The position numbers and the translations under genes were made by a program. From IMG/VR virus record IMGVR_UViG_3300038300_000093: a stretch of 64,000 nucleotides of DNA; one strand, given 5' to 3'. Shown here one piece after another: positions 1 through 64,000 of this stretch. The notes under the pieces were generated by a model. It was not told where the DNA came from. It saw nothing but the letters and a program-made list of their open reading frames with translations, and ran no database searches. The number at the start of each line of letters is the position of its first letter. Position 1 is the stretch's first letter. The DNA is from a virus (taxonomy: Duplodnaviria; Heunggongvirae; Uroviricota; Caudoviricetes).

Positions 1-74
1 ACTTTTATTTCTTCTACACTTAAAGATTTTGATGGAGAGCATGGCAGTCCAATTTCGATTGTTTTCATTTTCAT
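1..74 (-). CDS. 5' end of a minus-strand gene whose body lies before the window start (partial)
   Basis: Minus-strand ATGs at 74-72 and 68-66 preceded by AAAAGGACA; the ORF runs off the window edge. Confidence 0.35.
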   Translation of the reverse strand, partial: MKMKTIEIGLPCSPSKSLSVEEIK

Positions 75-263
75 TTGTCCTTTTAAATTAAAGTATGTTC
101 CGTTAAGGGCTTAAACTCAATTGTCTAAGCTTTGTTTAGCTATAGTATTTAATACGGAACTAGATTAAATACTCAGAGTTATGTTGCTTGGCCACTCTAG
201 ATAAGCCTTTCTTACTTGATTCAATATAAGGGCTCAAACTTATCTTTCAAGCCCTTATATTAA

Positions 264-548
264 TTATCTGTAAATCAATCTCAAATTTTCATTATAAACA
301 TTTGGATAGTATGAGCGTTCCATAAGTATTGTAGAATACTTTTCTTCGCTGTTGGCATACTTCAAATAGAACAAACGAACATGTTCCGGCTCATAGATGT
401 CATCTGTCTCTTCGTATGATATAACTTGAAACAAAGTTCCTCTCTCATCAACTAAGATGTCATCGACTCTGATATCAGATTTCTCTCTTGTTCCTTGCAG
501 TGTAGCTATTCCCGATTTAAGATAGCATTCATTTTCTTCTTGTGTCAT
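264..548 (-). CDS. hypothetical protein (94 aa)
   Basis: ORF-track ORF. Start preceded by AAAGGACAAAGACA and the conserved intergenic module at 549-626. Confidence 0.6.
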   Translation of the reverse strand: MTQEENECYLKSGIATLQGTREKSDIRVDDILVDERGTLFQVISYEETDDIYEPEHVRLFYLKYANSEEKYSTILMERSYYPNVYNENLRLIYR

Positions 549-626
549 TGTCTTTGTCCTTTTGTTTGATTAACTTACTAATCTTACTATAGTGGTTGTT
601 TGGGCTTTTGCAAGCCCTGTTTATGA
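549..626 (-). promoter_or_regulatory. family-A intergenic module (stem-loop plus sigma70-like promoter plus conserved leader plus SD-like box), representative copy
   Basis: Minus strand: GGGCTTGCAAAAGCCC stem-loop (602-617), putative -35 TTGCAA (608-613), 16-nt spacer, -10 TATAGT (586-591), then AAGATTAGTAAG..AAAAGGACAAAGACA-ATG. Confidence 0.5.
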
Positions 627-1067
627 TTAACTTAGTAAAAGATTAACCGCTCCACGCATAAAGCTATTTTCAACTATCTTTCTTGCATAGCTTGAATCCA
701 TCTTATTTCCTAATACAGATCTTCTCTCAGAAGCATAGCACTGTACATACGTTGGAAAGCCCTGCTTATCTTTAGGGCCATGCCATCCACTGCCATGTCC
801 TGTTTTAATCTTTCTCGATCCACGAAAGACGACTTCTGTCTCTTCTGCTTCATTTAGGCATTTATCGCCATACTTTAAATTGCAAATCTGTACACGCTCA
901 GTAATGATTACTTTTCCATCACTCATGATAGATTTCTCTATTCTCCCCAACATTGGAAAACAACTACCGTCAGATCTTTTTGTTGGATAAGCTCCAAGTT
1001 TACGCCATTGTAAATTATCATCTAAGAGATAGTTCTCTAAAATATTGTCTTCTTGTTCTTTTTTCAT
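627..1067 (-). CDS. hypothetical protein (146 aa)
   Basis: ORF-track ORF with the upstream module and GAAAAGGACA box. Confidence 0.6.
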   Translation of the reverse strand: MKKEQEDNILENYLLDDNLQWRKLGAYPTKRSDGSCFPMLGRIEKSIMSDGKVIITERVQICNLKYGDKCLNEAEETEVVFRGSRKIKTGHGSGWHGPKDKQGFPTYVQCYASERRSVLGNKMDSSYARKIVENSFMRGAVNLLLS

Positions 1068-1135
1068 CGTATGTCCTTTTCTTTAAGATAATATACTATA
1101 AGGGCTCAAATGATTAATTCAAGCCCTATTTTGAG

Positions 1136-1384
1136 TTATCTTACAGCTAAACGTTTTTTTACATTTAAACGGCTTTTAAATAGTTTGTTGGTTGCTTTGC
1201 CAGTTCCTTGCCAGTGAACTACGTTGATGCTGTGCTTGTTGGCTGAAACAAATCTACTTCTCTTGTTTGTTTCGCTTACTGGCCCGCATGTGACCCATTG
1301 CCCCACTTGAAGCTTGAGTTGTCCGTTGCGAATGAGATCTTGTATTCCAGTATTCCAGAGATCGATTGTTTGTACAAATTTCAT
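1136..1384 (-). CDS. hypothetical protein (82 aa)
   Basis: ORF-track ORF; module and RBS-like box upstream. Confidence 0.55.
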   Translation of the reverse strand: MKFVQTIDLWNTGIQDLIRNGQLKLQVGQWVTCGPVSETNKRSRFVSANKHSINVVHWQGTGKATNKLFKSRLNVKKRLAVR

Positions 1385-1473
1385 AATGTGTCCTTTTCTT
1401 TGTAAGCCTGCTTAGTGCTTCTTACTAATCTTACTATAGTGGTTGTTTGGGCTTTTGCAAGCCCTATTATGAA
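1385..1473 (-). promoter_or_regulatory. family-A intergenic module, long-leader variant
   Basis: Contains GTAAGCCTGCTTAGTGCTTCTTACTAATCTTACTATAGTGGTTGTTTGGGCTTTTGCAAGCCC. The long-leader form is near-identical between copies (e.g. 2956-3054, 9525-9619, 12353-12450, 48491-48564). Confidence 0.5.
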
Positions 1474-1701
1474 TTAAATCAAGTGTAACATTTTTACATC
1501 TGCGGTTACGGCTTCTTGTACAAGCTCTCGTAATTCTTTAGCTTCTTGAGAATCATCTGTGGGAAGATTTCTATACTCATCATTGATGTCTTCAATGTCA
1601 ATAAATACTTCATTCTCATTCGAGCAACTCGCTACAGTCTTTATAGCCAAATCTTTAACTGCATTTGAAGCTGTGCTTAGTGCTGTTGTGTAAATATCCA
1701 T
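1474..1701 (-). CDS. hypothetical acidic protein (75 aa)
   Basis: ORF-track ORF; module upstream. Confidence 0.55.
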   Translation of the reverse strand: MDIYTTALSTASNAVKDLAIKTVASCSNENEVFIDIEDINDEYRNLPTDDSQEAKELRELVQEAVTADVKMLHLI

Positions 1702-1784
1702 GATCTTTGTCCTTTTCTTTTTTTAGTTTGTCTTACTAATCTTACTATAAGGGCTTAACTCGATTGTTCAAGCCCTGTTTTAAA

Positions 1785-2132
1785 TTATTTCCTTCTTATG
1801 TGACTTCCATAAGCCCACTTACCGTTTTTAAGATCTACGACAACTGAATCGTCATTGACTTTATTCCATTCAATAGAATCAACTTCATCGCCTTCCTTGT
1901 TGATGCAGTTAGCTTCAATGCGATCAATTACAGCTTCTTTCTCTTCATCACGGCCCCATGATCCCTTCCATAGTACTGTATCGCCTACTTTAAGAATATC
2001 CTTCTTCTTTTGTTCTTTTTCGATTAACGCTATAGCTTCTGCAATTTCTTTCTTCGTTAGATCATCATGATCTAGTGAATCAGAGTAAAACTTAAGAGCT
2101 GTCATTGTTGTGTCTGTAATTTCTTCTTTCAT
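1785..2132 (-). CDS. hypothetical protein (115 aa)
   Basis: ORF-track ORF; AAAGGACAAAGCAAAATG start context. Confidence 0.6.
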   Translation of the reverse strand: MKEEITDTTMTALKFYSDSLDHDDLTKKEIAEAIALIEKEQKKKDILKVGDTVLWKGSWGRDEEKEAVIDRIEANCINKEGDEVDSIEWNKVNDDSVVVDLKNGKWAYGSHIRRK

Positions 2133-2217
2133 TTTGCTTTGTCCTTTTGTTTAAGATATTCTAATATAGAGGTACTTAGGGCTATTGCAAGCCCTATTTA
2201 AAATTAAATTAGATGTT

Positions 2218-2463
2218 TTAGCCTTCTTCGTCCCAAAAATCAAAATCATATTCCATGTTGTTGACAGACCAATCAAACTTGGCTACTTCAATAAAGTTAC
2301 CGCCTGCCAAGTTAAAAATAACACCATTCTTTAAATCAAGAACATAATCTCCCGAAGCGAGCTTCGCTTGAATTTCCTTGACTTCACTGTCAGAAACAAC
2401 AATTTGACCATGAGCGTTTGTGATTTCTGTAATATCAATACTTCCAGTTGCATCTACTAACAT
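2218..2463 (-). CDS. hypothetical protein (81 aa)
   Basis: ORF-track ORF; module upstream. Confidence 0.55.
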   Translation of the reverse strand: MLVDATGSIDITEITNAHGQIVVSDSEVKEIQAKLASGDYVLDLKNGVIFNLAGGNFIEVAKFDWSVNNMEYDFDFWDEEG

Positions 2464-2565
2464 TTTATTTGTCCTTTTCTTTTTTTAGTAAGCTTGCTTA
2501 GTTGCTTCTTACTAATCTTACTATAAGGGCTCAAACGAATAGTTCAAGCCCTGTTTTGAATTATA

Positions 2566-2955
2566 TTAATTATTCTTTACTTTCTCGAAAAGAAACTTTC
2601 CTGCTTGATGATCTTCATTGTCACCGTCAGAGCTCCATTTTTCAATCACATTGTTTTCATCTGCAAACAACAAACAAGCGACAACTAAAGTATCGTAAGG
2701 CTTCCGTGCAGTCTTGCAAAACTGCCATTCTCCTGAATTAAACTCAAGAGCAAAAGTTTCATGTGAATCATCTTCAATGCCATTCAAATAAATACGTTCT
2801 TTTGCTACTTCTGGCTTAGTTCCTTCTTCGCCCATTCCATTGGCGATTAAATCAGCTCCAAACAATTCAATTGCTGTGTTTGTAAACTTGATCATTTTTT
2901 CAATTTGACTTTCTGTAGTGTTCTTGCTTAGTGTGAAATAATGAGTGTATCCCAT
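2566..2955 (-). CDS. hypothetical protein (129 aa)
   Basis: ORF-track ORF; module upstream. Confidence 0.6.
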   Translation of the reverse strand: MGYTHYFTLSKNTTESQIEKMIKFTNTAIELFGADLIANGMGEEGTKPEVAKERIYLNGIEDDSHETFALEFNSGEWQFCKTARKPYDTLVVACLLFADENNVIEKWSSDGDNEDHQAGKFLFEKVKNN

Positions 2956-3054
2956 GATCTTTGTCCTTTTGTTTTTTTAGTAAGCTTGCTTAGTGCTTCT
3001 TACTAATCTTACTATAGTGGTTGTTTGGGCTTTTGCAAGCCCTATTTTAAAAGT
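2956..3054 (-). promoter_or_regulatory. family-A intergenic module
   Basis: Same long-leader sequence as above. Confidence 0.5.
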
Positions 3055-3219
3055 TTATTTAATAATTGCTTGAATCTTATCAAGTTGTTCTGGAGTAATG
3101 TTTTTTAAACCTGTTGTTCCGTCTCCGGTAGTGAAAATCTTTATTTGATATTGATTTTCATATTTATTTCCAGCTACATTTCTCTTGAGTGTATTTATTT
3201 GTGTGTGTAGTGAGCTCAT
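3055..3219 (-). CDS. small hypothetical protein (54 aa), not in the ORF track
   Basis: Hand-translated: MSSLHTQINTLKRNVAGNKYENQYQIKIFTTGDGTTGLKNITPEQLDKIQAIIK. It fills the gap between two modules and has AAAAGGACAAAGATT before the ATG. Confidence 0.45.
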   Translation of the reverse strand: MSSLHTQINTLKRNVAGNKYENQYQIKIFTTGDGTTGLKNITPEQLDKIQAIIK

Positions 3220-3315
3220 AATCTTTGTCCTTTTGTTTTTTTAGTAAGCTTGCTTAGTGCTTCTTACTGATATCAATATAGTGGTGCTTTGGGCTTTTGC
3301 AAGCCCTATTTAAAA

Positions 3316-3540
3316 TTATTTTAATATTCTTCCAACTGTTTCTACATCTTGAATATTTGTTACTTCTCTCCAGTCAGCAGAGCTTTCACATATACTACAA
3401 GTAAATGATTTTCCTTCAATTTTTCTTGGATTCTCTGAAAGAGTTCCATCATCATTGAAACTAACATGATTTGAAAAAATGTGATTGCCGTCCTTATGAC
3501 TGTCACAATCTTCATCTGAGCATCTTAATAATCTATCCAT
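3316..3540 (-). CDS. small Cys/His-rich protein, possible zinc binding (74 aa)
   Basis: ORF-track ORF containing CSDEDCDSH...FTCSICES; module upstream. Confidence 0.55.
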   Translation of the reverse strand: MDRLLRCSDEDCDSHKDGNHIFSNHVSFNDDGTLSENPRKIEGKSFTCSICESSADWREVTNIQDVETVGRILK

Positions 3541-3636
3541 AATCTTTGTCCTTTCTTTTTTTTAGTAAGCTTGCTTAGTGCTTCTTACTGATATCAATAT
3601 AGTGGTTGTTTGGGCTTTTGCAAGCCCTATTATGAA

Positions 3637-3987
3637 TTATTTGTTTTTATTGTTCCATACTTCAAAGTTAGTAACAATTAATTCCCATGACAATCCAATA
3701 CTTGCATCAAACTTGTCTGTAATATGCTGAATGAAGTCTTCAAATGATTCTTCTGATAGAAATATAATATCTTCACTTTCAAGATGATCACGAATATCTT
3801 CATTGGTAAATCCGCCAATTAAAATAGTTTCATGAGGCTCTAAATTTTCAATCATATCCGATAAAAGTACTTCTGAGTACTCAAGTCCTTGACAAATGTC
3901 AAATGCGTTTTCAGATTTTGCATTTGATGCCCTGCCAAGATCATCTAGTACCAATCTTAATTTTTCTCTTATTTCTTGAATGTTCAT
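3637..3987 (-). CDS. hypothetical protein (116 aa)
   Basis: ORF-track ORF; module upstream. Confidence 0.6.
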   Translation of the reverse strand: MNIQEIREKLRLVLDDLGRASNAKSENAFDICQGLEYSEVLLSDMIENLEPHETILIGGFTNEDIRDHLESEDIIFLSEESFEDFIQHITDKFDASIGLSWELIVTNFEVWNNKNK

Positions 3988-4058
3988 TTTGTCTTGTATC
4001 CTTTTGTTTGTTTAACTTACTAATCTTACTATAGTGGTTGTTTGGGCTTTTGCAAGCC

Positions 4059-4370
4059 CTATTTAAAATTATTTAAACTGTATGCAACCAATCCTTCTTC
4101 CACCGTAGTGTAGACTTTTACATTGCAGTAATTTCTATCATACGTTGATTTAAATTGTTTGCCGTTGTCCTTTTCATTTCCTGCGACTTGAGTAAAAATT
4201 ACCGTTCCCTCTTTTCTGTCGAAACTTTCTATTTTAACTAAAAACTTTTCGAGATTGTACATGTACATTATGACGTATTTGCCAATATTTTTTTCCATTT
4301 CAAGCTCTGGTGGATCAACTATTTCCATTGTCTTTGTCCTTTTTAAGTTGATAATACAATAAGGGCTCAA
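4059..4370 (-). CDS. hypothetical protein (103 aa)
   Basis: ORF-track ORF; module upstream. Confidence 0.55.
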   Translation of the reverse strand: MSPYCIINLKRTKTMEIVDPPELEMEKNIGKYVIMYMYNLEKFLVKIESFDRKEGTVIFTQVAGNEKDNGKQFKSTYDRNYCNVKVYTTVEEGLVAYSLNNFK

Positions 4371-4396
4371 AGGATTAATTCAAGCCCTATTTGAAG

Positions 4397-4702
4397 TTAA
4401 ATCCAAGGAATATCGGATTCACTTCCAGTTGTTTCTTCTTCTTTGTCGTATGCTCTAAAATGATCAAAGATATCACTCACACAAGTTTCTTCTTTAATCA
4501 TACTGTAGAGTCCAGTACATTCAAAAGTTACTTCATCATTCAAACTAACAACACTATAAACATGCTCTCTTACTTCTTCATTCTTGTAAATCTCTCTCAT
4601 GAGCATATCATAAGTGAAGTTGTTTCCAAGCTCTACTGAAAATTCAGAGATAGTGTAAAGGTCGCACTCATTCTCTTCGCTGTATGTTCTTTCTACTTTC
4701 AT
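4397..4702 (-). CDS. hypothetical acidic protein (101 aa)
   Basis: ORF-track ORF; module upstream. Confidence 0.55.
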   Translation of the reverse strand: MKVERTYSEENECDLYTISEFSVELGNNFTYDMLMREIYKNEEVREHVYSVVSLNDEVTFECTGLYSMIKEETCVSDIFDHFRAYDKEEETTGSESDIPWI

Positions 4703-4773
4703 CTTGTTGTCCTTTTAGTTTTTAGTTTGTCTTACTAATCTTAATATAGTGGCTTAACTCGATACTTCAAGCC

Positions 4774-5076
4774 CTACTTTAAATAAAATAAATTCTTTAA
4801 TTCTTCATCATTCAATTTACTACTTAAATAATCCACATTTGCATCTTCTTTCAATGCTCCGGCTCCAGTGTTTACCGCTGAAAAGATTAGTAGAGTATTG
4901 CCACTACTATCTTCTCCCTCATACAAGCTTAATCCCAGTTTTGAATCCATAAGCTCTTTATAAGATCTTCTTCTGTTTGATCCTGCAACTCTCCCGTCAC
5001 TTAGGAAAGATGGCATGTCAATGCAGAATCCATCTTTTAATATCTCAGTTAATATGTGCTTACTTAGATCTCTCAT
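4774..5076 (-). CDS. hypothetical protein (100 aa)
   Basis: ORF-track ORF; module upstream. Confidence 0.55.
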   Translation of the reverse strand: MRDLSKHILTEILKDGFCIDMPSFLSDGRVAGSNRRRSYKELMDSKLGLSLYEGEDSSGNTLLIFSAVNTGAGALKEDANVDYLSSKLNDEELKNLFYLK

Positions 5077-5149
5077 TTTCTTTAGTCCTTTTCTTTAAGT
5101 TGATATACTATAAGGGCTCAACCGAATAAGTCAAGCCCTACTTTAAAAT

Positions 5150-5368
5150 TTATTTAACTCTAGCAATTTTTGCAAAGTGACTTACTACTTCAGGAATATG
5201 CCTTTTGTAGTAAGGCTGATTATCCTTGCACCAAACTTTAATCTCAGCCTTTGATGTGAATGGCTTGGTTATTGCATTGCCGTTCTGTATCATGTTGAAG
5301 ATTGGAGCTAGTTCATTGATAAAATCCTGTACTCTCCAGCCTTCTGAAACTTCTCTATTCATATTCAT
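5150..5368 (-). CDS. hypothetical protein (72 aa)
   Basis: ORF-track ORF; module upstream. Confidence 0.55.
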   Translation of the reverse strand: MNMNREVSEGWRVQDFINELAPIFNMIQNGNAITKPFTSKAEIKVWCKDNQPYYKRHIPEVVSHFAKIARVK

Positions 5369-5463
5369 AATGTTGTCCTTTTCTTTTTTTTGTAAGTCTG
5401 CTTAGTGCTTCTTACTAATCTTACTATAAGGGCTCAAACGAATAGTTCAAGCCCTACTTTAAA

Positions 5464-5697
5464 TTAAATGTTGATATAAACTTCCGCTTCTGAAAAATCA
5501 GATTCGATAAATTGAATCCCGTCAATGTGCTTTTCTTTGAAAACTAAACTCTTTACGGAAAAACGATTAACGTGTGATTCTATAGTCCCTTCTACAGTAT
5601 GACCGTCTTCATTATTGACAACTACAAAGACTTTTACTTGTAGCTTTTCCATTAGAGCTAATGTGTTTCCTGTCATTCTCTTTAATTCACCGTTCAT
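5464..5697 (-). CDS. hypothetical protein (77 aa)
   Basis: ORF-track ORF; module upstream. Confidence 0.55.
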   Translation of the reverse strand: MNGELKRMTGNTLALMEKLQVKVFVVVNNEDGHTVEGTIESHVNRFSVKSLVFKEKHIDGIQFIESDFSEAEVYINI

Positions 5698-5769
5698 CTT
5701 CTGTCCTTTTCTTTAAGTTGATATACTATAAGGGCTCAAACTGTTAATTCAAGCCCTACTTTAAAATTA

Positions 5770-6186
5770 TTAGCAGAATGTAGGATTTGCCATTTCTTCT
5801 CCTATTGTATCCTCTACTAAAGTTTTGTAATTCTCCTCAGTCTCATACTCTTCTTCATCAATCTCAAAGCCTTCACTGTATACGTTTTTACCAGATAGCT
5901 TATCAATAGATGAAACGTGAAAGTAACTTACTCTTTCTGTATGAATGTCGCCTTCTGAAATTTCATCAAAAAGAATTTCTCTTTCTTCTTCATCTTCAAT
6001 ATGATTTTCACTCATGCTGTTTAAGAAGTGCATCTCATAGGAAGGCGTTATTTCACAACAACGTGTTTGTCTGCTTTCATCATAGAGATATATTCCAAAG
6101 ATCTTTCCAGACTTCTCTACAATATCCTCACGCCAGTTTTTTGTTTCATCTATTTTTACTACTTTGAATTTTGGCTTTACTTTCAT
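5770..6186 (-). CDS. hypothetical acidic protein (138 aa)
   Basis: ORF-track ORF; module upstream. Confidence 0.6.
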   Translation of the reverse strand: MKVKPKFKVVKIDETKNWREDIVEKSGKIFGIYLYDESRQTRCCEITPSYEMHFLNSMSENHIEDEEEREILFDEISEGDIHTERVSYFHVSSIDKLSGKNVYSEGFEIDEEEYETEENYKTLVEDTIGEEMANPTFC

Positions 6187-6254
6187 CTTGTTGTCCTTTT
6201 GTTAAGTTGATATACTATAAGGGCTCAAACTGTTAATTCAAGCCCTACTTTAAA

Positions 6255-6533
6255 TTATTTTAGTTCTTTAAAAATAGTTTTTAACGCAGTATCTATAGTT
6301 TTGTCATTACTATCACAAGGGTAAAGTGGATATTCTTTATTTGTTACAGTTGGGAAATCAATAACTAAATTTGGAAATCTAGCTCTTGTATACGTCTTAA
6401 GTTGAAAACTTTTAAACCACAATTGATTCATGAGTTCAATCGTAACAACATCTTTTGCCTTAATATTAAAAGCCTTTAAAGTGCCTTTAATTCCATCTTT
6501 CATAATTTCTCTAGCTTGCTTGTCAATCTTCAT
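6255..6533 (-). CDS. hypothetical protein (92 aa)
   Basis: ORF-track ORF; module upstream. Confidence 0.55.
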   Translation of the reverse strand: MKIDKQAREIMKDGIKGTLKAFNIKAKDVVTIELMNQLWFKSFQLKTYTRARFPNLVIDFPTVTNKEYPLYPCDSNDKTIDTALKTIFKELK

Positions 6534-6597
6534 CTTGTTGTCCTTTTGTTAAGTTATTTATACTATATCAGCTCAAAGGATTATTACAAGCCCTACT

Positions 6598-6840
6598 TTA
6601 AAAACTTTTAAGATAACTTTTAGCTAATCCTTTTAATGTCTTATCTCCTACAATTCCATCTCTAGTCCAGATTCTATTCGTTGGTAAATATTCCAATGTC
6701 CAAACGTCAGTTCCTTTCTTGAAATCAAATCTCAATTCAAATACTTCTTTATTCATTGAAGTTCCTTTGAAGTGTAGATATCCATGTTCATTTTTGTCGC
6801 GTGTGCTCTCAGGCTCTTTATTCCATTCTATTTCATTCAT
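6598..6840 (-). CDS. hypothetical protein (80 aa)
   Basis: ORF-track ORF; ATGA stop/start overlap with the upstream gene. Confidence 0.55.
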   Translation of the reverse strand: MNEIEWNKEPESTRDKNEHGYLHFKGTSMNKEVFELRFDFKKGTDVWTLEYLPTNRIWTRDGIVGDKTLKGLAKSYLKSF

Positions 6841-7247
6841 GATAATCCTTTTTCTTTTATATCTGGCGTTCTTCTTATTACTTTGTTGTAAAATCTATTT
6901 GTCTTCCAAGCCTTCCTCTTCCAATTACATCCACCATTGTGAAGTCGAATACACTCTTCTAATGTCTTTGCCTTCCATCTCTTCATATAGGCTTTAAACA
7001 AAGCATAAGAAATAGAAACATCATAACAATCTTTATGACTGTACTTAGTCTTTAAGTATTCATTCGCATCTATTAAATAAAGGCTTCTTATCTGAACTAT
7101 GCCTACAGCGTTTTCTCTCTTGTTGTATGCTTTAGGATTCAATTCGCTTTCAATTTGGGCAATAGCAGAGAATACTCTTTTATAATCTGCTTCTGTAAGT
7201 CCGTAAGTGTTTAATGTTAAAAATAGTATTACTATAAAGTATTTCAA
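6837..7247 (-). CDS. secreted lytic transglycosylase (SLT domain)
   Basis: N-terminal signal peptide MKYFIVILFLTLNTYGLTEA. SLT catalytic motif IAQIESELNPKAYNKRENAVGIVQI matches the E-S..P.A....A.G.MQ pattern. Confidence 0.6.
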   Translation of the reverse strand: MKYFIVILFLTLNTYGLTEADYKRVFSAIAQIESELNPKAYNKRENAVGIVQIRSLYLIDANEYLKTKYSHKDCYDVSISYALFKAYMKRWKAKTLEECIRLHNGGCNWKRKAWKTNRFYNKVIRRTPDIKEKGLS

Positions 7248-7321
7248 TTAAGGTTCCTTCTTAAGTTGATATCAATATAATATCATCCTGAACTATTACA
7301 AGCCCTATAAATAAAAAAAGA

Positions 7322-7360
7322 GCTAAAGTTTTTACGCCTTAGCTCTTTTTAACTAATCTA
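7322..7360 (-). terminator. intrinsic (rho-independent) terminator after ORF 7362-7856
   Basis: Plus strand AAAAAAAGAGCTAAAG-TTTTTACG-CCTTAGCTCTTTTT: a 9-10-bp stem flanked by an A-run and a T-run. Confidence 0.6.
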
Positions 7361-7361
7361 T

Positions 7362-7856
7362 CTATTTATTTTTCTTCTTCTCAAGTCTTCTTGCTTTTTC
7401 TCTTGCGGCTTTCTTCTTTTTCTTTAAAGCAATCTTCCTAGAGTTCTTTTTAATCCATACTAAGTTTCTCTTTAATTTGACTGCTACATTGTCAAGTAAA
7501 GAATCAGTCCAATCTTTAATCTCATTCTGACTAAACAGTTCAAGATTACTTCTTAGACTTTTAGTTTTAGCTTTTCCATTTTCGCCATTTAAAATGTTGG
7601 CTTCAACTTCTTTCTTAAACTTTTTCCTTCCTTCATTATCTCTTGAAGTGAGAATTGTACTTAGTCTTTTAGTTTGTGTGCTTTTAAGTGCTGTTGTTAA
7701 GTTAAGTTTTATCTCTTCACTTGATGAGAGAATAAAACTTCTCATTTGATCAGTTGTGAAGCTTTCAAAATAAAGTGTAAGTCCTTTTGGCATTACTTTT
7801 GTTTCCACAACTTGATTTTCTAACTGTTCTTCTTTTTTACTTATTGTAATATTCAT
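7362..7856 (-). CDS. hypothetical protein with a basic Lys/Arg-rich C-terminus (164 aa)
   Basis: ORF-track ORF with KKKKKAAREKARRLEKKKNK tail; followed by an intrinsic terminator. Confidence 0.6.
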   Translation of the reverse strand: MNITISKKEEQLENQVVETKVMPKGLTLYFESFTTDQMRSFILSSSEEIKLNLTTALKSTQTKRLSTILTSRDNEGRKKFKKEVEANILNGENGKAKTKSLRSNLELFSQNEIKDWTDSLLDNVAVKLKRNLVWIKKNSRKIALKKKKKAAREKARRLEKKKNK

Positions 7857-7931
7857 AATGTTTCTCTTTAGTTTATTGGTTCGCTGGTTTACTATAGGGC
7901 TTGTTTTAACTATTACAAGCCCTACTTTTAT

Positions 7932-8468
7932 TTAAATTGCGACTGGAATGTTGTTTTTATTTAAAAATGCTTTGTACTGCTTTGTATTGGCATATGAAAG
8001 GCCCATGCTCTTTCCTTGTCCAATGTTCAAATACTTATAGCCTAAATCTTTGTAAAAATGATATTGGCCTTTGTCCGAAAAGTCATTGTTGCCTTTTATT
8101 TTAACTTCGCCGTTTTCAACTACAACTGTATTGTAATCTCTATCATGAACGGTAAATACAAAATGATCCTTTCCCTTATGCCAGATGTCGCCAACGATTG
8201 ACAACAAATCAAAATATTCATCATCCTTGGTTAAGTCTTGGAACTTCTCCCAACTCCAAACAACAGTACTTGTATTAATAGGAATGCCATTCTCTTCTAG
8301 CTGTAGGATTCTTTCGACGAATGGACGCATTTTATCGACGTCTTTGAACATCTCCCATGGCTCAGTAAAACTTTCAAACTCTTTTCCTTTCCATGTGATA
8401 CTATGGCCAGAATGCCTCATATGCTTTTCTACTTCTTCCATTACTTCTTTATCTGATAGCTCTTTCAT
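7932..8468 (-). CDS. hypothetical protein (178 aa)
   Basis: ORF-track ORF; module upstream. Confidence 0.6.
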   Translation of the reverse strand: MKELSDKEVMEEVEKHMRHSGHSITWKGKEFESFTEPWEMFKDVDKMRPFVERILQLEENGIPINTSTVVWSWEKFQDLTKDDEYFDLLSIVGDIWHKGKDHFVFTVHDRDYNTVVVENGEVKIKGNNDFSDKGQYHFYKDLGYKYLNIGQGKSMGLSYANTKQYKAFLNKNNIPVAI

Positions 8469-8512
8469 TGTGTTGTCCTTTTCTTTAAGTTATTTATACT
8501 ATATCAGCTCAA

Positions 8513-8734
8513 TTAACTATTACAAGCCCTATTTCTAATTTCTTCTACTCTTAACATAACATCAGCAGAGCTATAAACGCCTTCAGAACTAAGCTCATTC
8601 ATTGCTTGTTGCTTCTCATGAGTAGACATGCAATTACTCTTAAGATTGTGATAGTTCATCATAAGATTGCATCTCTTGCAGTTCTGATCTCTATTCTTGT
8701 ATCTTGTCCATAAGTGATTATAAAATTTTTTCAT
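8513..8734 (-). CDS. small Cys-containing protein (73 aa)
   Basis: ORF-track ORF; overlaps the next gene. Confidence 0.5.
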   Translation of the reverse strand: MKKFYNHLWTRYKNRDQNCKRCNLMMNYHNLKSNCMSTHEKQQAMNELSSEGVYSSADVMLRVEEIRNRACNS

Positions 8735-8937
8735 AATGGCATAGAAGCCCAGTTTAAACGAATAGATTTTTCATTTCTTTTAATTACTACGATTTCCCAT
8801 CCTTTCCCAGGTGAAGGCCAATGCTTTTTAAACCATCTCTTCCAAGCCAATTCTGTTTTATACATTGTCTTGTAGTTTTCATCCCAGAGATACTCTTTAG
8901 AGTGGAGAGGCAAATATTTATATTTTTTGTTTTTCAT
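8731..8937 (-). CDS. hypothetical protein (68 aa)
   Basis: ORF-track ORF; module upstream. Confidence 0.5.
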   Translation of the reverse strand: MKNKKYKYLPLHSKEYLWDENYKTMYKTELAWKRWFKKHWPSPGKGWEIVVIKRNEKSIRLNWASMPL

Positions 8938-9003
8938 TGTGTTGTCCTTTTCTTTAAGTTATTTATACTATATCAGCTCAAAGGATTAATTCAAGCCCTA
9001 TAA

Positions 9004-9042
9004 ACAAAAAAAGGCTACTCAATTAAGAGTAGCCTTTTTTTG
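9004..9042 (-). terminator. strong bidirectional intrinsic terminator after ORF 9054-9524
   Basis: AAAAAAAGGCTACTC-AATTAA-GAGTAGCCTTTTTTT: a perfect 10-bp stem with a 6-nt loop, flanked by A7 and T7. Confidence 0.8.
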
Positions 9043-9053
9043 TTTAAGCTTGT

Positions 9054-9524
9054 TTAGCTTAGAGCTTTAATAACATCTTTTCCAAGTTGTCTTGTATTCA
9101 AACTGCTCTTTTGAGAATGATCAAGAGATATAGGAAGATTCATTTCAACAATTAAGCCTTTAAGAAATTTAGAAGCTGATTGTTTAATCTTACATCTTGA
9201 ATTTGCCTTTTTCCCTTTGAAGATTTGAATCGTTCCCTTCTTGAACTTTTCTGTATCTTCTGCTCTTCTTACAATTGTGTAAGTTCCTGACATAATGTCA
9301 ACAATTACTCTTTGCTCAGAGTTTGCTTTTACAGTTCCAAAAAGTTTGTTGACAGCTTTTGCATTCTCAGAGCTAGAAGCGTTTTCAACGGCTTTCTTGA
9401 TGTCTGTAACGCCTTTGACTGTAAGTTGGATTCTGATCTTTCCGGCAGATACTCCAGTTGCAGTTTCGATTTCTTTAACTGTCATTACTTTGTTTGCTAC
9501 TTTGTATGTTTTTGCTTTACTCAT
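9054..9524 (-). CDS. hypothetical Lys-rich protein (156 aa), possibly DNA binding or abundant
   Basis: ORF-track ORF with module upstream, followed by the strongest intrinsic terminator in the window. Confidence 0.6.
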   Translation of the reverse strand: MSKAKTYKVANKVMTVKEIETATGVSAGKIRIQLTVKGVTDIKKAVENASSSENAKAVNKLFGTVKANSEQRVIVDIMSGTYTIVRRAEDTEKFKKGTIQIFKGKKANSRCKIKQSASKFLKGLIVEMNLPISLDHSQKSSLNTRQLGKDVIKALS

Positions 9525-9619
9525 TTTTGTGTCCTTTTCTTTTTTTAGTAAGCCTGCTTAGTGCTTCTTACTAATTTTACTATAAGGGCTTAAACTGTTT
9601 ATTCAAGCCCTGTTTTCAA
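9525..9619 (-). promoter_or_regulatory. family-A intergenic module (loop variant AGGGCTTAAACTGTTTATTCAAGCCCT)
   Basis: -35 TTGAAT inside the stem-loop, 16-nt spacer, -10 TATAGT. Confidence 0.5.
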
Positions 9620-9802
9620 TTATTTTAAAAGTTCTTTAATTAATACTTTTGAAAGACTAAAAGCCATTTCAATATCAGTCACGGATATTGAATCTAACAT
9701 ATCAACTTTGTCGTGACATTCGTTCAAATATTCCAAAGCTTGTCCCTTCTGACCATTGATCATTGCGTCTTCAATTAGTACAAATCTTTCTTCTGTATTC
9801 AT
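9620..9802 (-). CDS. hypothetical protein (60 aa)
   Basis: ORF-track ORF; module upstream. Confidence 0.5.
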   Translation of the reverse strand: MNTEERFVLIEDAMINGQKGQALEYLNECHDKVDMLDSISVTDIEMAFSLSKVLIKELLK

Positions 9803-9898
9803 AATGTTGTCCTTTTGTTTTTTTAGTAAGCTTGCTTAGTTGCTTCTTACTGATTTTACTATAAGGGCTCAAACTGTTTATTCAAGCCCTGTTTTCAA

Positions 9899-10126
9899 TT
9901 ATTTTAAAAGTTCTGTATGGCTTATACATACAGATTCATTGGAGTTGTCACTATCGCAGTATCCATTGTCTAAGCAATCATCAAGTTCTTCCTCAGACAA
10001 TTGTGCATCAACTACTTCTTTACAAATTCTTTTAAATTTGTCTTCTGCATTGTTGTCTTCTGCATTGTATGCCCAACTGTTGGCTACTACGCCATTTTGT
10101 ATAAATGTTACTATTGTTAATTCCAT
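9899..10126 (-). CDS. hypothetical acidic protein (75 aa)
   Basis: ORF-track ORF; module upstream. Confidence 0.5.
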   Translation of the reverse strand: MELTIVTFIQNGVVANSWAYNAEDNNAEDKFKRICKEVVDAQLSEEELDDCLDNGYCDSDNSNESVCISHTELLK

Positions 10127-10222
10127 TGCTTTGTCCTTTTGTTTTTTTAGTAAGCTTGCTTAGTTGCTTCTTACTGATTTTACTATAAGGGCTCAAACTG
10201 TTTATTCAAGCCCTATTTTGAA

Positions 10223-10423
10223 TTATTTTAAAAAAACTTCTTCTTCCGGCAATCCAGATTCTACCGCTTCATCTTGTATAGCATCTATTAAGTGTAAGAT
10301 GCCTGTTAAAGCTTCCTTATGATCTTTGCTTTTACTTACTTCAATAGATTCCATTAACAGAGCCTTTTGATTGCTTAGTAACTTGTAGTCTATTTCCAGT
10401 TCTATCATTGTTAATTTTGTCAT
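10223..10423 (-). CDS. hypothetical protein (66 aa)
   Basis: ORF-track ORF; module upstream. Confidence 0.5.
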   Translation of the reverse strand: MTKLTMIELEIDYKLLSNQKALLMESIEVSKSKDHKEALTGILHLIDAIQDEAVESGLPEEEVFLK

Positions 10424-10498
10424 CTTAATGTCCTTTTCTTTAAGTTGATATACTATAAGGGCTTAAATTGTTAATTCAAGCCCTATTTTGAATTATCC

Positions 10499-10948
10499 TT
10501 ATCCTTTCTCGCAATACTCTACAGCTTCTTTATAACTTTTAAATCCTTCTGTAGATCCTATTTCAGAGTGATAAGTTTGAAACTCTTTCCAAGATTCATT
10601 GAAGCGGATTGAATAACCGTTTACTTCATGCTTTCCCATTAATATCTCAAGCCATTCTGTTTCTTCTGAATAACAAACAAACTCTCTCTCAATAAATTCA
10701 ATAATTTCAGATTCAACTCTGTTTGAAGCTCCGTATGGCTTCCAAGACCAAAACTCTTTATTTGATTGCCCTTTGCAGGCTTTTCCGCCATTAAAAGATT
10801 TCTCAAGAGCTCTCTTGTACTTAACAAGTCTCTTGTGAAATTCAGGCTTAAGAAATATCTCTATTCTTCCTGAATCATTTTCAGAAGTGGATTCTCTTAC
10901 ATTCCAACTGGCAGTGATAAAATTATTCTCGTGTGTCATCTTTTTCAT
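10499..10948 (-). CDS. hypothetical protein (149 aa)
   Basis: ORF-track ORF; module upstream. Confidence 0.6.
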   Translation of the reverse strand: MKKMTHENNFITASWNVRESTSENDSGRIEIFLKPEFHKRLVKYKRALEKSFNGGKACKGQSNKEFWSWKPYGASNRVESEIIEFIEREFVCYSEETEWLEILMGKHEVNGYSIRFNESWKEFQTYHSEIGSTEGFKSYKEAVEYCEKG

Positions 10949-11018
10949 TTTGTTGTCCTTTTCTTTAAGTTAATATACTATAAGGGCTCAACTTGATTAG
11001 TCAAGCCCTATTTTAAAA

Positions 11019-11276
11019 TTAACAAGTACAATCGTTATTATTTATTGCGTCTTCGACTCTTCTTTGAAGGCTAGTAACATATCCTACTGTTACGATTCCA
11101 GTTTCATAGTTTTCGATACAATAGGACATACACAGATCACATTCAAGCTTTCGCTTATCTTCTGTCATGTCACTTGCCAAGCCAGTAACTATGAATCTTT
11201 TTGCCGTTGGGCTCCAAATAGATTTGCCCTTTGGAAAATTGGCTTTCAATAAATTTATGTACTGTAGTCTATTCAT
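11019..11276 (-). CDS. hypothetical protein (85 aa)
   Basis: ORF-track ORF; module upstream. Confidence 0.55.
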   Translation of the reverse strand: MNRLQYINLLKANFPKGKSIWSPTAKRFIVTGLASDMTEDKRKLECDLCMSYCIENYETGIVTVGYVTSLQRRVEDAINNNDCTC

Positions 11277-11348
11277 TTCTATGTCCTTTTCTTTAAGTTG
11301 TTATACTATAAGGGCTCAAGCTCATTGTTCAAGCCCTGTTTTAAAAGT

Positions 11349-11684
11349 TTATGCTTTTATTGTATAAGATTCTCCGTCAGCAGTTTTAATAGAAGCAATT
11401 TCTTCTTGAGAAATTTCAAAGTCAACCATTTTCAAGACTTCTCTAAGTCCTCTTGTGCCTTCTCCGCAATATCCCCATGAAAGAGCGTTAAAGCGCACGA
11501 TACAGTTGTCAAAGTGCATATAAACACGATTCCACAACTTGTCATTATACATGGCCTGCTTGTGCCTTCTTGGAGCTCTTAGTATAACTTTCTCAAGCTT
11601 ACCAAACTTAGAGAGATTCTTCTTTGCACACTTAATACTCTTGCTTGTGCTGTGATCTGCGAATCTAATATATTTCTTTGTCAT
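11349..11684 (-). CDS. hypothetical protein (111 aa)
   Basis: ORF-track ORF; module upstream. Confidence 0.55.
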   Translation of the reverse strand: MTKKYIRFADHSTSKSIKCAKKNLSKFGKLEKVILRAPRRHKQAMYNDKLWNRVYMHFDNCIVRFNALSWGYCGEGTRGLREVLKMVDFEISQEEIASIKTADGESYTIKA

Positions 11685-11754
11685 TGTATTGTCCTTTTCT
11701 TTAAGTTGATATCAATATAGGGGCATTTAGGGCTTTTGCAAGCCCTGTTTTGAA

Positions 11755-11928
11755 TTAATCACATACAATATTTATGTGTACTTCTAACAACTTGCCGTCA
11801 TCGTCCATGATGGAATCATCTACCATTGAGATTTCCCTTAAGTCCCCATCATCCCATAAAGAGATTGGAACTGATTTATCTTCTACTAGGGAGAGCTCGT
11901 CTATAAGATCTTGAACTGTGTTAATCAT
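11755..11928 (-). CDS. small acidic protein (57 aa), not in the ORF track
   Basis: Hand-translated: MINTVQDLIDELSLVEDKSVPISLWDDGDLREISMVDDSIMDDDGKLLEVHINIVCD. Sits between two modules with AAAAGGACAAAGAAA before the ATG. Confidence 0.45.
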   Translation of the reverse strand: MINTVQDLIDELSLVEDKSVPISLWDDGDLREISMVDDSIMDDDGKLLEVHINIVCD

Positions 11929-11998
11929 TTTCTTTGTCCTTTTGTTAAGTTGATATACTATAAGGGCTCAAACTGTTAATTCAAGCCCTACTTTAAAA

Positions 11999-12352
11999 TT
12001 AACTCATAATCTTGTTTCTTTGTTTTTCCTTCATGATCCTGCTTTCTTCTGAGTACTTAATCCAGTCCTTGATGTTATTTTCTAGCCTGTCCATCTCAAT
12101 TCTATCCCGTCCATCTTGCCACTCTTCATCATTCATAGGATAATCGTCATTCTCGATTACATCATAGATTATAAAATCTTGATTCATGTAAATCTCTAGC
12201 CTTGTGTAATCCTCATCCTTTCGATCATACATATTAATGCAAACAGAATCATAATCAAACACTAAGCTTATACTATAACGCTCTGTAAGCTTATCACAGT
12301 CAACTACAATCTCTTTCATTCTTTCCATCATTTGAAACATTAGTACGCTCAT
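11999..12352 (-). CDS. hypothetical protein (117 aa)
   Basis: ORF-track ORF; module upstream. Confidence 0.6.
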   Translation of the reverse strand: MSVLMFQMMERMKEIVVDCDKLTERYSISLVFDYDSVCINMYDRKDEDYTRLEIYMNQDFIIYDVIENDDYPMNDEEWQDGRDRIEMDRLENNIKDWIKYSEESRIMKEKQRNKIMS

Positions 12353-12450
12353 CTTATTTGTCCTTTTCTTTATTTGTAAGCCTGCTTAGTGCTTCTTACT
12401 AAAATTAATATAGTGGTACTTAGGACTTTTGCAAGCCCTATTTTAAAAGT
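12353..12450 (-). promoter_or_regulatory. family-A intergenic module
   Basis: GTAAGCCTGCTTAGTGCTTCTTACTAAAATTAATATAGTGGTACTTAGGACTTTTGCAAGCCC. Confidence 0.45.
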
Positions 12451-12663
12451 TTATGCTTTTGCCCTACTATTTAAAAAGTTTATTCTTTTGATCCGTTTAA
12501 AGTCATCCATCACATTGGTTTGGTCACTTAGTGTATAGACATCAGTCCACGTACTACAGCAATCTAAACACTCTACGTCTTGACTAACTCTATTGTCCAT
12601 AGTCTCAAAAGAACCGCCTTCCAACATCTCAGAATTGCATATTTTACATTTGTTATTATTCAT
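12451..12663 (-). CDS. small zinc-ribbon-like protein (70 aa)
   Basis: Contains CKIC...CLDCC; module upstream. Confidence 0.55.
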   Translation of the reverse strand: MNNNKCKICNSEMLEGGSFETMDNRVSQDVECLDCCSTWTDVYTLSDQTNVMDDFKRIKRINFLNSRAKA

Positions 12664-12742
12664 CTTATGTCCTTTGTTTTGTTGTCTTTCTTACTAAGAT
12701 TACTATAAGGGCTCAACCGTTAAAGTCAAGCCCTGTTTTAAA

Positions 12743-12937
12743 TTAAAGTTCTCCTTGTTTGTTCTTCCAGTAAGCCAAGCTTTGAGTATGCTCTGCAATC
12801 GCATTTGACTTCTCTTTAACATAAGCTAGATCAATGCGTTTCTTGCTCATTTCAATTTTGAGTCCTTTTGTAGCTTCTGCGAGACAGCTTGTGGAAATTT
12901 CAATTCCAGATTTGATAAGTGTTGGATTTTTATACAT
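12743..12937 (-). CDS. hypothetical protein (64 aa)
   Basis: ORF-track ORF; module upstream. Confidence 0.5.
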   Translation of the reverse strand: MYKNPTLIKSGIEISTSCLAEATKGLKIEMSKKRIDLAYVKEKSNAIAEHTQSLAYWKNKQGEL

Positions 12938-13034
12938 TGTCTTTGTCCTTTTCTTTTTTGTAAGCCTGCTTAGTGCTTCTTACTGATATCAATATAGTGG
13001 TACTTAGGACTTTTACAAGCCCTATTTAAAAAGT

Positions 13035-13241
13035 TTATACTTTTATTCTTTCATTGTAATTAATAATTTCCGCATCTCTTATAATTTCAAGTTCAGAATA
13101 TTCTTTGCTGAATAAACTATTAAAACTATATTTATCGTTCATAAGCATGATTGTGGAAATAATACTTTGCTTTAAATAATCTGTCATTGTCTTGTCCTTT
13201 TCTTTTTTGTAAGCCTGCTTAGTGCTTCTTACTGATATCAA
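13035..13241 (-). CDS. hypothetical protein (68 aa)
   Basis: ORF-track ORF; module upstream. Confidence 0.5.
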   Translation of the reverse strand: MISVRSTKQAYKKEKDKTMTDYLKQSIISTIMLMNDKYSFNSLFSKEYSELEIIRDAEIINYNERIKV

Positions 13242-13280
13242 TATAGGGCTTGTTTTTATTATTGCAAGCCCTATTTCAAA

Positions 13281-14225
13281 TTATTTATCAATTGTTATTA
13301 TTACTGTCGCGACATTAGTCCCAGACTCTTTAAAAGCTCCTGCTTCCACTTCTTCTACTTCTCCGCCAACTTCTTCAAGCCAGTCTCTAAACTCCTTCTG
13401 TAGCTTCTGCTGTCCTGTCTGCCAAGACTTACTGGCAATACTTACCAAACGTCCCGAAACATTTAAAAATTCATACATGTGTTTAATGTGCTTTATATCT
13501 TGATTCTTTGTGAATGGAGGATTTGCTAAAATTCTATCATATACAGGCTGTGAAGGAATTTCTAAGAAATCACCACTAGTAACTTGATAGCCTTTGTCCT
13601 GTAGTATCTTTACATTATCCTCAAACAGTTCAAAGCATTGTACATTTTCTTTCTTAAGTCCTTCTACTAAGTCGCCATGTCCTGCTGAAGGCTCTAAAAT
13701 ATAATGATGATCCTCAACGCAAGCTTTTTCTTGTACTGCTTTTACTTGTGGCTTACATGTTGCAAAGAATTGAAATTTCTTTTTATCATTTACACTTTCG
13801 CCAGATAAAAGACGATCTAAAAGATCTTCAAGCTTGTCAGATTCAAAACCATTCTTCTTATAAGAAAAGCCCGCTGTCAGTAAAGTTTTCTTTACTGCTG
13901 TGTAATTTGTGAATTGTTCACTTTGTGGCAATTCTAATCTATTGCCGCTTACTGTCATTTTAGATATGTTGATTAAAACAACATCATCACCAGAGTATCT
14001 TGGTTTTTTAGCTCCATAGTTCCTAACAGCATAATCGTTATGTCTTTCAACTATTACTTTTAATTCTTCTTTATTTTCTCTAAAGTGTTTACAGTCTTCA
14101 GGCATGTCAGATTTTAAGAAGTCTTGTGCTTCAATAATGTTAATTGTTCTATTGTGAAAAACTCTGTCATTCTCTAACATTAATTCAAGATTGACCTGTT
14201 TGTTTGTTAATTCTTCGTAGCTCAT
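13281..14225 (-). CDS. N6-adenine (amino-) DNA methyltransferase, with no restriction partner in the window
   Basis: SAM-binding motif I ILEPSAGHGDL and catalytic motif IV ILANPPFTKNQD (NPPF). No adjacent restriction endonuclease gene. Confidence 0.7.
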   Translation of the reverse strand: MSYEELTNKQVNLELMLENDRVFHNRTINIIEAQDFLKSDMPEDCKHFRENKEELKVIVERHNDYAVRNYGAKKPRYSGDDVVLINISKMTVSGNRLELPQSEQFTNYTAVKKTLLTAGFSYKKNGFESDKLEDLLDRLLSGESVNDKKKFQFFATCKPQVKAVQEKACVEDHHYILEPSAGHGDLVEGLKKENVQCFELFEDNVKILQDKGYQVTSGDFLEIPSQPVYDRILANPPFTKNQDIKHIKHMYEFLNVSGRLVSIASKSWQTGQQKLQKEFRDWLEEVGGEVEEVEAGAFKESGTNVATVIITIDK

Positions 14226-14294
14226 TTTATTGTGTCCTTTTTAAGTTATTTATACTATAAGGGCTCAACCGTTAAAGTCAAGCCCTGTTTTAAA

Positions 14295-14480
14295 TTAACC
14301 GAATTCTAATCTATCCTGCTGTAACTGAAATGGAACTCCGCTCTCAGTATCGTAAGGACATCCCCAATCTCTACAAGACTCTACTTCTTCTTGAGTCTTT
14401 GCATCGTCTTGATTATCTTCTCTATAAGAAGCAAAATCCTCTGACTCGTACTCTGATCCATCTAATGCTATCTTTATCAT
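14295..14480 (-). CDS. hypothetical acidic protein (61 aa)
   Basis: ORF-track ORF; module upstream. Confidence 0.5.
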   Translation of the reverse strand: MIKIALDGSEYESEDFASYREDNQDDAKTQEEVESCRDWGCPYDTESGVPFQLQQDRLEFG

Positions 14481-14538
14481 TTTGTGTCCTTTTGTTTTAT
14501 TGTCTTTCTTACTAAGCTTACTATAGATGCCGTTTATA

Positions 14539-14820
14539 CTATTGCAAGCCCTGTTTTGAAATTTCCTGTAACAATCTCATTTGTTCATCTCGAAAGATGT
14601 TTGTGACGTTATTTCTAATTTCAAGAAAAGCTGCACACATGGCCGAATCAACTGTAGCTCTCTCTGATTCACAAATGTCTAAATCACTCATGATTGCATT
14701 TTCAGCATCTGTAAGAGCTTTTCTTACAGCATCACATGTTTCCGGTAAACGATTAAAAGCTTCACGTTGAACGTTGCTTGAAAACGTTTTTTGAATAACA
14801 GTTAAATTGTCGTAGCTCAT
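14539..14820 (-). CDS. hypothetical protein (93 aa)
   Basis: ORF-track ORF; module upstream. Confidence 0.55.
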   Translation of the reverse strand: MSYDNLTVIQKTFSSNVQREAFNRLPETCDAVRKALTDAENAIMSDLDICESERATVDSAMCAAFLEIRNNVTNIFRDEQMRLLQEISKQGLQ

Positions 14821-14902
14821 ATCTTATCCTTGATTGTTTGATTAACTTTCTTACTTGATTCAATATAGCTGTACTTAGGGCTTTTGCAAGCCCTGTTTTG
14901 AA

Positions 14903-15175
14903 TTATCTACCAACTTCAAAGTAATTACATTCATCTGTTAATTTAACTTCTGTAATTTCTGAAATAAATACTCCGAATGATGTGTTGTCATCATTGTCGA
15001 ATATTACTTGATCTTCATTAATGCTAATTACGAAATGACCGCTTAGCTGTCCTTTAAACATCACTGTGTTGATAGTCACAGTACAGTAAGTCATACTCTT
15101 AAGACTTTCGATCTGTTCTTTAATTTTATCATGTCTTTCTTTTAATTTTTGAAAGAATGCTGACTTGAGTTTCAT
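14903..15175 (-). CDS. hypothetical protein (90 aa)
   Basis: ORF-track ORF; module upstream. Confidence 0.55.
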   Translation of the reverse strand: MKLKSAFFQKLKERHDKIKEQIESLKSMTYCTVTINTVMFKGQLSGHFVISINEDQVIFDNDDNTSFGVFISEITEVKLTDECNYFEVGR

Positions 15176-15273
15176 GATATTGTCCTTTCTAAGTTTTTGT
15201 AAGCTTGCTTGATTGCTTCTTACTATTCTTTAATATAGTTGTTAGTAGGACTCTTTCAAGCCCTACTTTGAAA

Positions 15274-16086
15274 TTAAATGTTATTTAATAAACTCTTATA
15301 AGAATCTAAGAATTTTGGTCTTTCGATAATATTAGAGTATCTTGCAGTTTTCTCACTTAGTAAGTGAATGTTAAGCTTTCCTTCTTTGTATGATTCATGG
15401 CTTTCTAAATCTGAAATATCGCCATTGTGAATTACAACTTTATCTGTTTCAACATTGTTCTTTAACATCTCTTTATGTAGCTTCTTTGGAACTACTACAG
15501 AAACTGGCATTCCAACATACTTACAAAGATCTAAAAAATCTTTCTTACTATTCTCATTCCAACTATAGATAGCTTTTTGAGGAACGTTTCTTGTTTCGCT
15601 ATCTTGAAGAATCTTAGCAGGATTTTTAAAGTAGCCGTATGTCGTTACGTTACTTAGAGAAAGAAACTTTCTAAAATCAATACACTCAGAAGAAATTTCG
15701 CGAAACATAACTTCCATTTCACCATATACAGACATTATTTCAATTTCTGAATTTGCTCTTCTGTAAAAGTAATCTTGCTTATTGTTGAAAAGCCATAATC
15801 TTTTTAACATTGCTTTGTCAACATTTGAAAGATTGCAATTAGTTGAGCCTTTCATCATTTGACTTACTCCAGTAAATCCGATACAAAGCTTAGAACAACT
15901 TGCAGAGTGACTACAGCTTCCCTTGAAGGCTGGAAATAGGGAAATACCAGCTACTACATATTCTTTGCCTTGTGCAGTACTTTCGAGCTTCTTATTCTTT
16001 GTTACAATCGCACCAACTTTTGAAGCTGTATTGAAATCAAGAGTATTGTAGAAACTTCTTGCGGTTTTGAGTCTTTCTTTAATCAT
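15274..16086 (-). CDS. hypothetical protein (270 aa) with a Cys cluster CSHSASCSKLC
   Basis: ORF-track ORF; module upstream; no recognisable catalytic motifs. Confidence 0.6.
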   Translation of the reverse strand: MIKERLKTARSFYNTLDFNTASKVGAIVTKNKKLESTAQGKEYVVAGISLFPAFKGSCSHSASCSKLCIGFTGVSQMMKGSTNCNLSNVDKAMLKRLWLFNNKQDYFYRRANSEIEIMSVYGEMEVMFREISSECIDFRKFLSLSNVTTYGYFKNPAKILQDSETRNVPQKAIYSWNENSKKDFLDLCKYVGMPVSVVVPKKLHKEMLKNNVETDKVVIHNGDISDLESHESYKEGKLNIHLLSEKTARYSNIIERPKFLDSYKSLLNNI

Positions 16087-16176
16087 TGTCTTTGTCCTTT
16101 TCTAGTTTAGTTGTCTTTCTTACTAAGCTTACTATAAGGGCTCAAACTCATTATTCAAGCCCTATTTAAAATATTC

Positions 16177-16338
16177 TTACAATTTGTCTATCATATAATC
16201 TTTAATCAATGTCAAATTTTCAATTTCTTCTTTTAGTGACTTGTGGAGTTTGGAATTTCCCTTGCCTAAACCTTGAAGCTTTACTTTCAAATCATCTCTC
16301 TTCTTGATAGTCGCTTTTATCTCTTTCATCTTATTCAT
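16177..16338 (-). CDS. small Lys-rich coiled-coil-like protein (53 aa), not in the ORF track
   Basis: Hand-translated: MNKMKEIKATIKKRDDLKVKLQGLGKGNSKLHKSLKEEIENLTLIKDYMIDKL. AAAGGAAACAAA before the ATG; sits between two modules. Confidence 0.4.
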   Translation of the reverse strand: MNKMKEIKATIKKRDDLKVKLQGLGKGNSKLHKSLKEEIENLTLIKDYMIDKL

Positions 16339-16425
16339 TTTGTTTCCTTTGTTTTATTTAACTTACTAAGCTTACTATAGTTGCTGCTTTAACTATTGCA
16401 AGCCCTATTTTAAAATAAAGCAAAA

Positions 16426-16468
16426 AAAAAGACTTAACAGAAGGACGGTCTGCTAAGTCTTCACACAC
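16426..16468 (-). terminator. intrinsic terminator after ORF 16495-16839
   Basis: Plus strand A9-GACTTAACAG..CTGCTAAGTCTT; on the minus strand the hairpin is followed by a T9 run. Confidence 0.6.
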
Positions 16469-16494
16469 TAAAACACTATTAAGAATCTATTATA

Positions 16495-16839
16495 CTAAGA
16501 TACTTTACTTATTTTAACTTTTCTTAAATCTTTATGCCCTAATTTCTTTGCAAGGGCTTTCCAATGCTTACTAGAATAGCATTCATCACATTTCTTTTCA
16601 AACTTTATCTTTAACAATATAACAATTTCAATTAATTGATCTTTAATCTCTTCTGTAGAACATTCTAACAGATTGCTACCGATTGTTACAGTAGCCTTAT
16701 CAGCTTTACAGCCTACAGGATAACCGACTCCATATAAGTCTTTTGTATCTTCTTTAAACTCAATAGCTGTATTGTTAAACTTTTGACTATCTAAATACTT
16801 TCTTGCAAAATCTAAAATTTGTTCTTTCTTTTTAGCCAT
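16495..16839 (-). CDS. hypothetical protein (114 aa)
   Basis: ORF-track ORF; followed by an intrinsic terminator at 16426-16468. Confidence 0.55.
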   Translation of the reverse strand: MAKKKEQILDFARKYLDSQKFNNTAIEFKEDTKDLYGVGYPVGCKADKATVTIGSNLLECSTEEIKDQLIEIVILLKIKFEKKCDECYSSKHWKALAKKLGHKDLRKVKISKVS

Positions 16840-16856
16840 CCGTTATTTCTCCATAT

Positions 16857-17054
16857 TTAAAAGTGTGGAGTGCAGAAAATGCCATCCGTTATTTCCCCAT
16901 ATTCAAAACTTCCAATGACTTCTAATTCGCCATTTTCAATCTTTCCATAATCACCAGTAACTTCATCAGTGAGAGTTTCAAGAAAATCCATCATTCCTTT
17001 CTCACTTTCAAAGTAAGAGGGCTCTTCTGTTGCTATGTCTACATAATATTTCAT
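16857..17054 (-). CDS. hypothetical acidic protein (65 aa)
   Basis: ORF-track ORF. Confidence 0.5.
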   Translation of the reverse strand: MKYYVDIATEEPSYFESEKGMMDFLETLTDEVTGDYGKIENGELEVIGSFEYGEITDGIFCTPHF

Positions 17055-17153
17055 TTTTCTGTTTGTCCTTTTCTTTAAGTTATTTATACTATATCAGCTT
17101 AATTAATAATTACAAGCCCTACTTTACACTATATATTGGATTCTTGGGCATTC

Positions 17154-17381
17154 TTATTTTCCCCAAAGTGCCGATCTTAAATTATTAATATTTTCATGAA
17201 CTTCTTGATTTGACTTAGCGTGAAGCCTTGGATCTAAAGTGCCTGTTATCATTTCAGCTCCATCTGGCATCTTTAAAGTATATCTATCTCCGCCATAACT
17301 TCCGCCATCCTTTTCAACTTCTGTAACTTTAGCTCTTTGTCCCATATACCAAATTGTTTGATTCTTCTCAATCGTTTTCAT
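17154..17381 (-). CDS. hypothetical protein (75 aa)
   Basis: ORF-track ORF; module upstream. Confidence 0.5.
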   Translation of the reverse strand: MKTIEKNQTIWYMGQRAKVTEVEKDGGSYGGDRYTLKMPDGAEMITGTLDPRLHAKSNQEVHENINNLRSALWGK

Positions 17382-17393
17382 CTTATGTCCTTT

Positions 17394-17729
17394 TTATACC
17401 ATTTCTATCCATATTGCAGGATACTTAAAACTTTGCATTAATGAGTTATCCCACTTGCAACTTCTCTCCTTTACAAAAGGCTTTTGGTTTAGAGAAACTT
17501 CATACTCGCTTTCAGTTAGAAACTTCATTATGAAACTTCTTGCTTCATCATCATTCTTAAAAGTTAATTCAAAAAGCTTTTCTTTCTCGTTAAAACATTC
17601 TTCTTTCGTAATGCCATCTAAAGACTTTTTAATTTCTCTAAAGATTAGATTGCGAGCTGTACTAGTATCGAATCTTGAAAACCCTACTAATACTTTGTTT
17701 TCTCCATTGTTAATTTCAATAACTTCCAT
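17394..17729 (-). CDS. hypothetical protein (111 aa)
   Basis: ORF-track ORF; module upstream. Confidence 0.55.
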   Translation of the reverse strand: MEVIEINNGENKVLVGFSRFDTSTARNLIFREIKKSLDGITKEECFNEKEKLFELTFKNDDEARSFIMKFLTESEYEVSLNQKPFVKERSCKWDNSLMQSFKYPAIWIEMV

Positions 17730-17833
17730 GAGGTTGTCCTTTTCTTTAAGTTATTTATACTATATCAGCTTAATTAATAATTGCAAGCCCTACTTTGAAG
17801 ATAAGGCAAAATCAACTTTCGTGCCTTATCTTT

Positions 17834-18187
17834 TCATCTTGCATTAATATCGTTTTCTTTATATATTAAATTTATCTCTTGATAAATTGATCCTAACTTC
17901 AACTCAGCTTCCATCTTTTGATACTTCTCTCTCAGCTGATTAAATAAAGTCTCAGAGATTTCTTTAAATCCAAAACTCTCAATAATGTGGAACTTTCCAT
18001 CAATGAATATTAAATCGCCAGAACTAACAGAAGGATAATCTCTAGGCTGAAATTCATTCTGGCCATATCTATAGATTAAATCTAACTTATCTTCTAATGT
18101 TGTATCTTCGTTTAATTCTTCCTCTGGAACTTCTACTGTCCTAAATGAATTTCCTTTGTACTTGCTTACTACATTTGCTCTCATCAT
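17834..18187 (-). CDS. hypothetical protein (117 aa)
   Basis: ORF-track ORF; module upstream. Confidence 0.55.
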   Translation of the reverse strand: MMRANVVSKYKGNSFRTVEVPEEELNEDTTLEDKLDLIYRYGQNEFQPRDYPSVSSGDLIFIDGKFHIIESFGFKEISETLFNQLREKYQKMEAELKLGSIYQEINLIYKENDINAR

Positions 18188-18229
18188 TTCGTTGTCCTTT
18201 ATTCTTTTAAGATATTTAACTATAAGGGC

Positions 18230-18589
18230 TCAAACGAATAGTTCAAGCCCTACTTTTAAATAAGCTGTAAGTTTCATTTCTTCTCTAGCGTTATTTATCC
18301 ACTTGAGACAAGTTTCTTTGAAGTTGTCCAGATCAATGCTTACATCTAGATCATCTCCCTCTGTCATTACTTCTTGGAGAGTCTCAAAATCATAGTAAGT
18401 TTCGTAGTAAAAGCCGTTCTTGTCTAAACCATCGTGTACTTGTATTAAAACGCACATTATATCTGGAGTTTCGTTCTTTAAATCCCAGTTGTCATCCTTT
18501 GCAAAACTCAAGTGTATTCCGATTTGTTCAGATCCATTGAGATTTTCAATGTCTTTGCCGATTGCAATTAATTTTTCGATCTTATTCAT
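18230..18589 (-). CDS. hypothetical acidic protein (119 aa)
   Basis: ORF-track ORF; module upstream. Confidence 0.55.
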   Translation of the reverse strand: MNKIEKLIAIGKDIENLNGSEQIGIHLSFAKDDNWDLKNETPDIMCVLIQVHDGLDKNGFYYETYYDFETLQEVMTEGDDLDVSIDLDNFKETCLKWINNAREEMKLTAYLKVGLELFV

Positions 18590-18675
18590 TTTGTGTCCTT
18601 TTGTTTAGTTGTCTTTCTTAATAAGATCAATATAGATGTACTTAGGACTATTACAAGCCCTGTTTTGAAAGTTTC

Positions 18676-19182
18676 TTATCTCTTATCTCTTGCTATATGG
18701 AAAGATTTTCTCATTCTTAGGGCCATGTCGTCCACTTTAAAATATCCCTCAGAGATTTTCTTCTTAGCCATTTCTGTAATTGGAAGAATGCTATTACTTG
18801 GCTCTCCTATGTTGATAACTCCCTCTACTTCGCAGCATGAAAGGCCGTCAAGCATGTGCTTCAATGCGTCATCAATTGTATGTGGCTCATTCTTGAAGAA
18901 ACGAAATCCAAGCCCGATTGAAGAAGTAAAGATTTTAGTCAATTGTCTTTTATCACAATGATCATATACAAGCTCAAACAATATGGAAAAAACTGCTTCG
19001 TGGTCAACTGATTCTGAATCTAAACCACAACGCTTTCCAATTATAGTTTGTAAGTCTTTCATAACATCATCACTCTCATACCGTCCGGCTCTTGTCCGGC
19101 TCTTGCTTTGCTTTGTCCTCTCATACCAATGTTTGGCATAAAGAAAAATATGATTGTAATCTAATATTTTCATTTTAAGCAT
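18676..19182 (-). CDS. hypothetical protein (168 aa) carrying a short GC-rich CCGGCTCTTG repeat insert
   Basis: ORF-track ORF. Internal repeat at about 19085-19125 encodes ..SKSRTRAGRY.. Confidence 0.55.
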   Translation of the reverse strand: MLKMKILDYNHIFLYAKHWYERTKQSKSRTRAGRYESDDVMKDLQTIIGKRCGLDSESVDHEAVFSILFELVYDHCDKRQLTKIFTSSIGLGFRFFKNEPHTIDDALKHMLDGLSCCEVEGVINIGEPSNSILPITEMAKKKISEGYFKVDDMALRMRKSFHIARDKR

Positions 19183-19191
19183 TCCTTACTT

Positions 19192-19470
19192 TTAACGTTG
19201 AATTGATTCTGTAATTTGCTCAAACTCTATGTCCATAATTTTCTTTCTTAAAAACATTTGAAATTCAAGGATAGTTTGGAATTGTCTACAGCCATCATCA
19301 TTCGTTACAACTACCCAACTGCATTCCTCTGGAGGAAGATCAAGTCCTTTCCATGTTAGATTTGAATATGCCAGTAATTTTATTTCATTTTCAGAAACTT
19401 TTCTTCCATCATAATCTACTATTAAAGTTGAAGATGCGTCATCTATTATTGCCGAGCCGTATATTTTCAT
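19192..19470 (-). CDS. hypothetical protein (92 aa)
   Basis: ORF-track ORF. Its C-terminal MDIEFEQITESIQ segment is shared with the N-terminal region of ORF 19866-20435. Confidence 0.5.
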   Translation of the reverse strand: MKIYGSAIIDDASSTLIVDYDGRKVSENEIKLLAYSNLTWKGLDLPPEECSWVVVTNDDGCRQFQTILEFQMFLRKKIMDIEFEQITESIQR

Positions 19471-19544
19471 TGTCTTGTCCTTTTATTTAAGATATTTCAA
19501 TATAAGGCTTGAACGATTATATTCAAGCCCTGTTTTGAATTATA

Positions 19545-19784
19545 TTAAATCTCTTTAGTTATGTACCAGTCGTAAACTTCAAAGCTCAACTTGCAATCAA
19601 CTTTAAATCCTTCTAGCTTTGATTTTATTGCACTCATGAAAAAATGGCTTGATGACTTCCATCCGTAAGAATCTGAAATACAAGTGGATAGTTTTAAAAA
19701 GCTCTTGTCTTTAACTAATTCTTTAACCACTACTAGCATTTCTTCTGCGCTTTCCGCTTTGTTCATTTCGTCTATAGTACTCAT
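19545..19784 (-). CDS. hypothetical protein (79 aa)
   Basis: ORF-track ORF; module upstream. Confidence 0.5.
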   Translation of the reverse strand: MSTIDEMNKAESAEEMLVVVKELVKDKSFLKLSTCISDSYGWKSSSHFFMSAIKSKLEGFKVDCKLSFEVYDWYITKEI

Positions 19785-19865
19785 TGTTTGTCCTTTGTAT
19801 TTTGTTTGTTATTTAAGATATAACAATATAGATGGTGTTAGGGCTTTTTCAAGCCCTGTTTTGAA

Positions 19866-20435
19866 TTATTTAATTTCGCCTTCTTCTGTGAAGTCATAAT
19901 CATTTGCAACTAAACTTTCGTCTACAGCTTCATTTGAAGTTATCCTTTCAATTTCTTCATATCCTTCCTTTTGAAAATCTCTTGAAAGATCTTTGATATG
20001 TTCTTGTAGATGGTCTGTAAAGTCTTCTAAAGCCTGTTCGCGAGAAGAGTTCTCATAGCCATTGTAAAGAGCTTCATTGTAGCTTACTGTCATTGTATTG
20101 TAATGATTGTAATGACTGTTGTTGCTGTATATCTCAACATTGTCAATCAGTAAGTCTTTATCAGCGTCAAAAAGCTTTCTGAACTTTGATTTAATCTTAT
20201 TCTTGACTAAGTACTCTTCAACGTCTAGTGAACCATAAAACGCAACTCCATCTCCTTGACAACATGAAAGTCTCCATTGTACATCTTCAGTCGGCAATCC
20301 AAGCTCTTCTAACTTAAGTTGAATTGATTCTGTAATTTGCTCAAACTCTACGTCCATTGACTCTTTCCACCAGCTTCTAGCTGTTTCTTTTGATGATTCT
20401 GAAAGTTCATTGAACTTGTAAATTGCTGTTTTCAT
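19866..20435 (-). CDS. hypothetical highly acidic protein (189 aa)
   Basis: ORF-track ORF; module upstream. Composition is reminiscent of DNA-mimic anti-restriction proteins, but there is no motif-level support. Confidence 0.55.
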   Translation of the reverse strand: MKTAIYKFNELSESSKETARSWWKESMDVEFEQITESIQLKLEELGLPTEDVQWRLSCCQGDGVAFYGSLDVEEYLVKNKIKSKFRKLFDADKDLLIDNVEIYSNNSHYNHYNTMTVSYNEALYNGYENSSREQALEDFTDHLQEHIKDLSRDFQKEGYEEIERITSNEAVDESLVANDYDFTEEGEIK

Positions 20436-20517
20436 TTTGTGTCCTTTGTGTTTTGTTTGTTATTTAAGATATAACAATATAGATGGTGTTAGGACTTTTG
20501 CAAGCCCTACTTTGAAA

Positions 20518-20907
20518 TTATTTTAAAAGATTTATTTTATTCTTACAGTAAGAATATAATTCGTCAGACTCTTCTTTTGTAATGTCTTCATCATCACTGA
20601 CAATATTATCATAGTCAGAAAGAGCTGTAAAGAATGAGCCAGAAGAAGTATTTGAAAGATTATTGCCTTTCTGTCCTTCAAGCCATAGTGGATAAGAAGT
20701 ACTAATCTTATTATCATTGAATTTATAATGTCTCTGTAAACATCTAAACTTGAATGTTTCCCAGTTCATCAAGTCAGACTGATAATCAAGTAAGTCTTGA
20801 CTGTCTTCCATTGCTGAATCAATCTTTTCAATGAGCCCAATTAGCTTCCACTTCTTTGTTTTTTCTTTAACCATTTTCTTTGTCCTTTTGTTTTTAAGAT
20901 ATTTCAA
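20518..20907 (-). CDS. hypothetical protein (129 aa)
   Basis: ORF-track ORF; module upstream. Confidence 0.55.
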   Translation of the reverse strand: MKYLKNKRTKKMVKEKTKKWKLIGLIEKIDSAMEDSQDLLDYQSDLMNWETFKFRCLQRHYKFNDNKISTSYPLWLEGQKGNNLSNTSSGSFFTALSDYDNIVSDDEDITKEESDELYSYCKNKINLLK

Positions 20908-20918
20908 TATAGATGGTG

Positions 20919-21158
20919 TTAGGACTTTTGCAAGCCCTTTTTTGAAAGTTTATTTAAAAAATTACTAGCTGATACTTTTGCTTCCCTTAAAGTATTCTCT
21001 GCGTCAAGATTTTTATAACAAGTGCAAATTCTCCAATGAGAGTAAAGCCTATATCCAATAAGAGCTTTGAAGATTACGCCAATTGTCTTGCCGTTCATTA
21101 CTATGTCGTATCTGCTTGTCCCAGATCTTTTGAATTCTATGATATTTTCTTTAACCAT
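20919..21158 (-). CDS. hypothetical protein (79 aa)
   Basis: ORF-track ORF; module upstream. Confidence 0.5.
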   Translation of the reverse strand: MVKENIIEFKRSGTSRYDIVMNGKTIGVIFKALIGYRLYSHWRICTCYKNLDAENTLREAKVSASNFLNKLSKKGLQKS

Positions 21159-21232
21159 TTTTTGTCCTTTTGTTTTTAAGATATTTCAATATAAGGCTTG
21201 CTTTCTAAAAGTCAAGCCCTGTTTGAATTATA

Positions 21233-21628
21233 TTAAGAAGAAGAATTACAAGTCCACTTTCCATCTTCAAAGATATAACCGTACTCTTCATTGTTCTTAT
21301 CTTTATCCCAGTTTCCAAGTACAAATTCGGTGTCTCCTTCGCCTCTATCTCTACCGTAGTAAACTGTATGTCCTTCAACTGGATTATCATAAGAATGCCC
21401 TTCAGGCTTCTCGCAACTTTCAGCCAACGAACTCATATCTCCATGAGAAATTAACTCAATTACTTTTTCTTCTTCATCATAATTTTCTGTTAGTATTGGC
21501 ATCATATTAGAAGGATAACCGTCGAAATGAACATAAGCATGGATTATTTGGCCCGCTTCAATATCTCTTCCACCAACTGTTACTGAATTGTATGAAACTT
21601 TAACTGCTACTCTTGATCTTGTACTCAT
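21233..21628 (-). CDS. hypothetical protein (131 aa)
   Basis: ORF-track ORF; module upstream. Confidence 0.55.
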   Translation of the reverse strand: MSTRSRVAVKVSYNSVTVGGRDIEAGQIIHAYVHFDGYPSNMMPILTENYDEEEKVIELISHGDMSSLAESCEKPEGHSYDNPVEGHTVYYGRDRGEGDTEFVLGNWDKDKNNEEYGYIFEDGKWTCNSSS

Positions 21629-21709
21629 TGTGTGTCCTTTGTGTTTTATTTAAGATATTCTAATATAGTTGTTGTTTGGGCCTTTACAAGCCCTACTTTA
21701 AATATTCTT

Positions 21710-21997
21710 TTAATATTTTGAAGATTTTGTTGTGTATGTACTTTCAAGTTGAAAGATTAACTTTAACTCTTTGACTCCAGAAGGATAAGTTAAATATAGT
21801 GCTAAGAATCCGCCAGTAGAACAGTTTAAGGATTCTTCTCTTATTACTGTTGACAAACACTGATAAGCTGTTCCTTTCAAGGCTGAAATAGAAGGAGCTT
21901 CTGTTCCTCCCCAAAAATGATTAGTCTCTTGCATATGCTTTTGAACTTTCTCAAAGTTGAAGTTTTCCATTACTTTGTCGATGTCGATGCTGTTCAT
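21710..21997 (-). CDS. hypothetical protein (95 aa)
   Basis: ORF-track ORF; module upstream. Confidence 0.5.
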   Translation of the reverse strand: MNSIDIDKVMENFNFEKVQKHMQETNHFWGGTEAPSISALKGTAYQCLSTVIREESLNCSTGGFLALYLTYPSGVKELKLIFQLESTYTTKSSKY

Positions 21998-22090
21998 AAA
22001 ATGTCCTTTCTAAGTTTTGTAAGCCTGCTTAGTGCTTCTTACTAAACTTACTATAGTTGCACTTTAGATTATTGCAAGCCATATTTTAGA

Positions 22091-22279
22091 TTATTTTTTT
22101 GACATTTGCTCGTCATAGTATTCTTGGCTACATCCTCCAGACTTTACCAATCTTTCTAATCTTTCTTGTCTACTAGACTTCTGAACACAAGCATGAACTA
22201 TAAAGTCGTTCTGATCTTGAAATACTTCTTCGCATGTTTTACATATTCCATACATTATCTTTATCCTTATGCGCTGCAA
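22091..22279 (-). CDS. small Cys/His zinc-finger-like protein (62 aa)
   Basis: Contains CKTCEEVF...HAC. Confidence 0.5.
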   Translation of the reverse strand: MQRIRIKIMYGICKTCEEVFQDQNDFIVHACVQKSSRQERLERLVKSGGCSQEYYDEQMSKK

Positions 22280-22503
22280 ATGTTAGATTTAAATAAATAC
22301 AGTTGTCTTTCTACCAATTCTTCAAGATCATCAATTCTTAAAAATTTACCTTCAGTCGTGTGGACTTGATATTCCGAATCCTTCCTCATCCAAAGGATTT
22401 GAATCTCTTCCTTATTTTTAGTCTTCCATACGTCACCAGCAATATAATGAGTCTCTACGCCAGTAATTAATTCTAACATTGTTAATGAAAAATCGTAACT
22501 CAT
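22267..22503 (-). CDS. hypothetical protein (78 aa)
   Basis: ORF-track ORF; overlaps its neighbours. Confidence 0.5.
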   Translation of the reverse strand: MSYDFSLTMLELITGVETHYIAGDVWKTKNKEEIQILWMRKDSEYQVHTTEGKFLRIDDLEELVERQLYLFKSNICSA

Positions 22504-22733
22504 ACTTTAGACTCCTCTTTCCTAGTATCCGAACATTTCTTACAGTCGGGATCATGCGTTAAAGCGAAACTACTTCCTGAAACAAAAATATAAGTATGAT
22601 TCTTATATCTTTCAATCGTTGTTATGTTTCCGCCAATTCCTTTTTCGTCTTTTTCATCCTTGCCTAACGAATATAAGACGAATGTTACTACTAAAATAAC
22701 TATTATTATTGCGCCTATAAGTATAAATTGCAT
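22500..22733 (-). CDS. small membrane protein (77 aa)
   Basis: N-terminal hydrophobic helix IGAIIIVILVVTFVLY. Confidence 0.5.
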   Translation of the reverse strand: MQFILIGAIIIVILVVTFVLYSLGKDEKDEKGIGGNITTIERYKNHTYIFVSGSSFALTHDPDCKKCSDTRKEESKV

Positions 22734-22795
22734 CTTTTTGAATCCTTTGTTTTACTTTCGTGTCTTATCTTATAGTAATATGAGAAAGCAAAATG

Positions 22796-23299
22796 TCAAG
22801 CCTTGATTGCTTCTTTCTCTTCCTTTAGCATTACAGCATTATGTTTTAACCATGCTGTCAACAAATCAGCGTTGTTCCACTCTACTTTTATGCGTCCAGT
22901 TATTTCATCAAACCACTCACTCAATGTGAAGCAATAAAAATCCCTCTGTCTGTTTTGCCTTTGATTTAAAGTCATATGATAAAATAGCTTTAAACTATGA
23001 ACACTTATTTCCTCTAATATATGTTTGCAAACTTCTTTATCCCAATTATCCCATTTAGCATAAGGAATTTCAAATGAATTATCTCTATAGTGCTTATTGG
23101 TTAAACATCTATAATAATCATTCAGTTTGCTCTTTATTCCCCAGATTAAATCCCCTTTAGTTGTATAATTGTTGCAAAAATCATTTAAACTTATAAAATC
23201 ATCCATGCTTCTAGCTAAATTTCTACAAAACATTACATTTTGAAGTGCTTCTGGGTGATGATATGCGCTGTATAAGTTGTCTAATATATTTGTAAACAT
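22796..23299 (-). CDS. hypothetical protein (167 aa)
   Basis: ORF-track ORF; preceded by the family-B motif TTACTATAAGATAAGACACGAAAGT and AAAAGGACAT before the ATG. Confidence 0.55.
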   Translation of the reverse strand: MFTNILDNLYSAYHHPEALQNVMFCRNLARSMDDFISLNDFCNNYTTKGDLIWGIKSKLNDYYRCLTNKHYRDNSFEIPYAKWDNWDKEVCKHILEEISVHSLKLFYHMTLNQRQNRQRDFYCFTLSEWFDEITGRIKVEWNNADLLTAWLKHNAVMLKEEKEAIKA

Positions 23300-23350
23300 A
23301 TGTCCTTTTTGTTTTACTTTCGTGTCTTATCTTATAGTAACACAAGAATC
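23300..23350 (-). promoter_or_regulatory. family-B upstream motif TTACTATAAGATAAGACACGAAAGT, representative
   Basis: Same 25-mer upstream of the genes starting at 22795, 23299, 23569, 24057, 24300, 29548, 29735, 29898, 30070, and again at 31020-31045 and 31110-31135. It has a TATAAGATAAG -10-like element and no -35. Confidence 0.45.
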
Positions 23351-23569
23351 CTAAATTTCTACATATCCTGTTACATTTACTAAAGTTTCTTCGTCTAAGT
23401 AAGTAGTTGTATGAGTTCTCATGCTTACTACTTCTCTCATTTCAAACTTCTCTCCTCTGTAATTGTCAAGAGCAATATAAGATCTGTCAGAAGTGGAAAC
23501 TATAAATTTAGCGAGTCCATCTAATTCTTTTAATGGCGTTGCAAGCTTTTCATTGAAATCATTATTCAT
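23351..23569 (-). CDS. hypothetical protein (72 aa)
   Basis: ORF-track ORF; family-B motif upstream. Confidence 0.5.
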   Translation of the reverse strand: MNNDFNEKLATPLKELDGLAKFIVSTSDRSYIALDNYRGEKFEMREVVSMRTHTTTYLDEETLVNVTGYVEI

Positions 23570-23658
23570 TTTTGTTGTCCTTTTGTTTAACTTTCGTGTC
23601 TTATCTTATAGTAACGCAAGAATCCTAAACTTCAAGACCTTTATTAAAAATCGTACTG

Positions 23659-23772
23659 GATTAAATTAACTTTGCCAGACTCATCTTGACCATCTTGATT
23701 TGGAACTTCCCAATTGTTATTTACACAGCTTCCTGCTAACAATAAAATTAATACCATGATTAGCTTTTTCAT
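23659..23772 (-). CDS. possible small lipoprotein or secreted peptide (37 aa)
   Basis: Hand-translated: MKKLIMVLILLLAGSCVNNNWEVPIKMVKMSLAKLI, with a lipobox-like LLAGSC. ATGA overlap with the upstream gene's stop. Confidence 0.3.
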
Positions 23773-24026
23773 TTTACTTCCTTTTCTTTATATATGAATT
23801 GTACTTTCTTAATATAATCATATCTATAATGATTACAACGCTTGCAAACAATGTTAATTTCTTTAGTACTGCTCTTCAGCTCGCTTGAGTCAATATCTTT
23901 AAGCTGCAGACCACAAACAGTTCTATTACTACTATTTATAATATGTATCTTACTTCCATTCTTATATAACCATCTACTTCTTTTGTATATCGGACGTATT
24001 GTAAATATTATAGGAGACTTATTCAC
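23769..24026 (-). CDS. hypothetical basic protein (85 aa)
   Basis: ORF-track ORF. Confidence 0.5.
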   Translation of the reverse strand: MNKSPIIFTIRPIYKRSRWLYKNGSKIHIINSSNRTVCGLQLKDIDSSELKSSTKEINIVCKRCNHYRYDYIKKVQFIYKEKEVK

Positions 24027-24057
24027 TTTCGTGCCTTATTTTTTAGAAATTGACATT

Positions 24058-24300
24058 CTACGTAAGCCACGGATTACTCTCAAGAGCGTTTAAATTTCTT
24101 TCAATATTATCCTCTTCCGAGAAAGATGCTATTCTGTCATAAGTCTCGTTGTACCATCCTCTATCTCTAAGACCATAAGTGATTGAAGTTGGGATTCCAA
24201 ACAATTTCATCCAAAAAGTCTTTTCTTTAGTGATAGTAACCTGATAAACAACTCCTGAACTATTCTTTACCATTTCAAATGAATTCATATTAAAATCCAT
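24058..24300 (-). CDS. hypothetical protein (80 aa)
   Basis: ORF-track ORF. Confidence 0.5.
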   Translation of the reverse strand: MDFNMNSFEMVKNSSGVVYQVTITKEKTFWMKLFGIPTSITYGLRDRGWYNETYDRIASFSEEDNIERNLNALESNPWLT

Positions 24301-24302
24301 GA

Positions 24303-25100
24303 TTATCTCCTAATGCTAATTGGCATTTTAGGACTTTCGTGTCTTAACTTTTGGCAGATATCCTTTCTCAATTCTTTATCAATAGCTTCTAAGGCTTCCT
24401 CATCTCTTTCAAGATAGTTAGCAATCTCAAGATTAACTTTCTGATAACGAGCCTTTCTCTTGACGTTCAACTCACTCCTAAGCTTTTCAATCTTGTCCTT
24501 TAGAATTTTCTCTTCTTTCTCTTCTTCACTATAATCATAAATCTCTTCTTTGATCCAACAAGTGTCAATACGATCAAAGGCATTTAACAGCATCTCACTG
24601 TTACTCTCTTCGTATTCTTTATTTAATCTGTCAATTACTTTCTGAATACTTGCATTTACTTCAGCAATCTTGACCGAAATGTAAAGCTCGCAGTTCTCTT
24701 CTGTATCTTTTCTAAGTGCCTCAAACATCTCATCTTTAATCTTTTGACGCTTAGATTGTATCTTTGGAACTCCTTTCCAACTTCTTTCACTTTTGCAATT
24801 TAGATAGAAAAGATTAAATCCTAAGAAATTCTCCGGTACTTCCTTACTCGAAAAAGGGAACTTTAAAGTAAAAGTCTTCATCATTGTAGGATCATTGTAG
24901 TTTCTATCATTATACTCTGGAGAACTCTCAGTCCATTCTCCAATTTCAAAATCTTCCTTCTTAAGAGGAGTGAATTCGTATCTTGGATGTCTCTCGATGA
25001 AACTTGTGTGCTTTACGATATTGCTGCTGACTACTTCTGTAGGCATTCCAATCAAATCTTTCTCATCTACTTCTTTAACATCTATGTTGATTTTTCTCAT
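24303..25100 (-). CDS. hypothetical protein (265 aa)
   Basis: ORF-track ORF; family-B-like motif upstream. Confidence 0.6.
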   Translation of the reverse strand: MRKINIDVKEVDEKDLIGMPTEVVSSNIVKHTSFIERHPRYEFTPLKKEDFEIGEWTESSPEYNDRNYNDPTMMKTFTLKFPFSSKEVPENFLGFNLFYLNCKSERSWKGVPKIQSKRQKIKDEMFEALRKDTEENCELYISVKIAEVNASIQKVIDRLNKEYEESNSEMLLNAFDRIDTCWIKEEIYDYSEEEKEEKILKDKIEKLRSELNVKRKARYQKVNLEIANYLERDEEALEAIDKELRKDICQKLRHESPKMPISIRR

Positions 25101-25170
25101 TTTTGTGTCCTTTATTTTAACTTAATATTAATATAGCTTAACTTTAGAAAGGTTCAAGCCATATTTAGCA

Positions 25171-25530
25171 TTAATTTCCAATTAGCCAATCTTTAACTGA
25201 TTGCTTTGTAATTAAGTTTCCCTTTTTCCTTTGCATTCCCTTTAGAATGCCAGTGTTTAACATTCTATTGATTGTCTTAGAACATCGTTTAATTTCATGA
25301 GAAACTTCTTTAACGCTCATGTACTCAGTGCAGTGTTTCAAGATCTCTTCTTCTGATCTGAATTTTATGATTTCCTTCGACATTTTATTTAATCTGTCAA
25401 CTATTATGTCTATGTCATCTCGATCCTCTAAATCATAATAATGACACTCTTCGCCGTCTTCATTGAAAATGTTAATACGTTGATCGTCTGTTGGTTCTAC
25501 TTCATAATGATATAATTCTTCTTGTGTCAT
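25171..25530 (-). CDS. hypothetical protein (119 aa)
   Basis: ORF-track ORF. Confidence 0.55.
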   Translation of the reverse strand: MTQEELYHYEVEPTDDQRINIFNEDGEECHYYDLEDRDDIDIIVDRLNKMSKEIIKFRSEEEILKHCTEYMSVKEVSHEIKRCSKTINRMLNTGILKGMQRKKGNLITKQSVKDWLIGN

Positions 25531-25595
25531 TTTATGTCCTTTATTTTAACTTAATATTAATATAGCTTAACTTTAGAAAGGTTCAAGCCATATTT

Positions 25596-25817
25596 TTAAA
25601 TAATATCTAATTTGGTGTAAACTCTCAAACATCCTAAACAGTCAGATCCCTCAACATACAGGCAAGAAGGACATTGAGGATGTAAAGTATTGTTCACTAA
25701 TATTAAATTCTCTTGAAAGCAAGCATCTACTTCAAATTCTTTCCCACAGCCACACTTGCATATGGCCCATTCATCTAAGTGAGGGAATCGCGAGAGTATC
25801 TTCAAATATTTAATCAT
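25596..25817 (-). CDS. small Cys-rich zinc-binding-like protein (73 aa)
   Basis: Contains CKCGCG...CPSC...CLGC. Confidence 0.55.
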   Translation of the reverse strand: MIKYLKILSRFPHLDEWAICKCGCGKEFEVDACFQENLILVNNTLHPQCPSCLYVEGSDCLGCLRVYTKLDII

Positions 25818-25861
25818 AATAAAAAAGACAGACTCTTTTAAAAGCCTGCCTTATTAATCTG

Positions 25862-26272
25862 TTAGAGAATTTCTACATTGAGATGTGGACTAACGCGACC
25901 ATTCATCTTTGTAAGTGTTGGCTGTTTAAGCTCGCTCATGGCCTCTTTCGCGCCTTCCTTGATCTCCGTTACTTTATCGGGATCAACTGTCAGAGACTCC
26001 TTAATAACACTTTCAAGAGTTACTCCGTTAAGCTTAGACATTAATACTGAAATTATGTCCCAAGGCTGAGCTTTCGCTACTACTCTTTGCTCAAAATCTT
26101 TGCCTTTATCTAAAGTTCCAGTAATACGAACCAAAATGTCTACTTTGTTTTCGCCTGTTGGAATCTTACTTGATACTTCTTTAGCATCAGCCTCACGGAT
26201 TGTCTTGTACAATGCAGTTAGTGCTAATACTTCTAGTTTGTCTGTGCCTGTCGTTCTTGTAGTCTTTTTCAT
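25862..26272 (-). CDS. hypothetical protein (136 aa)
   Basis: ORF-track ORF. Confidence 0.55.
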   Translation of the reverse strand: MKKTTRTTGTDKLEVLALTALYKTIREADAKEVSSKIPTGENKVDILVRITGTLDKGKDFEQRVVAKAQPWDIISVLMSKLNGVTLESVIKESLTVDPDKVTEIKEGAKEAMSELKQPTLTKMNGRVSPHLNVEIL

Positions 26273-26341
26273 TGTCTTGTCCTTTATTTAAGATACTATT
26301 AATCTAACACCCCAAATAAAGAAGTCAAGCCATGTTTTCAA

Positions 26342-26587
26342 TTATTTTCTATCAAATCCTAATATTCCAGAATGTTCTGTCTTCCCATCCTCATAATACT
26401 CTTTTGCGCGAGAAGAATAATACATTACTTTATTACACTGAGTACATTTATATCTATGAAGATCTACATCAACTGTCGTTGACTCCTCATGGCCATCAAT
26501 CCAAATATCGTCATACTCTCCAGCTAAATCATCATAATAATCTTCCCAATGTCCAGATACTTTTCTAGTGTGATTACATTCTTTCAT
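26342..26587 (-). CDS. hypothetical protein with a CTQC pair (81 aa)
   Basis: ORF-track ORF. Confidence 0.5.
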   Translation of the reverse strand: MKECNHTRKVSGHWEDYYDDLAGEYDDIWIDGHEESTTVDVDLHRYKCTQCNKVMYYSSRAKEYYEDGKTEHSGILGFDRK

Positions 26588-26802
26588 TGAAATTCCACCA
26601 CTGCTGATTTATTGACAATATACTTAAAAGATGTATCAATAGTTTTAAATATTGTCCCATCATCATTTAATAAACGTACTCTTACATTTGTTTTTTCAAT
26701 ATGTATTGTCAATACATTGGCATTCCATATCTTGCAATATGGCTTGTAGAAAGAATTTCTAGAATATAAAGGATGTTTTCTAAAGTCTACTTCAACTATC
26801 AT
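26584..26802 (-). CDS. hypothetical protein (72 aa)
   Basis: ORF-track ORF; ATGA overlaps on both sides. Confidence 0.5.
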   Translation of the reverse strand: MIVEVDFRKHPLYSRNSFYKPYCKIWNANVLTIHIEKTNVRVRLLNDDGTIFKTIDTSFKYIVNKSAVVEFQ

Positions 26803-27149
26803 TTTTTAGACTCCTTCAAGTCTTTCTCGCAATCTTTGATCTTCTGCTTGGCAATCTTTAACATCTCTTTCATTAACTCTGGATGCGATATACAAAGCTT
26901 ATTGAAACTAGAAGTCCATGAATCTAATTCTGTCATTGATCCGCCACTTACAAGAAACAACCTATCACAACTGGTATGCATTGAAGGATGAATTGTTATG
27001 TGGTTACAATATCCTTTATGGCTTACATCTTGAACATACCTACTTCCAGAATTGATAGTATTAAAAATCTTCTTAGACAATTCTCCATCGTCCTTATCAA
27101 ATAAATGCAATGCATCATTGCTTATTAAAACTGGTGTTAAGTTTCCCAT
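26799..27149 (-). CDS. hypothetical protein (116 aa)
   Basis: ORF-track ORF. Confidence 0.55.
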   Translation of the reverse strand: MGNLTPVLISNDALHLFDKDDGELSKKIFNTINSGSRYVQDVSHKGYCNHITIHPSMHTSCDRLFLVSGGSMTELDSWTSSFNKLCISHPELMKEMLKIAKQKIKDCEKDLKESKK

Positions 27150-27569
27150 TTACATTTCCTCTAAAGCTTCTTCAACTTCTTTCCAATCTTTACTTCCGTC
27201 GAAGCCTGCCTTATCATCAATCAATACATTGAAATAAAACTTGCCATCAAAATTACATAACTCATCTGAAGGACAATCTGGATTGCAATTGAAATGATCA
27301 AATACAATACCAAGATCTTTCAATCTCTCAATATGCTTTTCAACATAATCTTCATAAGATGATGTCCACAATGTTAAAGTACTGTCAGATCTTTCTGTAA
27401 GCTTCTTTAAGACTCTTATGGCATCTGGATAAAATTCATTCTTACCATCATCCTTGGTATAACTACCCGGCATTATAGTGTCATGAAAATCAATACACCA
27501 AAACATCTTATCCCAACCACGTTCTTTCATCTTACTAAATTCTTTCTTTATCGTTTCCTTTAAAGACAT
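27150..27569 (-). CDS. hypothetical protein, possibly a HAD-superfamily-like phosphatase (139 aa)
   Basis: WCIDFHDTI near the N-terminus and NVLIDDKAGFDG near the C-terminus resemble HAD motifs I and IV. The fit to the DxDxT spacing is imperfect. Confidence 0.45.
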   Translation of the reverse strand: MSLKETIKKEFSKMKERGWDKMFWCIDFHDTIMPGSYTKDDGKNEFYPDAIRVLKKLTERSDSTLTLWTSSYEDYVEKHIERLKDLGIVFDHFNCNPDCPSDELCNFDGKFYFNVLIDDKAGFDGSKDWKEVEEALEEM

Positions 27570-27742
27570 TAATCTGTTCCTTTACGTTTTAATTTATTAA
27601 AATCAACCATTACAATGTCTTTAATCTTATTGACATCTTGTCGTCCTGCAATACAAACTGAATTTAATTTAGAACAATAGAAACGCTCTCCTCGGTTTAT
27701 TCTACGCTTCCCTGTGAAAATATATCCAAACATTCCGATCAT
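27569..27742 (-). CDS. small basic protein (57 aa), not in the ORF track
   Basis: Hand-translated: MIGMFGYIFTGKRRINRGERFYCSKLNSVCIAGRQDVNKIKDIVMVDFNKLKRKGTD. TAATG overlap with the downstream gene. Confidence 0.4.
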   Translation of the reverse strand: MIGMFGYIFTGKRRINRGERFYCSKLNSVCIAGRQDVNKIKDIVMVDFNKLKRKGTD

Positions 27743-27867
27743 TCTATATTCCTTTAGTTTTTTATAGAAAGTAAAAATACAACAAGTAATACAAATATTA
27801 TTGACGTGATAATGATATCACGCTTCTGCTCTTTTTTTATTTTCACAATTTATTCCTTTATCTACAA

Positions 27868-27905
27868 TAAATAAAGATCCTGACATTATATCAGGATCTT
27901 TATAG
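27868..27905 (-). terminator. intrinsic terminator after ORF 27918-28625
   Basis: AAAGATCCTGA-CATTATA-TCAGGATCTTT: a perfect 11-bp stem with a T/A-rich tail. Confidence 0.65.
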
Positions 27906-27917
27906 AATCTTTTGCTT

Positions 27918-28625
27918 TTAGACTGTTTCAGCCTTTACTTTTAATTTCTCACTTAAAGCTCTTACTACTTTAGAACCAAGTGTTCTTGTGTTAATGTTAT
28001 CGCCTTTAGGACTTTTTGTTGCAATTCCAAGATTAAACTTTTCATTGGCTTGAAGAATGATTGGTTTTGCAGTTCTCTCATCAAACTTTGACTCTTCTTC
28101 AAGTGTGATTGTTGTTACATCATCTGTAACATCACAAACATTCAAGTAAGAAGTCTCATCACAAAGGAAAGCTTTGACAGTCTTAGATTTCTTTAACACT
28201 AAGACAATAGTAACATCGTCAAGTTTGAACTCAGCCGTATTACTAACAATCTCTTCATCTTTTAAAAACTTATCACCAGATTTACGCTTAATGAATTGAG
28301 GATGCTTGTATACTTCCTTCTTAGACTTCTTAGAATTATTAGACTTCTTAGAATTATTAGAAGTATTAACTCTAGGATTTACCGAAGCCTTCATTGGCTT
28401 CTCAACTTCTACTACAACTGGTGGCTTTACATCAACTGTTTCAAATTTAGATTCAGCTTTGTCAAAAGCATCACTAATGGAATTATCCATTACTTCTTCA
28501 AGTTCCATATCCTCATCAGAAGTTATTAATTCACACTCTTCTTCTTCATCAAAGGAAAACTCTTCAAAATCAAATTCGTCAAGGCCAAGTGATGATAAAG
28601 TTGTTTCTTCCATCTCGTCAGACAT
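27918..28625 (-). CDS. hypothetical acidic protein with an internal NNSKKS repeat (235 aa)
   Basis: ORF-track ORF. Tandem 15-nt repeat at about 28325-28360. Followed by an intrinsic terminator at 27868-27905. Confidence 0.6.
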   Translation of the reverse strand: MSDEMEETTLSSLGLDEFDFEEFSFDEEEECELITSDEDMELEEVMDNSISDAFDKAESKFETVDVKPPVVVEVEKPMKASVNPRVNTSNNSKKSNNSKKSKKEVYKHPQFIKRKSGDKFLKDEEIVSNTAEFKLDDVTIVLVLKKSKTVKAFLCDETSYLNVCDVTDDVTTITLEEESKFDERTAKPIILQANEKFNLGIATKSPKGDNINTRTLGSKVVRALSEKLKVKAETV

Positions 28626-28762
28626 ATTCGGTACTCCGTTTCTTATTTTTATATTTTCAGCATTGTGCTGTTATCATTGATTGTTTCAATGGTACAATAT
28701 GACACCTCATAAAAATAAGTCAAGACGACTTATAACTTTTTTTTAAATAAATATATTATTAA

Positions 28763-28827
28763 TTCCCAGGTTGAATTAATTAAAAAACCGGGTATAGTAA
28801 GATTAGTAACTAAAAAGGAACAACTAA
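28763..28827 (+). promoter_or_regulatory. plus-strand (inverted) copy of the family-A stem-loop / TATAGTAAGATTAGTAA module
   Basis: CCCAGGTTGAATTAATTAAAAAACCGGG-TATAGTAAGATTAGTAACTAAAAAGGAACAACTAA-ATG. This is the only copy in the window that faces the plus strand. Confidence 0.4.
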
Positions 28828-28973
28828 ATGATCTCTATCTTATCATGCACTCTTAACCAGCAGCCTTCTCTGATTAGCTTATCTTCAATAATCTTTTTAC
28901 CAAACTCAGTTTTAAAAAAAATATCTCTAAAGATAGAAGTTTTAGACATAGGAGTTCCAGCATATACAATCAT
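28824..28973 (-). CDS. micro-protein (49 aa) with C-terminal ..EGCWLRVHDKIEII motif
   Basis: Hand-translated. ATGA overlap with the upstream micro-gene. C-terminal motif shared with ORFs 39705-39902, 40371-40583, 53575-53793, 54123-54320 and 54800-55054. Confidence 0.35.
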   Translation of the reverse strand: MIVYAGTPMSKTSIFRDIFFKTEFGKKIIEDKLIREGCWLRVHDKIEII

Positions 28974-29149
28974 GCTATCTCCTTATCATATAATCTTAGC
29001 CAACCGCCTTCTTCTATCATCTTGTCCTCACGACGAATTTCTTTGCCAAAGTCTGTTTCGTAAAGAATTCTATTGTATTCGGCATAACTCATATTAAGTG
29101 AAGTTGTTCTTAAGTACTCGCTGGAAAATTCATTAAAATTAATTATCAC
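28970..29149 (-). CDS. micro-protein (59 aa with GTG start) ending ..GGWLRLYDKEIA
   Basis: Hand-translated. GTG start at 29149-29147, preceded by AGAGGAATATCTAAAGTG, a 19-nt translation initiation region duplicated at 29357-29375. Confidence 0.35.
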   Translation of the reverse strand: MIINFNEFSSEYLRTTSLNMSYAEYNRILYETDFGKEIRREDKMIEEGGWLRLYDKEIA

Positions 29150-29195
29150 TTTAGATATTCCTCTTTGCTATACAGCCTTAGACTTCCGACTTCCT

Positions 29196-29366
29196 CTATA
29201 GTTCATCTCCTACTATCTCCCAGTATCTAGATCTATGGGGCTGAATTAATAAATGTCCATCCTCACATGATTCTTTATTTTCCCTACAATACAAACATAA
29301 TTTGTATTTACTTTCTATGAACACCTTGTAAGTCTTTAAACATAAAATACAATTCACGGTTTTCAC
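29196..29366 (-). CDS. Cys-x2-Cys zinc-ribbon micro-protein (56 aa, GTG start)
   Basis: Hand-translated: (V/M)KTVNCILCLKTYKVFIESKYKLCLYCRENKESCEDGHLLIQPHRSRYWEIVGDEL. SD-like AGAGGAA 8 nt before the GTG. GTGA overlap with the upstream gene's stop. Confidence 0.4.
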   Translation of the reverse strand: MKTVNCILCLKTYKVFIESKYKLCLYCRENKESCEDGHLLIQPHRSRYWEIVGDEL

Positions 29367-29548
29367 TTTAGATATTCCTCTCTGTCAGATACTACCAAAA
29401 CGCCTTTCTCACATTTAATCATTTTCTTGATGCAAATAAAACAATAAAGTCCTGAAAGTGAATGCTCATCGACAGGCCAATCTATATGAGAAGAAGTGAA
29501 ATAATGCATCCCACATAAATAACAAATGTCTCTCGAATCATATTTCAT
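29363..29548 (-). CDS. Cys-x2-Cys zinc-ribbon micro-protein (61 aa)
   Basis: ORF-track ORF containing CYLCGMH...CFICIKK. Start context CACGAAAGTTGATATG. Confidence 0.5.
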   Translation of the reverse strand: MKYDSRDICYLCGMHYFTSSHIDWPVDEHSLSGLYCFICIKKMIKCEKGVLVVSDREEYLK

Positions 29549-29549
29549 A

Positions 29550-29735
29550 TCAACTTTCGTGCCTTATCTTCTCACCTACTATCATTAAACCTCCTCTGCC
29601 ATGATAAAAACTATTGTATTTAATGCGAAAACAACTGTTACATAAAATCTTATCAAGTAATATTAAATGACGATCAGGTTCATAAATAACCACATCACCA
29701 GTTATACATAAACTACATTTAAAATGTTTTTCCAC
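29550..29735 (-). CDS. Cys-x2-Cys zinc-ribbon micro-protein (61 aa, GTG start)
   Basis: ORF-track ORF containing CSLC...CNSC. The start codon at 29735-29733 is GTG, lying inside the conserved CACGAAAGTG motif. Confidence 0.45.
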   Translation of the reverse strand: MEKHFKCSLCITGDVVIYEPDRHLILLDKILCNSCFRIKYNSFYHGRGGLMIVGEKIRHES

Positions 29736-29898
29736 TTTCGTGCCTTATCTTCTTAGAGATATATAAATAACCATTATATGCAAAAGAAGATCTGTACTTT
29801 AGATAGTGACAACTTTGACACAAATCTTCAAACCCAACATGTTGAGAATCGCAAAGATTACACTCGACTTTTATGTTATAACTACTCCCACAATCCAT
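29719..29898 (-). CDS. Cys-x2-Cys zinc-ribbon micro-protein (59 aa), not in the ORF track
   Basis: Hand-translated: MDCGSSYNIKVECNLCDSQHVGFEDLCQSCHYLKYRSSFAYNGYLYISKKIRHESGKTF. Start context CACGAAAGTTGATATG. Confidence 0.4.
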   Translation of the reverse strand: MDCGSSYNIKVECNLCDSQHVGFEDLCQSCHYLKYRSSFAYNGYLYISKKIRHESGKTF

Positions 29899-29899
29899 A

Positions 29900-30070
29900 T
29901 CAACTTTCGTGCCTTATCTTTTTAGAAATGAATAAACTGCCATCCATGCTATACTTCTTACTAAGTTTAAAACAATCAAAACAGAAACTACCACTACAAA
30001 CAATACTACTGTTTGAAAAAAATACAGTTGCATAATCGCGATTACAAAAAGTACATTGATAAGAATGCAT
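29900..30070 (-). CDS. Cys-x2-Cys zinc-ribbon micro-protein (56 aa), not in the ORF track
   Basis: Hand-translated: MHSYQCTFCNRDYATVFFSNSSIVCSGSFCFDCFKLSKKYSMDGSLFISKKIRHES. TGATATG overlap with the next gene. Confidence 0.4.
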   Translation of the reverse strand: MHSYQCTFCNRDYATVFFSNSSIVCSGSFCFDCFKLSKKYSMDGSLFISKKIRHES

Positions 30071-30100
30071 ATTAACTTTCGTGCCTTATCTTATAGAAAT

Positions 30101-30355
30101 TCAACATCTGTACTTTGTATCATTACCAGAAGGAGGAATCTTATTAAACTTAGGAAGTTCAGGCTTACCAGTATGAGCATCGTTCAACTCTTCAAGTGTA
30201 GCAGTTGTCTGCTTCTCTCGTAAAGGATCTATCTCATGTACAAATGTTAAATTTAAATGATTCTTAACTATCTTTACTTGCTCGTCTGTCATTTCATCAG
30301 ATCCAGAGATCTCAAAAAAACCCTGTAACCAAAAACAAAAATCTATACTATTCAT
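30101..30355 (-). CDS. hypothetical protein (84 aa)
   Basis: ORF-track ORF. Confidence 0.5.
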   Translation of the reverse strand: MNSIDFCFWLQGFFEISGSDEMTDEQVKIVKNHLNLTFVHEIDPLREKQTTATLEELNDAHTGKPELPKFNKIPPSGNDTKYRC

Positions 30356-30356
30356 A

Positions 30357-30509
30357 TTACTTCCTCACCATTCTAGTCTTATTACAATCTGGACAAACAA
30401 ACATATAAGGAATTGGCTCCTTCTTATCTGTAAAGAATCCTATCCTATACATAAGTGTACAAGGAGGCGCTGGTGGACATTTATGTTTCTTCTTTTTCTT
30501 CTTTCCCAA
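30357..30509 (-). CDS. small basic zinc-ribbon protein (about 50 aa, TTG start), copy 1 of a duplicated gene
   Basis: Hand-translated: (L/M)GKKKKKKHKCPPAPPCTLMYRIGFFTDKKEPIPYMFVCPDCNKTRMVRK. Canonical SD AAGGAG 9 nt upstream of TTG. A second copy about 90% identical at the nucleotide level lies at 52960-53112. Confidence 0.45.
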   Translation of the reverse strand: MGKKKKKKHKCPPAPPCTLMYRIGFFTDKKEPIPYMFVCPDCNKTRMVRK

Positions 30510-30685
30510 CTCTCTTCTCCTTCATTTAAAAATTCATTAAACATTACAAGAATGATTGGCATTCCGGGTCTCCGCAGATAACTATAATATTTATTAAATC
30601 TTTCACATCCATTTATACCGTTAAATTATCTTAGATATATAATATAAAACAAGATTATAATTTTGCAAGACGATTCTTTAATTTT

Positions 30686-31260
30686 TATCTCTCGTGCTCA
30701 AATGGTCTACTTTTCCCATATAGAGAAAGACAAAATTCTTTTACAGTTCCCTTGTCTGCCAGATTCATCTGACAGACGTCTTTAATATACACGCCCAAAC
30801 CAACTTGTCAAGCCCCAAATCATTCACAACATGTAAAAACTTACACACTAATATATCTAATCAATCACTCTGGGTAATCTTTTACTCATTAACTTCTCCC
30901 CGACTGGGATCTTTCGGTCTTTCCCTATATGCCAGAATAACACTTTTCGTGCTTGAGGAGTCTACTTTTCCCATATAGAAGAAGACAACAATCCCCCAAC
31001 AGGGAAACAATCATTATTTACTTTCGTGTCTTATCTTATCCTATATAACAATAATAACACTTTTTGTGCTTGAGAGGTCTTCTTTTCCCATATAGAGAAA
31101 GACAAAATTTACTTTCGTGTCTTAACTTCTGGTAGATCCATCTGACAGAATGACCTGAACGGGTTCTTTTTATATCTCTCAGGGCTTTCTGACAAAAAAA
31201 GAAATTTTAAACTTTCGTGCTCAAATGGTCTACTTTTACCATATAGAAGAAGACAAAAAT
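30686..31260. repeat. four dispersed copies of a ~47-bp element CTTTCGTGCT(CAAATG/TGAGGA)GTCTACTTTTCCCATATAGARAAGACAAAA
   Basis: Copies at about 30686-30740, 30943-30998, 31062-31112 and 31205-31258. Each carries an imperfect inverted repeat around TATATGGG. Interspersed are TCTGACAG boxes (30770, 31140, 31188, 31375, 31425) and family-B motifs. Confidence 0.6.
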
Positions 31261-31516
31261 AACTTAATGAATATTATTCTGTACATTCCTCTGGGTTGAT
31301 GGCTAATATTCTGTACAATAGTTGCACAAACATCTATTCATTGGGTTATATCTGGGTTAAAAGATGCACAAGCATCTGACAAATCTACTTTTTTTTGAAA
31401 ATCCTTTTTTCAAATCTGACAGAATTTTTAATTTCTGGGACATTTGTCAGTCTTTTTTGTGTTTTTTTGCTATTTTTTGCTATTTATCACTGTTATTTGA
31501 CCCGTATTTCTAATTC

Positions 31517-31603
31517 AAAAACATTTCACGCCCTCTACACTAATATCTATTTGAGGTTAAATTTAATTAACATCAAACATTTCACGCCCTCTACACTAAT
31601 ATA
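31517..31603. repeat. 28-bp direct repeat AACATTTCACGCCCTCTACACTAATAT, two copies 55 bp apart
   Basis: Exact duplication at 31517-31547 and 31572-31603, in non-coding DNA. Confidence 0.6.
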
Positions 31604-31897
31604 GTAATATGTTATATATTAATTATTAAATCTATATCCCAGAGAGCCTTTTGGGGCATCTGTGCTGTATTTAGACAATTAAAACGTTATGGAGGTCATA
31701 TTATGCCTTACTCGCTCTCTAAGGAGCTTAATTGGCATATTAATTTCAACTAGTTTTAAGTAAAGCGTTTTAAAGATTGCAATATGATTACTATGTTACT
31801 ACTATACCTACATATATACTCTTGGTAGTCTATATAGGTATATGTATTATATGTTCTACTGTATATATCTATTCTAGTATATGCTTTTTGTATTTAT

Positions 31898-31974
31898 CTA
31901 TTTTTTTGTACTTGTAGTGTTTACTCATATTTTTTCTTGTATCTTATAATTTGCACTTGTAGTCTTTACTTATC
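31898..31974. repeat. AT-rich direct repeats GYACTTGTAGTSTTTACTYATNTTTTTTCTTG, two copies
   Basis: 31898-31929 and 31942-31974, inside a >200-bp AT-rich tract (31780-31990) with no ORF. Confidence 0.5.
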
Positions 31975-31992
31975 TTTTTTCTTGGATTGTAT

Positions 31993-32232
31993 TTATTGTT
32001 TCCATTTTCCTAGGAAGTAATTCAGATTCATTCCTGAGCCATAGCCAATTTTCTCATCTATTAATTTTTCAAAATTTAAGCTGAAATTCTCGTCATAAAT
32101 AAATAGGCAGCCTTTAAATTCTTCCTTGTATTTTCTAGGAACTATGCTACTACTATACAGGTTAAATTCTATTGGGAATATATTGTCGAATACTTTCCTG
32201 TGATCTTCTTCTTTTATATTCTTATATTTCAT
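31993..32232 (-). CDS. KGCLFVYDD-family paralog (79 aa)
   Basis: Contains FKGCLFIYDENF; first member of the tandem array. Confidence 0.6.
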   Translation of the reverse strand: MKYKNIKEEDHRKVFDNIFPIEFNLYSSSIVPRKYKEEFKGCLFIYDENFSLNFEKLIDEKIGYGSGMNLNYFLGKWKQ

Positions 32233-32324
32233 TGCTTAGAGGGTCTTCTATTATTTAAAGTTTTACAGAATAAATTAAAGCCCCATTCTCTGAGAAAGTC
32301 ATCCAGATCTATTCCGGTATTCTT

Positions 32325-32500
32325 TTGAACTTTTTCCTGTCCTGTCCTGTCCGGCTCTTGTGGCTCTTGCTCTGTCTTGTCCTCTTGTGGCTCTTGCCTT
32401 GCTTTATTCTGTCCGGCTCTTGTGGCTCTTGCTCTTGTCCGGCTTTGCCTTGCTTTGCTCTTGTCCTCTTGTGGCTCTTGCTCTGTCCTGCCCTGCTCTG
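32325..32500. repeat. GC-rich minisatellite (CTCTTGTGGCTCTTGC / TGTCCGGCT units)
   Basis: At least 7 tandem units. Encodes the low-complexity tail of ORF 32404-32655. The same CCGGCTCTTG unit occurs at 19085-19125 inside ORF 18676-19182. Confidence 0.6.
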
Positions 32501-32655
32501 TCTAGTATTTTTTCAAATCTTGAGCTGAAATTATCGTCGTAAACAAATAGGCATCCTTTATATTCTTCCTTGAATCTAACTGGGCAGAATCCTATTGGGA
32601 ATATATTGTCTAAGACCTTATCGTGATCTTTAATATCTATATGCTTATCATTCAT
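32404..32655 (-). CDS. KGCLFVYDD-family paralog with a low-complexity tail (83 aa)
   Basis: Contains YKGCLFVYDDNF. The C-terminus is encoded by the GC-rich repeat at 32325-32500. Confidence 0.55.
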   Translation of the reverse strand: MNDKHIDIKDHDKVLDNIFPIGFCPVRFKEEYKGCLFVYDDNFSSRFEKILDRAGQDRARATRGQEQSKAKPDKSKSHKSRTE

Positions 32656-32658
32656 TAT

Positions 32659-32946
32659 TTAAAGTCTCTTAGACATTCCATTCTGGCTTGTGGTTGAGAG
32701 TAGTCTTGGAGTTCTTCCTTGTAGGTTTACCCTATTCCATTCTCTTAGGAAGTATTCCAATGTTAATCCTGAACTATAGCCTATTTTCTCATCCATTAAA
32801 TCTTCAAACTTTAAGATGAATTCCTCATCGTATACAAATAGGCAGCCTTCGTATTCTTCCTTGTATTTAATCGGGTGGAATCCTACTGGAAATATGTTCT
32901 CTACTACCTTCTTGTGATCTTCTTCTTCTATTACTTTATAGTTCAT
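32659..32946 (-). CDS. KGCLFVYDD-family paralog (95 aa)
   Basis: Contains YEGCLFVYDEEF. Confidence 0.6.
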   Translation of the reverse strand: MNYKVIEEEDHKKVVENIFPVGFHPIKYKEEYEGCLFVYDEEFILKFEDLMDEKIGYSSGLTLEYFLREWNRVNLQGRTPRLLSTTSQNGMSKRL

Positions 32947-33135
32947 TTACTGCAATCTTGCAAAGAGGGCTGATTTACAAATTTCTTTCCTGAACTCTTC
33001 ATCGTAAATAAATAGACATCCTTCGTATTCAGCATTATACGGCCATCGCCTTGACAGCCTTGACCTATACTCCTCCTTATAGAAATTGTTTCTTGCCTTC
33101 TTATAGTCTTCTTTCTCTATTACTTTATAGTTCAT
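32947..33135 (-). CDS. KGCLFVYDD-family paralog (62 aa)
   Basis: Contains YEGCLFIYDEEF. TAAATG junction with the next gene. Confidence 0.55.
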   Translation of the reverse strand: MNYKVIEKEDYKKARNNFYKEEYRSRLSRRWPYNAEYEGCLFIYDEEFRKEICKSALFARLQ

Positions 33136-33329
33136 TATTTATTCCATTCTTTGTCATTCCATTCTTTGAGGAAACATTCCAAATTATCAAAGCTTGAGCA
33201 GAACTTATCATCATATATAAATAGGCATCCTTTAAATTCTTCTTTACATTTTCTTGGGTTGAATACTAATGGGAATACGTTGTTGAATGCTTTCTTATAG
33301 TCTTCTTCTTTTATATGCTTATCATTCAT
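33135..33329 (-). CDS. KGCLFVYDD-family paralog (64 aa)
   Basis: Contains FKGCLFIYDDKF. Confidence 0.55.
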   Translation of the reverse strand: MNDKHIKEEDYKKAFNNVFPLVFNPRKCKEEFKGCLFIYDDKFCSSFDNLECFLKEWNDKEWNK

Positions 33330-33332
33330 TAT

Positions 33333-33533
33333 TTAAAGCTTCCAATGAAAATGGACTTTTCCAACTTCTTCCTTGAAAAGATCATCATATACAAATAGGC
33401 ATCCTTGGAAGTTATCACCAATAATTCTTTTATGCAATATCGCTCTCTCCAACCGTTTATTTCTGATTCTCTCTCTTATAAAGTTTTCCGTTGTCTTCTG
33501 ATAGTCTTCAATGTCTATATGTTTATAGTTCAT
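33333..33533 (-). CDS. KGCLFVYDD-family paralog (66 aa)
   Basis: Contains FQGCLFVYDDLF. Confidence 0.55.
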   Translation of the reverse strand: MNYKHIDIEDYQKTTENFIRERIRNKRLERAILHKRIIGDNFQGCLFVYDDLFKEEVGKVHFHWKL

Positions 33534-33718
33534 TACAATCGCCAGTGTGGAAATTGCATTTCAAAGCTTTCCTTGAAGAGATCATCATATACAAATAGGC
33601 ATCCTTTATATTCATCACTATATAAGTTAACTGTTACAGAGTCTTTTCTACATCTCTCAGTGTGGAAATTGTACATTGTCTTCTGATGGTATTTCTCATC
33701 TATATTCTTATAATTCAT
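33533..33718 (-). CDS. KGCLFVYDD-family paralog (61 aa)
   Basis: Contains YKGCLFVYDDLF. Confidence 0.55.
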   Translation of the reverse strand: MNYKNIDEKYHQKTMYNFHTERCRKDSVTVNLYSDEYKGCLFVYDDLFKESFEMQFPHWRL

Positions 33719-33721
33719 TAT

Positions 33722-33946
33722 TCACTTCTGCAGTCTAAGATTTAGGTATTCAAGGTCATGAAATTTGTCAAATTTTTCCTTAAATTTGTCATCATATACA
33801 AATAGACATCCTTTATATTCTTCACTATATAGAAGTGGAGTTCCTCTAAACTGTATTCTACGAATCTCTTCCCTGAAATTTTGTCTTGCCTTCGAATAGT
33901 CTTCAATGTCTATATGTTTATAGTTCATTAGCCAATACAGCTCCAC
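33722..33946 (-). CDS. KGCLFVYDD-family paralog (74 aa)
   Basis: Contains YKGCLFVYDDKF. Confidence 0.55.
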   Translation of the reverse strand: MELYWLMNYKHIDIEDYSKARQNFREEIRRIQFRGTPLLYSEEYKGCLFVYDDKFKEKFDKFHDLEYLNLRLQK

Positions 33947-34251
33947 ATAAGGCTTATAATATAATCCACTCTTTTATGGACTTCTGCCATTGATGGTTGA
34001 TCTATAACTACTCCAAAGAAAATCCCACCATATGACTCAGAACCATCTGGGTTTATTCCAAGTTCAATAGAACCAAATCCCTTATGTCCATTCACAGTGA
34101 AATAGTAAGATCGCTCACAGTCACATTCAGTATCACAGTCACAATACTCTGCATGACAAGCAACATTACTATCTTTATAGTTTTTAACCATCATTCTCAT
34201 TTCTCTTTTATCGCATACATATAAGAATACTTGACTTTGATAGCTTGTCAA
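33928..34251 (-). CDS. Cys-rich hypothetical protein (107 aa)
   Basis: ORF-track ORF containing CHAEYCDCDTECDC. Confidence 0.5.
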   Translation of the reverse strand: MTSYQSQVFLYVCDKREMRMMVKNYKDSNVACHAEYCDCDTECDCERSYYFTVNGHKGFGSIELGINPDGSESYGGIFFGVVIDQPSMAEVHKRVDYIISLMWSCIG

Positions 34252-34374
34252 GCTTTTTATCGTTTAAATTCTTTTTTATGTGTTGTCTAATCGTTAAGCC
34301 ATTTAACTTCTTTTTCTTATAATCATATCCTATTATCTTGTAATAATCCATCAATATATATTAAGTGCTCCATG

Positions 34375-34560
34375 CTATCTCTCATCATTACAATGAACAG
34401 GTTGAATTGCAGTTGAATATCTGTCCCAATTCAAGTTTATCCCTAAACCAGCTTCAACTTTTTCTGCCATTCGGAGAGACTTATTTGGTTCACCAATCTT
34501 CTCAACCTTTCCGGTCTCATCACATATAACTACAACTTGATGTCTCATTTCTGTACTCAT
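34375..34560 (-). CDS. hypothetical protein (61 aa)
   Basis: ORF-track ORF; preceded by a degenerate family-A module at 34561-34625. Confidence 0.5.
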   Translation of the reverse strand: MSTEMRHQVVVICDETGKVEKIGEPNKSLRMAEKVEAGLGINLNWDRYSTAIQPVHCNDER

Positions 34561-34643
34561 TTATTTGTCCTTTTGTTTTAATCTTACTATAAAGGATTAA
34601 TTGGACTTTTCAAGCCCTTCTGGTAAGAAAACATACTCTATAC

Positions 34644-35045
34644 TTATTTCACATAATATTGCGGGTAATCAGAAAAAATATAACTCATGCTTTGATGATC
34701 TTCCATTAGTTTATCATCAAATACGAACAGGCAGCCTTTGAATTTACTATTATCCATTATACCTGTTCTATAATTGTCCATTGCTACCTCTTGATTCTTC
34801 TTATCTATTATTTTACACTCTAAGCCGGATTCCAAAGTCATTTGTACCATTTGTGCCATCTTGCAATCCCAGCCTATACCACTCTTTTCTTTTTGAAATT
34901 CTCTAAGGAAGTTATCATCATATATAAATAGACAGCCTTTATGCTTATTCATCTTTAACTGTAAGTGATAATTTGCCAATGCTTCATCATAGCTTTCTAC
35001 TATCTTATTTTTTATTTTCAACATCATTAATTCTCCATAGTTCAC
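34644..35045 (-). CDS. fused tandem duplication of the KGCLFVYDD family (133 aa)
   Basis: Two motif copies in one ORF: HKGCLFIYDDNF and FKGCLFVFDDKL. Confidence 0.55.
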   Translation of the reverse strand: MNYGELMMLKIKNKIVESYDEALANYHLQLKMNKHKGCLFIYDDNFLREFQKEKSGIGWDCKMAQMVQMTLESGLECKIIDKKNQEVAMDNYRTGIMDNSKFKGCLFVFDDKLMEDHQSMSYIFSDYPQYYVK

Positions 35046-35119
35046 TTTCGTCTTTTTTGTGTTATAAGTCTTTATAAATTAAACCTTTACATGTATGAAA
35101 TGTCACTAACTCTTCGCTT

Positions 35120-35347
35120 TCATTCCTTAGCCTTTTTATTTAGTAGTATCTCTGATAGTACGGCCTCACAGTCAGTGCAATAATCATATGCTTCATTAAA
35201 TTTTTTTGCGCCAACCCCTTTAACACCTTCGAGTTCACTGAATAACCACATACACTTACGCAAAAGTGGCAATAATTCATCTTTAACTTTCTTTTTTTCT
35301 GATGATGTCATTTCTCTAACTCCTTTTCTTACTTGACTCTCGTACAA
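35120..35347 (-). CDS. hypothetical protein (75 aa)
   Basis: ORF-track ORF. Confidence 0.5.
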   Translation of the reverse strand: MYESQVRKGVREMTSSEKKKVKDELLPLLRKCMWLFSELEGVKGVGAKKFNEAYDYCTDCEAVLSEILLNKKAKE

Positions 35348-35673
35348 TCTCTACTTTCATACGACTGTACCCACATCAATATATCTTCTGTTCTGTCATT
35401 CTTTATACTTCTCTCTAAGCATCTTCTTGCGAATGGATTTAGATGTGCTAATGCCAAGCTTACTCTTTCTTGTGAACATGGTAATTCTACTTTTACAGCT
35501 TGGTTTCCTTTATCCTCTTCGCTCTCTCTTGTCTTATATTTATAAGTAGAAACTACTTTAGGATACATGGCAGATAAGTTAGCACTAAACTCTTTCATTT
35601 TACTAAAGTCATCAAACTCTAATGTAGCCTTTGATATTCCAGAAAGGACTTTAAATTCCCAGTACGTAATCAT
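35329..35673 (-). CDS. hypothetical protein (114 aa)
   Basis: ORF-track ORF. Confidence 0.5.
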   Translation of the reverse strand: MITYWEFKVLSGISKATLEFDDFSKMKEFSANLSAMYPKVVSTYKYKTRESEEDKGNQAVKVELPCSQERVSLALAHLNPFARRCLERSIKNDRTEDILMWVQSYESRDCTRVK

Positions 35674-35737
35674 TGTTTAATTCCTCTTAATAACTTTTCT
35701 ATTTCTTCATGAGCCATTGCCATTCTCTATCCTTCTG

Positions 35738-36592
35738 TCATATTAAATACATTAATATTTCTTTTGCCTCTTCGCTGAGGTTTTCTATATTAACACATTT
35801 TATAGCTTCTTTGTTTTGTCTGACTGCTTCTATCTGTACTTTCTCGGTAGGATTTATTATATTTCCAATTGAAGAAAAATTTTGTCTTACTGCAATTAAC
35901 TGCGCTTCTTCACATGGATTCTTTATATATTGTATTGCAGAACATATTTCCTCCACAGCTTTAATTTGTACTTCTTTGCTGGCGTTGTTTATTCTCTTTA
36001 TTACAAGGCCATCTTGACCAACCGCTTCTAATTGAATTGCTTTACTGGGATTCTTTATATACATTATTGAATCAGCAGTTTCTTTAATAGCAATCAAACA
36101 AGCTTTCACGCATGGATTCTTTATATATCTCAGTGACTCACAGTTTTCACTGACTGCTTCCATTTGAACTTCTTCATCTGGGTTGTTTATACTCTTTATA
36201 GCAAGGCCATCTTCTTCCACAGCCTCTAGTTGAATATACTTATTGGGATTATCAATATACATTATTGAATCAGGACATTGTTTAACTGCTTCCAACTGTA
36301 CTTCTTCACTAGGATTCTTTATATATCTAATTGATAATCCTGACTTTTTAACAGCAGCCAATTGAAGTTCTTCGCTTGGATTATCAATGAATTTTATAAC
36401 ATCTCCATTTATCCTAATTGACTTCAAACATTTATCTTTATCATAAATGTCAAATCCTATTGATTTTACCTTTTGTTCCTTCAGGTATTCTGTTAAATCT
36501 TTCATTTTACTTCTACATTGTTTATTTGGTTGACCAAGACTTATTACATCCAATACATATCCAACCTGATGTACGAGATTTAGTGTCGTCAT
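35738..36592 (-). CDS. tandem-repeat protein (284 aa) with about eleven ~23-aa repeats I.NPSEEVQLEAVKQ.G.AI.YI
   Basis: The periodic repeat is visible in the translation and resembles the DUF4116 repeat class (EEVQLAAVKQNG.AL.YA). This assignment is from memory, not from a search. Confidence 0.6.
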   Translation of the reverse strand: MTTLNLVHQVGYVLDVISLGQPNKQCRSKMKDLTEYLKEQKVKSIGFDIYDKDKCLKSIRINGDVIKFIDNPSEELQLAAVKKSGLSIRYIKNPSEEVQLEAVKQCPDSIMYIDNPNKYIQLEAVEEDGLAIKSINNPDEEVQMEAVSENCESLRYIKNPCVKACLIAIKETADSIMYIKNPSKAIQLEAVGQDGLVIKRINNASKEVQIKAVEEICSAIQYIKNPCEEAQLIAVRQNFSSIGNIINPTEKVQIEAVRQNKEAIKCVNIENLSEEAKEILMYLI

Positions 36593-36722
36593 TTGGCACT
36601 ATAACTCTGTTGTCGCATTCATGATTTTTAACCAATTCAACAACATCTTTAAATTCTTTCTTTTTATAATTCATATATAAAAATACATGCCTTTAGGAGA
36701 TTTTCAAGCTGTTTCTTGTTTT

Positions 36723-36992
36723 TTATTCGTAATCATAATGTGACATCTTAAAGAGCCAATCTTTTAACCAGTAACCATCTTTTCTTCTCTTAAAGACTCG
36801 CTCATTCTCAAAGCCATTCGGCCAATGATAACATTTAGTATCGTTGAAATAGAAAGAAAATGAATTATCATAAACGAATAAACATCCTTGAAATTCTTTC
36901 TGTCTCTGATAGCCACCACTTATAGTTACAAGGTCTATGTTTTTTGCCACTTTATCATGGTCTTTCATTCCTATTTCTTTATAATGTATCAT
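36723..36992 (-). CDS. KGCLFVYDD-family paralog (89 aa)
   Basis: Contains FQGCLFVYDNSF. Confidence 0.55.
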   Translation of the reverse strand: MIHYKEIGMKDHDKVAKNIDLVTISGGYQRQKEFQGCLFVYDNSFSFYFNDTKCYHWPNGFENERVFKRRKDGYWLKDWLFKMSHYDYE

Positions 36993-37492
36993 ACTAAATA
37001 TATCAAAAGATCTTTCGTCTCTTCAGTTAATCTGTCTATATCTACAAATTCAATATTATCCCCACACCTTTTCACTGCTTCCAGTATGACTTTCTCAGTG
37101 GGATTCTTTATAAGCGCAAATGATGTGGGTAAAATTTCAATAGCTGCTAATTGGACTTTCTCGCTGGGATTTCTTATAACTTCAAGACAGTTTGGATCGT
37201 CTTTTATAGCTTGGATAAAAACCTCTTCGCAGGGATCTTCTATAACCATTATGACGTAGCCATTTTCTTTGACGGCTGCCATTTGAAGTTCTTTACTTGG
37301 GTTATCAATATAAATTATATTATATCCATCATTTTGAACAGCAGATAACTTAACAGCTTCACTTGCGTTCTTCATATGGGTTATCTTGTAATTCTTTAGG
37401 ATTATAGCTTCTATGCATTTAGTTTCATCGGAAATATCAAACCCTAATAATTTACTTCTAGCTTTCTTTAAATACTCTGTTGCATCTCTCAC
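36989..37492 (-). CDS. tandem-repeat protein (167 aa), same repeat class as ORF 35738-36592
   Basis: Repeats NPSKELQMAAVKENGYVI / NPSEKVQLAAIE... Confidence 0.55.
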   Translation of the reverse strand: MRDATEYLKKARSKLLGFDISDETKCIEAIILKNYKITHMKNASEAVKLSAVQNDGYNIIYIDNPSKELQMAAVKENGYVIMVIEDPCEEVFIQAIKDDPNCLEVIRNPSEKVQLAAIEILPTSFALIKNPTEKVILEAVKRCGDNIEFVDIDRLTEETKDLLIYLV

Positions 37493-37655
37493 ATTATAAA
37501 ATTCCTATTTATGAAGCCCCAATCACAGACTTTGACTAGATATTCTAAGAATTCACTATCACATACAAACAGACAACCTTTGAAGTCCAGACCTTTCCTG
37601 CCTTTACGCCTATTTATCATAATCTTATGATATTCAATTTTTTTTACAGCTGTCA

Positions 37656-37922
37656 TTATGAATGCCCAAATCTATGATTGTAATAAATGTTTAATTCTAT
37701 CTTCTTTCTATTTTTCAGCCAATCATCTAAGCTTCGAATAGGATTAGAATTCATAGGATCGCTATACATACTTATCAATCCATTTAAGAAACAATCTGCG
37801 TGATCTTCAAATTCTTGATCATATAGAAATAAACATCCTTTTATTTCTTCATTATTAATCATGGACAGTGAATCTATTACTTTACTGTAATCATCTGAAT
37901 GTATTTTTTTTATAGTTATCAT
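37656..37922 (-). CDS. KGCLFVYDD-family paralog (88 aa)
   Basis: Contains IKGCLFLYDQEF. An additional degenerate unannotated copy, DFKGCLFVCDSEF, lies at about 37500-37640. Confidence 0.5.
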   Translation of the reverse strand: MITIKKIHSDDYSKVIDSLSMINNEEIKGCLFLYDQEFEDHADCFLNGLISMYSDPMNSNPIRSLDDWLKNRKKIELNIYYNHRFGHS

Positions 37923-38119
37923 TTTGGTCTTATCTCAAGCCAACTATCCAAGCTGAGGTATAATTGATTAAAGTATTTCTCAAATTTTTCATCATATACG
38001 AACAAACAGCCTTTGAATTTTTTAATATTGTGATCTTTTGAACCAAGATTTATTGTTATTATCACATTGCTCAAAGTCTTTTCAAGATCATTTCTTGGCC
38101 TGCCGTTGTATTTTATCAT
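37919..38119 (-). CDS. KGCLFVYDD-family paralog (66 aa)
   Basis: Contains FKGCLFVYDEKF. Confidence 0.55.
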   Translation of the reverse strand: MIKYNGRPRNDLEKTLSNVIITINLGSKDHNIKKFKGCLFVYDEKFEKYFNQLYLSLDSWLEIRPK

Positions 38120-38124
38120 ACTTA

Positions 38125-38343
38125 TTAAAAGCCTTTGTTTTCTGGCTCTTCATAAGTAGTTTCTACTTCTGGCTTTGGAACCTCTTTCGGTACATCATTC
38201 ATATCCCATATTCTAGGTGGGAATATATCTATATTCCATTTGCCCTTTCCTATTGGTAGTCCGAAGAATAGTGCAGTTATCAACATGATAAAAACTATCA
38301 AACTAAAGCAACCACACCCACCGTTATTATTATCTTCACTCAC
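38125..38343 (-). CDS. small membrane protein (72 aa)
   Basis: Hydrophobic segment SLIVFIMLITALFFGL. Confidence 0.5.
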   Translation of the reverse strand: MSEDNNNGGCGCFSLIVFIMLITALFFGLPIGKGKWNIDIFPPRIWDMNDVPKEVPKPEVETTYEEPENKGF

Positions 38344-38406
38344 AACATAATCCTTCTTTTGTTATTATATCTCGTACTGTATCACTTGAAATAAGGATTG
38401 CAAGTT

Positions 38407-38619
38407 CTATTTTTTTATTTTAAAGTTTCCTACGTTCGTACCACAATTGGTATTCCCATCTCTGTTGAACAATTCTACGTTATCAACTTCCCTAGATACG
38501 AAATCAACACAACCCTTATGGTCATAAGTGACAAATTGTATAAGGCCACTTTCAGTGTATATTATTGCACCAAACATTTTGCCTCTTTTGTCTATATCTT
38601 TAAGCATATCCTCATTCAT
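38407..38619 (-). CDS. hypothetical protein (70 aa)
   Basis: ORF-track ORF. Confidence 0.45.
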   Translation of the reverse strand: MNEDMLKDIDKRGKMFGAIIYTESGLIQFVTYDHKGCVDFVSREVDNVELFNRDGNTNCGTNVGNFKIKK

Positions 38620-39175
38620 TTCTTAATTCCTTTTTATGTGATATAAATAAACTTCCTGCATATCTTTTAGGGAAAGCAAAGAAGGAATGAAAGTCTCTAA
38701 TAGCAATATGTTCTTCTTTGTTTAACTCTAAGCGGAGATTATCTATACATTGATATTCTGTTTCTCCCGTGTTGAACAAATCTTCTGCATTTATCTCCAC
38801 ATTTAATCTTTGGTTATCATGATAACCATTCATTCCAACCAACTGCAGGTCTTTAGGCTCAAATGAATTTACCAGTGAAATGGCATAGTATAAAGCTTCA
38901 ACGTCTGTTGTTGAAAAACAATCCATATCTACTTCGCCCTTAGAATTTGCCATATCTAATAAACTAATATCTTCTTCGAGCGTATAAATGGCCGAGTTCA
39001 ACATTAGAAACTTCTTATCAAACTCTTTTCTTGTTATCGTTCTCCCATGCATTCTTATGTGAAACCTATCCGCAGTAAACATGCAAGACCTCAAAGCATT
39101 CTCATCCATTTGGGGAATCTTAGACTTTAAAAACTTTACTGCATTTATAAGCGATTTTTCCTCATACATAATCAT
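38612..39175 (-). CDS. hypothetical protein (187 aa)
   Basis: ORF-track ORF. Confidence 0.55.
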   Translation of the reverse strand: MIMYEEKSLINAVKFLKSKIPQMDENALRSCMFTADRFHIRMHGRTITRKEFDKKFLMLNSAIYTLEEDISLLDMANSKGEVDMDCFSTTDVEALYYAISLVNSFEPKDLQLVGMNGYHDNQRLNVEINAEDLFNTGETEYQCIDNLRLELNKEEHIAIRDFHSFFAFPKRYAGSLFISHKKELRNE

Positions 39176-39738
39176 CTCTCCAAGATTACCTCTTTCAATA
39201 CTTCCCTTTGAAAGTCCTTGAAGAATCTGTCTAGTATTTCATCAACGCCCTCTGTTCTTGCTCTTGCAAGTATCTCAGCATTTTCTTTTAAAAGAGAGTT
39301 TATTATATGCCTCAACACCTTTGTGCAATTAATCTTCCATTCAATATCTTTACTTTTAATTCTATCTTTGTAGTGGCTAATTACAACGTCAAGTATTAAG
39401 AATATTTTCTTTTGCTCAAAATTTGAATTGATTATTTCTTCATAAGAATTAAGTTTATTAAATTCTAAAATAGAACTGTTCGCTTTTGACATAATGCCAC
39501 TTAAAGCTTTTTTTCTTTCCCTGTATTTTAAATGATTCATTTTATCCATGTTATCACTTAATTCTTTTATACAATTGTCAACTTCTACCTTTGTAAAATT
39601 AAACTCTATTCCTTTGAAACTAACCGTATGGTATGGCTTCGCTGCTTTTTCCTTCTCTTGTCCAAAACAAGCCAAACTTAATGATAACATCAAAATAAAC
39701 TTAATCACAATTCTTCCTTGTCTGATATTTCCAGCCAT
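39172..39738 (-). CDS. putative lipoprotein or secreted protein (188 aa)
   Basis: Signal peptide with a lipobox-like LSLACFG. Confidence 0.55.
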   Translation of the reverse strand: MAGNIRQGRIVIKFILMLSLSLACFGQEKEKAAKPYHTVSFKGIEFNFTKVEVDNCIKELSDNMDKMNHLKYRERKKALSGIMSKANSSILEFNKLNSYEEIINSNFEQKKIFLILDVVISHYKDRIKSKDIEWKINCTKVLRHIINSLLKENAEILARARTEGVDEILDRFFKDFQREVLKEVILER

Positions 39739-39902
39739 CCTTCTTCTAGATCATCATCCCATCCATAACCTTTCCCGAAGCTAAATTTGAAACTTTGTCC
39801 AAGCCTTATTATTGCTTCAGAGGCTTCCTTAGAGGAAAGAGAAACTTTATTCATCGCCTTAATTGATTGTTTAAAATTGAGGTTTAAATCTTCTAGTTTC
39901 AC
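39705..39902 (-). CDS. small protein ending ..EGWLEISDKEEL (65 aa)
   Basis: C-terminal motif family. Confidence 0.45.
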   Translation of the reverse strand: MKLEDLNLNFKQSIKAMNKVSLSSKEASEAIIRLGQSFKFSFGKGYGWDDDLEEGWLEISDKEEL

Positions 39903-40074
39903 AGTACTTCCTCTATCTCATACACCCTTAAATAACCTTTATCTTTATATCTAACAACTTTTTCTAGGCAAGACAAACAGTCCCACTTATCAATTTCATC
40001 ATCACGAAATAAAGACGTAGATTCAATCTTACATATATTGCAAACATTGTAGTCTTTACTTCTCACTCATCCTC

Positions 40075-40374
40075 CTAAAATATTGATAATACCAAATCTA
40101 ATCCTTCTTCTTTATTATATGACTCAACTTCATAGAATTTTAATACTTCATCAATAAATTTAGAAGCTCTCTCACAATTATAAATAATTATTTCCTCAAG
40201 GTCTCCCTCGTAATCACACTTTTCCGTCATATAGCCATCGTTCAACTCTATATCGACTTTCTCTGCAATCTCCCACAGTTCATTCTTAACTTGGTAAAAA
40301 GCTCTATTTGAGCATCCAAATATTATTTTAAAGAATGGGCTCGGCGTGACTATTTTAGCATCTTTTGGTTTCAT
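40075..40374 (-). CDS. hypothetical protein (99 aa)
   Basis: ORF-track ORF. Confidence 0.5.
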   Translation of the reverse strand: MKPKDAKIVTPSPFFKIIFGCSNRAFYQVKNELWEIAEKVDIELNDGYMTEKCDYEGDLEEIIIYNCERASKFIDEVLKFYEVESYNKEEGLDLVLSIF

Positions 40375-40583
40375 ATTTCTTCCTTTGTGTATATTCTCAG
40401 TGAACTTCCATTATCTTCTTCTTCAATTCTTCTCATAAAACAAGGCAAATCGTATTTCCAATTCCAACCGCATGAGTTATGCATTGATTCTCCAGCATTA
40501 GGGCAATTACTTCTTTCCAAGTCATCATCTACTGGATAATCGCCAGTTGCCCTGTAAAAATACTCTGCAGTTATCCCACTCAT
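40371..40583 (-). CDS. small Cys-containing protein ending ..LRIYTKEEI (70 aa)
   Basis: C-terminal motif family. Confidence 0.5.
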   Translation of the reverse strand: MSGITAEYFYRATGDYPVDDDLERSNCPNAGESMHNSCGWNWKYDLPCFMRRIEEEDNGSSLRIYTKEEI

Positions 40584-40760
40584 TGCTTTATATCCATCTC
40601 TCTTCGTAATTTTCTACATTACTTGCAAGAAGATCCAATTCTTCAATCTGATCGCTTGTAATTGTGTCAGCAATGGAAAGATCAATCAATAAACTAACTC
40701 TTGCGAGTGCTTCCTCGTACTGCTTGTCTGTTTCAATTGGTTTATATTCCATTGTATTCC

Positions 40761-40979
40761 TTAACTATTGTGATATCCTCTTGTGTGAAGCCAGACTTCC
40801 AAATCATCCACTCCGTCTATTTCATTATATTTTTTTTCAAACTCATCATCGTATACAAACAGACATCCTTGAAATTCTTTCTTTATGATCATATAATTCT
40901 CAGACGGTAATTCTTGAAGATGTGTGTTCTCAATAGCCTTCTCGTAATCAGACTTATTTATTTTCTTCAAATGTATCAT
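40761..40979 (-). CDS. KGCLFVYDD-family paralog (72 aa)
   Basis: Contains FQGCLFVYDDEF. Confidence 0.55.
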   Translation of the reverse strand: MIHLKKINKSDYEKAIENTHLQELPSENYMIIKKEFQGCLFVYDDEFEKKYNEIDGVDDLEVWLHTRGYHNS

Positions 40980-41547
40980 TTTCTTTACACTTTATTCCGA
41001 CCTTAAAATCTTCATCCGTTAATTCTGGTATGTCACTAAAATCAATATCTTCACGATTAGGAGCATTCTTTAAAGCTTTTTCAAATCTTTTATCCCTACA
41101 ACCTTTTTCAGTCAACTCGCCTACCATCATCACAACGCATCCACTGTCATTATCCTCAAGATCCATTTGATGTAATTTAGTATGATCAAATTCATAAACA
41201 TTGAACAGCTCTACTTCTTCTGTTTGTCCACTTGCTGTAATTGTAGAAATTCCTTTTGGAAGTATCAGAGGTATTACATAAGTTGTTCCGGTAAACTTTT
41301 CTGGATCTAAAGCATCAGTATGAGGCTCTGCCCCTTTGCAGACACTAAAGAAAACATAGTCAAGGTTATTCTTGTCGATATTGATAACTTCTCCAAGATC
41401 TTCTACAAACTTTTCAGAATCCGCTGAGTGATGCTTGTTTATTTGAAATTTAGTTGGTGTGTTTACTTTATAGTTCTCATGCTTTATTGTTTCTGCATAA
41501 TCCACTATTGAATTTGAAATATCCATCAATCCATGATTCGTAATCAT
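40954..41547 (-). CDS. hypothetical protein (197 aa), weak resemblance to a cupin / 2OG-Fe(II) oxygenase H-x-D...H arrangement
   Basis: AEPHTDALD ... FDHTKLHQ spacing only; low support. Confidence 0.5.
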   Translation of the reverse strand: MITNHGLMDISNSIVDYAETIKHENYKVNTPTKFQINKHHSADSEKFVEDLGEVINIDKNNLDYVFFSVCKGAEPHTDALDPEKFTGTTYVIPLILPKGISTITASGQTEEVELFNVYEFDHTKLHQMDLEDNDSGCVVMMVGELTEKGCRDKRFEKALKNAPNREDIDFSDIPELTDEDFKVGIKCKENDTFEENK

Positions 41548-41557
41548 TTTAATCTCC

Positions 41558-41824
41558 TTACTTTTTTAAATTAGAACAATCTACGCCAAGATCTTCAAGA
41601 GTTGGCGCTTCAACTGCTATATATTCCCCGCCTTTAAGCTGCTTTAATAATTCTTCTGTGGTCATTCTATCTCCATACACATCTTTTATAACAGCAGATC
41701 CATCTCGCATATCTATTCTTATATCAATATACTTACATCTTGAGTTTACAGACCAACTCCAATGAACTTTATTAGTGATTATTGATATTACTGCACTTGT
41801 CCAATCATTGAATGGTTGCCACAT
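41558..41824 (-). CDS. hypothetical protein (88 aa)
   Basis: ORF-track ORF. Confidence 0.5.
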   Translation of the reverse strand: MWQPFNDWTSAVISIITNKVHWSWSVNSRCKYIDIRIDMRDGSAVIKDVYGDRMTTEELLKQLKGGEYIAVEAPTLEDLGVDCSNLKK

Positions 41825-41825
41825 C

Positions 41826-42533
41826 TTATTTACCTTTTTTTGATTTATCTTTTCTGAATGAAAATTTGTTGAATCCTTTTGATTCTGCTACAACTACATC
41901 TCCTCCAACTGGCATTGATGGATCATTTGATTGAGCAAGGTCATTCCCAATATACATATCAAGTTCTTGGAATGCTGTATAACTATCAAATTGTTTATAA
42001 AATTCGTACTTCTTCAACTCATGATTAAGGCTAAGGATTTCTTTTTGATCAAGAGTTAAATCAATTACAAACGATGGAACGCTGTGTTTCGTAAATATGC
42101 CAAGCAAGCTCTTATCTTCTAGTATTTCATCTCTTCTTGAAATAAACTTAGGAGCTTGTTTCCACCTGTAATTATTTCCGTTGTTACTCTTTATAAATTC
42201 ATCTTTCCACTTTGAGCTTGATTGATATATATTTAAAAAGCAATTAAGCTTTTCCATATCGTAAAATACATGCTTTTCCGGTAAATTTCCCCATGAAGTT
42301 CTACTCAGCTCAACTTCAACTCCATAGTATATTTTTCCACAGAAGCCTACTACAAACTCTTTATACATGTATTCTTTATCTTCAACCCATATCCGTCCAA
42401 TTTTGAATGATCTTCTATTGAAGGGATTTTTAATTTCCAGACTAATGTTTTTACGAATATATAAAGGATGATCATCTCGATACATTCCTTGTACGCCATC
42501 GTAATAATCTCTAAATTTAGATACTATTTTCAT
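41826..42533 (-). CDS. hypothetical protein (235 aa)
   Basis: ORF-track ORF. Confidence 0.55.
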   Translation of the reverse strand: MKIVSKFRDYYDGVQGMYRDDHPLYIRKNISLEIKNPFNRRSFKIGRIWVEDKEYMYKEFVVGFCGKIYYGVEVELSRTSWGNLPEKHVFYDMEKLNCFLNIYQSSSKWKDEFIKSNNGNNYRWKQAPKFISRRDEILEDKSLLGIFTKHSVPSFVIDLTLDQKEILSLNHELKKYEFYKQFDSYTAFQELDMYIGNDLAQSNDPSMPVGGDVVVAESKGFNKFSFRKDKSKKGK

Positions 42534-42605
42534 TTTTTAGCCACTTTCATTTTTTTTGTACTTCTTATAAAAATGAAAGTATCACTTTAAATAAAAATTA
42601 CAAGT

Positions 42606-42932
42606 TCATTTATCCTTTATATCCCAAAAAGCTCCGCTTCTAAATATTCCATCTTCCACTTTCGTCAAATCATTAAGAACTATTAACTCCTTTGCGTCAG
42701 AATTGGATATAGTCACTTTAAGAAGTGTTCCCTTCTTTCCCCTTCTGATCAATCTAAACTCTTGGCCTCTATCTCCATTCCACTCAGATATATAAAATCC
42801 CTTCTTCCATATCTTACAAAGTTCTTTTATATTAATCTCACATTCCCCAGTATCTGGACAATTTACTATAAACTTCTGATTTAATTTAGTCATTATAATC
42901 TCCCTTTGGTGAAATCTACAACATTTACCCAT
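42606..42932 (-). CDS. hypothetical protein (108 aa)
   Basis: ORF-track ORF. Confidence 0.5.
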   Translation of the reverse strand: MGKCCRFHQREIIMTKLNQKFIVNCPDTGECEINIKELCKIWKKGFYISEWNGDRGQEFRLIRRGKKGTLLKVTISNSDAKELIVLNDLTKVEDGIFRSGAFWDIKDK

Positions 42933-43126
42933 GCATAGAATATTCCATCATCCCATTCCCAATCGGCATCTCTTTCCAATACACTTTGTGCCTCTTCCAT
43001 TGTCATATTAACTTCATAAGGCCCTAAGTAACTACTATCCCCAGACTTTGTACTATATCCTATATAATATCCCTTGTTATTTGGAATTTCATATCTTCCA
43101 CTATCACTGCAATAAAACTTGGCCAT
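42893..43126 (-). CDS. hypothetical protein (77 aa)
   Basis: ORF-track ORF. Confidence 0.45.
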   Translation of the reverse strand: MAKFYCSDSGRYEIPNNKGYYIGYSTKSGDSSYLGPYEVNMTMEEAQSVLERDADWEWDDGIFYAWVNVVDFTKGRL

Positions 43127-43142
43127 TACTTTTCCTTTATCA

Positions 43143-43505
43143 TCAATTACTATTCAAGTAGGCCATATAAGACACTTCGCATCTCTTAGAGCACATTTGA
43201 TCATGATTGTAGCACATATTCCCACAGTTGGGACACTTTCCAGTAGGAAGACCATCTGGCAAATCAGGCTTTCCAAAAGCGCTATCCTGACAAGACTGAC
43301 ACATTCCGCTTATCTTATATTCCTTAAGGCTTAAGTCGTCTACGAATCCCATGTAGGGCTTTTGGCAAGTTGGACAGGTATTAATTCCTGTATCATTCAT
43401 TTGCTTCTCAGTCAATGACTCGTGCATGACTCCCATTAAAAATGCATTTGCTTCAGCTCTACCCATTGTTTTGCCTTTTCCTATTTTGATCTTGTAGTTC
43501 ATCAT
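43143..43505 (-). CDS. Cys-rich protein with multiple CxxC pairs (120 aa)
   Basis: Contains CPTC...CQSC...CPNC. Confidence 0.55.
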   Translation of the reverse strand: MMNYKIKIGKGKTMGRAEANAFLMGVMHESLTEKQMNDTGINTCPTCQKPYMGFVDDLSLKEYKISGMCQSCQDSAFGKPDLPDGLPTGKCPNCGNMCYNHDQMCSKRCEVSYMAYLNSN

Positions 43506-43830
43506 TTAGATACTCAATAAGATAATTAGCCTGCTTTATCTGTATCTTGTTTATTCTTGCGACATTAGGATATTTCTTAGAACCTGATAGATCTTTATCG
43601 ATTTTCTCATATTCTGTTCTATTTCTTACCAATCCCGTAATAATCATAGCAATGTCGGAATCTGTTATACTTAATTTAACTTTCATTTTTAACTTTCCTG
43701 CTGTATTTAATTCCCTTCCATTCTCTACATGACTTCCCACAGCTTGTTTTAGTTCTTGCATCGTGATAACAGCAAAGTCCTCCTCCGTATGAATCCTTTT
43801 TCCATTTCTGGAAATGTGCGCAGCTACCAC
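43459..43830 (-). CDS. hypothetical protein; true start is probably an internal Met (MKVKL at about 43686)
   Basis: The ORF-track ORF overlaps the Cys-rich ORF 43676-43870 by 155 nt; an internal start would remove the conflict. Confidence 0.4.
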   Translation of the reverse strand: MVAAHISRNGKRIHTEEDFAVITMQELKQAVGSHVENGRELNTAGKLKMKVKLSITDSDIAMIITGLVRNRTEYEKIDKDLSGSKKYPNVARINKIQIKQANYLIEYLNDELQDQNRKRQNNG

Positions 43831-43839
43831 AATCTCTAC

Positions 43840-44094
43840 TCATTTCAAAGTTTCTCCCAAGCGAGTACAATACTTAAAATCATTCTTTGCAGTAGAATAC
43901 CATTTCTCTTTTTCATTGTAATTCACAAATGGAGCAACTACACATACAAGATCAGCATTTATATGAGCGAACTCCTCAACAGGATCATCATGAAAAAAAC
44001 ATATTTCTCCGAATTCTGGTAATTCCTTACAAGAGTGTCCTCTAAAAGGAAGAATGCATCCGCATTTTTGGCAGGGATTTATTATGTCAAACAT
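43840..44094 (-). CDS. Cys-rich hypothetical protein (84 aa)
   Basis: Contains CQKCGC...HSC. Confidence 0.5.
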   Translation of the reverse strand: MFDIINPCQKCGCILPFRGHSCKELPEFGEICFFHDDPVEEFAHINADLVCVVAPFVNYNEKEKWYSTAKNDFKYCTRLGETLK

Positions 44095-44422
44095 TTCTAT
44101 ATTTCAACCTATCTTGGTATTTTCTTTCAAACTCTTCGTTTCTTTTCCAACTCACGACTCTTTTGAATATAACCCTGAATTGTTTATGATTCTTATGTGT
44201 AGAATGTACTATTCTCAAGTGGCAAGTTTCACAGAGACTCACTCCATTGTTTAAATCTAATGCTTTCTCAGGACAATCATATTTCCTATCAAGATGATGA
44301 GCTTGTATCTTTCTTTTAGATGTTGCCTTTTCAAGGCACATTTGACAAATGAAATTATCTCTTATACGAATGTATCTTGACCATTTGGCCAAATAGTATT
44401 CAGAATATGGATTTTCACTCAT
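44087..44422 (-). CDS. HNH endonuclease
   Basis: CQMC ... AHHL ... LDLNNGVSLCETCH is the canonical HNH C-x2-C / HH / N / C-x2-C-H arrangement. Confidence 0.7.
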   Translation of the reverse strand: MSENPYSEYYLAKWSRYIRIRDNFICQMCLEKATSKRKIQAHHLDRKYDCPEKALDLNNGVSLCETCHLRIVHSTHKNHKQFRVIFKRVVSWKRNEEFERKYQDRLKYRNV

Positions 44423-44993
44423 TCCTTTTTCCCAGTCCTTCCACTGATTCTTTCACCGTCTTTAATTAAAGAACCTGAAGGATCAATATAAACAGATGCA
44501 CTTTTACACTTATCACCATTAACTCTTATTGTTCTGGCTCCACTAACATACAAATCTTGTGAGTAAAGATATAAATCAACGGCTTTGGCCAATTCATTTC
44601 CAGTAAGTTTAATATCTATACCAGTTCCAAACTCAGAATCACCTTTTCCTTTTTTGATTTTCATCCTATATCGCCACTCATTGTTGACACTGATCCTTGG
44701 ATCGATCCAGAGCAACTAACATCACCACTCATAGTCTTTACAGATCCTTGAATATCTCCAGAACAATCAACATCACCACTCATAGTCTTTACAGAACCAC
44801 AATTTCCCTTTACTGTAATCATATCGCAAGCATCAACATCAAGTTTTTCAATGCTAGACTCAATCACAATACTTATATTTTTCTGATCTATATTTTTAAG
44901 GTTGGTAATTTCCTTGCCATTTGAAAAAACTCTATTACCATTTATTGTAACATTTCCTGAAAAATTATACTTATCGCCATTTATATTAATCAT
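44419..44993 (-). pseudogene. bactofilin-like beta-helical repeat gene split into two overlapping ORFs (44661-44993 and 44419-44715)
   Basis: Upstream ORF carries GSVKTMSGDV.CSG.IQ repeats; downstream ORF continues a beta-strand-rich pattern. The 55-nt overlap in different frames suggests a programmed frameshift or a disrupted gene. Confidence 0.4.
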
Positions 44994-45005
44994 ATTATCC
45001 TCTCT

Positions 45006-45656
45006 TTAATAGTCATCAATCTGTTTTAGCTTTCCAATGGGAAAGAATCCATTAATAATATCAGGAGCCCACTCATCACTATAAAATGATTCTGATACTC
45101 CATCAACATGCGTTTCAGTCCAATTGTTAGAATCTTCTACCCAATCTAGTCCTTCTCCCTCTTCATGCATTTCATTCTTTTTAAGTACTTCTTTTTCATC
45201 AGATGAATCATTTACATACATTGCAAAACAATCTGATAATACAAAGAACAATTGATTAGTCATTGGGTTGAAAAGAACTTCCCCACCATCAACTTCAACA
45301 TAATGCTTTCTACAGTATTTCATCGCCTCTTTGATTAACTTTACTTTTTCTTTTAAATTTACTTCAAATACAAAAGTAACTTCTTCATCATCATGAGCTT
45401 CTGAATACATGGTGAAAACTGTTACAAATTTACCAGTATCAACATCTTCCATTACCCTGTAGTCAATTTTACAGTACGTCTTCTTGCAGCGCCTTTTCCA
45501 AGTTCCAGATCCATAAACATGTAAACATGCTTTCACAGCATCTTTTGTTGAATTCACTTCATTGGGCCAAAATCCTTTCGCCTCTCCAATCTTATCCTCA
45601 GAGTTTTCTCTGTCACTGAATAAGTCATAAATTGGCTCGTCGCATGCATATTTCAT
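45006..45656 (-). CDS. hypothetical acidic protein (216 aa)
   Basis: ORF-track ORF. Confidence 0.55.
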   Translation of the reverse strand: MKYACDEPIYDLFSDRENSEDKIGEAKGFWPNEVNSTKDAVKACLHVYGSGTWKRRCKKTYCKIDYRVMEDVDTGKFVTVFTMYSEAHDDEEVTFVFEVNLKEKVKLIKEAMKYCRKHYVEVDGGEVLFNPMTNQLFFVLSDCFAMYVNDSSDEKEVLKKNEMHEEGEGLDWVEDSNNWTETHVDGVSESFYSDEWAPDIINGFFPIGKLKQIDDY

Positions 45657-45670
45657 ATTCTAATCCTTAA

Positions 45671-46435
45671 TTAATTCCAAACAAACGATTCTTTATCTTT
45701 AGAATCTATAATAGAAGATGTAATGTAATTAATCACAGTACGCTCTACTTCCAAATTGGGGTTGCTTCTTGCTTGATGCTTTTCTGGAAGAGATTCAATC
45801 TCCTCAGTTGTAAACTTGGATATAGACTTTGATCTTTTGATACAAATTCCATTCCTATAGCATTCCGGCATCTTAAGCCAATCATTATTATCTTCTTCAA
45901 GCATCTTCTTCATTTCCCACGTCTTCTTCTCTTGAAGCTGTTTGTGGCTAAATACAGACTGAGCTAAACAACTTACGCTATTTCTTCTACAATCCTCTGC
46001 TCTCCACTCCAAACACTCAATAGCTGTTTGCTTGTCTGGTACTTCAAAGATACGACAGTCAAACAATGCCATTACATCAGAATTTGATAAGTTGTTGAAA
46101 TGATAAGTAGCCAAGCTTGCCAATACTGAGCAAAGCTTCATGAATTTTCCACCAAAGAATAATTCTTGATTATCACTCTTCTTTGTCAAAACTAAACTTA
46201 TTTCATCAGATTGAGTATAACCGATATCAGCATCACAATATAATACCAATTCCTCCGTGACTTTTTTCATTTGATTGAAAAATTTCTCATCAAATGGCTT
46301 CTCGCAATTGATGGATTTAGTATATTTACTAAAGTTCTTGCCATCCAATCTAATTATTATCGGCTTGTCACCTGAGGGCTTATAGTTAAACTCTCTTTCA
46401 TATTCTTTAAGCTTGTCGCCAAGTGGATCTTTCAT
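45671..46435 (-). CDS. Thg1-like protein (tRNA-His guanylyltransferase family, 3'-5' nucleotidyltransferase)
   Basis: PIIIRLDGKNFSKYTK ... ADIGYTQSDEISLVLTKKSDNQELFFGGKFMKLCSVLASLATYHFN matches the Thg1 core (VVVRLDGRNFHRF ... AYGQSDEYSFVF ... R.SK..T..AS.F...Y). Start chosen at MKDPLGD (ATGA coupling to an upstream micro-ORF); the track's longer ORF would start at 46465. Confidence 0.75.
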   Translation of the reverse strand: MKDPLGDKLKEYEREFNYKPSGDKPIIIRLDGKNFSKYTKSINCEKPFDEKFFNQMKKVTEELVLYCDADIGYTQSDEISLVLTKKSDNQELFFGGKFMKLCSVLASLATYHFNNLSNSDVMALFDCRIFEVPDKQTAIECLEWRAEDCRRNSVSCLAQSVFSHKQLQEKKTWEMKKMLEEDNNDWLKMPECYRNGICIKRSKSISKFTTEEIESLPEKHQARSNPNLEVERTVINYITSSIIDSKDKESFVWN

Positions 46436-46611
46436 TCTTTTATCCTTTTTAGTTCTCTTAAGCATAACTTACAAGTGACTTTATCTGTATTGTAAGTTAT
46501 GTCATCCCTAACATAGCCGCACTCTGTGCTATGATTATATTCGTAATCGGTTTGACCTGAATTTCTAAAGTCTTTACCTCTCAAAAACATGTGTATTTTC
46601 GGATTTCTCAT
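46432..46611 (-). CDS. zinc-ribbon micro-protein (59 aa), not in the ORF track
   Basis: Hand-translated: MRNPKIHMFLRGKDFRNSGQTDYEYNHSTECGYVRDDITYNTDKVTCKLCLRELKRIKE. ATGA overlap with the Thg1-like start. Confidence 0.35.
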   Translation of the reverse strand: MRNPKIHMFLRGKDFRNSGQTDYEYNHSTECGYVRDDITYNTDKVTCKLCLRELKRIKE

Positions 46612-46618
46612 CTCTCTT

Positions 46619-47047
46619 CTATTTTAGCAATCCTTCAATATCATCAAGTTCCATTCCAGTACGAGCTTCTTTACTTACAAGGGAATTTAACTTCTTCTCA
46701 AGTGCTTTATATTTCTTTTCTTCTTCTGCATATTTAACCTTGTCAACACACAGCTTAAAATCCTCAGTCCACGCCTCTAATGAGTAACCATCCCAATCAA
46801 ACATATCAAACACACAAAGAAGTTTACAAGCTTCTGCGTGATTCTTTGAGGCATTCAGTAAGTATGTTAATCCACTTATCGCTTTGTCAAAACTTCCAAT
46901 AGTATTTAGGTTTAATACTCTTCCATCAGTGTATTTAAACAATGCATTGGTTTCCCATGCCTTCTTAGGCTTTGCTCCTAAGGATTTCTTCTTATCCTCA
47001 AGCTTTTTAATCAAACCTTTTACTCTGTTGTCATTTTTGCTCATCAA
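46619..47047 (-). CDS. hypothetical protein (142 aa)
   Basis: ORF-track ORF. Confidence 0.55.
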   Translation of the reverse strand: MMSKNDNRVKGLIKKLEDKKKSLGAKPKKAWETNALFKYTDGRVLNLNTIGSFDKAISGLTYLLNASKNHAEACKLLCVFDMFDWDGYSLEAWTEDFKLCVDKVKYAEEEKKYKALEKKLNSLVSKEARTGMELDDIEGLLK

Positions 47048-47229
47048 TCTTTCTCATCTATTATATTATTATAGTTAATGAATTCTCTACATCCACACTT
47101 TGGACATTCAACTTCCTGACTAGCAAACATGGTAGTTTGAGGCTCAAATGTTTTGCCACAATCGCAATCCATTCTCCATCTGTTTGTTCTATAGTCACTG
47201 CTTAATCCAATACATCTTATATTTTTCAT
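47044..47229 (-). CDS. zinc-ribbon micro-protein (61 aa)
   Basis: Contains CDCG...CPKCGC. Confidence 0.5.
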   Translation of the reverse strand: MKNIRCIGLSSDYRTNRWRMDCDCGKTFEPQTTMFASQEVECPKCGCREFINYNNIIDEKD

Positions 47230-47269
47230 ATGTTCAATCTACTTGTTGAAAACTATTATTCAAGTCGTT

Positions 47270-48490
47270 TTATGAAATTTTAAAGCATAAAACATTATGT
47301 ACATTGGCAGCATGAAGATTAAATAATTTTATAGACTTTAAGAATTCCTTATCAACTACTAAAGACTGAATTTTTCTCGTTCTTCTGTTGTATGAGAATG
47401 AATGATAGTTCCTATCGTCAACTTCCTCGCACTTATATTCTCCCCAGTCTTTAAACAACTCCAAAAATTCAGTCTTATTGTATGAATAAGACGAATGACT
47501 ATTCCCGCTGTTGTCTTTTTCATATTCCAATCTAAAAGAATCACTAATTTTAGCACGACCTCTACACATCACGCTATATCTGTTTTGATCATCAGCCTTG
47601 CCACGATATCTGCAGTTTTCATGAGATATTTTCATATCATAGACATAATCCCCCATGAAATAAAATCCTTTAAAAGACTCATGATCAGAATAATCTTTCT
47701 TTGCATCAAACTTTACACGTTTTTTAGACAATTTAGATGGCTCACAATAGTGTTTGGACTTAATCAGCTCTTCATACGTATTTGCAAAAGTATCAACTGG
47801 ATCTTCTGTCATCTTAACTGCCAACTTTGTAAATCCAGGTTGAATCCAATAGTTGTCATTGTAACCATAGCCTTCATCTTTATCTACATATTTATATACA
47901 TGTTTCTTAACTTTTTTATAGTTGCTGTTCCATGAATAATCAAGGAAGTCATGACGGCCAAGATACATAACTTTATCATTGTCTTTATTAAGATATAAAC
48001 AGCCCTCAGTCATATCTTTTTTAGTTATCTTCTTTGTCTTTAATCCAGTGAACTTTGATGACTCGACGTATTCCTGTGAAGAAGTAGGCAACAATACTAA
48101 ATCTTTTCCATCCCAAGAGTAAACGAACTCTCCCTCAATTCCTTTTCCTTTGATAGATGAACACTCTTCCAATATGAAAACAAGGTTGTTTATGGATATC
48201 TCAAATTCAAACCCTCTTGGATCATAAACTCTCATCCAAGCTTGACGACCATTCCATCCTCCTCTGTAATCACCCGCTTTCTTATTTAAAACAAATCCAG
48301 ACATAGGCTCATTGTCAAAATCATCCGGCTCTATTTTATTGTCGCGCCAGCTATTCCAAGAAGCCTCACATCTATGCTTTCCTTTCTCATCTACTTGAGT
48401 AACATATGCAAGCTTTCCTGTGTATGTTCCTTCACGCTTTACATAACCAACTTTTAAAACTTTAGGTATACTTAATTTATTCAAACTCAT
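47270..48490 (-). CDS. hypothetical protein (406 aa)
   Basis: ORF-track ORF; preceded by a full family-A module at 48491-48564. Confidence 0.65.
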   Translation of the reverse strand: MSLNKLSIPKVLKVGYVKREGTYTGKLAYVTQVDEKGKHRCEASWNSWRDNKIEPDDFDNEPMSGFVLNKKAGDYRGGWNGRQAWMRVYDPRGFEFEISINNLVFILEECSSIKGKGIEGEFVYSWDGKDLVLLPTSSQEYVESSKFTGLKTKKITKKDMTEGCLYLNKDNDKVMYLGRHDFLDYSWNSNYKKVKKHVYKYVDKDEGYGYNDNYWIQPGFTKLAVKMTEDPVDTFANTYEELIKSKHYCEPSKLSKKRVKFDAKKDYSDHESFKGFYFMGDYVYDMKISHENCRYRGKADDQNRYSVMCRGRAKISDSFRLEYEKDNSGNSHSSYSYNKTEFLELFKDWGEYKCEEVDDRNYHSFSYNRRTRKIQSLVVDKEFLKSIKLFNLHAANVHNVLCFKIS

Positions 48491-48564
48491 TTTTGTGTCC
48501 TTTTCTTTTTTTAGTAAGCCTGCTTAGTGCTTCTTACTAATCTTACTATAAGGGCTCAAACTGT
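48491..48564 (-). promoter_or_regulatory. family-A intergenic module, isolated copy in the right-hand block, upstream of the 406-aa gene
   Basis: Full conserved sequence recurs 26 kb away from the main cluster. Confidence 0.5.
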
Positions 48565-48867
48565 TTATTCAAGCCGCCATAACGGCTTCATTGATTCTAT
48601 TTCAAAATTCCAATCATCGACGATACCAGATTCCCAATCTGTACTTTCTGAAAAACTACAAACAACCTCATATACTCCAGTAACTTCATCTACTGAATCT
48701 GGAAGTCCAAAATACTCAGGCTCTCTCCCAACCTCTAAAAATGAGTCATGGATATTTGGAAATGACAATATTGTTAGAGTGCCATCATCAGAGACAGACA
48801 TAATCCATTTTGAACTATATGGACTGTCAAATACTGGCTCATCTTCTTCTTTTAAAGCTTTAATCAT
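48565..48867 (-). CDS. hypothetical acidic protein (100 aa)
   Basis: ORF-track ORF. Confidence 0.5.
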   Translation of the reverse strand: MIKALKEEDEPVFDSPYSSKWIMSVSDDGTLTILSFPNIHDSFLEVGREPEYFGLPDSVDEVTGVYEVVCSFSESTDWESGIVDDWNFEIESMKPLWRLE

Positions 48868-49184
48868 TTTCTTTTTTTATCTTTGACCTTCATACTTTTT
48901 CTTTTATTCTTTAATATCTTTTTATCAGACTTATCCCTCTTCTTCCAATTAGCAGAAGCATAAAATCCGTCCAAATAGCTTTTACACTCTTTGAAGTTTC
49001 CTCTAAAGATAGTATGCATATATGGACTCTCTATAAATCTCCGCATTATTCTTATCTTAAAGAATTCTGGATCTACATTGCACTGGACAATTTCAAGATC
49101 AGAAGGACAATCAACTTTAAGCAATGATAACTTCGTTATCTCTTTATCCTTTGTAGTTTTTGACACCGATGCAAACTCCTTCAA
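48864..49184 (-). CDS. hypothetical protein with a basic tail (106 aa)
   Basis: ORF-track ORF. Confidence 0.5.
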   Translation of the reverse strand: MKEFASVSKTTKDKEITKLSLLKVDCPSDLEIVQCNVDPEFFKIRIMRRFIESPYMHTIFRGNFKECKSYLDGFYASANWKKRDKSDKKILKNKRKSMKVKDKKRK

Positions 49185-49611
49185 GTTTAAGATTGTTAAT
49201 AGTTAAATCTTGCTGTATTCCAGCCAATTCCTCTTCTAGCTCAACTCTTTCTTGCATAATTTCACTCACAAGATTTAACTTACTCCTTTCACAATAAAGA
49301 TATGAAAAAGATGACACACGAGAACGATAATTATCATGCTGATATCTCTCCAGAAAGCCATGCTTGTTTCTTTCGTAAAGATGCTTTTTCTCCAAGTGGT
49401 AAAGAAATGTTTTATTAGTTGCTATGTTTACAACTTCAACAAGATCTTCTTTAAATATTTCTCTACCTTCTAACATTTTTTCGTGTTCTTCTTTCTGCTT
49501 GATAGCGCCATCAAATGTTTTAGATGTAAACTCTTTCCCATTAAACTCTAAAGAGAAGTCACAACTCTCAACATTAAATACTACACCATCCTTAAGATTT
49601 ACTTTACTCAT
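49144..49611 (-). CDS. hypothetical protein (155 aa)
   Basis: ORF-track ORF. Confidence 0.55.
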   Translation of the reverse strand: MSKVNLKDGVVFNVESCDFSLEFNGKEFTSKTFDGAIKQKEEHEKMLEGREIFKEDLVEVVNIATNKTFLYHLEKKHLYERNKHGFLERYQHDNYRSRVSSFSYLYCERSKLNLVSEIMQERVELEEELAGIQQDLTINNLKLEGVCIGVKNYKG

Positions 49612-51287
49612 AACAACAATGCCTCTCCTTTATTATACAAGATATTACTAGAAATTTTCTTCCATTTGGAAATGTTTTTGTCTTTTTCTGAGTACTTAAA
49701 GCTAAACTTTTTAAGATTAAATCGTTTTGAATTTTTACTAAGGAAATCCAAAGCCAATTTCACATTGCCATATCTCTTTCCATGATCCGTATTGATCTCC
49801 TCATCGATGTGATTGAGAATATCGACACAGATGTCGAAACAAGCATTAAAGTAGCTCTCATGAGCGTTATCGGGGATCTCTGACAATCTACAGTAGTTTG
49901 GAGACATTGGATAATATGTACTATACTCTCCTTTAGGTTTCCCAAAAATCTTAGAATTCTTTCTTCTCAATGATTGACGCATTACCTTCTCTTCAAATAA
50001 GAGAAATCCAGACTTTGCTTCGTATCCAACTAGTTTATTCATTTCATCAATGCATTCTTGGTAAACATTGTATCTTGAATCGCATCCTTCAACTGCCTTG
50101 TTGTATAATTCTCTGTACTTGGAGTTTGGACGGTATTTATCCATTTCCTTTTGAAGCTCATCATTCTTCTTAATGTCTTCCTCGGATTCTGAAAAGACTA
50201 ATTTCATTAAATCTGCTCTAATAGTTTCAACATCTTTAACATTTCCATCAGGAACTTCTACTTTAAATACGAAGTCACTCCATGAATCTGTTGCATTACT
50301 TGAATAATCAGATTCTCTTAAGTCTACTTCCTTATCTTCTTTTATCTTTTTAAGATTTTTTTCAATTCCAAATTCAAAATTAAAAACTGAATTAGAAATT
50401 AAATCGCTGTAATTGCTAAAGTCAAATTCGTAATTTTTGTCTTTATAGATGTTTGTCTTTCTAGCTTCTTCCTTATCTCCCTCAGACATTTTACCATAAA
50501 TGTTGGAAATATTCGAAATGTAAACACAATATTCGAAAGCATCTTCAAATCTCTTCACGAGATCATCTGTGCATTCCATATTTAACTCATTACACTTTTC
50601 TTCTACTTCTCTTCTAACTTTGTAGATATCCTTGATGATTTCTCGCTCAGCTTCATTTCCACTCCAATTTATTTCTACTTTCCTCATATATTCATCAACG
50701 CCATCTTTAATATATGGGTCGTTTTTCAATGAAAGGATTTTTTCTCTTATCTTCTTAGGAACTTCATCCTCACACATAGTGTACCCATAAAAAATAGAGT
50801 TTGGAGTATTGCATGGGCCAGAAAAATCAAGATAGCCATCTTTATTCCATTTTATGCCCGTGCCATTTGTACATATATAATGATCAACAACTCTTTTTTT
50901 ATCTGGATATATGCTTTTGTATTTATAATTTTCATGAGTGCAGATATCTACCCAATCTTCCATTGTCTTGTTGAGCTTATCCGCCTTGGGAACAGAATCT
51001 CTTGCATCATCTGGAAATTCATATCCATTGGAAACTGTTACTGCCCATGAATCATATAAAAGATTACCACCTTCAGAGTCCTCACCGCACCATTCTTCTA
51101 GCCATTCAAGATCATACTTTGGATTATTGTTACATTCTCCCATTCTACGGCCCACATTGTGAATCAACTCGAAATGCATCATACACCAAGCTAAATGCTT
51201 AGGATTGTCCTTTAAATAGCTCCAATTATTTTTTATTGTCTTTAGTACAGAATCAAATAATCTATCAGCTTTATCTTCTTTATTCAT
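49608..51287 (-). CDS. large hypothetical protein (559 aa)
   Basis: Longest ORF in the window; no motif recognised by eye. Confidence 0.65.
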   Translation of the reverse strand: MNKEDKADRLFDSVLKTIKNNWSYLKDNPKHLAWCMMHFELIHNVGRRMGECNNNPKYDLEWLEEWCGEDSEGGNLLYDSWAVTVSNGYEFPDDARDSVPKADKLNKTMEDWVDICTHENYKYKSIYPDKKRVVDHYICTNGTGIKWNKDGYLDFSGPCNTPNSIFYGYTMCEDEVPKKIREKILSLKNDPYIKDGVDEYMRKVEINWSGNEAEREIIKDIYKVRREVEEKCNELNMECTDDLVKRFEDAFEYCVYISNISNIYGKMSEGDKEEARKTNIYKDKNYEFDFSNYSDLISNSVFNFEFGIEKNLKKIKEDKEVDLRESDYSSNATDSWSDFVFKVEVPDGNVKDVETIRADLMKLVFSESEEDIKKNDELQKEMDKYRPNSKYRELYNKAVEGCDSRYNVYQECIDEMNKLVGYEAKSGFLLFEEKVMRQSLRRKNSKIFGKPKGEYSTYYPMSPNYCRLSEIPDNAHESYFNACFDICVDILNHIDEEINTDHGKRYGNVKLALDFLSKNSKRFNLKKFSFKYSEKDKNISKWKKISSNILYNKGEALLL

Positions 51288-51436
51288 TTAATTATCCTTT
51301 GTTTATCTAAAGCAATATAAAGCCCATTATAGAATGTTCAAGCCCAGTTTAATAATTAATCGTTAAATCCGCATTCAAAGCAAAAAAATCCCCATGTCAA
51401 TTAAGACACAGGGATCAAGGAACAAATTGTTTTAAA

Positions 51437-52846
51437 TTACTTAGCAGTCTTCTTCGTTTTTCTTACAGTCGGAGTAGCTACAGCCTTCTTAAAAGGATTC
51501 TCAGTACTGATTTTATCATCTTTCTTAGCTGAATCAATGATTCCCGTAGCTTCAAGAAGTTTAAGATTGATAAGAGATGCAGTGATTCCAGAACCTTCTC
51601 CTCCATTTCCGCCACCGATTACTACAGAAGGAGTTTTGATATCCTTCAAGAACTCAGCAACTCCTATGTCACGTTTTGCAGAGATCTCTGCAAGAACTTT
51701 TTCCTTTTCAGTAATCGCTCCAGCCTTGACGATTCGGTCTTCCTCAGCAGCCGCTAACACTTGAATTGCTTTAGCTTCTTCTGTTGCAGCTTTAGCTTCT
51801 ACTTCTGCCACTGCCAGTTTTGCATTTGCAATCTCAAGCTGAGACTGAGCAGTTAGTTTTGCAACTGAAAGATCTTTCTCAGCAGAAATCTCAGCCTGCT
51901 CTTTTTCTTTGTTAGCATCAATGATTGCCAACTCAGCCAATTGAGTAGCTGCAAGCTTCTTTGCCTCTGCTTCAATTTCAAGCTTTTGCTTAGCCGCAGT
52001 TGCAGCAATTCTAATTCTTTCCTGCTCTGCTTCACCATTTGCAGTTGCAGTCTCTTTCATAGTTCGAGCTTTAATAACTTCTTGACGACCTTTTTCTTGC
52101 TCTTGGCGAATCTGAGCTTTGATCTCGTCAATGGCTAAAAGCGCTCCCTTTTTAACTTGAAATGATTTCAAGGTTTGTGGATCATATTTAGTACTTCCAA
52201 GAGTTACTTCTAGAATCTTCATTCCATAAGCTCCCCAAGAAGATGTGCGCTCAATGATTGGCTTTTTATCAGCATCAAACTTAAGTTCTGTTTGAACTAT
52301 TGAAATTGCCTTTCCATCTGGATCATTTTGATCAATTTTAGTCTCAACAGTTGTTTCCTTCTGATAAAGGCCATCACGTACTTGATCCATTATCATTTGA
52401 GCATATTCAGACTTTCGCCCTACAGCATGCTCAGAAGCAGTCATAATGCCCGCAGTTGACTTCATTACGTTTGTTACCCATGCAGTCATAGACCGACTTA
52501 CATTTTCCTCTGATCTATATTCAGAGTGGAACTTCTTACAATTATCTTCTGAGAATGGAGTTGTGTAACGAATCAGTACATTAATAGTTGCTGTTGAGCC
52601 GTCTCCAAATGTAATACTTACTGGATATTCATCTTGAATAACTTTTGGCCATGTATTAATGGTTTCTCCAAGAGACCAATACCAACCCGGCGTTTGTTGG
52701 ATCGTTATTTGACCAGACATTGACTGCCTGTGTTGCCAATCCGTTGCGTTGTTCTTTTTAAAACAGAACAATAGGACAATTACTAATCCTAGAACTGCAC
52801 TCAAGGCGATAGCGCCCAATTTCATCATTTTGTTCATTTTAATCAT
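51437..52846 (-). CDS. SPFH / band-7 (flotillin/HflKC-like) membrane protein
   Basis: N-terminal transmembrane helix LGAIALSAVLGLVIVLLF, an SPFH-like core, then a long Ala/Glu/Lys coiled coil (AEAKKLAATQLAELAIIDANKEKEQAEISAEKDL...). Confidence 0.65.
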   Translation of the reverse strand: MIKMNKMMKLGAIALSAVLGLVIVLLFCFKKNNATDWQHRQSMSGQITIQQTPGWYWSLGETINTWPKVIQDEYPVSITFGDGSTATINVLIRYTTPFSEDNCKKFHSEYRSEENVSRSMTAWVTNVMKSTAGIMTASEHAVGRKSEYAQMIMDQVRDGLYQKETTVETKIDQNDPDGKAISIVQTELKFDADKKPIIERTSSWGAYGMKILEVTLGSTKYDPQTLKSFQVKKGALLAIDEIKAQIRQEQEKGRQEVIKARTMKETATANGEAEQERIRIAATAAKQKLEIEAEAKKLAATQLAELAIIDANKEKEQAEISAEKDLSVAKLTAQSQLEIANAKLAVAEVEAKAATEEAKAIQVLAAAEEDRIVKAGAITEKEKVLAEISAKRDIGVAEFLKDIKTPSVVIGGGNGGEGSGITASLINLKLLEATGIIDSAKKDDKISTENPFKKAVATPTVRKTKKTAK

Positions 52847-52959
52847 TCTTACTTCCTTGCTTGTTTTTGTTTTTGTTTTTGTTTTTACATATTTACTAAG
52901 AGCTTCACTATATAACGTAAAACTTTAATTTCAACTTCTTTTAAAAACTTTATTTTTTA

Positions 52960-53112
52960 TTAATTCTCCACCATTCTAGTTTTCTTGCAATCTGGACACT
53001 CAAACATATAAGGAATCGGTTCCTTCTTATCTACAAAGAATCCTATCCTATGCATAAGTGTACAAGGAGGCGCTGGTGGACATTTATGCTTCTTTTTCTT
53101 CTTCTTTCCCAA
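52960..53112 (-). CDS. small basic zinc-ribbon protein (about 50 aa, TTG start), copy 2
   Basis: (L/M)GKKKKKKHKCPPAPPCTLMHRIGFFVDKKEPIPYMFECPDCKKTRMVEN. AAGGAG SD 8 nt before TTG. About 90% nucleotide identity to 30357-30509 over ~165 bp. Confidence 0.45.
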   Translation of the reverse strand: MGKKKKKKHKCPPAPPCTLMHRIGFFVDKKEPIPYMFECPDCKKTRMVEN

Positions 53113-53306
53113 AGCTCTTCTCCTTATTTAGGTATTGTACAATCATGAATCATATCAGCAAGCCTATTCATTCTTAATAATAGAGCAACAGCCATTAAAG
53201 GGTGCGATATGATATTATGTACCGTCCAGTTTTTATATAACTTCTTCATTTGATTCTCTTAAATATAATCAAAATTAATATAACAGCTATCGCTGCCAAT
53301 ACAATC

Positions 53307-53492
53307 TTAAACATATACTTTACTCCAAATAAATAATCCATTGAAATTTAAAACAAACTCGCGACCATCATCTATACTGTAAAAAGGAATGCCAGCATAA
53401 ACCTCATCTACCATATCCTGAATATATATCTTTATATCTCTTCCTTGTTCCATGACAACATCACTCCGTCCATATGTAAAACTTCTACCCAA
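53307..53492 (-). CDS. hypothetical protein (61 aa)
   Basis: ORF-track ORF only. Confidence 0.3.
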   Translation of the reverse strand: MGRSFTYGRSDVVMEQGRDIKIYIQDMVDEVYAGIPFYSIDDGREFVLNFNGLFIWSKVYV

Positions 53493-53574
53493 ATATGATA
53501 AGGCATCTCATTAGGAAACATATCACATGCAAAAGTCTCAAGCCTTTCTTTATCAGCATCACCAACTAAAACTC

Positions 53575-53793
53575 TCATATCTCTTCCTTGGTATATAAAT
53601 ACAAATGACCCGCTTTGTTAGAATGATACATGTCCATCAAAATACAAAAATTACACATCGGCCTCAACATATCCACGGGTCTTTCATTAAAATACTCTAA
53701 CAAATATCCCTTAGAATTCTTCTTTAAATATAATATAGATTCACAAGAACTACATTTGTACTTTCTATAAGAACTTTTCTCGCGCAATATCAC
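53575..53793 (-). CDS. Cys-x2-Cys micro-protein ending ..HLYLYTKEEI (72 aa, GTG start)
   Basis: Contains CSSC...CNFC. GTGA overlap with the upstream gene. Confidence 0.45.
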   Translation of the reverse strand: MILREKSSYRKYKCSSCESILYLKKNSKGYLLEYFNERPVDMLRPMCNFCILMDMYHSNKAGHLYLYTKEEI

Positions 53794-53963
53794 AGAACAC
53801 TCTTATTGAAAATAAATAGATAACCACAAATCCTACTGTAAGCATCTATCTTCTCAATACAATGATAACATATTAAATCATCCTTGGCCCTGAAGTAATC
53901 AAAATGAAGAAAAGGAATACCGCAGAAATTGCAATCAAACAACTCATCATCAGTGTCAATCAT
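53790..53963 (-). CDS. Cys-x2-Cys micro-protein (57 aa), not in the ORF track
   Basis: Hand-translated: MIDTDDELFDCNFCGIPFLHFDYFRAKDDLICYHCIEKIDAYSRICGYLFIFNKSVL. Confidence 0.4.
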   Translation of the reverse strand: MIDTDDELFDCNFCGIPFLHFDYFRAKDDLICYHCIEKIDAYSRICGYLFIFNKSVL

Positions 53964-54126
53964 TGTACTCCTTATCTATCCTCTCTATGATACTACGCAA
54001 TTCAAAACACATCTCAAAGATCTGAGTGTTATCTCTTCTGGATATATGCTCACACCAGTTTACTTGATTCTCATCTAAAATAGCTTGAGCCTCATTCAAT
54101 AATTTCAATGTGTCTTTCTTGGTCAT
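53956..54126 (-). CDS. micro-protein (56 aa) with MTKxxLKLL N-terminus, not in the ORF track
   Basis: Hand-translated: MTKKDTLKLLNEAQAILDENQVNWCEHISRRDNTQIFEMCFELRSIIERIDKEYND. Paralogous to 54320-54484 and to the N-terminus of ORF 54477-54803. Confidence 0.4.
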   Translation of the reverse strand: MTKKDTLKLLNEAQAILDENQVNWCEHISRRDNTQIFEMCFELRSIIERIDKEYND

Positions 54127-54320
54127 AATTCTTCCTTATCGTAAATCTCTAAATGATTATCCTCACTATACTTTCCCCGCTTTAGAATTTTGTCCGTTGT
54201 CTCACATTGACAATACTGAGGATCATGACAGATGCAGTTCTCATACTTGTCAAATCGTTTCTCGTGAAAGTAACCCGATATTAAAATAAAACATATAATG
54301 AATAATATTGATCCTAACAT
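54123..54320 (-). CDS. small membrane / Cys protein ending ..HLEIYDKEEL (65 aa)
   Basis: ORF-track ORF; N-terminal hydrophobic helix; C-terminal motif family. Confidence 0.5.
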   Translation of the reverse strand: MLGSILFIICFILISGYFHEKRFDKYENCICHDPQYCQCETTDKILKRGKYSEDNHLEIYDKEEL

Positions 54321-54484
54321 TAACTCTCTCCGCGAATGACTTCAATCAAATAAATTAAATTAGAATGAATCTCAATAAGACTACGATTAGAAGAAACTGA
54401 CAGTTCATGATTCCAGCCCTCTTGCGCCTTGTTTAAAAGCAACTCAGCTGCAATCAATAACTTTAAATTTTCTTCCTTAGTCAT
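54320..54484 (-). CDS. micro-protein (54 aa), not in the ORF track
   Basis: Hand-translated: MTKEENLKLLIAAELLLNKAQEGWNHELSVSSNRSLIEIHSNLIYLIEVIRGES. TAATG overlap downstream. Confidence 0.4.
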   Translation of the reverse strand: MTKEENLKLLIAAELLLNKAQEGWNHELSVSSNRSLIEIHSNLIYLIEVIRGES

Positions 54485-54803
54485 TAGACTTATCCTTCCA
54501 TCTAATTATAGAATTACTCAAAGCTTCTGCTCTTGTCGCGCCAGTACTAGATATACAACATATTCCGCCGTTTACTAATAAACTACAAGAGTAACCATCC
54601 AAATGTGGATTTATCCTAACTTCAGGAGAAGTGTCTAAAGAATCCAATACTTCAAAAGCATGAACAAGATTCTCTAAAGGATTCCAACCAGTGTAAGGCT
54701 TCAATCCTGATATCTCTGTAAGTATCTTAAACTTTCTATTATCTTCCTGACTAACTTCAAGCTCTCTTAGATCTTCTAACATTTCTAGGTTAGACTTTGT
54801 CAT
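54477..54803 (-). CDS. hypothetical protein with MTKSNLEML N-terminus (108 aa)
   Basis: ORF-track ORF. Confidence 0.5.
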   Translation of the reverse strand: MTKSNLEMLEDLRELEVSQEDNRKFKILTEISGLKPYTGWNPLENLVHAFEVLDSLDTSPEVRINPHLDGYSCSLLVNGGICCISSTGATRAEALSNSIIRWKDKSND

Positions 54804-55054
54804 ATCTCTTCCTTATCGTAAATTTCTAAATAATCTCTACTTGCTAGAAGATCTAACCTATCAAAGTAACTCTTCATCGTTGACCACCAAGAAGGATCTC
54901 CAAGACGCCAACCACTCCACGCCTTTAATATATCATCATGAGTCATTTCATTTATATCATTGTCATAATTTTTATCAAAAACATCATTAGCTCCCTTTCT
55001 CTGACGGATGTCTCCAAGGATTCCCAATTCATCTAGCTTCTCTATATTAGTCAT
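54800..55054 (-). CDS. hypothetical protein ending ..YLEIYDKEEI (84 aa)
   Basis: C-terminal motif family. Confidence 0.5.
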   Translation of the reverse strand: MTNIEKLDELGILGDIRQRKGANDVFDKNYDNDINEMTHDDILKAWSGWRLGDPSWWSTMKSYFDRLDLLASRDYLEIYDKEEI

Positions 55055-55065
55055 ATCAACTTTTC

Positions 55066-55380
55066 TTATTTTTTTATCTCGAACTTCTGATCCAATCTCA
55101 GCTTTCTAAAATCCTTCTTCTTTTCAAATTTTTGATCCAACCTCAGCCTTCCAAACTTTTTAAATCTCAGCTTTCCAAGATCTTCTGCGATAAATACTTG
55201 TCCAACACCCTGAAGTGTAAGCTTTTTATACTTTGAGAGATCTAAGAATATATTCTTAGATATATTCATTTTAAACTCAGCAGGGCCTTCCATTTGTGGT
55301 TCTGGCCCTCTGTCTAGCAATTGACCAAACGCTGATGTCGTCATCAGAATCAAGGTAATTATAACAATCTTCGTTTTCAT
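55066..55380 (-). CDS. secreted basic protein (104 aa)
   Basis: Signal peptide MKTKIVIITLILMTTSAFGQ; repeated KLRLDQKFE segment. Confidence 0.55.
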   Translation of the reverse strand: MKTKIVIITLILMTTSAFGQLLDRGPEPQMEGPAEFKMNISKNIFLDLSKYKKLTLQGVGQVFIAEDLGKLRFKKFGRLRLDQKFEKKKDFRKLRLDQKFEIKK

Positions 55381-55421
55381 AGTTTTTCCTTTGTTTAGAA
55401 TTATAACTTATACCGTTAAAC

Positions 55422-56273
55422 TTAAATTGCAACATCACCTTTGATACTTTCATGACTTTTATAATTACATACTTCAAAATTAGTATATTCCCAGTTAAAT
55501 ATGTCAACAGGATCTTTGAACTTCACTGTTGGAAGGTCATATGGAGTGTTGCTTAATTGTTGTCTACACTGATCAATGTGATTCTCATAGATGTGAGTGT
55601 CACAGAGGACTCCTGACAGCGTTCCTGCCTTCATTCCAACATGGGCACATATAATCTCTAGAAGCGCGGCATACGAAGCGACATTGAAAGGAATTCCTAA
55701 GAAAAAATCACAACTACGCTGGAACCATGTTAAATGTAGCTTTCCATTGATATGTTGTACATTGAATCCAAGATGGCATGCTGGCAAAGCTTGTTGATAC
55801 TTCTGCAATGGATTCCATGCAAAGCATAACATCCTTCTGTCATTTGGATTTGTTTGAAGTGTGTTTATAATGTTGGCAAGTTGATCATAACTTTCAGAAC
55901 TTGGAGGCAGAGCTTCTTTGTTAGGCTTCCCATTGACATACTCTTGATTGAACCTGCGCCATTGCATACCATAAATAGCCCCAAGATCATCTTTATCATC
56001 TGACACTGGATTAGACCACTCATTCCAAATTCTACACTTGCGCTCTTGATACCATTCCTTTGATGTTATTCCCTTTAAGAAACCTTCCAATTCAACTAGA
56101 ATTGCTCTAGTATACATCTTCTTTGATGTTAGAAGCGGAAATCCTTTAGACATATCATGTTGAAGCATGACTGTTGGTATTACAAGAGTATCTATCCCTG
56201 TTCTGTTTGACTTTCTTTCACCATTCTCAAGGATGTTTTCCATTACGCTAAGATACTGCTGTTCAATATTCAT
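55422..56273 (-). CDS. thymidylate synthase family enzyme (ThyA-type dUMP methylase or dUMP hydroxymethylase)
   Basis: Near-collinear with E. coli ThyA. Conserved segments: NRTGIDT (substrate-binding Arg), AIYGMQWRRF, LPACH (catalytic Cys), FQRSCDFFLGIPFNVASYAALLEII (Asn in PFN implies dUMP rather than dCMP), and C-terminal VAI. Confidence 0.8.
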   Translation of the reverse strand: MNIEQQYLSVMENILENGERKSNRTGIDTLVIPTVMLQHDMSKGFPLLTSKKMYTRAILVELEGFLKGITSKEWYQERKCRIWNEWSNPVSDDKDDLGAIYGMQWRRFNQEYVNGKPNKEALPPSSESYDQLANIINTLQTNPNDRRMLCFAWNPLQKYQQALPACHLGFNVQHINGKLHLTWFQRSCDFFLGIPFNVASYAALLEIICAHVGMKAGTLSGVLCDTHIYENHIDQCRQQLSNTPYDLPTVKFKDPVDIFNWEYTNFEVCNYKSHESIKGDVAI

Positions 56274-56324
56274 TTAGAACCTCTTTATATTATAATTTAA
56301 AATTATCTGTAAGCTATAATACAA

Positions 56325-56747
56325 TCAAGATTCCAATTCTTTTGAATAAATCCTTAATAAGTTTTCTTTATGCGTCATTCTAGAATATTTATTCAAAATA
56401 CAGTAAAGTAATTCCTCAGTATCGAATTCTCCATCAACAAACCCAATAAACATCCACTTTAGCAATCCTTCAATCTCAAATGAATCCTTTTTAACAAATG
56501 CATCTCCGATATGGTAAGTGACTAAAAGATCGTCTTTGATCTCTTTTATTCTCAATGGATAAAATTCTTTCTCCTCATAACGACAGAAAGACTCATCTTC
56601 CGATTCCGATTCATACATCATATTTACTTTTAGAGGATGTTCAATTAGTATTTCTTTAATCCTATTCAATATTTCTTTTCTGTTTGTAGGACTTTTAACA
56701 GGACAGGAAATGAGGACAGGATTATCGAGTTGAGGCTTTCTTTTCAT
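56325..56747 (-). CDS. hypothetical protein (140 aa)
   Basis: ORF-track ORF. Confidence 0.5.
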   Translation of the reverse strand: MKRKPQLDNPVLISCPVKSPTNRKEILNRIKEILIEHPLKVNMMYESESEDESFCRYEEKEFYPLRIKEIKDDLLVTYHIGDAFVKKDSFEIEGLLKWMFIGFVDGEFDTEELLYCILNKYSRMTHKENLLRIYSKELES

Positions 56748-56865
56748 TTTCTTATTCTTACTTTTTTCATTTTGTCAATTGTATCGTCACATCCCTTCAT
56801 ATAACCAATCTTATACCCGTGGGAATATCCACAAAATGCAAAAACAATTCCAAATATCAACACTA

Positions 56866-57303
56866 CTATTTCTTCCATAATCCAGTACCATCTGAAACAT
56901 TACACTCTGCATTGGGACAGAAAGATCCAATACCTGGAGCACTCCCCAAAGCCGTATCACATTTATAGCAAACAAAGGCATACAATCTCGCTTTGAGCTT
57001 ATCGTTATCCTCTATATGCACTAAACATCTTTGTGAACACCTATAATGAGCCTTATCCATTGTTGCTAACTCTTTTGTCAATTCAGCCTTTTCCTCAAGC
57101 AACTTGTTTTTTTCTTTTTCAAGTTCTTCCTCTCGTGGCCTTGTATTCCATCCATCTTCATGATTAAATGTCGCTCCATCTTCAAACATTGTTCCGCAAT
57201 GCATACATGACACTTGATTAGAATATCGACCAGTTCCTTTTCGTACAAATTCAGCTTCCCCGTTGCAGAAAGGACATTTTTTCAATTCACTCATTTTTAT
57301 CAC
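56866..57303 (-). CDS. Lar-family restriction-alleviation-like zinc-ribbon protein with a C-terminal extension
   Basis: N-terminus LKKCPFCNGEAEF ... SCMHCGTMFEDG ... WNTRP matches the Lar pattern (CPFCGG.a ... C..CGa ... WNrR). A second Cys cluster lies at the C-terminus. Confidence 0.55.
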   Translation of the reverse strand: MIKMSELKKCPFCNGEAEFVRKGTGRYSNQVSCMHCGTMFEDGATFNHEDGWNTRPREEELEKEKNKLLEEKAELTKELATMDKAHYRCSQRCLVHIEDNDKLKARLYAFVCYKCDTALGSAPGIGSFCPNAECNVSDGTGLWKK

Positions 57304-57443
57304 TTATAGTGTTTTTAATAGCTTTCATAAGTCTAATCACTTCATCACAAAGTTCTAAGTCTTCTTTTAAGTTGCTATTGAATATTTTAACGTCTTTTAT
57401 ATCGTCTAATTTCTTAGCAGTGAAATCATCAATAGCTGGTTTA

Positions 57444-58025
57444 TTATTTAGCATCTTCAACGATCTCCTTTAGATTGTATTTGAATTTGAGATCATCCAT
57501 GTGAAGAACTGTGTCTGTCCCTTTGATATAAACATTATGAAAGTTTTTATAGCTTCTATCTCTAACTTCTATTTCAATTTCTTCTCCTTCATAATGAGGA
57601 TTCTTCAATGGCTGTCCTACATATTCAAGTTGATATCCATCTCCCCAGTCCTTCTCCAAATCAACAATATGCATGCCGATGTCACCTGAATCTTCTACTA
57701 TTAGGGATACAACATGATCTTTCACTCTTTTATAACTTTCTTGAGACAACCATGAATATCTTTTATCGGATTTTCTTGCTCGTTGTTCTGAAACTCCTAC
57801 AAAATCATCATTCAAGAATATTACAGTGCATCCTACGTGTGTATCAGTACAAATCCATTTTTGGAAATAGTAGCTCTTTATTTTAAACTCATCATCATCA
57901 TCATTGTAATTACACCAGCCCAATCCAAATTCTTCGCCAAATTCTTGTATGTCAATCCACACTGAGTTCTTTTCGGATTTATCAACTCTTTGAGCTATTT
58001 CTTTGATATTCATTTTAATGTCCAT
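57444..58025 (-). CDS. hypothetical protein (193 aa)
   Basis: ORF-track ORF. Confidence 0.55.
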   Translation of the reverse strand: MDIKMNIKEIAQRVDKSEKNSVWIDIQEFGEEFGLGWCNYNDDDDEFKIKSYYFQKWICTDTHVGCTVIFLNDDFVGVSEQRARKSDKRYSWLSQESYKRVKDHVVSLIVEDSGDIGMHIVDLEKDWGDGYQLEYVGQPLKNPHYEGEEIEIEVRDRSYKNFHNVYIKGTDTVLHMDDLKFKYNLKEIVEDAK

Positions 58026-58078
58026 TTATTAATTTTATGATTTACTAATAACATAAAATTAATTTTATTCAAGCTCAT

Positions 58079-58636
58079 TTAAAGAATAAAACCGTCAAAC
58101 GGAGGAGAATCCCATTTATCATTTTCTTCTTCACATCTTTCATCGCAAACACCACCCATCTCTATAGATGAGCATAATTCTTTAAAGAAACTCTTATTTG
58201 ACAATTTCATTCTCTTAGCAATTGAGGTTAGAGCATCCCATTCTTCCAGTAAAAATGGTAAGCTTACATTCATTACTCCTTTATGGCATTTTTTATTTAC
58301 TCTTATAGAACTCTTTAAACTATTTTCTATATTAAGCAATCTATCTTCCATCTTCTGAGAAGCTCCTAAAGTGTAAATGCAAAAAACCTCTTCATCGGCA
58401 ATATAAGCACTTACAAAATCGTTACAATTATTAAATCTAAGATCTATATCGCCATAGAATACTCTTACTGATTCTTTATCTCTGGATAATTCAAACGATG
58501 TAAATTTATATTCTTTGATATAAGTAGGTCTAGGACTCCTATTTATAGTATCCTGTATGTTATTGTTGTAGAAATAATATTCTAACTTAATAGTATTATT
58601 TCTACACATTTTTATTACTTCATCGACCCAATTCAT
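58079..58636 (-). CDS. hypothetical protein (185 aa)
   Basis: ORF-track ORF. Confidence 0.55.
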   Translation of the reverse strand: MNWVDEVIKMCRNNTIKLEYYFYNNNIQDTINRSPRPTYIKEYKFTSFELSRDKESVRVFYGDIDLRFNNCNDFVSAYIADEEVFCIYTLGASQKMEDRLLNIENSLKSSIRVNKKCHKGVMNVSLPFLLEEWDALTSIAKRMKLSNKSFFKELCSSIEMGGVCDERCEEENDKWDSPPFDGFIL

Positions 58637-59091
58637 TATAGTCTAACTTTGTTTAAAACTGCCAATGAATTTTTAGGTGCATGAATAATTATAAAGTTAT
58701 CTAACTCAAGTATTTTCTCCTCTAAAGATAAACGCTTGATACGAATATCCTTAAATTTATCAAGAACAAAATAAAGCATGCCAAGAAAAAAACAAAATGA
58801 CACTTCGGAATACTCCATAATCGCAAAAGTACAAAAACAAACAGCCAACACTCCAAACACTACAGCTAGAAACTTATGTAACAACATTTGTTGCATAATA
58901 AATCTCAATCTTTCATTGCAAAATACCACATAATCACTCTTTTGCTTATCTGTCATATCTGCATCATCACAAGGCAAAGAATATGTAGTAGTGCAAGCGT
59001 ATGAGTAATCTACTCTATCTCCATCTCTTAATCCTCCCAAACCACCATCATCTCCACAATAAGGGCTCATAATTTCTCCTTTTGATCCCAA
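58636..59091 (-). CDS. membrane protein (151 aa)
   Basis: Two hydrophobic helices (LAVVFGVLAVCFCTFAI, FCFFLGMLYFVL). Confidence 0.5.
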   Translation of the reverse strand: MGSKGEIMSPYCGDDGGLGGLRDGDRVDYSYACTTTYSLPCDDADMTDKQKSDYVVFCNERLRFIMQQMLLHKFLAVVFGVLAVCFCTFAIMEYSEVSFCFFLGMLYFVLDKFKDIRIKRLSLEEKILELDNFIIIHAPKNSLAVLNKVRL

Positions 59092-59129
59092 ACAATCAAT
59101 AAGTGTTTGGGAATATAATTTGTCAAAGT

Positions 59130-59390
59130 TTAATTTCTATTTAATTTCTCATAGTTTAACTCAAGACTCCATAAAAATATGTCGTTCCTAGTACCAATCA
59201 TATCGTGCTCAGCATCTATTGATCCTTCACACCAACTGCAAGGAGGATGGCTTGTTGCACTACAATGACAACTTCCATCTCTATTTCCTTCACAGCTATA
59301 TGAGCAAAAACCCGGATAAACATCATCTTCTACTTCATCTGTGCAATAGAAGTCATCACAGTAAACACATAGAGCATATTCTTTACTCAT
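59130..59390 (-). CDS. Cys-rich protein (86 aa)
   Basis: More than 10 Cys, e.g. CVYCDDFYC...CSYSCEGNRDGSCHC...CSWC. Confidence 0.5.
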   Translation of the reverse strand: MSKEYALCVYCDDFYCTDEVEDDVYPGFCSYSCEGNRDGSCHCSATSHPPCSWCEGSIDAEHDMIGTRNDIFLWSLELNYEKLNRN

Positions 59391-59394
59391 AACT

Positions 59395-59610
59395 TCACTT
59401 TATGATAATCTCGAACTGCAAACTGGATGGGCCATAAGACTGAAAATTAATTGACATTTGAGCTTTCCCGTTCATATACTGAATCTCCTCATCCCCTGTC
59501 ATTTCATCCCTTAAGTGTTGAAAGAGTGCTTTCTTAACTTCATCGACTTCAAGATTAAAAGTCATTGCTTTTTTGTTTCCAACTAAAATCTTATTCATTC
59601 CAATTCCCAT
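59395..59610 (-). CDS. hypothetical protein (71 aa)
   Basis: ORF-track ORF. Confidence 0.45.
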   Translation of the reverse strand: MGIGMNKILVGNKKAMTFNLEVDEVKKALFQHLRDEMTGDEEIQYMNGKAQMSINFQSYGPSSLQFEIIIK

Positions 59611-59725
59611 CTGTGTTGTCTTTTTTTAGGTTAGCTGAAAGGATAGGGATTGAACCTATTCATATGATAAAGAGCTACTTTACCATACTCTCTCCACTAG
59701 AGCCGATCAATGTGTTTATATTACT

Positions 59726-59941
59726 CTATATATCTTTAAATTCAAGATGGTCTTCCATCATACTTATTACTTTTTCCCTTTCTGGAACAGTCGCATTCAT
59801 ACCATCCCAAGCAGCATCTATTTCTTTAATTTCGTATTCGTTTAACTCAAATCTAAGTATTTCATTCTCAAGGTTAATTTGTTGATTAAGTATAATTAAA
59901 TTTGCTAAAGCATTTTCCAATTCTTCTCTATTTAAAGACAT
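59726..59941 (-). CDS. hypothetical protein (71 aa)
   Basis: ORF-track ORF. Confidence 0.45.
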   Translation of the reverse strand: MSLNREELENALANLIILNQQINLENEILRFELNEYEIKEIDAAWDGMNATVPEREKVISMMEDHLEFKDI

Positions 59942-59944
59942 TCT

Positions 59945-60220
59945 TTAATCCTCATATTCTTCTTTCCGCTCTATTTTTAAATAGCCTCTTTTATCTTCTG
60001 TTGTTAAATCAAATGCATCTTGATAATTAATTAGAATGGAAGAATACCAAGATACATGATTTGTAGGCATGAAGCTAATACTCTGATCGAAGATTAATAT
60101 GTGTTTGTTTATTTTTAAAACATTATTACAACCACTAACCCACTTATATTCTAAGTCTAACAATAAATTCTGTAAAATTATTGACTCTGATTTAGTTACA
60201 ACTGATGCCCATCTCTTCAT
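59945..60220 (-). CDS. hypothetical protein (91 aa)
   Basis: ORF-track ORF. Confidence 0.45.
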   Translation of the reverse strand: MKRWASVVTKSESIILQNLLLDLEYKWVSGCNNVLKINKHILIFDQSISFMPTNHVSWYSSILINYQDAFDLTTEDKRGYLKIERKEEYED

Positions 60221-60510
60221 TTTCTTCCATAGAAGGTGTAGTTTAATAGTTCCGAATCTTCTTCTCTGGAATCTTTATTTAAAGATACAGACTTGCCATA
60301 AGCAGTTAATTTATGTTTAACACAAATGCCAGAACCATATTCATCAAACTTATCTAAATCCTCTATGGAAACAAATCCTGCTGAAATGACATCTTCTCTG
60401 CCGCAAATTCTATTTGCTATCGTAAAATGTTGGAAATTTGATCCAAATATAACTGGAGTTTCATTGCCATATTTATCTTTAACTACTATGTATTTAACTT
60501 CTCTGCTCAT
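60217..60510 (-). CDS. hypothetical protein (97 aa)
   Basis: ORF-track ORF. Confidence 0.5.
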   Translation of the reverse strand: MSREVKYIVVKDKYGNETPVIFGSNFQHFTIANRICGREDVISAGFVSIEDLDKFDEYGSGICVKHKLTAYGKSVSLNKDSREEDSELLNYTFYGRK

Positions 60511-60520
60511 ATCGTTTTCC

Positions 60521-60775
60521 TTAATCTACAAAATATTTACTTTCGACAAAATACTCTTTGTTATTCTCATCAGTTATCTTTAAAACAATTGTTCCATCGT
60601 CTTCTATGTATGTGTCACTATACAGCTGACTTCCCCTCTTGATAACCTCTTGAATAACTATCGAATGTATAAAATCATCCAATTCTTCCTTAGGAATATT
60701 TTTATTCCCAACTTCAACAAAGTTTTTACTGCGAGGCTTCTTTTCCTTAAAGAAAGACCTGATGAACTTGAACAT
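60521..60775 (-). CDS. hypothetical protein (84 aa)
   Basis: ORF-track ORF. Confidence 0.5.
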   Translation of the reverse strand: MFKFIRSFFKEKKPRSKNFVEVGNKNIPKEELDDFIHSIVIQEVIKRGSQLYSDTYIEDDGTIVLKITDENNKEYFVESKYFVD

Positions 60776-60791
60776 TTATAAAATCCTTTTA

Positions 60792-61052
60792 TTAATCAAC
60801 CGTAATGTATTGTTCGTCAATGTAATAATTTATTATATTATCAACATTCCTAATTTTTATAAGAGATTTACTAAAAGTAAATATATTTCCTGTAAACTTC
60901 CCAGCTACTACTTGTCGCATCTTGATTGATGAATTAGTTTCTTTGATCGTTCCAGTGTAAAGATAAGTTCCACCAATACTGGAAACTACAAGCCTTACGG
61001 TTTTTTCCTTGATCTTCAAAAGTCTTCTCATTGTTTTTATAATCTTTTTCAT
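60792..61052 (-). CDS. hypothetical protein (86 aa)
   Basis: ORF-track ORF. Confidence 0.5.
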   Translation of the reverse strand: MKKIIKTMRRLLKIKEKTVRLVVSSIGGTYLYTGTIKETNSSIKMRQVVAGKFTGNIFTFSKSLIKIRNVDNIINYYIDEQYITVD

Positions 61053-61113
61053 CGCCTTTATCCTTTGTTTTAATTTAACTTAATATAAAAAAGGATACTT
61101 TCAAGTCGTTATA

Positions 61114-61491
61114 CTATAATAATTGTAACTTTTTAGTCAGTTTGTTGAGAGTTTCTATATCTTCCTCGGTATAAACTGGGCCTAATGCCATAACTGTTGG
61201 AGTTCCGGCTGTTACTTCCGTTCTTCCCCCATCAACTTGAACAGAACAAGGAATATCAACTTCTTTTGCCTTTGCAACTAACTTATATAGATTCTTTTCA
61301 CTCTTCACATAACAAGTAATACAAACATGGCCATCGTCAACATCGTCACCATAAGGCTTTAAATCAGGATTTCTCCTTAGAGCATGAATAACTTGTGCCG
61401 CTGTCTTACCGATTGACATATTTAAATCTTTTCTAACTACTAAAACTAACTTACTCTTTAATTCTCTCATCGATCTATTTCCTTGAATCAT
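61114..61491 (-). CDS. peptidyl-tRNA hydrolase, PTH2 family
   Basis: KLVLVVRKDLNMSIGKTAAQVIHA ... VQVDGGRTEVTAGTPTVMALGP matches PTH2 (KMVLVVRTDL.MGKGKIAAQCSHA ... DAGRTQIAPGS.TVLGIGP). Overlaps the upstream RNA ligase gene by 17 nt. Confidence 0.75.
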   Translation of the reverse strand: MIQGNRSMRELKSKLVLVVRKDLNMSIGKTAAQVIHALRRNPDLKPYGDDVDDGHVCITCYVKSEKNLYKLVAKAKEVDIPCSVQVDGGRTEVTAGTPTVMALGPVYTEEDIETLNKLTKKLQLL

Positions 61492-62458
61492 AATCCATAT
61501 TGATAATCTTAAATGAATCTTCTTCAGTATTTATAACCACTCCTTCAAAACTCTGTCCGTTTAGCTTTTTAGGTGTTAAATATCTGTCGATAAGTTCTTG
61601 ATTAAATTCTACACCCTTTTCAATCATTGGAACCGTTTTCATATTTAATGATTTGGCAACCTCAAAAATGTAATACTTTGACTCAGTACGCTCATATTTC
61701 ATCTCATCAAAGTTAAATACTGAATAAAGAGCTAGATCTATCTTGAGTTTGCTATGAGGATTGTTAGAACTATTCTGTAGTCCTTGACCATACACTTCAC
61801 CACGAATAGCCAAAGAAACATCATTCTCTATACAGAAAGATTTCAATACATTTTCAACGTCATACACTTTGTTATGCACAGTGTAGATGTTTTCCTTATC
61901 AACATCAAAATCAACAGAGCGGCCAGTAATGCCGAATCTAAAGCCATCTGGCTCATTTTCATCTCTAATGCAGTAAGCCGTCCAACTCGATCCATCAATC
62001 TTAAGTGTTACATCAACCTTTTTACCAAAGTACTTACTTATATCGATATTTTGAAACATGATCTCGTCAGTCTTAGGAAGATTTACTGGAAGGCCTCCAA
62101 CTCCGCCATAAACTTGAGATACCGGAGCTATATATTTTGTAATTCCAAGAGAACTTACATCATCACCGACATTAAAAGAATCATCCAATCCAACGTCTTC
62201 CAAACTAACAACAATTCCAAATGACCAAATTCCACGAAGCTTTTGAGCCTTAACACGCTTTTTATTAAACTTCTTATAGAATTCAGCCCAAGGGGATTCT
62301 GGGAGGACAGTGTCTGGATAAATAAATAATACTTTATCACCGACTTTAAATGCTCCGCGAGATACGATTGCAGGAAATCCCTTGACTTTAACAATGTCTA
62401 AGCGATCTGCATTTGAATGAGTAGTTACTTCTTTGATTAATTCTATTTCAGCTAACAT
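61475..62458 (-). CDS. ATP-dependent RNA ligase-like nucleotidyltransferase fused to an N-terminal tRNA-binding (Myf/EMAP-type) OB-fold domain
   Basis: N-terminus HSNADRLDIVKVKGFPAIVSRGAFKVGDKVLFIYPDTVLPE resembles the tRNA-binding OB domain (HPnADkL.v..vd.G...iVcGA.n...G..v..A.pGavLp). Ligase motifs follow: I TLKIDGSS (KxDG), IRGEVYGQG, IV FEGVVI, V SFKIIN. Confidence 0.65.
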   Translation of the reverse strand: MLAEIELIKEVTTHSNADRLDIVKVKGFPAIVSRGAFKVGDKVLFIYPDTVLPESPWAEFYKKFNKKRVKAQKLRGIWSFGIVVSLEDVGLDDSFNVGDDVSSLGITKYIAPVSQVYGGVGGLPVNLPKTDEIMFQNIDISKYFGKKVDVTLKIDGSSWTAYCIRDENEPDGFRFGITGRSVDFDVDKENIYTVHNKVYDVENVLKSFCIENDVSLAIRGEVYGQGLQNSSNNPHSKLKIDLALYSVFNFDEMKYERTESKYYIFEVAKSLNMKTVPMIEKGVEFNQELIDRYLTPKKLNGQSFEGVVINTEEDSFKIINMDYDSRK

Positions 62459-62507
62459 TATAAATTCCTTTTTGTTTTACTTAAACTTAAAGCAAAAAAT
62501 GAATTTG

Positions 62508-62906
62508 TCAAGATGGAAAAGAATTAATTTTTGATGCTTCTTTGAGGACTGTTAGAATTTTTCTTTGCTTTTCTTTTTCTTCAATATCTTCACTGACCAA
62601 CAGATCCAGCTCTTTATATATTTCTTCTGGCAAGTTTTCAAAGTATCCTGCAATTTTATTTTTTATATCGAACTTTTCTTTCTTTTGTTCTTCTTTATAT
62701 TCGATCCACTCCTCAAGAGTTTCTTTTGTATCCAAGATGCATTGATCTAATCTAAACCACATACTCCCTTCACAACGAACCCAAACTTTCTCTTGGCATG
62801 TTATTTTTACTTCTGTAATTTTCCAAGGAGCTGGATTAGCACAAGTGATCGGATGATCTTTTGGAGCGCAATATTGGCCCTCTAGGTATTTGACATTTAC
62901 ATTCAT
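62508..62906 (-). CDS. hypothetical protein (132 aa)
   Basis: ORF-track ORF. Confidence 0.5.
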   Translation of the reverse strand: MNVNVKYLEGQYCAPKDHPITCANPAPWKITEVKITCQEKVWVRCEGSMWFRLDQCILDTKETLEEWIEYKEEQKKEKFDIKNKIAGYFENLPEEIYKELDLLVSEDIEEKEKQRKILTVLKEASKINSFPS

Positions 62907-63014
62907 GTTTATTCTCGTTAATAATTAAAAAACTTCTTCTTCTCGTTAATTTCTTTAACATACTTACAAAAACGATAAAGTCAATCTCTGCAGAAGAAGA
63001 AGTTTAATTATTAA

Positions 63015-63221
63015 TTACATGAATGGATTTCCGTCAGCGTCGTGTGTTATTGTTACTATTTCATACATATTATGCATGATAACAAACACGGACAATAAGC
63101 CAAAGCTTAATATGGTTACTAACAATTGAATAATCCCTTCTCTGTTGTATCCTGCTACGAAATTATGTACTCCAAAAATTCCAACAAGCAGAGCTAACAT
63201 TATATATAAGAATCGTGACAT
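63015..63221 (-). CDS. TM2-domain membrane protein (68 aa)
   Basis: LLVGIFGVHNFVAGYNREGIIQLLVTI matches the TM2 signature (G.fG.hrFYlG....G..QLl) with two transmembrane helices. Confidence 0.55.
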   Translation of the reverse strand: MSRFLYIMLALLVGIFGVHNFVAGYNREGIIQLLVTILSFGLLSVFVIMHNMYEIVTITHDADGNPFM

Positions 63222-63275
63222 TTTTGATTATCCTTTTTTATATAACAAACTACTATAGAAGGATTTATCGAATTA

Positions 63276-63473
63276 TTATATATGCATTTTATCCCAAATC
63301 AACAAGCACCCTGGATATTCATTCCCCATTTCCTCTTCCGTTTCCCATCTGGTAGTATAATACAATTCCCCATAGCACTTTGGACAATCTATATGGCCAT
63401 TACTAAATCTGCGCATTTCTCTCTCACTTCCGAAATAACTACACTCCATGCATCTAATAATTAAATCTGACAT
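63276..63473 (-). CDS. zinc-ribbon micro-protein ending ..PGCLLIWDKMHI (65 aa)
   Basis: Contains CMEC...CPKC. The tail weakly echoes the KGCLFVYDD motif. Confidence 0.45.
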   Translation of the reverse strand: MSDLIIRCMECSYFGSEREMRRFSNGHIDCPKCYGELYYTTRWETEEEMGNEYPGCLLIWDKMHI

Positions 63474-63479
63474 TAGTAG

Positions 63480-63731
63480 CTATTTATACCTTTTGTCTTG
63501 TATATCTTTTATTTTTCTACAAACACTAGATACTTCCCAATCTCCCCTTGACCCAACTTCCAAAACTAATTTTTCCAGTTTCTCTATCTGCTCATCTCTT
63601 TTATCCAACATGTAAGACATAGATTCTTCATAGTTTCCACATTCTTTTAAATGCTTTATCGAACCACACATGAATACATTACATCCAGCACAACATTCAA
63701 ATTCCAACTCAACACTATGTTCTCTCATCAT
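63480..63731 (-). CDS. Cys-containing hypothetical protein (83 aa)
   Basis: ORF-track ORF. Confidence 0.45.
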   Translation of the reverse strand: MMREHSVELEFECCAGCNVFMCGSIKHLKECGNYEESMSYMLDKRDEQIEKLEKLVLEVGSRGDWEVSSVCRKIKDIQDKRYK

Positions 63732-64000
63732 TTTCCATAACCCAATAAAAACTTAACCTTGTTTGATCTTTTTTGCTTTTTAACTTTGTATTCTAATTTA
63801 GTAGCTTGAGATCTGTTTTCTAAAGGAATCGATAGTGCAATCATTTTAACTGGCCTTCTTGTTGAAGTATACTTAGCGCCACCACATAGAAGGCCGTTGT
63901 GTCGCCTTATTCTCTTTTCCACATCATTCGACAGTCCAGTGTAATAAGTCCCGTCAATGCACTCTACAATGTAAACGTAGTAAGATTTACCAGTGGGCAT
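63728..64000 (-). CDS. GIY-YIG nuclease-domain protein (COG2827/YhbQ-like)
   Basis: YYVYIVECIDGTYYTGLSNDVEKRIRRHNGLLCGGAKYTSTRRPVKM matches GIY..YIG ... R...HN.G.GAKYT..R.P. Its ATG sits at the last three bases of the window. Confidence 0.65.
   Translation of the reverse strand: MPTGKSYYVYIVECIDGTYYTGLSNDVEKRIRRHNGLLCGGAKYTSTRRPVKMIALSIPLENRSQATKLEYKVKKQKRSNKVKFLLGYGK

Follow-up and report, generated by a model that had tools for sequence, protein, structure and literature searches.

A bacterial-type Thg1-like protein gene of a large phage and its probable role in templated tRNA 5'-end repair

A gene for a putative 3'-5' nucleotidyltransferase of the Thg1 family on a viral genome raises the question of which RNA such an enzyme would act on, and in response to which kind of damage. 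The gene considered here is found in a 64,000-nt stretch of DNA (IMG/VR record IMGVR_UViG_3300038300_000093; hereafter the window), which is identified as phage DNA by its many PHROG matches and spans two contigs (98 kb and 44 kb) of a JGI assembly, the genome measuring at least ~130 kb. Exact-match probes from both ends of the window gave no match in IMG/VR or JGI metagenome contigs. An earlier note on this DNA had read the gene as a Thg1-like enzyme that, together with an RNA ligase and a PTH2 gene, forms a tRNA repair or counter-defence toolkit.

The features discussed in the following are collected in Table 1. All motifs that had been quoted for the product (RLDGKNF, YTQSDEISLVL and KFMKLCSVLASLATYHFN) are found in the translation of the ORF. 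Its second ATG, codon 11 at position 46435, is preceded by AGGA and shares an ATGA with the stop codon of the 59-aa ORF lying upstream. Since this arrangement agrees with the lengths of close homologues (253-258 aa), the Thg1-like protein (TLP) most likely comprises 254 aa, close to the 255 aa given previously, and an identical 254-aa protein is already on record. The 59-aa ORF matched nothing in Pfam or PADLOC, and a homologue was undetectable in relatives. Homologues of the 141-aa ORF adjoin the TLP gene only in the related loci L001/L002 and the distant L027, and tblastn returned no match among cultured phages; neither ORF was retained as a conserved TLP partner. The 216-aa ORF is without a family match in Pfam and PHROG and has a homologue at positions 12174-12629 of L001 (phmmer, 1.2e-74). 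In L001/L002, a gene for a T4 Rnl1-type ligase is placed between the TLP gene and this homologue, and the window lacks that ligase. A scan between 43.5 and 49 kb detected no minus-strand terminator, which fits a polycistronic block, and promoter and terminator scans near the TLP gene were uninformative.

Table 1. Positions of the TLP gene, its neighbours and the distal ligase-PTH2 pair in the window.
Feature	Position	Strand	Remarks
TLP gene (Thg1-like protein)	45671..46435	minus	254 aa, likely start Met11
Longest ORF of the TLP gene	45671..46465	minus	264 aa, counted from first ATG
59-aa Cys-containing ORF	46432..46611	minus	translationally coupled to TLP gene; stop overlaps TLP start
141-aa ORF, two genes upstream of TLP	46619..47044	minus	phrog_2574 (function not assigned in PHROG), 1.3e-18
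216-aa ORF, 14 nt downstream of TLP gene	45006..45656	minus	ORF call
ATP-dependent RNA ligase, NgrRnl/DraRnl ('Rnl5', Naegleria/Deinococcus) type	61475..62458	minus	PF09414 and PF21189 above cut-offs
PTH2-type peptidyl-tRNA hydrolase	61114..61491	minus	PF01981, 78 bits

Membership in the Thg1 family was confirmed by the Pfam model PF04446, which scored 99 bits (cut-off 29.2, E=2.6e-28) over residues 17-143 of the 264-aa ORF and profile positions 2-130 of 130. The protein also matched PHROG 4717 (E=1.7e-66) and PDB 4kgk, the TLP of Bacillus thuringiensis (BtTLP; E=1.2e-29). Of the two profile models proposed as a check, only the Thg1 model was matched, and the Thg1C model PF14413 gave no match at E<=1. 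PF14413 is present in some relatives. The catalytic residues, whose absence the earlier note had taken as evidence against the assignment, are intact (numbering of the 254-aa product, conservation counted over 63 homologues). The metal carboxylates D31, D77 and E78 are invariant (63/63) and correspond to D29, D76 and E77 in the human enzyme and to D30, D75 and E76 in BtTLP (residue roles from PMC3701042). S76, K100 and R128 are likewise invariant, the latter two being equivalents of the nucleotidyl-transfer basic residues K99' and R131 of BtTLP, and R29 (human R27) is kept in 62 of 63 homologues. The position of the activation-step lysine, K46 (human K44, BtTLP K43), is occupied by lysine in 27 and by arginine in 36 of the 63 homologues, with lysine in all 23 members of the close clade. 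At the position aligned to BtTLP R16', the third basic residue of the nucleotidyl-transfer site, in an ambiguous N-terminal alignment, the phage protein has a non-conserved Asn, and the nearby R14 (R/K) is partly conserved.

The proposed structure comparison yielded a confident AF2 model (pLDDT 94, pTM 0.89), for which the top 32 Foldseek matches are all Thg1/TLP structures (TM up to 0.74/0.83) and the best PDB match is BtTLP (TM 0.73/0.81). The model contains a long beta-hairpin formed by strands 197-207 and 229-238, with an invariant R232. The C-terminal quarter includes a conserved LPEKHxARxNP element and is unmatched by sequence to BtTLP, as HMMER alignments end near residue 210. The invariance of Thg1-specific residues, including in the close clade with 53-85% identity, indicates purifying selection. 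The phage gene is a real and apparently active copy of a Thg1-family 3'-5' nucleotidyltransferase.

Two kinds of enzyme had been brought together in the earlier reading, those adding G-1 to tRNA-His and those repairing truncated 5' ends, and the comparison of sequences favors the latter. The family profile scored 213 bits on BtTLP versus 95-105 bits on yeast, Candida and human Thg1. In the alignment, the HINNLYN motif and the subsequent eukaryote-specific insertion are absent from the phage protein, which presents WRAEDCRRNSVSCLAQ where eukaryotic Thg1 has D-C/T-H-I-N-N-L-Y-N followed by an insertion of ~10 residues. By these features, the protein is a bacterial-type TLP and not a eukaryotic tRNA-His-specific Thg1 of the kind that adds G-1 without a template.

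The genomic surroundings of the family were surveyed in a census of 74 non-redundant TLP loci, covering 10 kb around the gene. A gene of the Rnl5, Rnl1 or Pnkp type occurs within 10 kb of the TLP gene in 20/74 loci, and in 14 of these 20 the nearest one is located within 1.5 kb, where a uniform distribution would place 15% (p=4.6e-8); for Pnkp, the counts may include generic P-loop kinases caught by the local HMM. A T4 Rnl1-type ligase gene directly follows the gene of an 85%-identical homologue, a 58% homologue is encoded ~500 nt from Pnkp, and either Rnl1 or Pnkp adjoins the TLP homologue in L001/L002 and L005/L006. tRNA genes are found within 10 kb in 25/74 loci, 10 of which contain arrays of at least five. 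Immediate neighbours are heterogeneous and include NUDIX genes (5 loci), ligases (3 loci), NAD salvage genes and many unassigned ORFs. This context in relatives supports a link between TLPs and RNA repair. Useful results in their own right are the clustering of TLP genes with tRNA genes and those for Rnl5, Rnl1 and Pnkp, the clean difference from the closest relative in the presence of Rnl1, and a corrected database label (see below).

The best overall explanation, which we hold to be probable, is a bacterial-type TLP that is catalytically competent, is carried by a large phage and repairs tRNA 5' ends. Which RNA it acts on, what it does in vivo and whether the damage stems from a host defence are matters of inference, and the mechanism is modeled on BtTLP and MaTLP (published TLP mechanism: PMC4820378). 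The enzyme would bind RNA whose 5' strand is recessed within a duplex, classically a tRNA whose acceptor stem is missing one nucleotide or several at its 5' end. A 5' monophosphate end would be activated by ATP or GTP, NTPs would then be added in the 3'-5' direction with Watson-Crick templating by the 3' strand, and addition would end once the acceptor stem has reached full length. In the infected cell, this would restore host or phage-encoded tRNAs whose 5' ends have been damaged or wrongly processed. Partner RNA-repair functions may be provided by Rnl1 or Pnkp encoded alongside in close relatives and, in the window, by the Rnl5-type ligase-PTH2 pair located elsewhere.

An alternative is maintenance of tRNA-His, in which G-1 would be added or re-added opposite C73 of a host or phage tRNA-His to keep histidine decoding active during infection. 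The database name of the homologues, 'tRNA-His guanylyltransferase', implies such a role, and TLPs can add G-1 to C73-bearing tRNA-His and possess a second, anticodon-dependent binding mode (PMC4820378). A tRNA-His gene is located within 10 kb of the TLP gene in four related loci, in L035 only 320 nt upstream. However, four of 74 loci compare with 25 of 74 that have any tRNA gene nearby, and in three of the four tRNA-His genes a G at -1 opposite C73 is already encoded (the fourth is ambiguous), so that post-transcriptional addition would be unneeded unless processing removes G-1. ARAGORN found no tRNA-His gene in the window, the protein is of the TLP type without HINNLYN and the eukaryotic insertion, and the primary function given for BtTLP is 5'-end repair (PMC3701042). 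Maintenance of tRNA-His is thus unlikely, and the database label is better corrected to TLP.

Templated tRNA 5'-end repair must also be weighed against gap-filling on RNAs other than tRNA or on internal duplexes, with recessed 5' ends extended in any structured RNA, for instance where a stem of a tRNA, an rRNA or a phage RNA is nicked or gapped. Here, the enzyme would leave a 5'-phosphate nick that is then closed by an Rnl5/Rnl2-type ligase, resulting in a polymerase-plus-ligase pathway. Consistent with this pathway, seven loci have an Rnl5-type nick-sealing ligase gene no more than 1.5 kb from the TLP gene, and the window encodes such a ligase as well; a 2010 analysis (PMC2904730) also proposed broader RNA-repair roles and noted ligase and kinase neighbourhoods. 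The ligase of the window is assigned to phrog_968 and matches PDB 5cot/6vt4 (E=8e-18; 5cot is NgrRnl, residues 2-286), with a TIGR02306 score of 103 bits that remains under the equivalog cut-off of 151. The earlier note was right about a ligase and described it as fused to a tRNA-binding domain; the N-terminal OB domain, fused to an adenylyltransferase domain, is instead an inherent part of the NgrRnl/DraRnl family and no added module for binding tRNA, though it weakly resembles the OB fold of PheT (E=6e-6). The PTH2 gene that it had placed at 61.1-62.5 kb is equally real, its additional matches to NF003314 and TIGR00283 both lying under their cut-offs. PTH2 overlaps the 3' end of the ligase gene by 17 nt, which indicates a coupled pair.

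A toolkit in the sense of a gene cluster is not what the window contains, as the TLP gene is separated from the ligase-PTH2 pair by ~15 kb and ~45 ORFs and adjoins no RNA-repair gene. No Pnkp or Rnl1, end-healing and T4-type genes, were detected within the window by tblastn and Pfam sweeps of 91 ORFs. PTH2 was rejected as a TLP partner since it occurs within 10 kb of the TLP gene in 0/74 loci. The absence of tRNA genes, the remaining element of the proposed toolkit, holds for the 64-kb window (ARAGORN, Rfam), which is only part of the genome. The Rnl5-type ligase is a possible functional partner of the TLP, physically unlinked from it. For gap-filling, the distance of 15 kb and the pairing of the ligase with PTH2 instead of the TLP are unfavorable, a ligase within 10 kb is missing from most of the 74 loci, and a biochemical precedent for TLP action at internal gaps was not found in the literature searched; overall, this pathway appears improbable. 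A different chemistry (a nucleotide signal like that of GGDEF/mCpol), a part in a defence system or a functionless passenger is very improbable. In its favor, Thg1 is related in evolution to GGDEF and CRISPR polymerases (PMC2904730), and weak Foldseek matches to GGDEF and mCpol appear at ranks 33-41. These matches have E>=5e-3 and TM<=0.32, however, where TLP structures reach E about 1e-16 and a TM of about 0.73-0.8, and the invariant Thg1-specific residues indicate purifying selection. The defence-system reading was rejected, as PADLOC matched none of the TLP, its neighbours, the ligase and PTH2, save for the 141-aa ORF, with a Cas8c match of marginal strength.

Templated repair of tRNA 5' ends by a phage enzyme is not a new idea, although the earlier note knew of no description of it as counter-defence. 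Deposited phage genomes with a Thg1 homologue number 162, and IMG/VR has at least 590 stretches with one; the homologues constitute a PHROG family of their own, and a counter-defence role has been in print since 2010 and again in 2021: an RNA-repair role of phage Thg1 'aimed against host defenses' was proposed (PMC2904730), and a later review listed Thg1, RNA ligases and PTH2 as RNA-repair equipment of jumbo phages (PMC7824862). An experiment on any phage TLP was not found in the literature searched. The nearest relatives of the TLP (53-85% identity) are encoded on uncultured metagenomic contigs, and a megablast search of the 44-50 kb region returned no match to deposited phages. The gene is a further divergent member of a widespread and already annotated phage family.

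As to the origin of the damage, phage TLPs may serve counter-defence by rebuilding tRNA 5' ends or filling gaps in RNA stems after the action of an undescribed host immune nuclease, together with nick-sealing ligases or Pnkp; this is a tentative and rather doubtful proposal. Such a nuclease would trim or cut the acceptor stem on its 5' strand. PrrC/RloC-type nucleases, which the earlier note had suggested as opponents, are poor candidates, because cuts in the anticodon loop would offer a TLP no template strand, as judged from the TLP mechanism (PMC4820378). A defence nuclease that trims 5' ends was not found in the literature searched, and a paper on bacterial Schlafens makes no mention of acceptor-stem cleavage or phage repair enzymes. 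To our knowledge, no host nuclease is known to trim tRNA 5' ends during phage infection. If the proposal is true, no earlier pathway of tRNA 5'-end repair would have been described in the conflict between phages and hosts, and a bacterial-type TLP would for the first time have a role in vivo. Reversal of specific tRNA damage by phage TLPs would indicate a defence nuclease that has tRNA 5' ends as its target, and repair would then follow a third logic besides ligation and tRNA replacement. tRNA-targeting immunity is an active field, including PARIS, retron Eco7/PtuAB, Septu, Schlafens and Cas12a3.

Among known systems, Pnkp and Rnl1 of phage T4, which counteract PrrC, resemble the proposed pathway in that phage enzymes restore cleaved tRNAs. 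The T4 system mends breaks in the anticodon loop, whereas a TLP works at recessed 5' ends and depends on a template strand, and both T4 genes are absent from the window. Eukaryotic Thg1 (human THG1L 3OTB, yeast, Candida 3WBZ) shares the palm fold, the carboxylates and the two-metal chemistry; the phage protein differs by lacking HINNLYN and the insertion and is expected to be template-dependent and anticodon-independent. In MaTLP, a flexible C-terminal beta-hairpin (R198-R215) carries a conserved Arg (R215) that reads the tRNA elbow; the hairpin with R232 predicted here may correspond to it. BtTLP (PDB 4KGK/4KGM) is the best match in both sequence and structure and is of similar length, with shared metal carboxylates, activation lysine and K99/R131 equivalents and a common 'D-A/C-x-K/R-N-S' region that replaces HINNLYN. 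In contrast to BtTLP, with which it has ~30% identity, the protein described here is phage-encoded and without a clear R16' equivalent. To the same family belong the annotated phage Thg1 proteins of PHROG 4717, which include the 'putative Thg1' of Pseudomonas phage 201phi2-1, those of the Bacillus phages Bc431v3 and Kioshi, and members from Erwinia, Yersinia and Caulobacter jumbo phages. Identity to deposited phage homologues is at most 42.5%, and the phages of this family likewise have large genomes in which the gene is embedded among small hypothetical genes and for which a role in RNA repair has been proposed.

The open reading frame (ORF) for which a Thg1-like protein (TLP) had been claimed is present on the minus strand (45671..46465), encodes 264 aa counted from the first ATG and contains all three quoted motifs. 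Since the second ATG (46435), which follows an AGGA, overlaps as ATGA with the stop codon of a 59-aa ORF upstream, and since database records include a 254-aa protein of identical sequence as well as close homologues with lengths of 253-258 aa, the product most likely comprises 254 aa, which agrees with the length of 255 aa noted before. The profile search proposed for Thg1 returned Pfam PF04446 at 99 bits (cut-off 29.2 bits), while PHROG 4717 'tRNA-His guanylyltransferase' matched with E=1.7e-66. Among solved structures, the Bacillus thuringiensis TLP matches best (BtTLP; PDB 4kgk, E=1.2e-29), human Thg1 giving a weaker match (E=1.5e-11). Among 63 aligned homologues, D31, G32, F35, P47, D49, S76, D77, E78, K100, D126, R128, W144, R145, D148 and N152 are invariant. 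The catalytic residues whose conservation the earlier note wished to see checked are among them: three carboxylates, with the counterparts D29/D76/E77 in human Thg1 and D30/D75/E76 in BtTLP, and the basic residues K100 and R128 (BtTLP K99' and R131). K46, matching the activation lysine K43/K44, is K or R family-wide and always K in the close clade, and R16' of BtTLP is without a clear counterpart in the phage protein (residue roles from PMC3701042). The structure prediction also bore out the assignment: an AlphaFold2 model based on the same alignment (pLDDT 94, pTM 0.89) retrieved exclusively Thg1/TLP chains as the top 32 Foldseek matches in the PDB, led by BtTLP (TM 0.73/0.81), and GGDEF, cyclase and mCpol matches appeared only at E>=5e-3 and TM<=0.32. 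Anti-phage defence models gave no match to the TLP. Judged by sequence and predicted fold, the gene encodes a bona fide bacterial-type TLP with a predicted intact active site. A eukaryotic-type, tRNA-His-specific Thg1 is ruled out: HINNLYN is absent, WRAEDCRRNSVS occupying the place of this motif plus insertion, and the family profile scores BtTLP far better (213 bits) than yeast, Candida and human Thg1 (95-105 bits).

Relatives form a tight metagenomic clade at 53-85% identity, beyond which identity to general TLPs is ~40-47%. At least 590 IMG/VR stretches encode a relative, and 162 deposited phage genomes carry a homologue (all <60% identity, best 42.5%), mostly annotated as tRNA-His guanylyltransferase; their hosts include Bacillus, Caulobacter, Mycobacterium, Erwinia and Vibrio, and Prevotella Lak megaphages are also represented. 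If the phage protein works like characterised TLP homologues (PMC3701042, PMC4820378), a tRNA-like substrate would be bound at the dimer interface, its 5'-monophosphate activated with ATP or GTP (K46 positioning ATP), and NTPs added in the 3'-5' direction with the 3' strand of the acceptor stem as template and two metals on D31 and D77; addition would end once the C-terminal beta-hairpin fails to reach the tRNA elbow. The predicted model contains a beta-hairpin (strands 197-207 and 229-238) with a conserved LPEKHxARxNP element and invariant R232, which we infer to be equivalent to the hairpin of MaTLP, a characterised TLP.

The TLP gene lies inside a tight co-directional block (~43.8 to 47.2 kb) whose ORFs overlap or nearly abut and in which no minus-strand terminator-like site was found. 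It comprises, in order, a 61-aa ORF, a 141-aa ORF (phrog_2574), the 59-aa ORF, TLP, a 216-aa ORF, a 110-aa ORF (phrog_3163), an 81-aa ORF and an HNH endonuclease; the tandem unit within the 110-aa ORF encodes repeated GSVKTMSGDV-like segments. The loci of the closest relative with available DNA (L001/L002, 85% identity) are syntenic with the window across the 559-aa and 155-aa genes, the 141-aa homologue, TLP and the 216-aa homologue. In the window, the TLP and 216-aa genes are 14 nt apart (45656..45671), whereas in L001/L002 a T4 Rnl1-type RNA ligase begins 58 nt after the TLP gene, and the two arrangements differ by the clean presence or absence of Rnl1. At L005/L006 (58%), a kinase-phosphatase with AAA_33 and HAD_PNKP domains is located two small genes upstream of TLP.

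Among 74 non-redundant related loci, the immediate TLP neighbours are heterogeneous and include a PF09414 ligase (2/74), Rnl1 (1/74), NAD-salvage genes (NAPRTase, PRPP synthetase, NrtR) and many unknowns. The most frequent adjoining Pfam family is the NUDIX hydrolase (5/74; loci L008-L087), which could represent RppH-like makers of 5'-monophosphates or simply part of the NAD cluster. Iterated local HMMs, of which the Pnkp model may take in generic P-loop kinases, identified an Rnl5-type (NgrRnl-DraRnl-type) ligase, an Rnl1-type ligase or a polynucleotide kinase-phosphatase (Pnkp) within 10 kb of TLP in 20/74 loci; the nearest such gene lies at <=1.5 kb in 14 of these 20, whereas uniform placement would predict 15% (p=4.6e-8). 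tRNA genes occur within 10 kb in 25/74 loci (arrays of >=5 in 10 loci), and 39/74 loci contain tRNA genes, repair genes or both. A tRNA-His gene is nearby in only 4/74 loci, three of which already encode G-1 opposite C73. These contexts favour general tRNA or RNA-end repair over a tRNA-His-specific role. Among the TLP-carrying phages with deposited genomes, alphaproteobacterial hosts are frequent (Caulobacter 13, Brevundimonas 7, Sinorhizobium 4, plus Agrobacterium and Ruegeria). In several of these groups tRNA-His may be without G-1; if so, this would speak against a tRNA-His G-1 role of the TLP in those phages.

The RNA ligase and the peptidyl-tRNA hydrolase (PTH2) gene named as companions of the TLP are both real. 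The closest solved relative of the ligase is that of Naegleria gruberi (E=8e-18), and its match to the Deinococcus DRB0094 family model is below cut-off. What had been described as a fused tRNA-binding domain is an N-terminal OB domain belonging to the ligase family itself, with a weak likeness to the PheT tRNA-binding OB fold (E=6e-6). As their genes overlap by 17 nt, the Rnl5-type ligase and PTH2 are a coupled pair; no such pair accompanies TLP in the 74 related loci, none of which has PTH2 near the TLP gene. In the window, the ligase-PTH2 pair is separated from the TLP gene by ~15 kb and ~45 ORFs. Neither Pnkp, Rnl1, RtcB, a CCA-adding enzyme nor a 2H phosphoesterase was found by Pfam among 91 window ORFs, and the Rnl1 and Pnkp sequences of the relatives gave no tblastn match in the window. 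As claimed, tRNA genes are absent from the 64-kb window, as are other Rfam RNAs.

Coordinates of annotated features in the window and in the loci L001/L002
Feature	Position	Remarks
SLT lytic transglycosylase domain	near 6.6-7.0 kb	
HNH endonuclease	44087..44422	within region 43840..44422
110-aa ORF	44661..44993	51-nt unit twice in tandem at 44692..44795 (86% match)
Thymidylate synthase	55422..56273	
Lar-like restriction-alleviation protein	56866..57303	
PTH2	61114..61491	overlaps ligase 3' end (61475..61491)
RNA ligase	61475..62458	PF09414 + PHA02142 OB domain
GIY-YIG endonuclease	63728..64000	
PHROG DNA-methyltransferase families		in window
Two DUF4116 proteins		in window
T4 Rnl1-type RNA ligase	L001 10824..11963; L002 8986..10125	between TLP and 216-aa homologue

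In the assembly of JGI sample 3300072015, from which the window derives, its sequence is distributed over two contigs (98 kb and 44 kb). Almost all of its ~150 ORFs lie on the minus strand, and the G+C content is 31-36%; structural genes are lacking among its many PHROG matches, and it has the appearance of an auxiliary or early part of a large phage genome. An intergenic cassette, roughly one per small minus-strand gene, occurs 50 times (224..21687, plus one copy at 34587) and is otherwise absent from the 22-64 kb region that includes the TLP gene. It reads [A/C]TATA-N16-22-CAAGCCCT on the plus strand, and its ATATA variant alone has 19 exact matches, where shuffled sequences predict 0.01. 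In coding-strand orientation, a hairpin (AGGGCTTG..loop..AAGCCCT) is followed by a -10-like TATAGTAAGATT box, ~25 nt, AAAGGAC (Shine-Dalgarno) and ATG. Because no U-tract follows the hairpin on this strand, the cassette is more suggestive of a phage promoter unit that carries a hairpin than of an intrinsic terminator. A regulatory or origin-like function is possible for a gene-poor stretch (29500..31300) with six copies of ACTTTCGTGCCTTATCTT spaced by ~170-180 nt, a 56-nt unit present four times and an exact 28-nt duplicate (31519 and 31575). Further on (32000..33400), 4-6 small paralogous genes that have diverged from one another are arranged in tandem (repeat families D1-D5, spacing ~290-440 nt), and an imperfect CTCTTGTGGCTCTTGCT tandem array is found at 32337-32488; the JGI assembly splits into its two contigs near this region.

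For the favoured general repair role, the damage may come from host immunity, mis-processed dense phage tRNA arrays or ordinary turnover. That phage TLPs counter an undiscovered nuclease aimed at tRNA 5' ends seems rather doubtful; if true, such counter-defence would be of considerable interest. The opponents suggested earlier, PrrC and RloC, are unlikely targets, as their cuts in the anticodon loop offer no template. Searches of the available literature retrieved neither experimental work on any phage TLP nor a defence nuclease known to trim tRNA 5' ends. The Thg1 gene of phage 201phi2-1 was remarked upon in 2010 by Anantharaman, Iyer and Aravind, who also described polynucleotide kinase, Macro-domain and RNA ligase genes in the neighbourhoods of bacterial Thg1 and proposed an RNA-repair role 'aimed against host defenses' (PMC2904730). 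In 2021, Iyer et al. listed Thg1, for 5'-nucleotide restoration, in the jumbo-phage RNA-repair repertoire alongside ATP-grasp and RtcB ligases, Pnkp, CCA-adding enzyme and PTH2 (PMC7824862). The hypothesis of the earlier note, which considered phage tRNA 5'-end repair undescribed, is therefore reasonable but not new: the Thg1-like phage protein, the ligase, PTH2 and the lack of tRNA genes in the window stand, whereas novelty does not. Set against these known systems, the TLP gene adds a divergent new member to a phage gene family that is already known and widespread.

Follow-up and report, generated by a model that had tools for sequence, protein, structure and literature searches.

RNA ligases of the Rnl5 family, including NgrRnl and DraRnl, share a signature layout in which an N-terminal OB module precedes a C-terminal nucleotidyltransferase domain that carries no C-terminal appendage, and the family already counts phage proteins among its members (PMC4408790, PMC7261155). 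The likeness of the N-terminal module to the B2 OB fold of the PheRS beta subunit was published in 2007 (PMC1807946). In NgrRnl, the role shown for the OB domain is in lysine adenylylation, where it holds the ATP gamma-phosphate; the gamma-phosphate contacts are partly redundant, and the R149A mutant has a severe adenylylation defect (PMC7261155). The characterised substrates of the family are nicked duplexes with an RNA 3′-OH strand, in which 3′-OH/5′-PO4 nicks are sealed in an ATP/Mn-dependent reaction (PMC4408790, PMC1807946). Among phages, Iyer et al. (2021) proposed that the RNA ligase, Thg1 and PTH2 proteins of jumbo phages rescue cleaved tRNAs and jammed ribosomes, and read this toolkit as a counter-defence against host attack on tRNAs (PMC7824862).

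Here we analyse a 64-kb stretch of phage DNA (the window) in which an Rnl5 ligase gene is directly followed by a gene for a Pth2-type peptidyl-tRNA hydrolase. The window belongs to a large uncultured phage, comes from a source contig of 98 kb and holds about 157 small genes on one strand. An earlier note, made from the sequence alone, had proposed that the two genes form a module for rescuing tRNAs. Our result is a correct annotation and not a discovery, the functional idea being already in the literature.

Results

The ligase is an ordinary Rnl5 enzyme

The ligase gene begins at an ATG with an AAGGA Shine-Dalgarno sequence 7 nt upstream. Both of its Pfam domains, PF21189 (residues 2–84) and PF09414 (residues 148–315), exceed their gathering cutoffs (44.3 and 40.9, cutoff 27). 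The protein also matches PHROG 968 (4e-44), the NgrRnl sequence in the PDB (8e-18) and NCBIfam TIGR02306 (1.4e-29), where its 103.1 bits do not reach the equivalog cutoff of 151.15. An AF2 model (pLDDT 94.4) was aligned by Foldseek to NgrRnl (6vte/5cot) with a TMq of 0.83 and an E-value of 2.7e-23 over ~350 alignment columns. Identity as an Rnl1, Rnl2 or DNA ligase was rejected, as Foldseek matches to these enzymes are limited to the nucleotidyltransferase core (TMq ≤0.47).

Motif I (K153-x-D155-G156), motif III (E221), motif IV (E305) and motif V (K317) keep the same residues throughout 44 homologues, which bears out the KxDG motif and motif V lysine read earlier from the sequence. The motif residues align with NgrRnl K170, D172 and E227, and the family alignment pairs E305 and K317 with NgrRnl E312 and K326 by position. 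Only 10 residues follow K317, and the order of the domains, OB module first and nucleotidyltransferase second, is that of Rnl5. The architecture does differ from T4 Pnk/Rnl1, as had been claimed, and the Rnl1 C-terminal domain is absent; the layout was, however, already known, and the ligase "fusion" is not new but defines the Rnl5 family.

Comparison with the L002 orthologue gives a dN/dS of 0.062/0.73, or 0.085 across the whole gene, and the ligase is under purifying selection. It is an ordinary member of a known family, within a large, mainly metagenomic subfamily whose members are 40–49% identical to it. A nucleotide search of the region against 50,697 phage records returned no match, and the locus therefore has no annotated close relative among them.

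Table 1. Coordinates of the ligase, Pth2 and Thg1-like features in the window.
Feature	Position	Strand	Remarks
Rnl5-family ATP-dependent RNA ligase gene	61475..62458	(-)	327 aa; TAG stop 61475-61477
N-terminal OB domain, ligase residues 1-112	62123..62458	(-)	Rnl5 signature domain; invariant D49, conserved K108
Nucleotidyltransferase domain, ligase residues 113-327	61478..62122	(-)	Motifs I, III, IV, V; no C-terminal appendage
AAGGA Shine-Dalgarno-like sequence	61480..61484	(-)	9 nt upstream of Pth2 Met8 ATG 61470; within last ligase codons
Pth2-type peptidyl-tRNA hydrolase gene	61114..61470	(-)	Probable 118-aa form from Met8
Thg1-like protein (tRNA 3′-5′ polymerase / 5′-end repair)	45671..46465	(-)	PF04446 2.6e-28

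The OB domain resembles tRNA_bind, and the ligase lacks two arginines of NgrRnl

In a direct fold comparison, the OB fold of the ligase resembles tRNA_bind domains more than it resembles generic OB folds. Every sub-threshold PDB match that follows NgrRnl is a tRNA_bind protein, and there is a weak homology signal to pheT_bact (6.2e-6). The tRNA_bind profile itself, PF01588, does not reach its cutoff of 27: it scores 14.6 bits (E 0.036) and covers residues 69–91 only. The domain is a distant homologue of the tRNA_bind / PheRS-beta B2 / EMAP OB fold, and the resemblance described in the earlier note stands. Since the OB domain of NgrRnl engages ATP and the characterised Rnl5 substrates are nicked duplexes, a "tRNA-targeted ligase" is conjecture rather than a finding.

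Within this domain, D49 and K108 correspond to NgrRnl D53 and K121. NgrRnl Arg4 has no counterpart, because the phage protein begins one residue after that position. In the nucleotidyltransferase domain, Met134 aligns without gaps to NgrRnl Arg149 (TDEIMFQN versus TDQERVQN), in a column that holds Arg in 39 of the 44 homologues, Met in 2, Leu in 2 and Asn in 1. Given these two changes, ATP use by the phage ligase may differ from that of NgrRnl or be weaker. With Met occurring naturally where NgrRnl needs an arginine, the protein is a ready variant, of modest value, for studying ATP positioning.

The downstream gene encodes an archaeal-type Pth2

The downstream product matches PF01981 over profile positions 2–115 of 115 (7e-22; 78.3 bits, cutoff 23) and the PDB entries 1wn2 (2.6e-12) and 2zv3 (7e-12). 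It is a divergent member of its family, since it scores under both NCBIfam equivalog cutoffs (75.3 against 126; 65.5 against 82). In archaeal Pth2, a Lys, an Asp and a Thr are catalytic by mutagenesis. The corresponding K29, D87 and T91 (numbered on the 125-aa open reading frame) are identical across 14 homologues and align with the GK, D-G and TE positions of 1wn2 and 2zv3. Relative to the L002 orthologue, the dN/dS is 0.196/1.16, and the gene is under purifying selection. It is a genuine, ordinary archaeal-type Pth2, as the PTH2 label had implied. The family assignments made before our analysis thus hold throughout, with an OB domain that is tRNA_bind-like, a ligase that is not a DNA ligase and a Pth2 with its motifs in place.

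The two genes are tightly juxtaposed

The two genes had been described as overlapping by 17 nt, which was taken to imply co-translation. This overlap depends on the longest Pth2 reading frame (125 aa from ATG 61491), whose start lacks a Shine-Dalgarno sequence. Three relatives encode a 118-aa Pth2 that starts at the equivalent of Met8; in L002 this start codon has a comparable AGGA in front of it, and in L168 the upstream ATG is not in frame with the Pth2 gene. The overlap is probably a start-codon artefact. More likely, 4 nt separate the two genes in the window and 7 nt in L002, while in L168 they share 4 nt (ATGA).

The argument for co-translation thereby loses its doubtful start codon but keeps a conserved tight juxtaposition. 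In every relative the ligase stop codon is within 8 nt of the Pth2 start codon, and the two genes may therefore be translationally coupled. They are consecutive, and we infer that they are probably transcribed together. A promoter and terminator scan of positions 60000–64000 found no more of either than shuffled sequence contains, and thus gives no operon boundaries.

A Thg1-like gene and no healing domain in the window

A third tRNA-maintenance gene of the phage lies 15 kb from the ligase–Pth2 pair, on the same strand and not adjacent to it. Its Thg1-like product scores 99 bits against PF04446 (cutoff 29.2), matches PHROG 4717 (1.7e-66) and the Thg1-like protein 4kgk (1.2e-29), and has relatives in 164 phage records. 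The window also carries a thymidylate synthase and nucleases. Searches with ARAGORN and Rfam detected neither tRNA genes nor other RNA genes in the window, and an Rfam search in E-value mode of the ORF-poor stretch 30300–32100 was likewise empty.

None of the 157 open reading frames of the window carries a kinase, HAD, metallophosphatase, 2H or RtcB Pfam domain, in agreement with the earlier statement that no polynucleotide kinase/phosphatase is evident nearby. With no healing domain in the 64-kb window, the ligase would be limited to breaks that already present a 3′-OH and a 5′-phosphate, unless healing enzymes are supplied by the host or by the genome beyond the window. The sole HAD-like open reading frame (27150–27569) had been put forward as a possible phosphatase. 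It does have a HAD-like fold, but a role as an RNA 3′-phosphatase is unsupported: its second catalytic Asp is replaced by His (DxHxT), it lies 34 kb from the ligase, and its relatives are annotated as sugar-phosphate enzymes.

The ligase–Pth2 pairing is confined to a narrow clade

Adjacency of ligase and Pth2 is kept in three close relatives only. Around Rnl5 genes more widely, Pth2 was found within 6 kb at 0 of 66 viral loci, and neither Pth2 nor Thg1 was found near any of 12 cellular loci (cyanobacteria, Chitinophagales, Trueperaceae and others). The cellular loci were retrieved from species-representative genomes with an alignment as query; the ligase alone as query returned nothing. Starting from Pth2, an Rnl5 gene was present within 6 kb at 3 of 80 viral loci, which exceeds a rough chance expectation, and there may be some functional link between Rnl5 and Pth2. 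On these three independent viral contigs, the two genes are 0.7–2.3 kb apart; one contig also has an adjacent small HAD-like hydrolase and one has AAA_33 and AAA_28 P-loop proteins. In L033, Rnl5 and Pth2 are separated by genes for a dNMP kinase and an NT5C nucleotidase, enzymes of nucleotide metabolism and not of RNA healing. In Sinorhizobium phiM12-group phages, Rnl5 and Pth2 are ~22 kb apart, and phage Pth2 genes often lie within tRNA gene arrays.

When the genes flanking Rnl5 at the 66 viral loci were clustered, no consistent partner emerged, the top families occurring at ≤13 of 66. The neighbours are heterogeneous and often concern DNA or nucleotide metabolism (primase/helicase, ThyX, PhoH-like proteins, metallophosphoesterases). 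Metallophosphoesterases, a small P-loop protein and a second RNA ligase each recur at 6–8 of the 66 loci, and the window has no homologues of these recurrent neighbours. The reading of ligase and Pth2 as a rescue module is weak: adjacency is retained in three clade members, does not extend to the wider sets of viral and cellular Rnl5 loci, and has a looser counterpart at only 3 of the 80 viral Pth2 loci. The clade pairing and the three looser co-localisations give a testable hint, of modest value, to the in vivo substrate of Rnl5.

Discussion

We lean towards a reading in which each enzyme carries out the chemistry of its own family independently, as part of a phage auxiliary set for translation. 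By homology, the ligase would transfer AMP from ATP onto Lys153, with the OB domain helping to place the ATP gamma-phosphate; the AMP would then be moved to a 5′-phosphate RNA end, which would be sealed to a 3′-OH RNA end, preferably one held in a duplex. Pth2 would cleave the ester bond of peptidyl-tRNA or N-blocked aminoacyl-tRNA to yield reusable tRNA. Together with the Thg1-like enzyme, the two would keep translation working during infection or under a tRNA-directed host defence. We infer both the activities and the in vivo substrates of ligase and Pth2.

A ligase unrelated to tRNA, sealing nicks in RNA:DNA hybrids or RNA-containing duplexes during replication, recombination or repair, with Pth2 simply the next gene of a mosaic auxiliary region, is rather unlikely in our judgement. 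It would agree with the preference of characterised Rnl5 enzymes for nicked duplexes with an RNA 3′-OH strand and with the radiation sensitivity of Deinococcus that has lost DraRnl (PMC5397189, PMC4408790), as well as with the mixed neighbours of viral Rnl5 genes and with the thymidylate synthase and nucleases of the window. On the other side, tRNA stems are themselves duplexes that could carry nicks, and the phage's Pth2 and Thg1-like genes point to an investment in tRNA maintenance. The same genes would suit a coupled arrangement, in which the OB domain targets tRNA, Pth2 strips the peptide from a cleaved or stalled tRNA and the ligase reseals it. Here the OB domain specifically of tRNA_bind/PheRS-B2 type, the tight juxtaposition in three clade members, the three further contigs with nearby genes, the Thg1-like repair gene and the published hypothesis that PTH2 frees cleaved peptidyl-tRNAs in ribosome rescue (PMC7824862) all argue in favour. 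We nevertheless hold such coupling to be distinctly unlikely: every Rnl5 enzyme has the OB domain, including those that seal generic nicked duplexes, and its shown role concerns the ATP gamma-phosphate (PMC7261155); Pth2 is missing near the 66 viral and 12 cellular Rnl5 loci, the window has no healing enzymes, and the genes that intervene in L033 serve nucleotide metabolism.

A specific two-step form of this pathway, improbable as it stands, would have Pth2 de-peptidylate a ribosome-bound tRNA nicked by a host nuclease, after which Rnl5 would dock through its PheRS-B2-like OB domain and reseal the base-paired nick. If true, it would give the first physiological substrate for a family whose functions were called "uncharted" by its discoverers, and a repair that needs no kinase or phosphatase, its breaks already having 3′-OH and 5′-phosphate ends. 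Very improbable, finally, is a ligase compromised in step 1 that would act solely on pre-adenylylated ends, draw on another cofactor or work as an RNA-binding protein. Met134 at the essential gamma-phosphate-binding Arg149 site, Arg in most homologues, and the missing equivalent of Arg4 would fit such a loss, as would the severe block to adenylylation in R149A and the sparing of step 3 when the N-domain of NgrRnl is deleted (PMC7261155). Against it, every other catalytic residue is invariant, the whole-gene dN/dS is low, Met or Leu recurs at this site in four otherwise intact homologues, and the gamma-phosphate contacts of NgrRnl are partly redundant (PMC7261155). Independent family chemistry in a translation-directed auxiliary set remains our preferred account.

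Comparison with known systems

Relative to NgrRnl, the phage ligase is ~26–30% identical, has Met134 in place of the essential Arg149 and begins without an Arg4 equivalent. Like T4 Pnkp/Rnl1, the locus has a phage ATP-dependent RNA ligase of the same nucleotidyltransferase superfamily, with a plausible role in countering host RNA damage. Unlike T4 Rnl1, the ligase has no C-terminal tRNA-specificity domain, and Foldseek aligns the two over the nucleotidyltransferase core only (TMq 0.38–0.41); Rnl5 enzymes favour duplex nicks, not single-stranded loops, and the 64-kb window has no polynucleotide kinase-phosphatase to pair with the ligase.

The Pth2 matches PF01981 over its full length, as do the archaeal and eukaryotic enzymes (Pyrococcus horikoshii 1WN2, Methanocaldococcus 2ZV3, human Bit1 1Q7S); it has the same size as archaeal Pth2 and keeps the GK...D.G.TE...GP residues. 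It is ~35–39% identical to annotated phage Pth2 proteins and, like the PTH2 genes of the Sinorhizobium phiM12 group, Agrobacterium Atu_ph07, Xanthomonas Xoo-sp13 and Mycobacterium phage Myrna, lies in an auxiliary gene region. It differs from distant public-assembly homologues (P0009–P0014) by lacking their ~27-residue insertion, and its position directly downstream of an Rnl5 gene is unusual.

In contrast to the toolkit of Iyer et al. (2021), the 64-kb window showed neither phage tRNA genes nor a CCA-adding enzyme, RlaP, PNK or 2H enzymes, and its ligase is an Rnl5, whereas the phage ligases surveyed there are mostly Rnl1 or Rnl2 (PMC7824862). As in that toolkit, an RNA ligase, a Thg1-type polymerase and a PTH2 occur together in one phage genome (PMC7824862).

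Ligase identity and N-terminal domain

The ligase is a member of the Rnl5 family, as follows from profile and PDB matches, superposition of its predicted structure and invariant motifs. Its ORF and that of Pth2 are consecutive on the minus strand, exactly where the earlier note placed them, and all peptides quoted there are present. In Pfam, the ligase carries an RNA_ligase domain (PF09414, 2.7e-11) preceded by a 'PHA02142 OB-fold' (PF21189, 2.8e-10); it matches PHROG 968 'RNA ligase' at 4e-44, and its best NCBIfam model is RNA_lig_DRB0094 (TIGR02306, 1.4e-29, under the equivalog cutoff). By sequence, solved relatives are limited to the entries for the RNA ligase of Naegleria gruberi (NgrRnl; 8e-18), and an AlphaFold model from 44 homologues (pLDDT 94.4) superposes on full-length NgrRnl (TMq 0.83, E 2.7e-23). 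Residues K153, D155 and G156 (motif I), E221 (III), E305 (IV), K317 (V) and D49 are invariant in the 44-homologue alignment. Matches to Rnl1, Rnl2, Rnl3 and DNA ligase are confined to the nucleotidyltransferase core (TMq <= 0.47), and assignment to Rnl1, Rnl2 or DNA ligase was rejected. The fusion, considered architecturally different in the earlier note, is the known architecture of Rnl5 enzymes, defined by an N-terminal OB module and a C-terminal nucleotidyltransferase with no C-terminal appendage; phage homologues are already listed in the Rnl5 papers (PMC4408790, PMC7261155).

Table. Features of the window.
Feature	Coordinates	Strand	Remarks
Rnl5-family ligase ORF	61475-62458	-	327 aa
Pth2 ORF	61114-61491	-	125 aa
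Thg1-like protein (tRNA 3'-5' polymerase)	45671-46465	-	PF04446, 2.6e-28; PDB 4kgk (Thg1-like protein), 1.2e-29
HAD-like ORF	27150-27569	-	PHROG 1238, 8e-16; PDB 2obb, 6e-4
GIY-YIG domain protein	63728-64000	-	at window edge
DUF4116 repeat protein	35738-36592	-	3e-17
ORF with weak methyltransferase small-domain match	13281-14225	-	PF05175, 1.2e-4
Stretch lacking minus-strand ORFs >= 45 aa	30509-31993		1.5 kb, inside otherwise dense gene array
~66-nt element, examples	1720-1785, 2496-2561, 9555-9620		intergenic spacers

The N-terminal domain had been proposed to be a tRNA-binding OB fold. The Pfam tRNA_bind match in the ligase lies below threshold (E 0.036), and the NCBIfam PheT model matches residues 8-95 at 6.2e-6. 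A profile of residues 1-112, built from 30 sequences and searched against the PDB, matched NgrRnl best (1.4e-19); all eight further matches up to E = 10 were of the tRNA_bind type (PheRS beta, MetRS C-terminal domain, 3bu2 and YgjH), so the likeness to these proteins is both real and specific. The resemblance is not new: the N-module of DraRnl, the Deinococcus enzyme, was described as a putative homologue of the PheRS beta B2 OB fold by Raymond and Shuman (2007) (PMC1807946). The proposed fold therefore stands, while targeting of the ligase to tRNA is an inference, because the demonstrated role of the NgrRnl N-domain is to contact the ATP gamma-phosphate and a metal via Arg4, Asp53 and Lys121 (PMC7261155), and the nicks that Rnl5 enzymes seal are in duplexes whose 3'-OH strand is RNA (PMC7261155, PMC4408790). 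Deletion of the NgrRnl N-domain impairs adenylylation and spares step 3 (PMC7261155).

The gamma-phosphate is also bound by NgrRnl Arg149, and changing this residue to Ala severely impairs adenylylation (PMC7261155). The partner of Arg149 in a gapless alignment is Met134 of the ligase (TDEIMFQN vs TDQERVQN). This position is Arg in 39 of the 44 homologues, Leu in two, Asn in one and Met in two, namely the window ligase and its closest relative; NgrRnl Arg4 has no counterpart in the window ligase. Despite both departures, purifying selection on the gene is strong (dN 0.062, dS 0.73 in comparison with the relative on contig L002), and the Arg-to-Met change at an otherwise essential ATP-binding residue offers a small lead.

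Pth2 and its junction with the ligase gene

PF01981 spans the Pth2 protein end to end (Pfam, 7e-22), among archaeal Pth2 structures 1wn2 and 2zv3 are hit at ~1e-12, and K29, D87 and T91 are invariant across 14 homologues. For the Pth2 gene, dN/dS against L002 is 0.196/1.16. Both gene calls of the earlier note are correct.

The earlier note took a 17-nt overlap of the two genes to imply co-translation. Such an overlap requires translation to start at ATG 61491, which has no Shine-Dalgarno sequence and arises from the Tyr-Asp codons conserved at the C-terminal end of the ligase. ATG 61470 (Met8) has AAGGA upstream at 9-nt spacing, and in three relatives Pth2 is 118 aa long, starting at the Met8 equivalent. 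On L002 the Pth2 gene begins 7 nt past the ligase stop; on contigs L168-L170 its start and the ligase stop overlap by 4 nt (ATGA), and the ATG further upstream is in a different frame. The 17-nt overlap is probably an artefact, and the window junction is likely a 4-nt spacer. The tight juxtaposition is conserved, unlike the 17-nt overlap, and the genes may be translationally coupled.

Source phage and genome organization

PHROG matches and thymidylate synthase, Lar, GIY-YIG, HNH and SLT domains fit a large uncultured phage. About 157 small ORFs, all on one strand, fill the window, which matched no deposited phage in a nucleotide search and yielded no tRNA gene or Rfam family anywhere in its 64 kb; the stretch lacking minus-strand ORFs had no Rfam match at E up to 1. 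A YpsA/DprA-like protein is encoded beyond the window on the upstream side, and in the Sinorhizobium phage phiM12 a DprA-like protein lies ~0.4 kb from the Rnl5 gene, which hints at distant synteny with the phiM12 group.

At least 34 copies of a ~66-nt element occupy intergenic spacers in window 1-22000, one ahead of almost every small minus-strand ORF; the ligase gene has none in front. On the coding strand the element includes TTGAAC or TTGCAA, ~16 nt, then TATAGT, resembling a sigma-70 promoter. Many copies overlap a GGGCTT-loop-AAGCCC hairpin, followed by a T run on the opposite strand. These elements are probably repeated early promoters and perhaps double as antisense terminators.

Pairing of Rnl5 and Pth2 and comparison with known repair systems

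A tRNA-rescue module of ligase and Pth2 had been proposed. Their pairing is retained in three clade members (ligase identity 86-100%). Contigs that carry the pair include one of 98 kb from a JGI metagenome and a short one from Logan. Among the best 80 of 264 IMG/VR Pth2 relatives' loci, surveyed with 6-kb flanks, three hold an Rnl5 gene, at 0.7-2.3 kb. Their surroundings vary: one contig has AAA_28 and AAA_33 P-loop proteins, the second a small HAD-like hydrolase, peptide deformylase and RNase T-like exonuclease, and the third dNMP kinase and NT5C nucleotidase. No Pth2 or Thg1-like gene was found within 6 kb of viral Rnl5 (0/66 loci), whose neighbours are heterogeneous, or near cellular Rnl5 (0/12 loci), and in the phiM12 group Rnl5 and Pth2 genes are ~22 kb apart. 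We read the adjacency as a lineage-specific arrangement in a mosaic auxiliary region, any general tendency of the two genes to sit close being weak at most; the clade-specific pairing is a second small lead.

Many Pth2 genes of phages are embedded in tightly packed tRNA gene arrays (IMG/VR contigs L012, L013, L027, L032, L039, L047, L054, L061, L063 and L065), where as many as 15 tRNAs occur within 6 kb. A tmRNA gene is also part of the arrays on L039 and L047, and CUA-anticodon tRNAs on several Pth2 contigs (L013, L032 and L060) could be amber suppressors.

The earlier note saw no polynucleotide kinase or phosphatase nearby, in agreement with Pfam, which detected no polynucleotide kinase, phosphatase, 2H, RtcB or CCA-adding domain in any of the 157 window ORFs. 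The HAD-like ORF, suggested as a phosphatase source, escapes Pfam, lies 34 kb from the pair and has DFHDT as motif I, not DxDxT, with His for the second catalytic Asp. The Thg1-like gene, 15 kb from the pair, is the third tRNA-maintenance gene of this phage, and relatives of its product occur in 164 phage records. The survey of Iyer et al. describes RNA ligases, Thg1 and PTH2 of large phages as a toolkit with which tRNAs are repaired and ribosomes rescued (PMC7824862); the functional idea is therefore already published, and the gene context described here supports it weakly.
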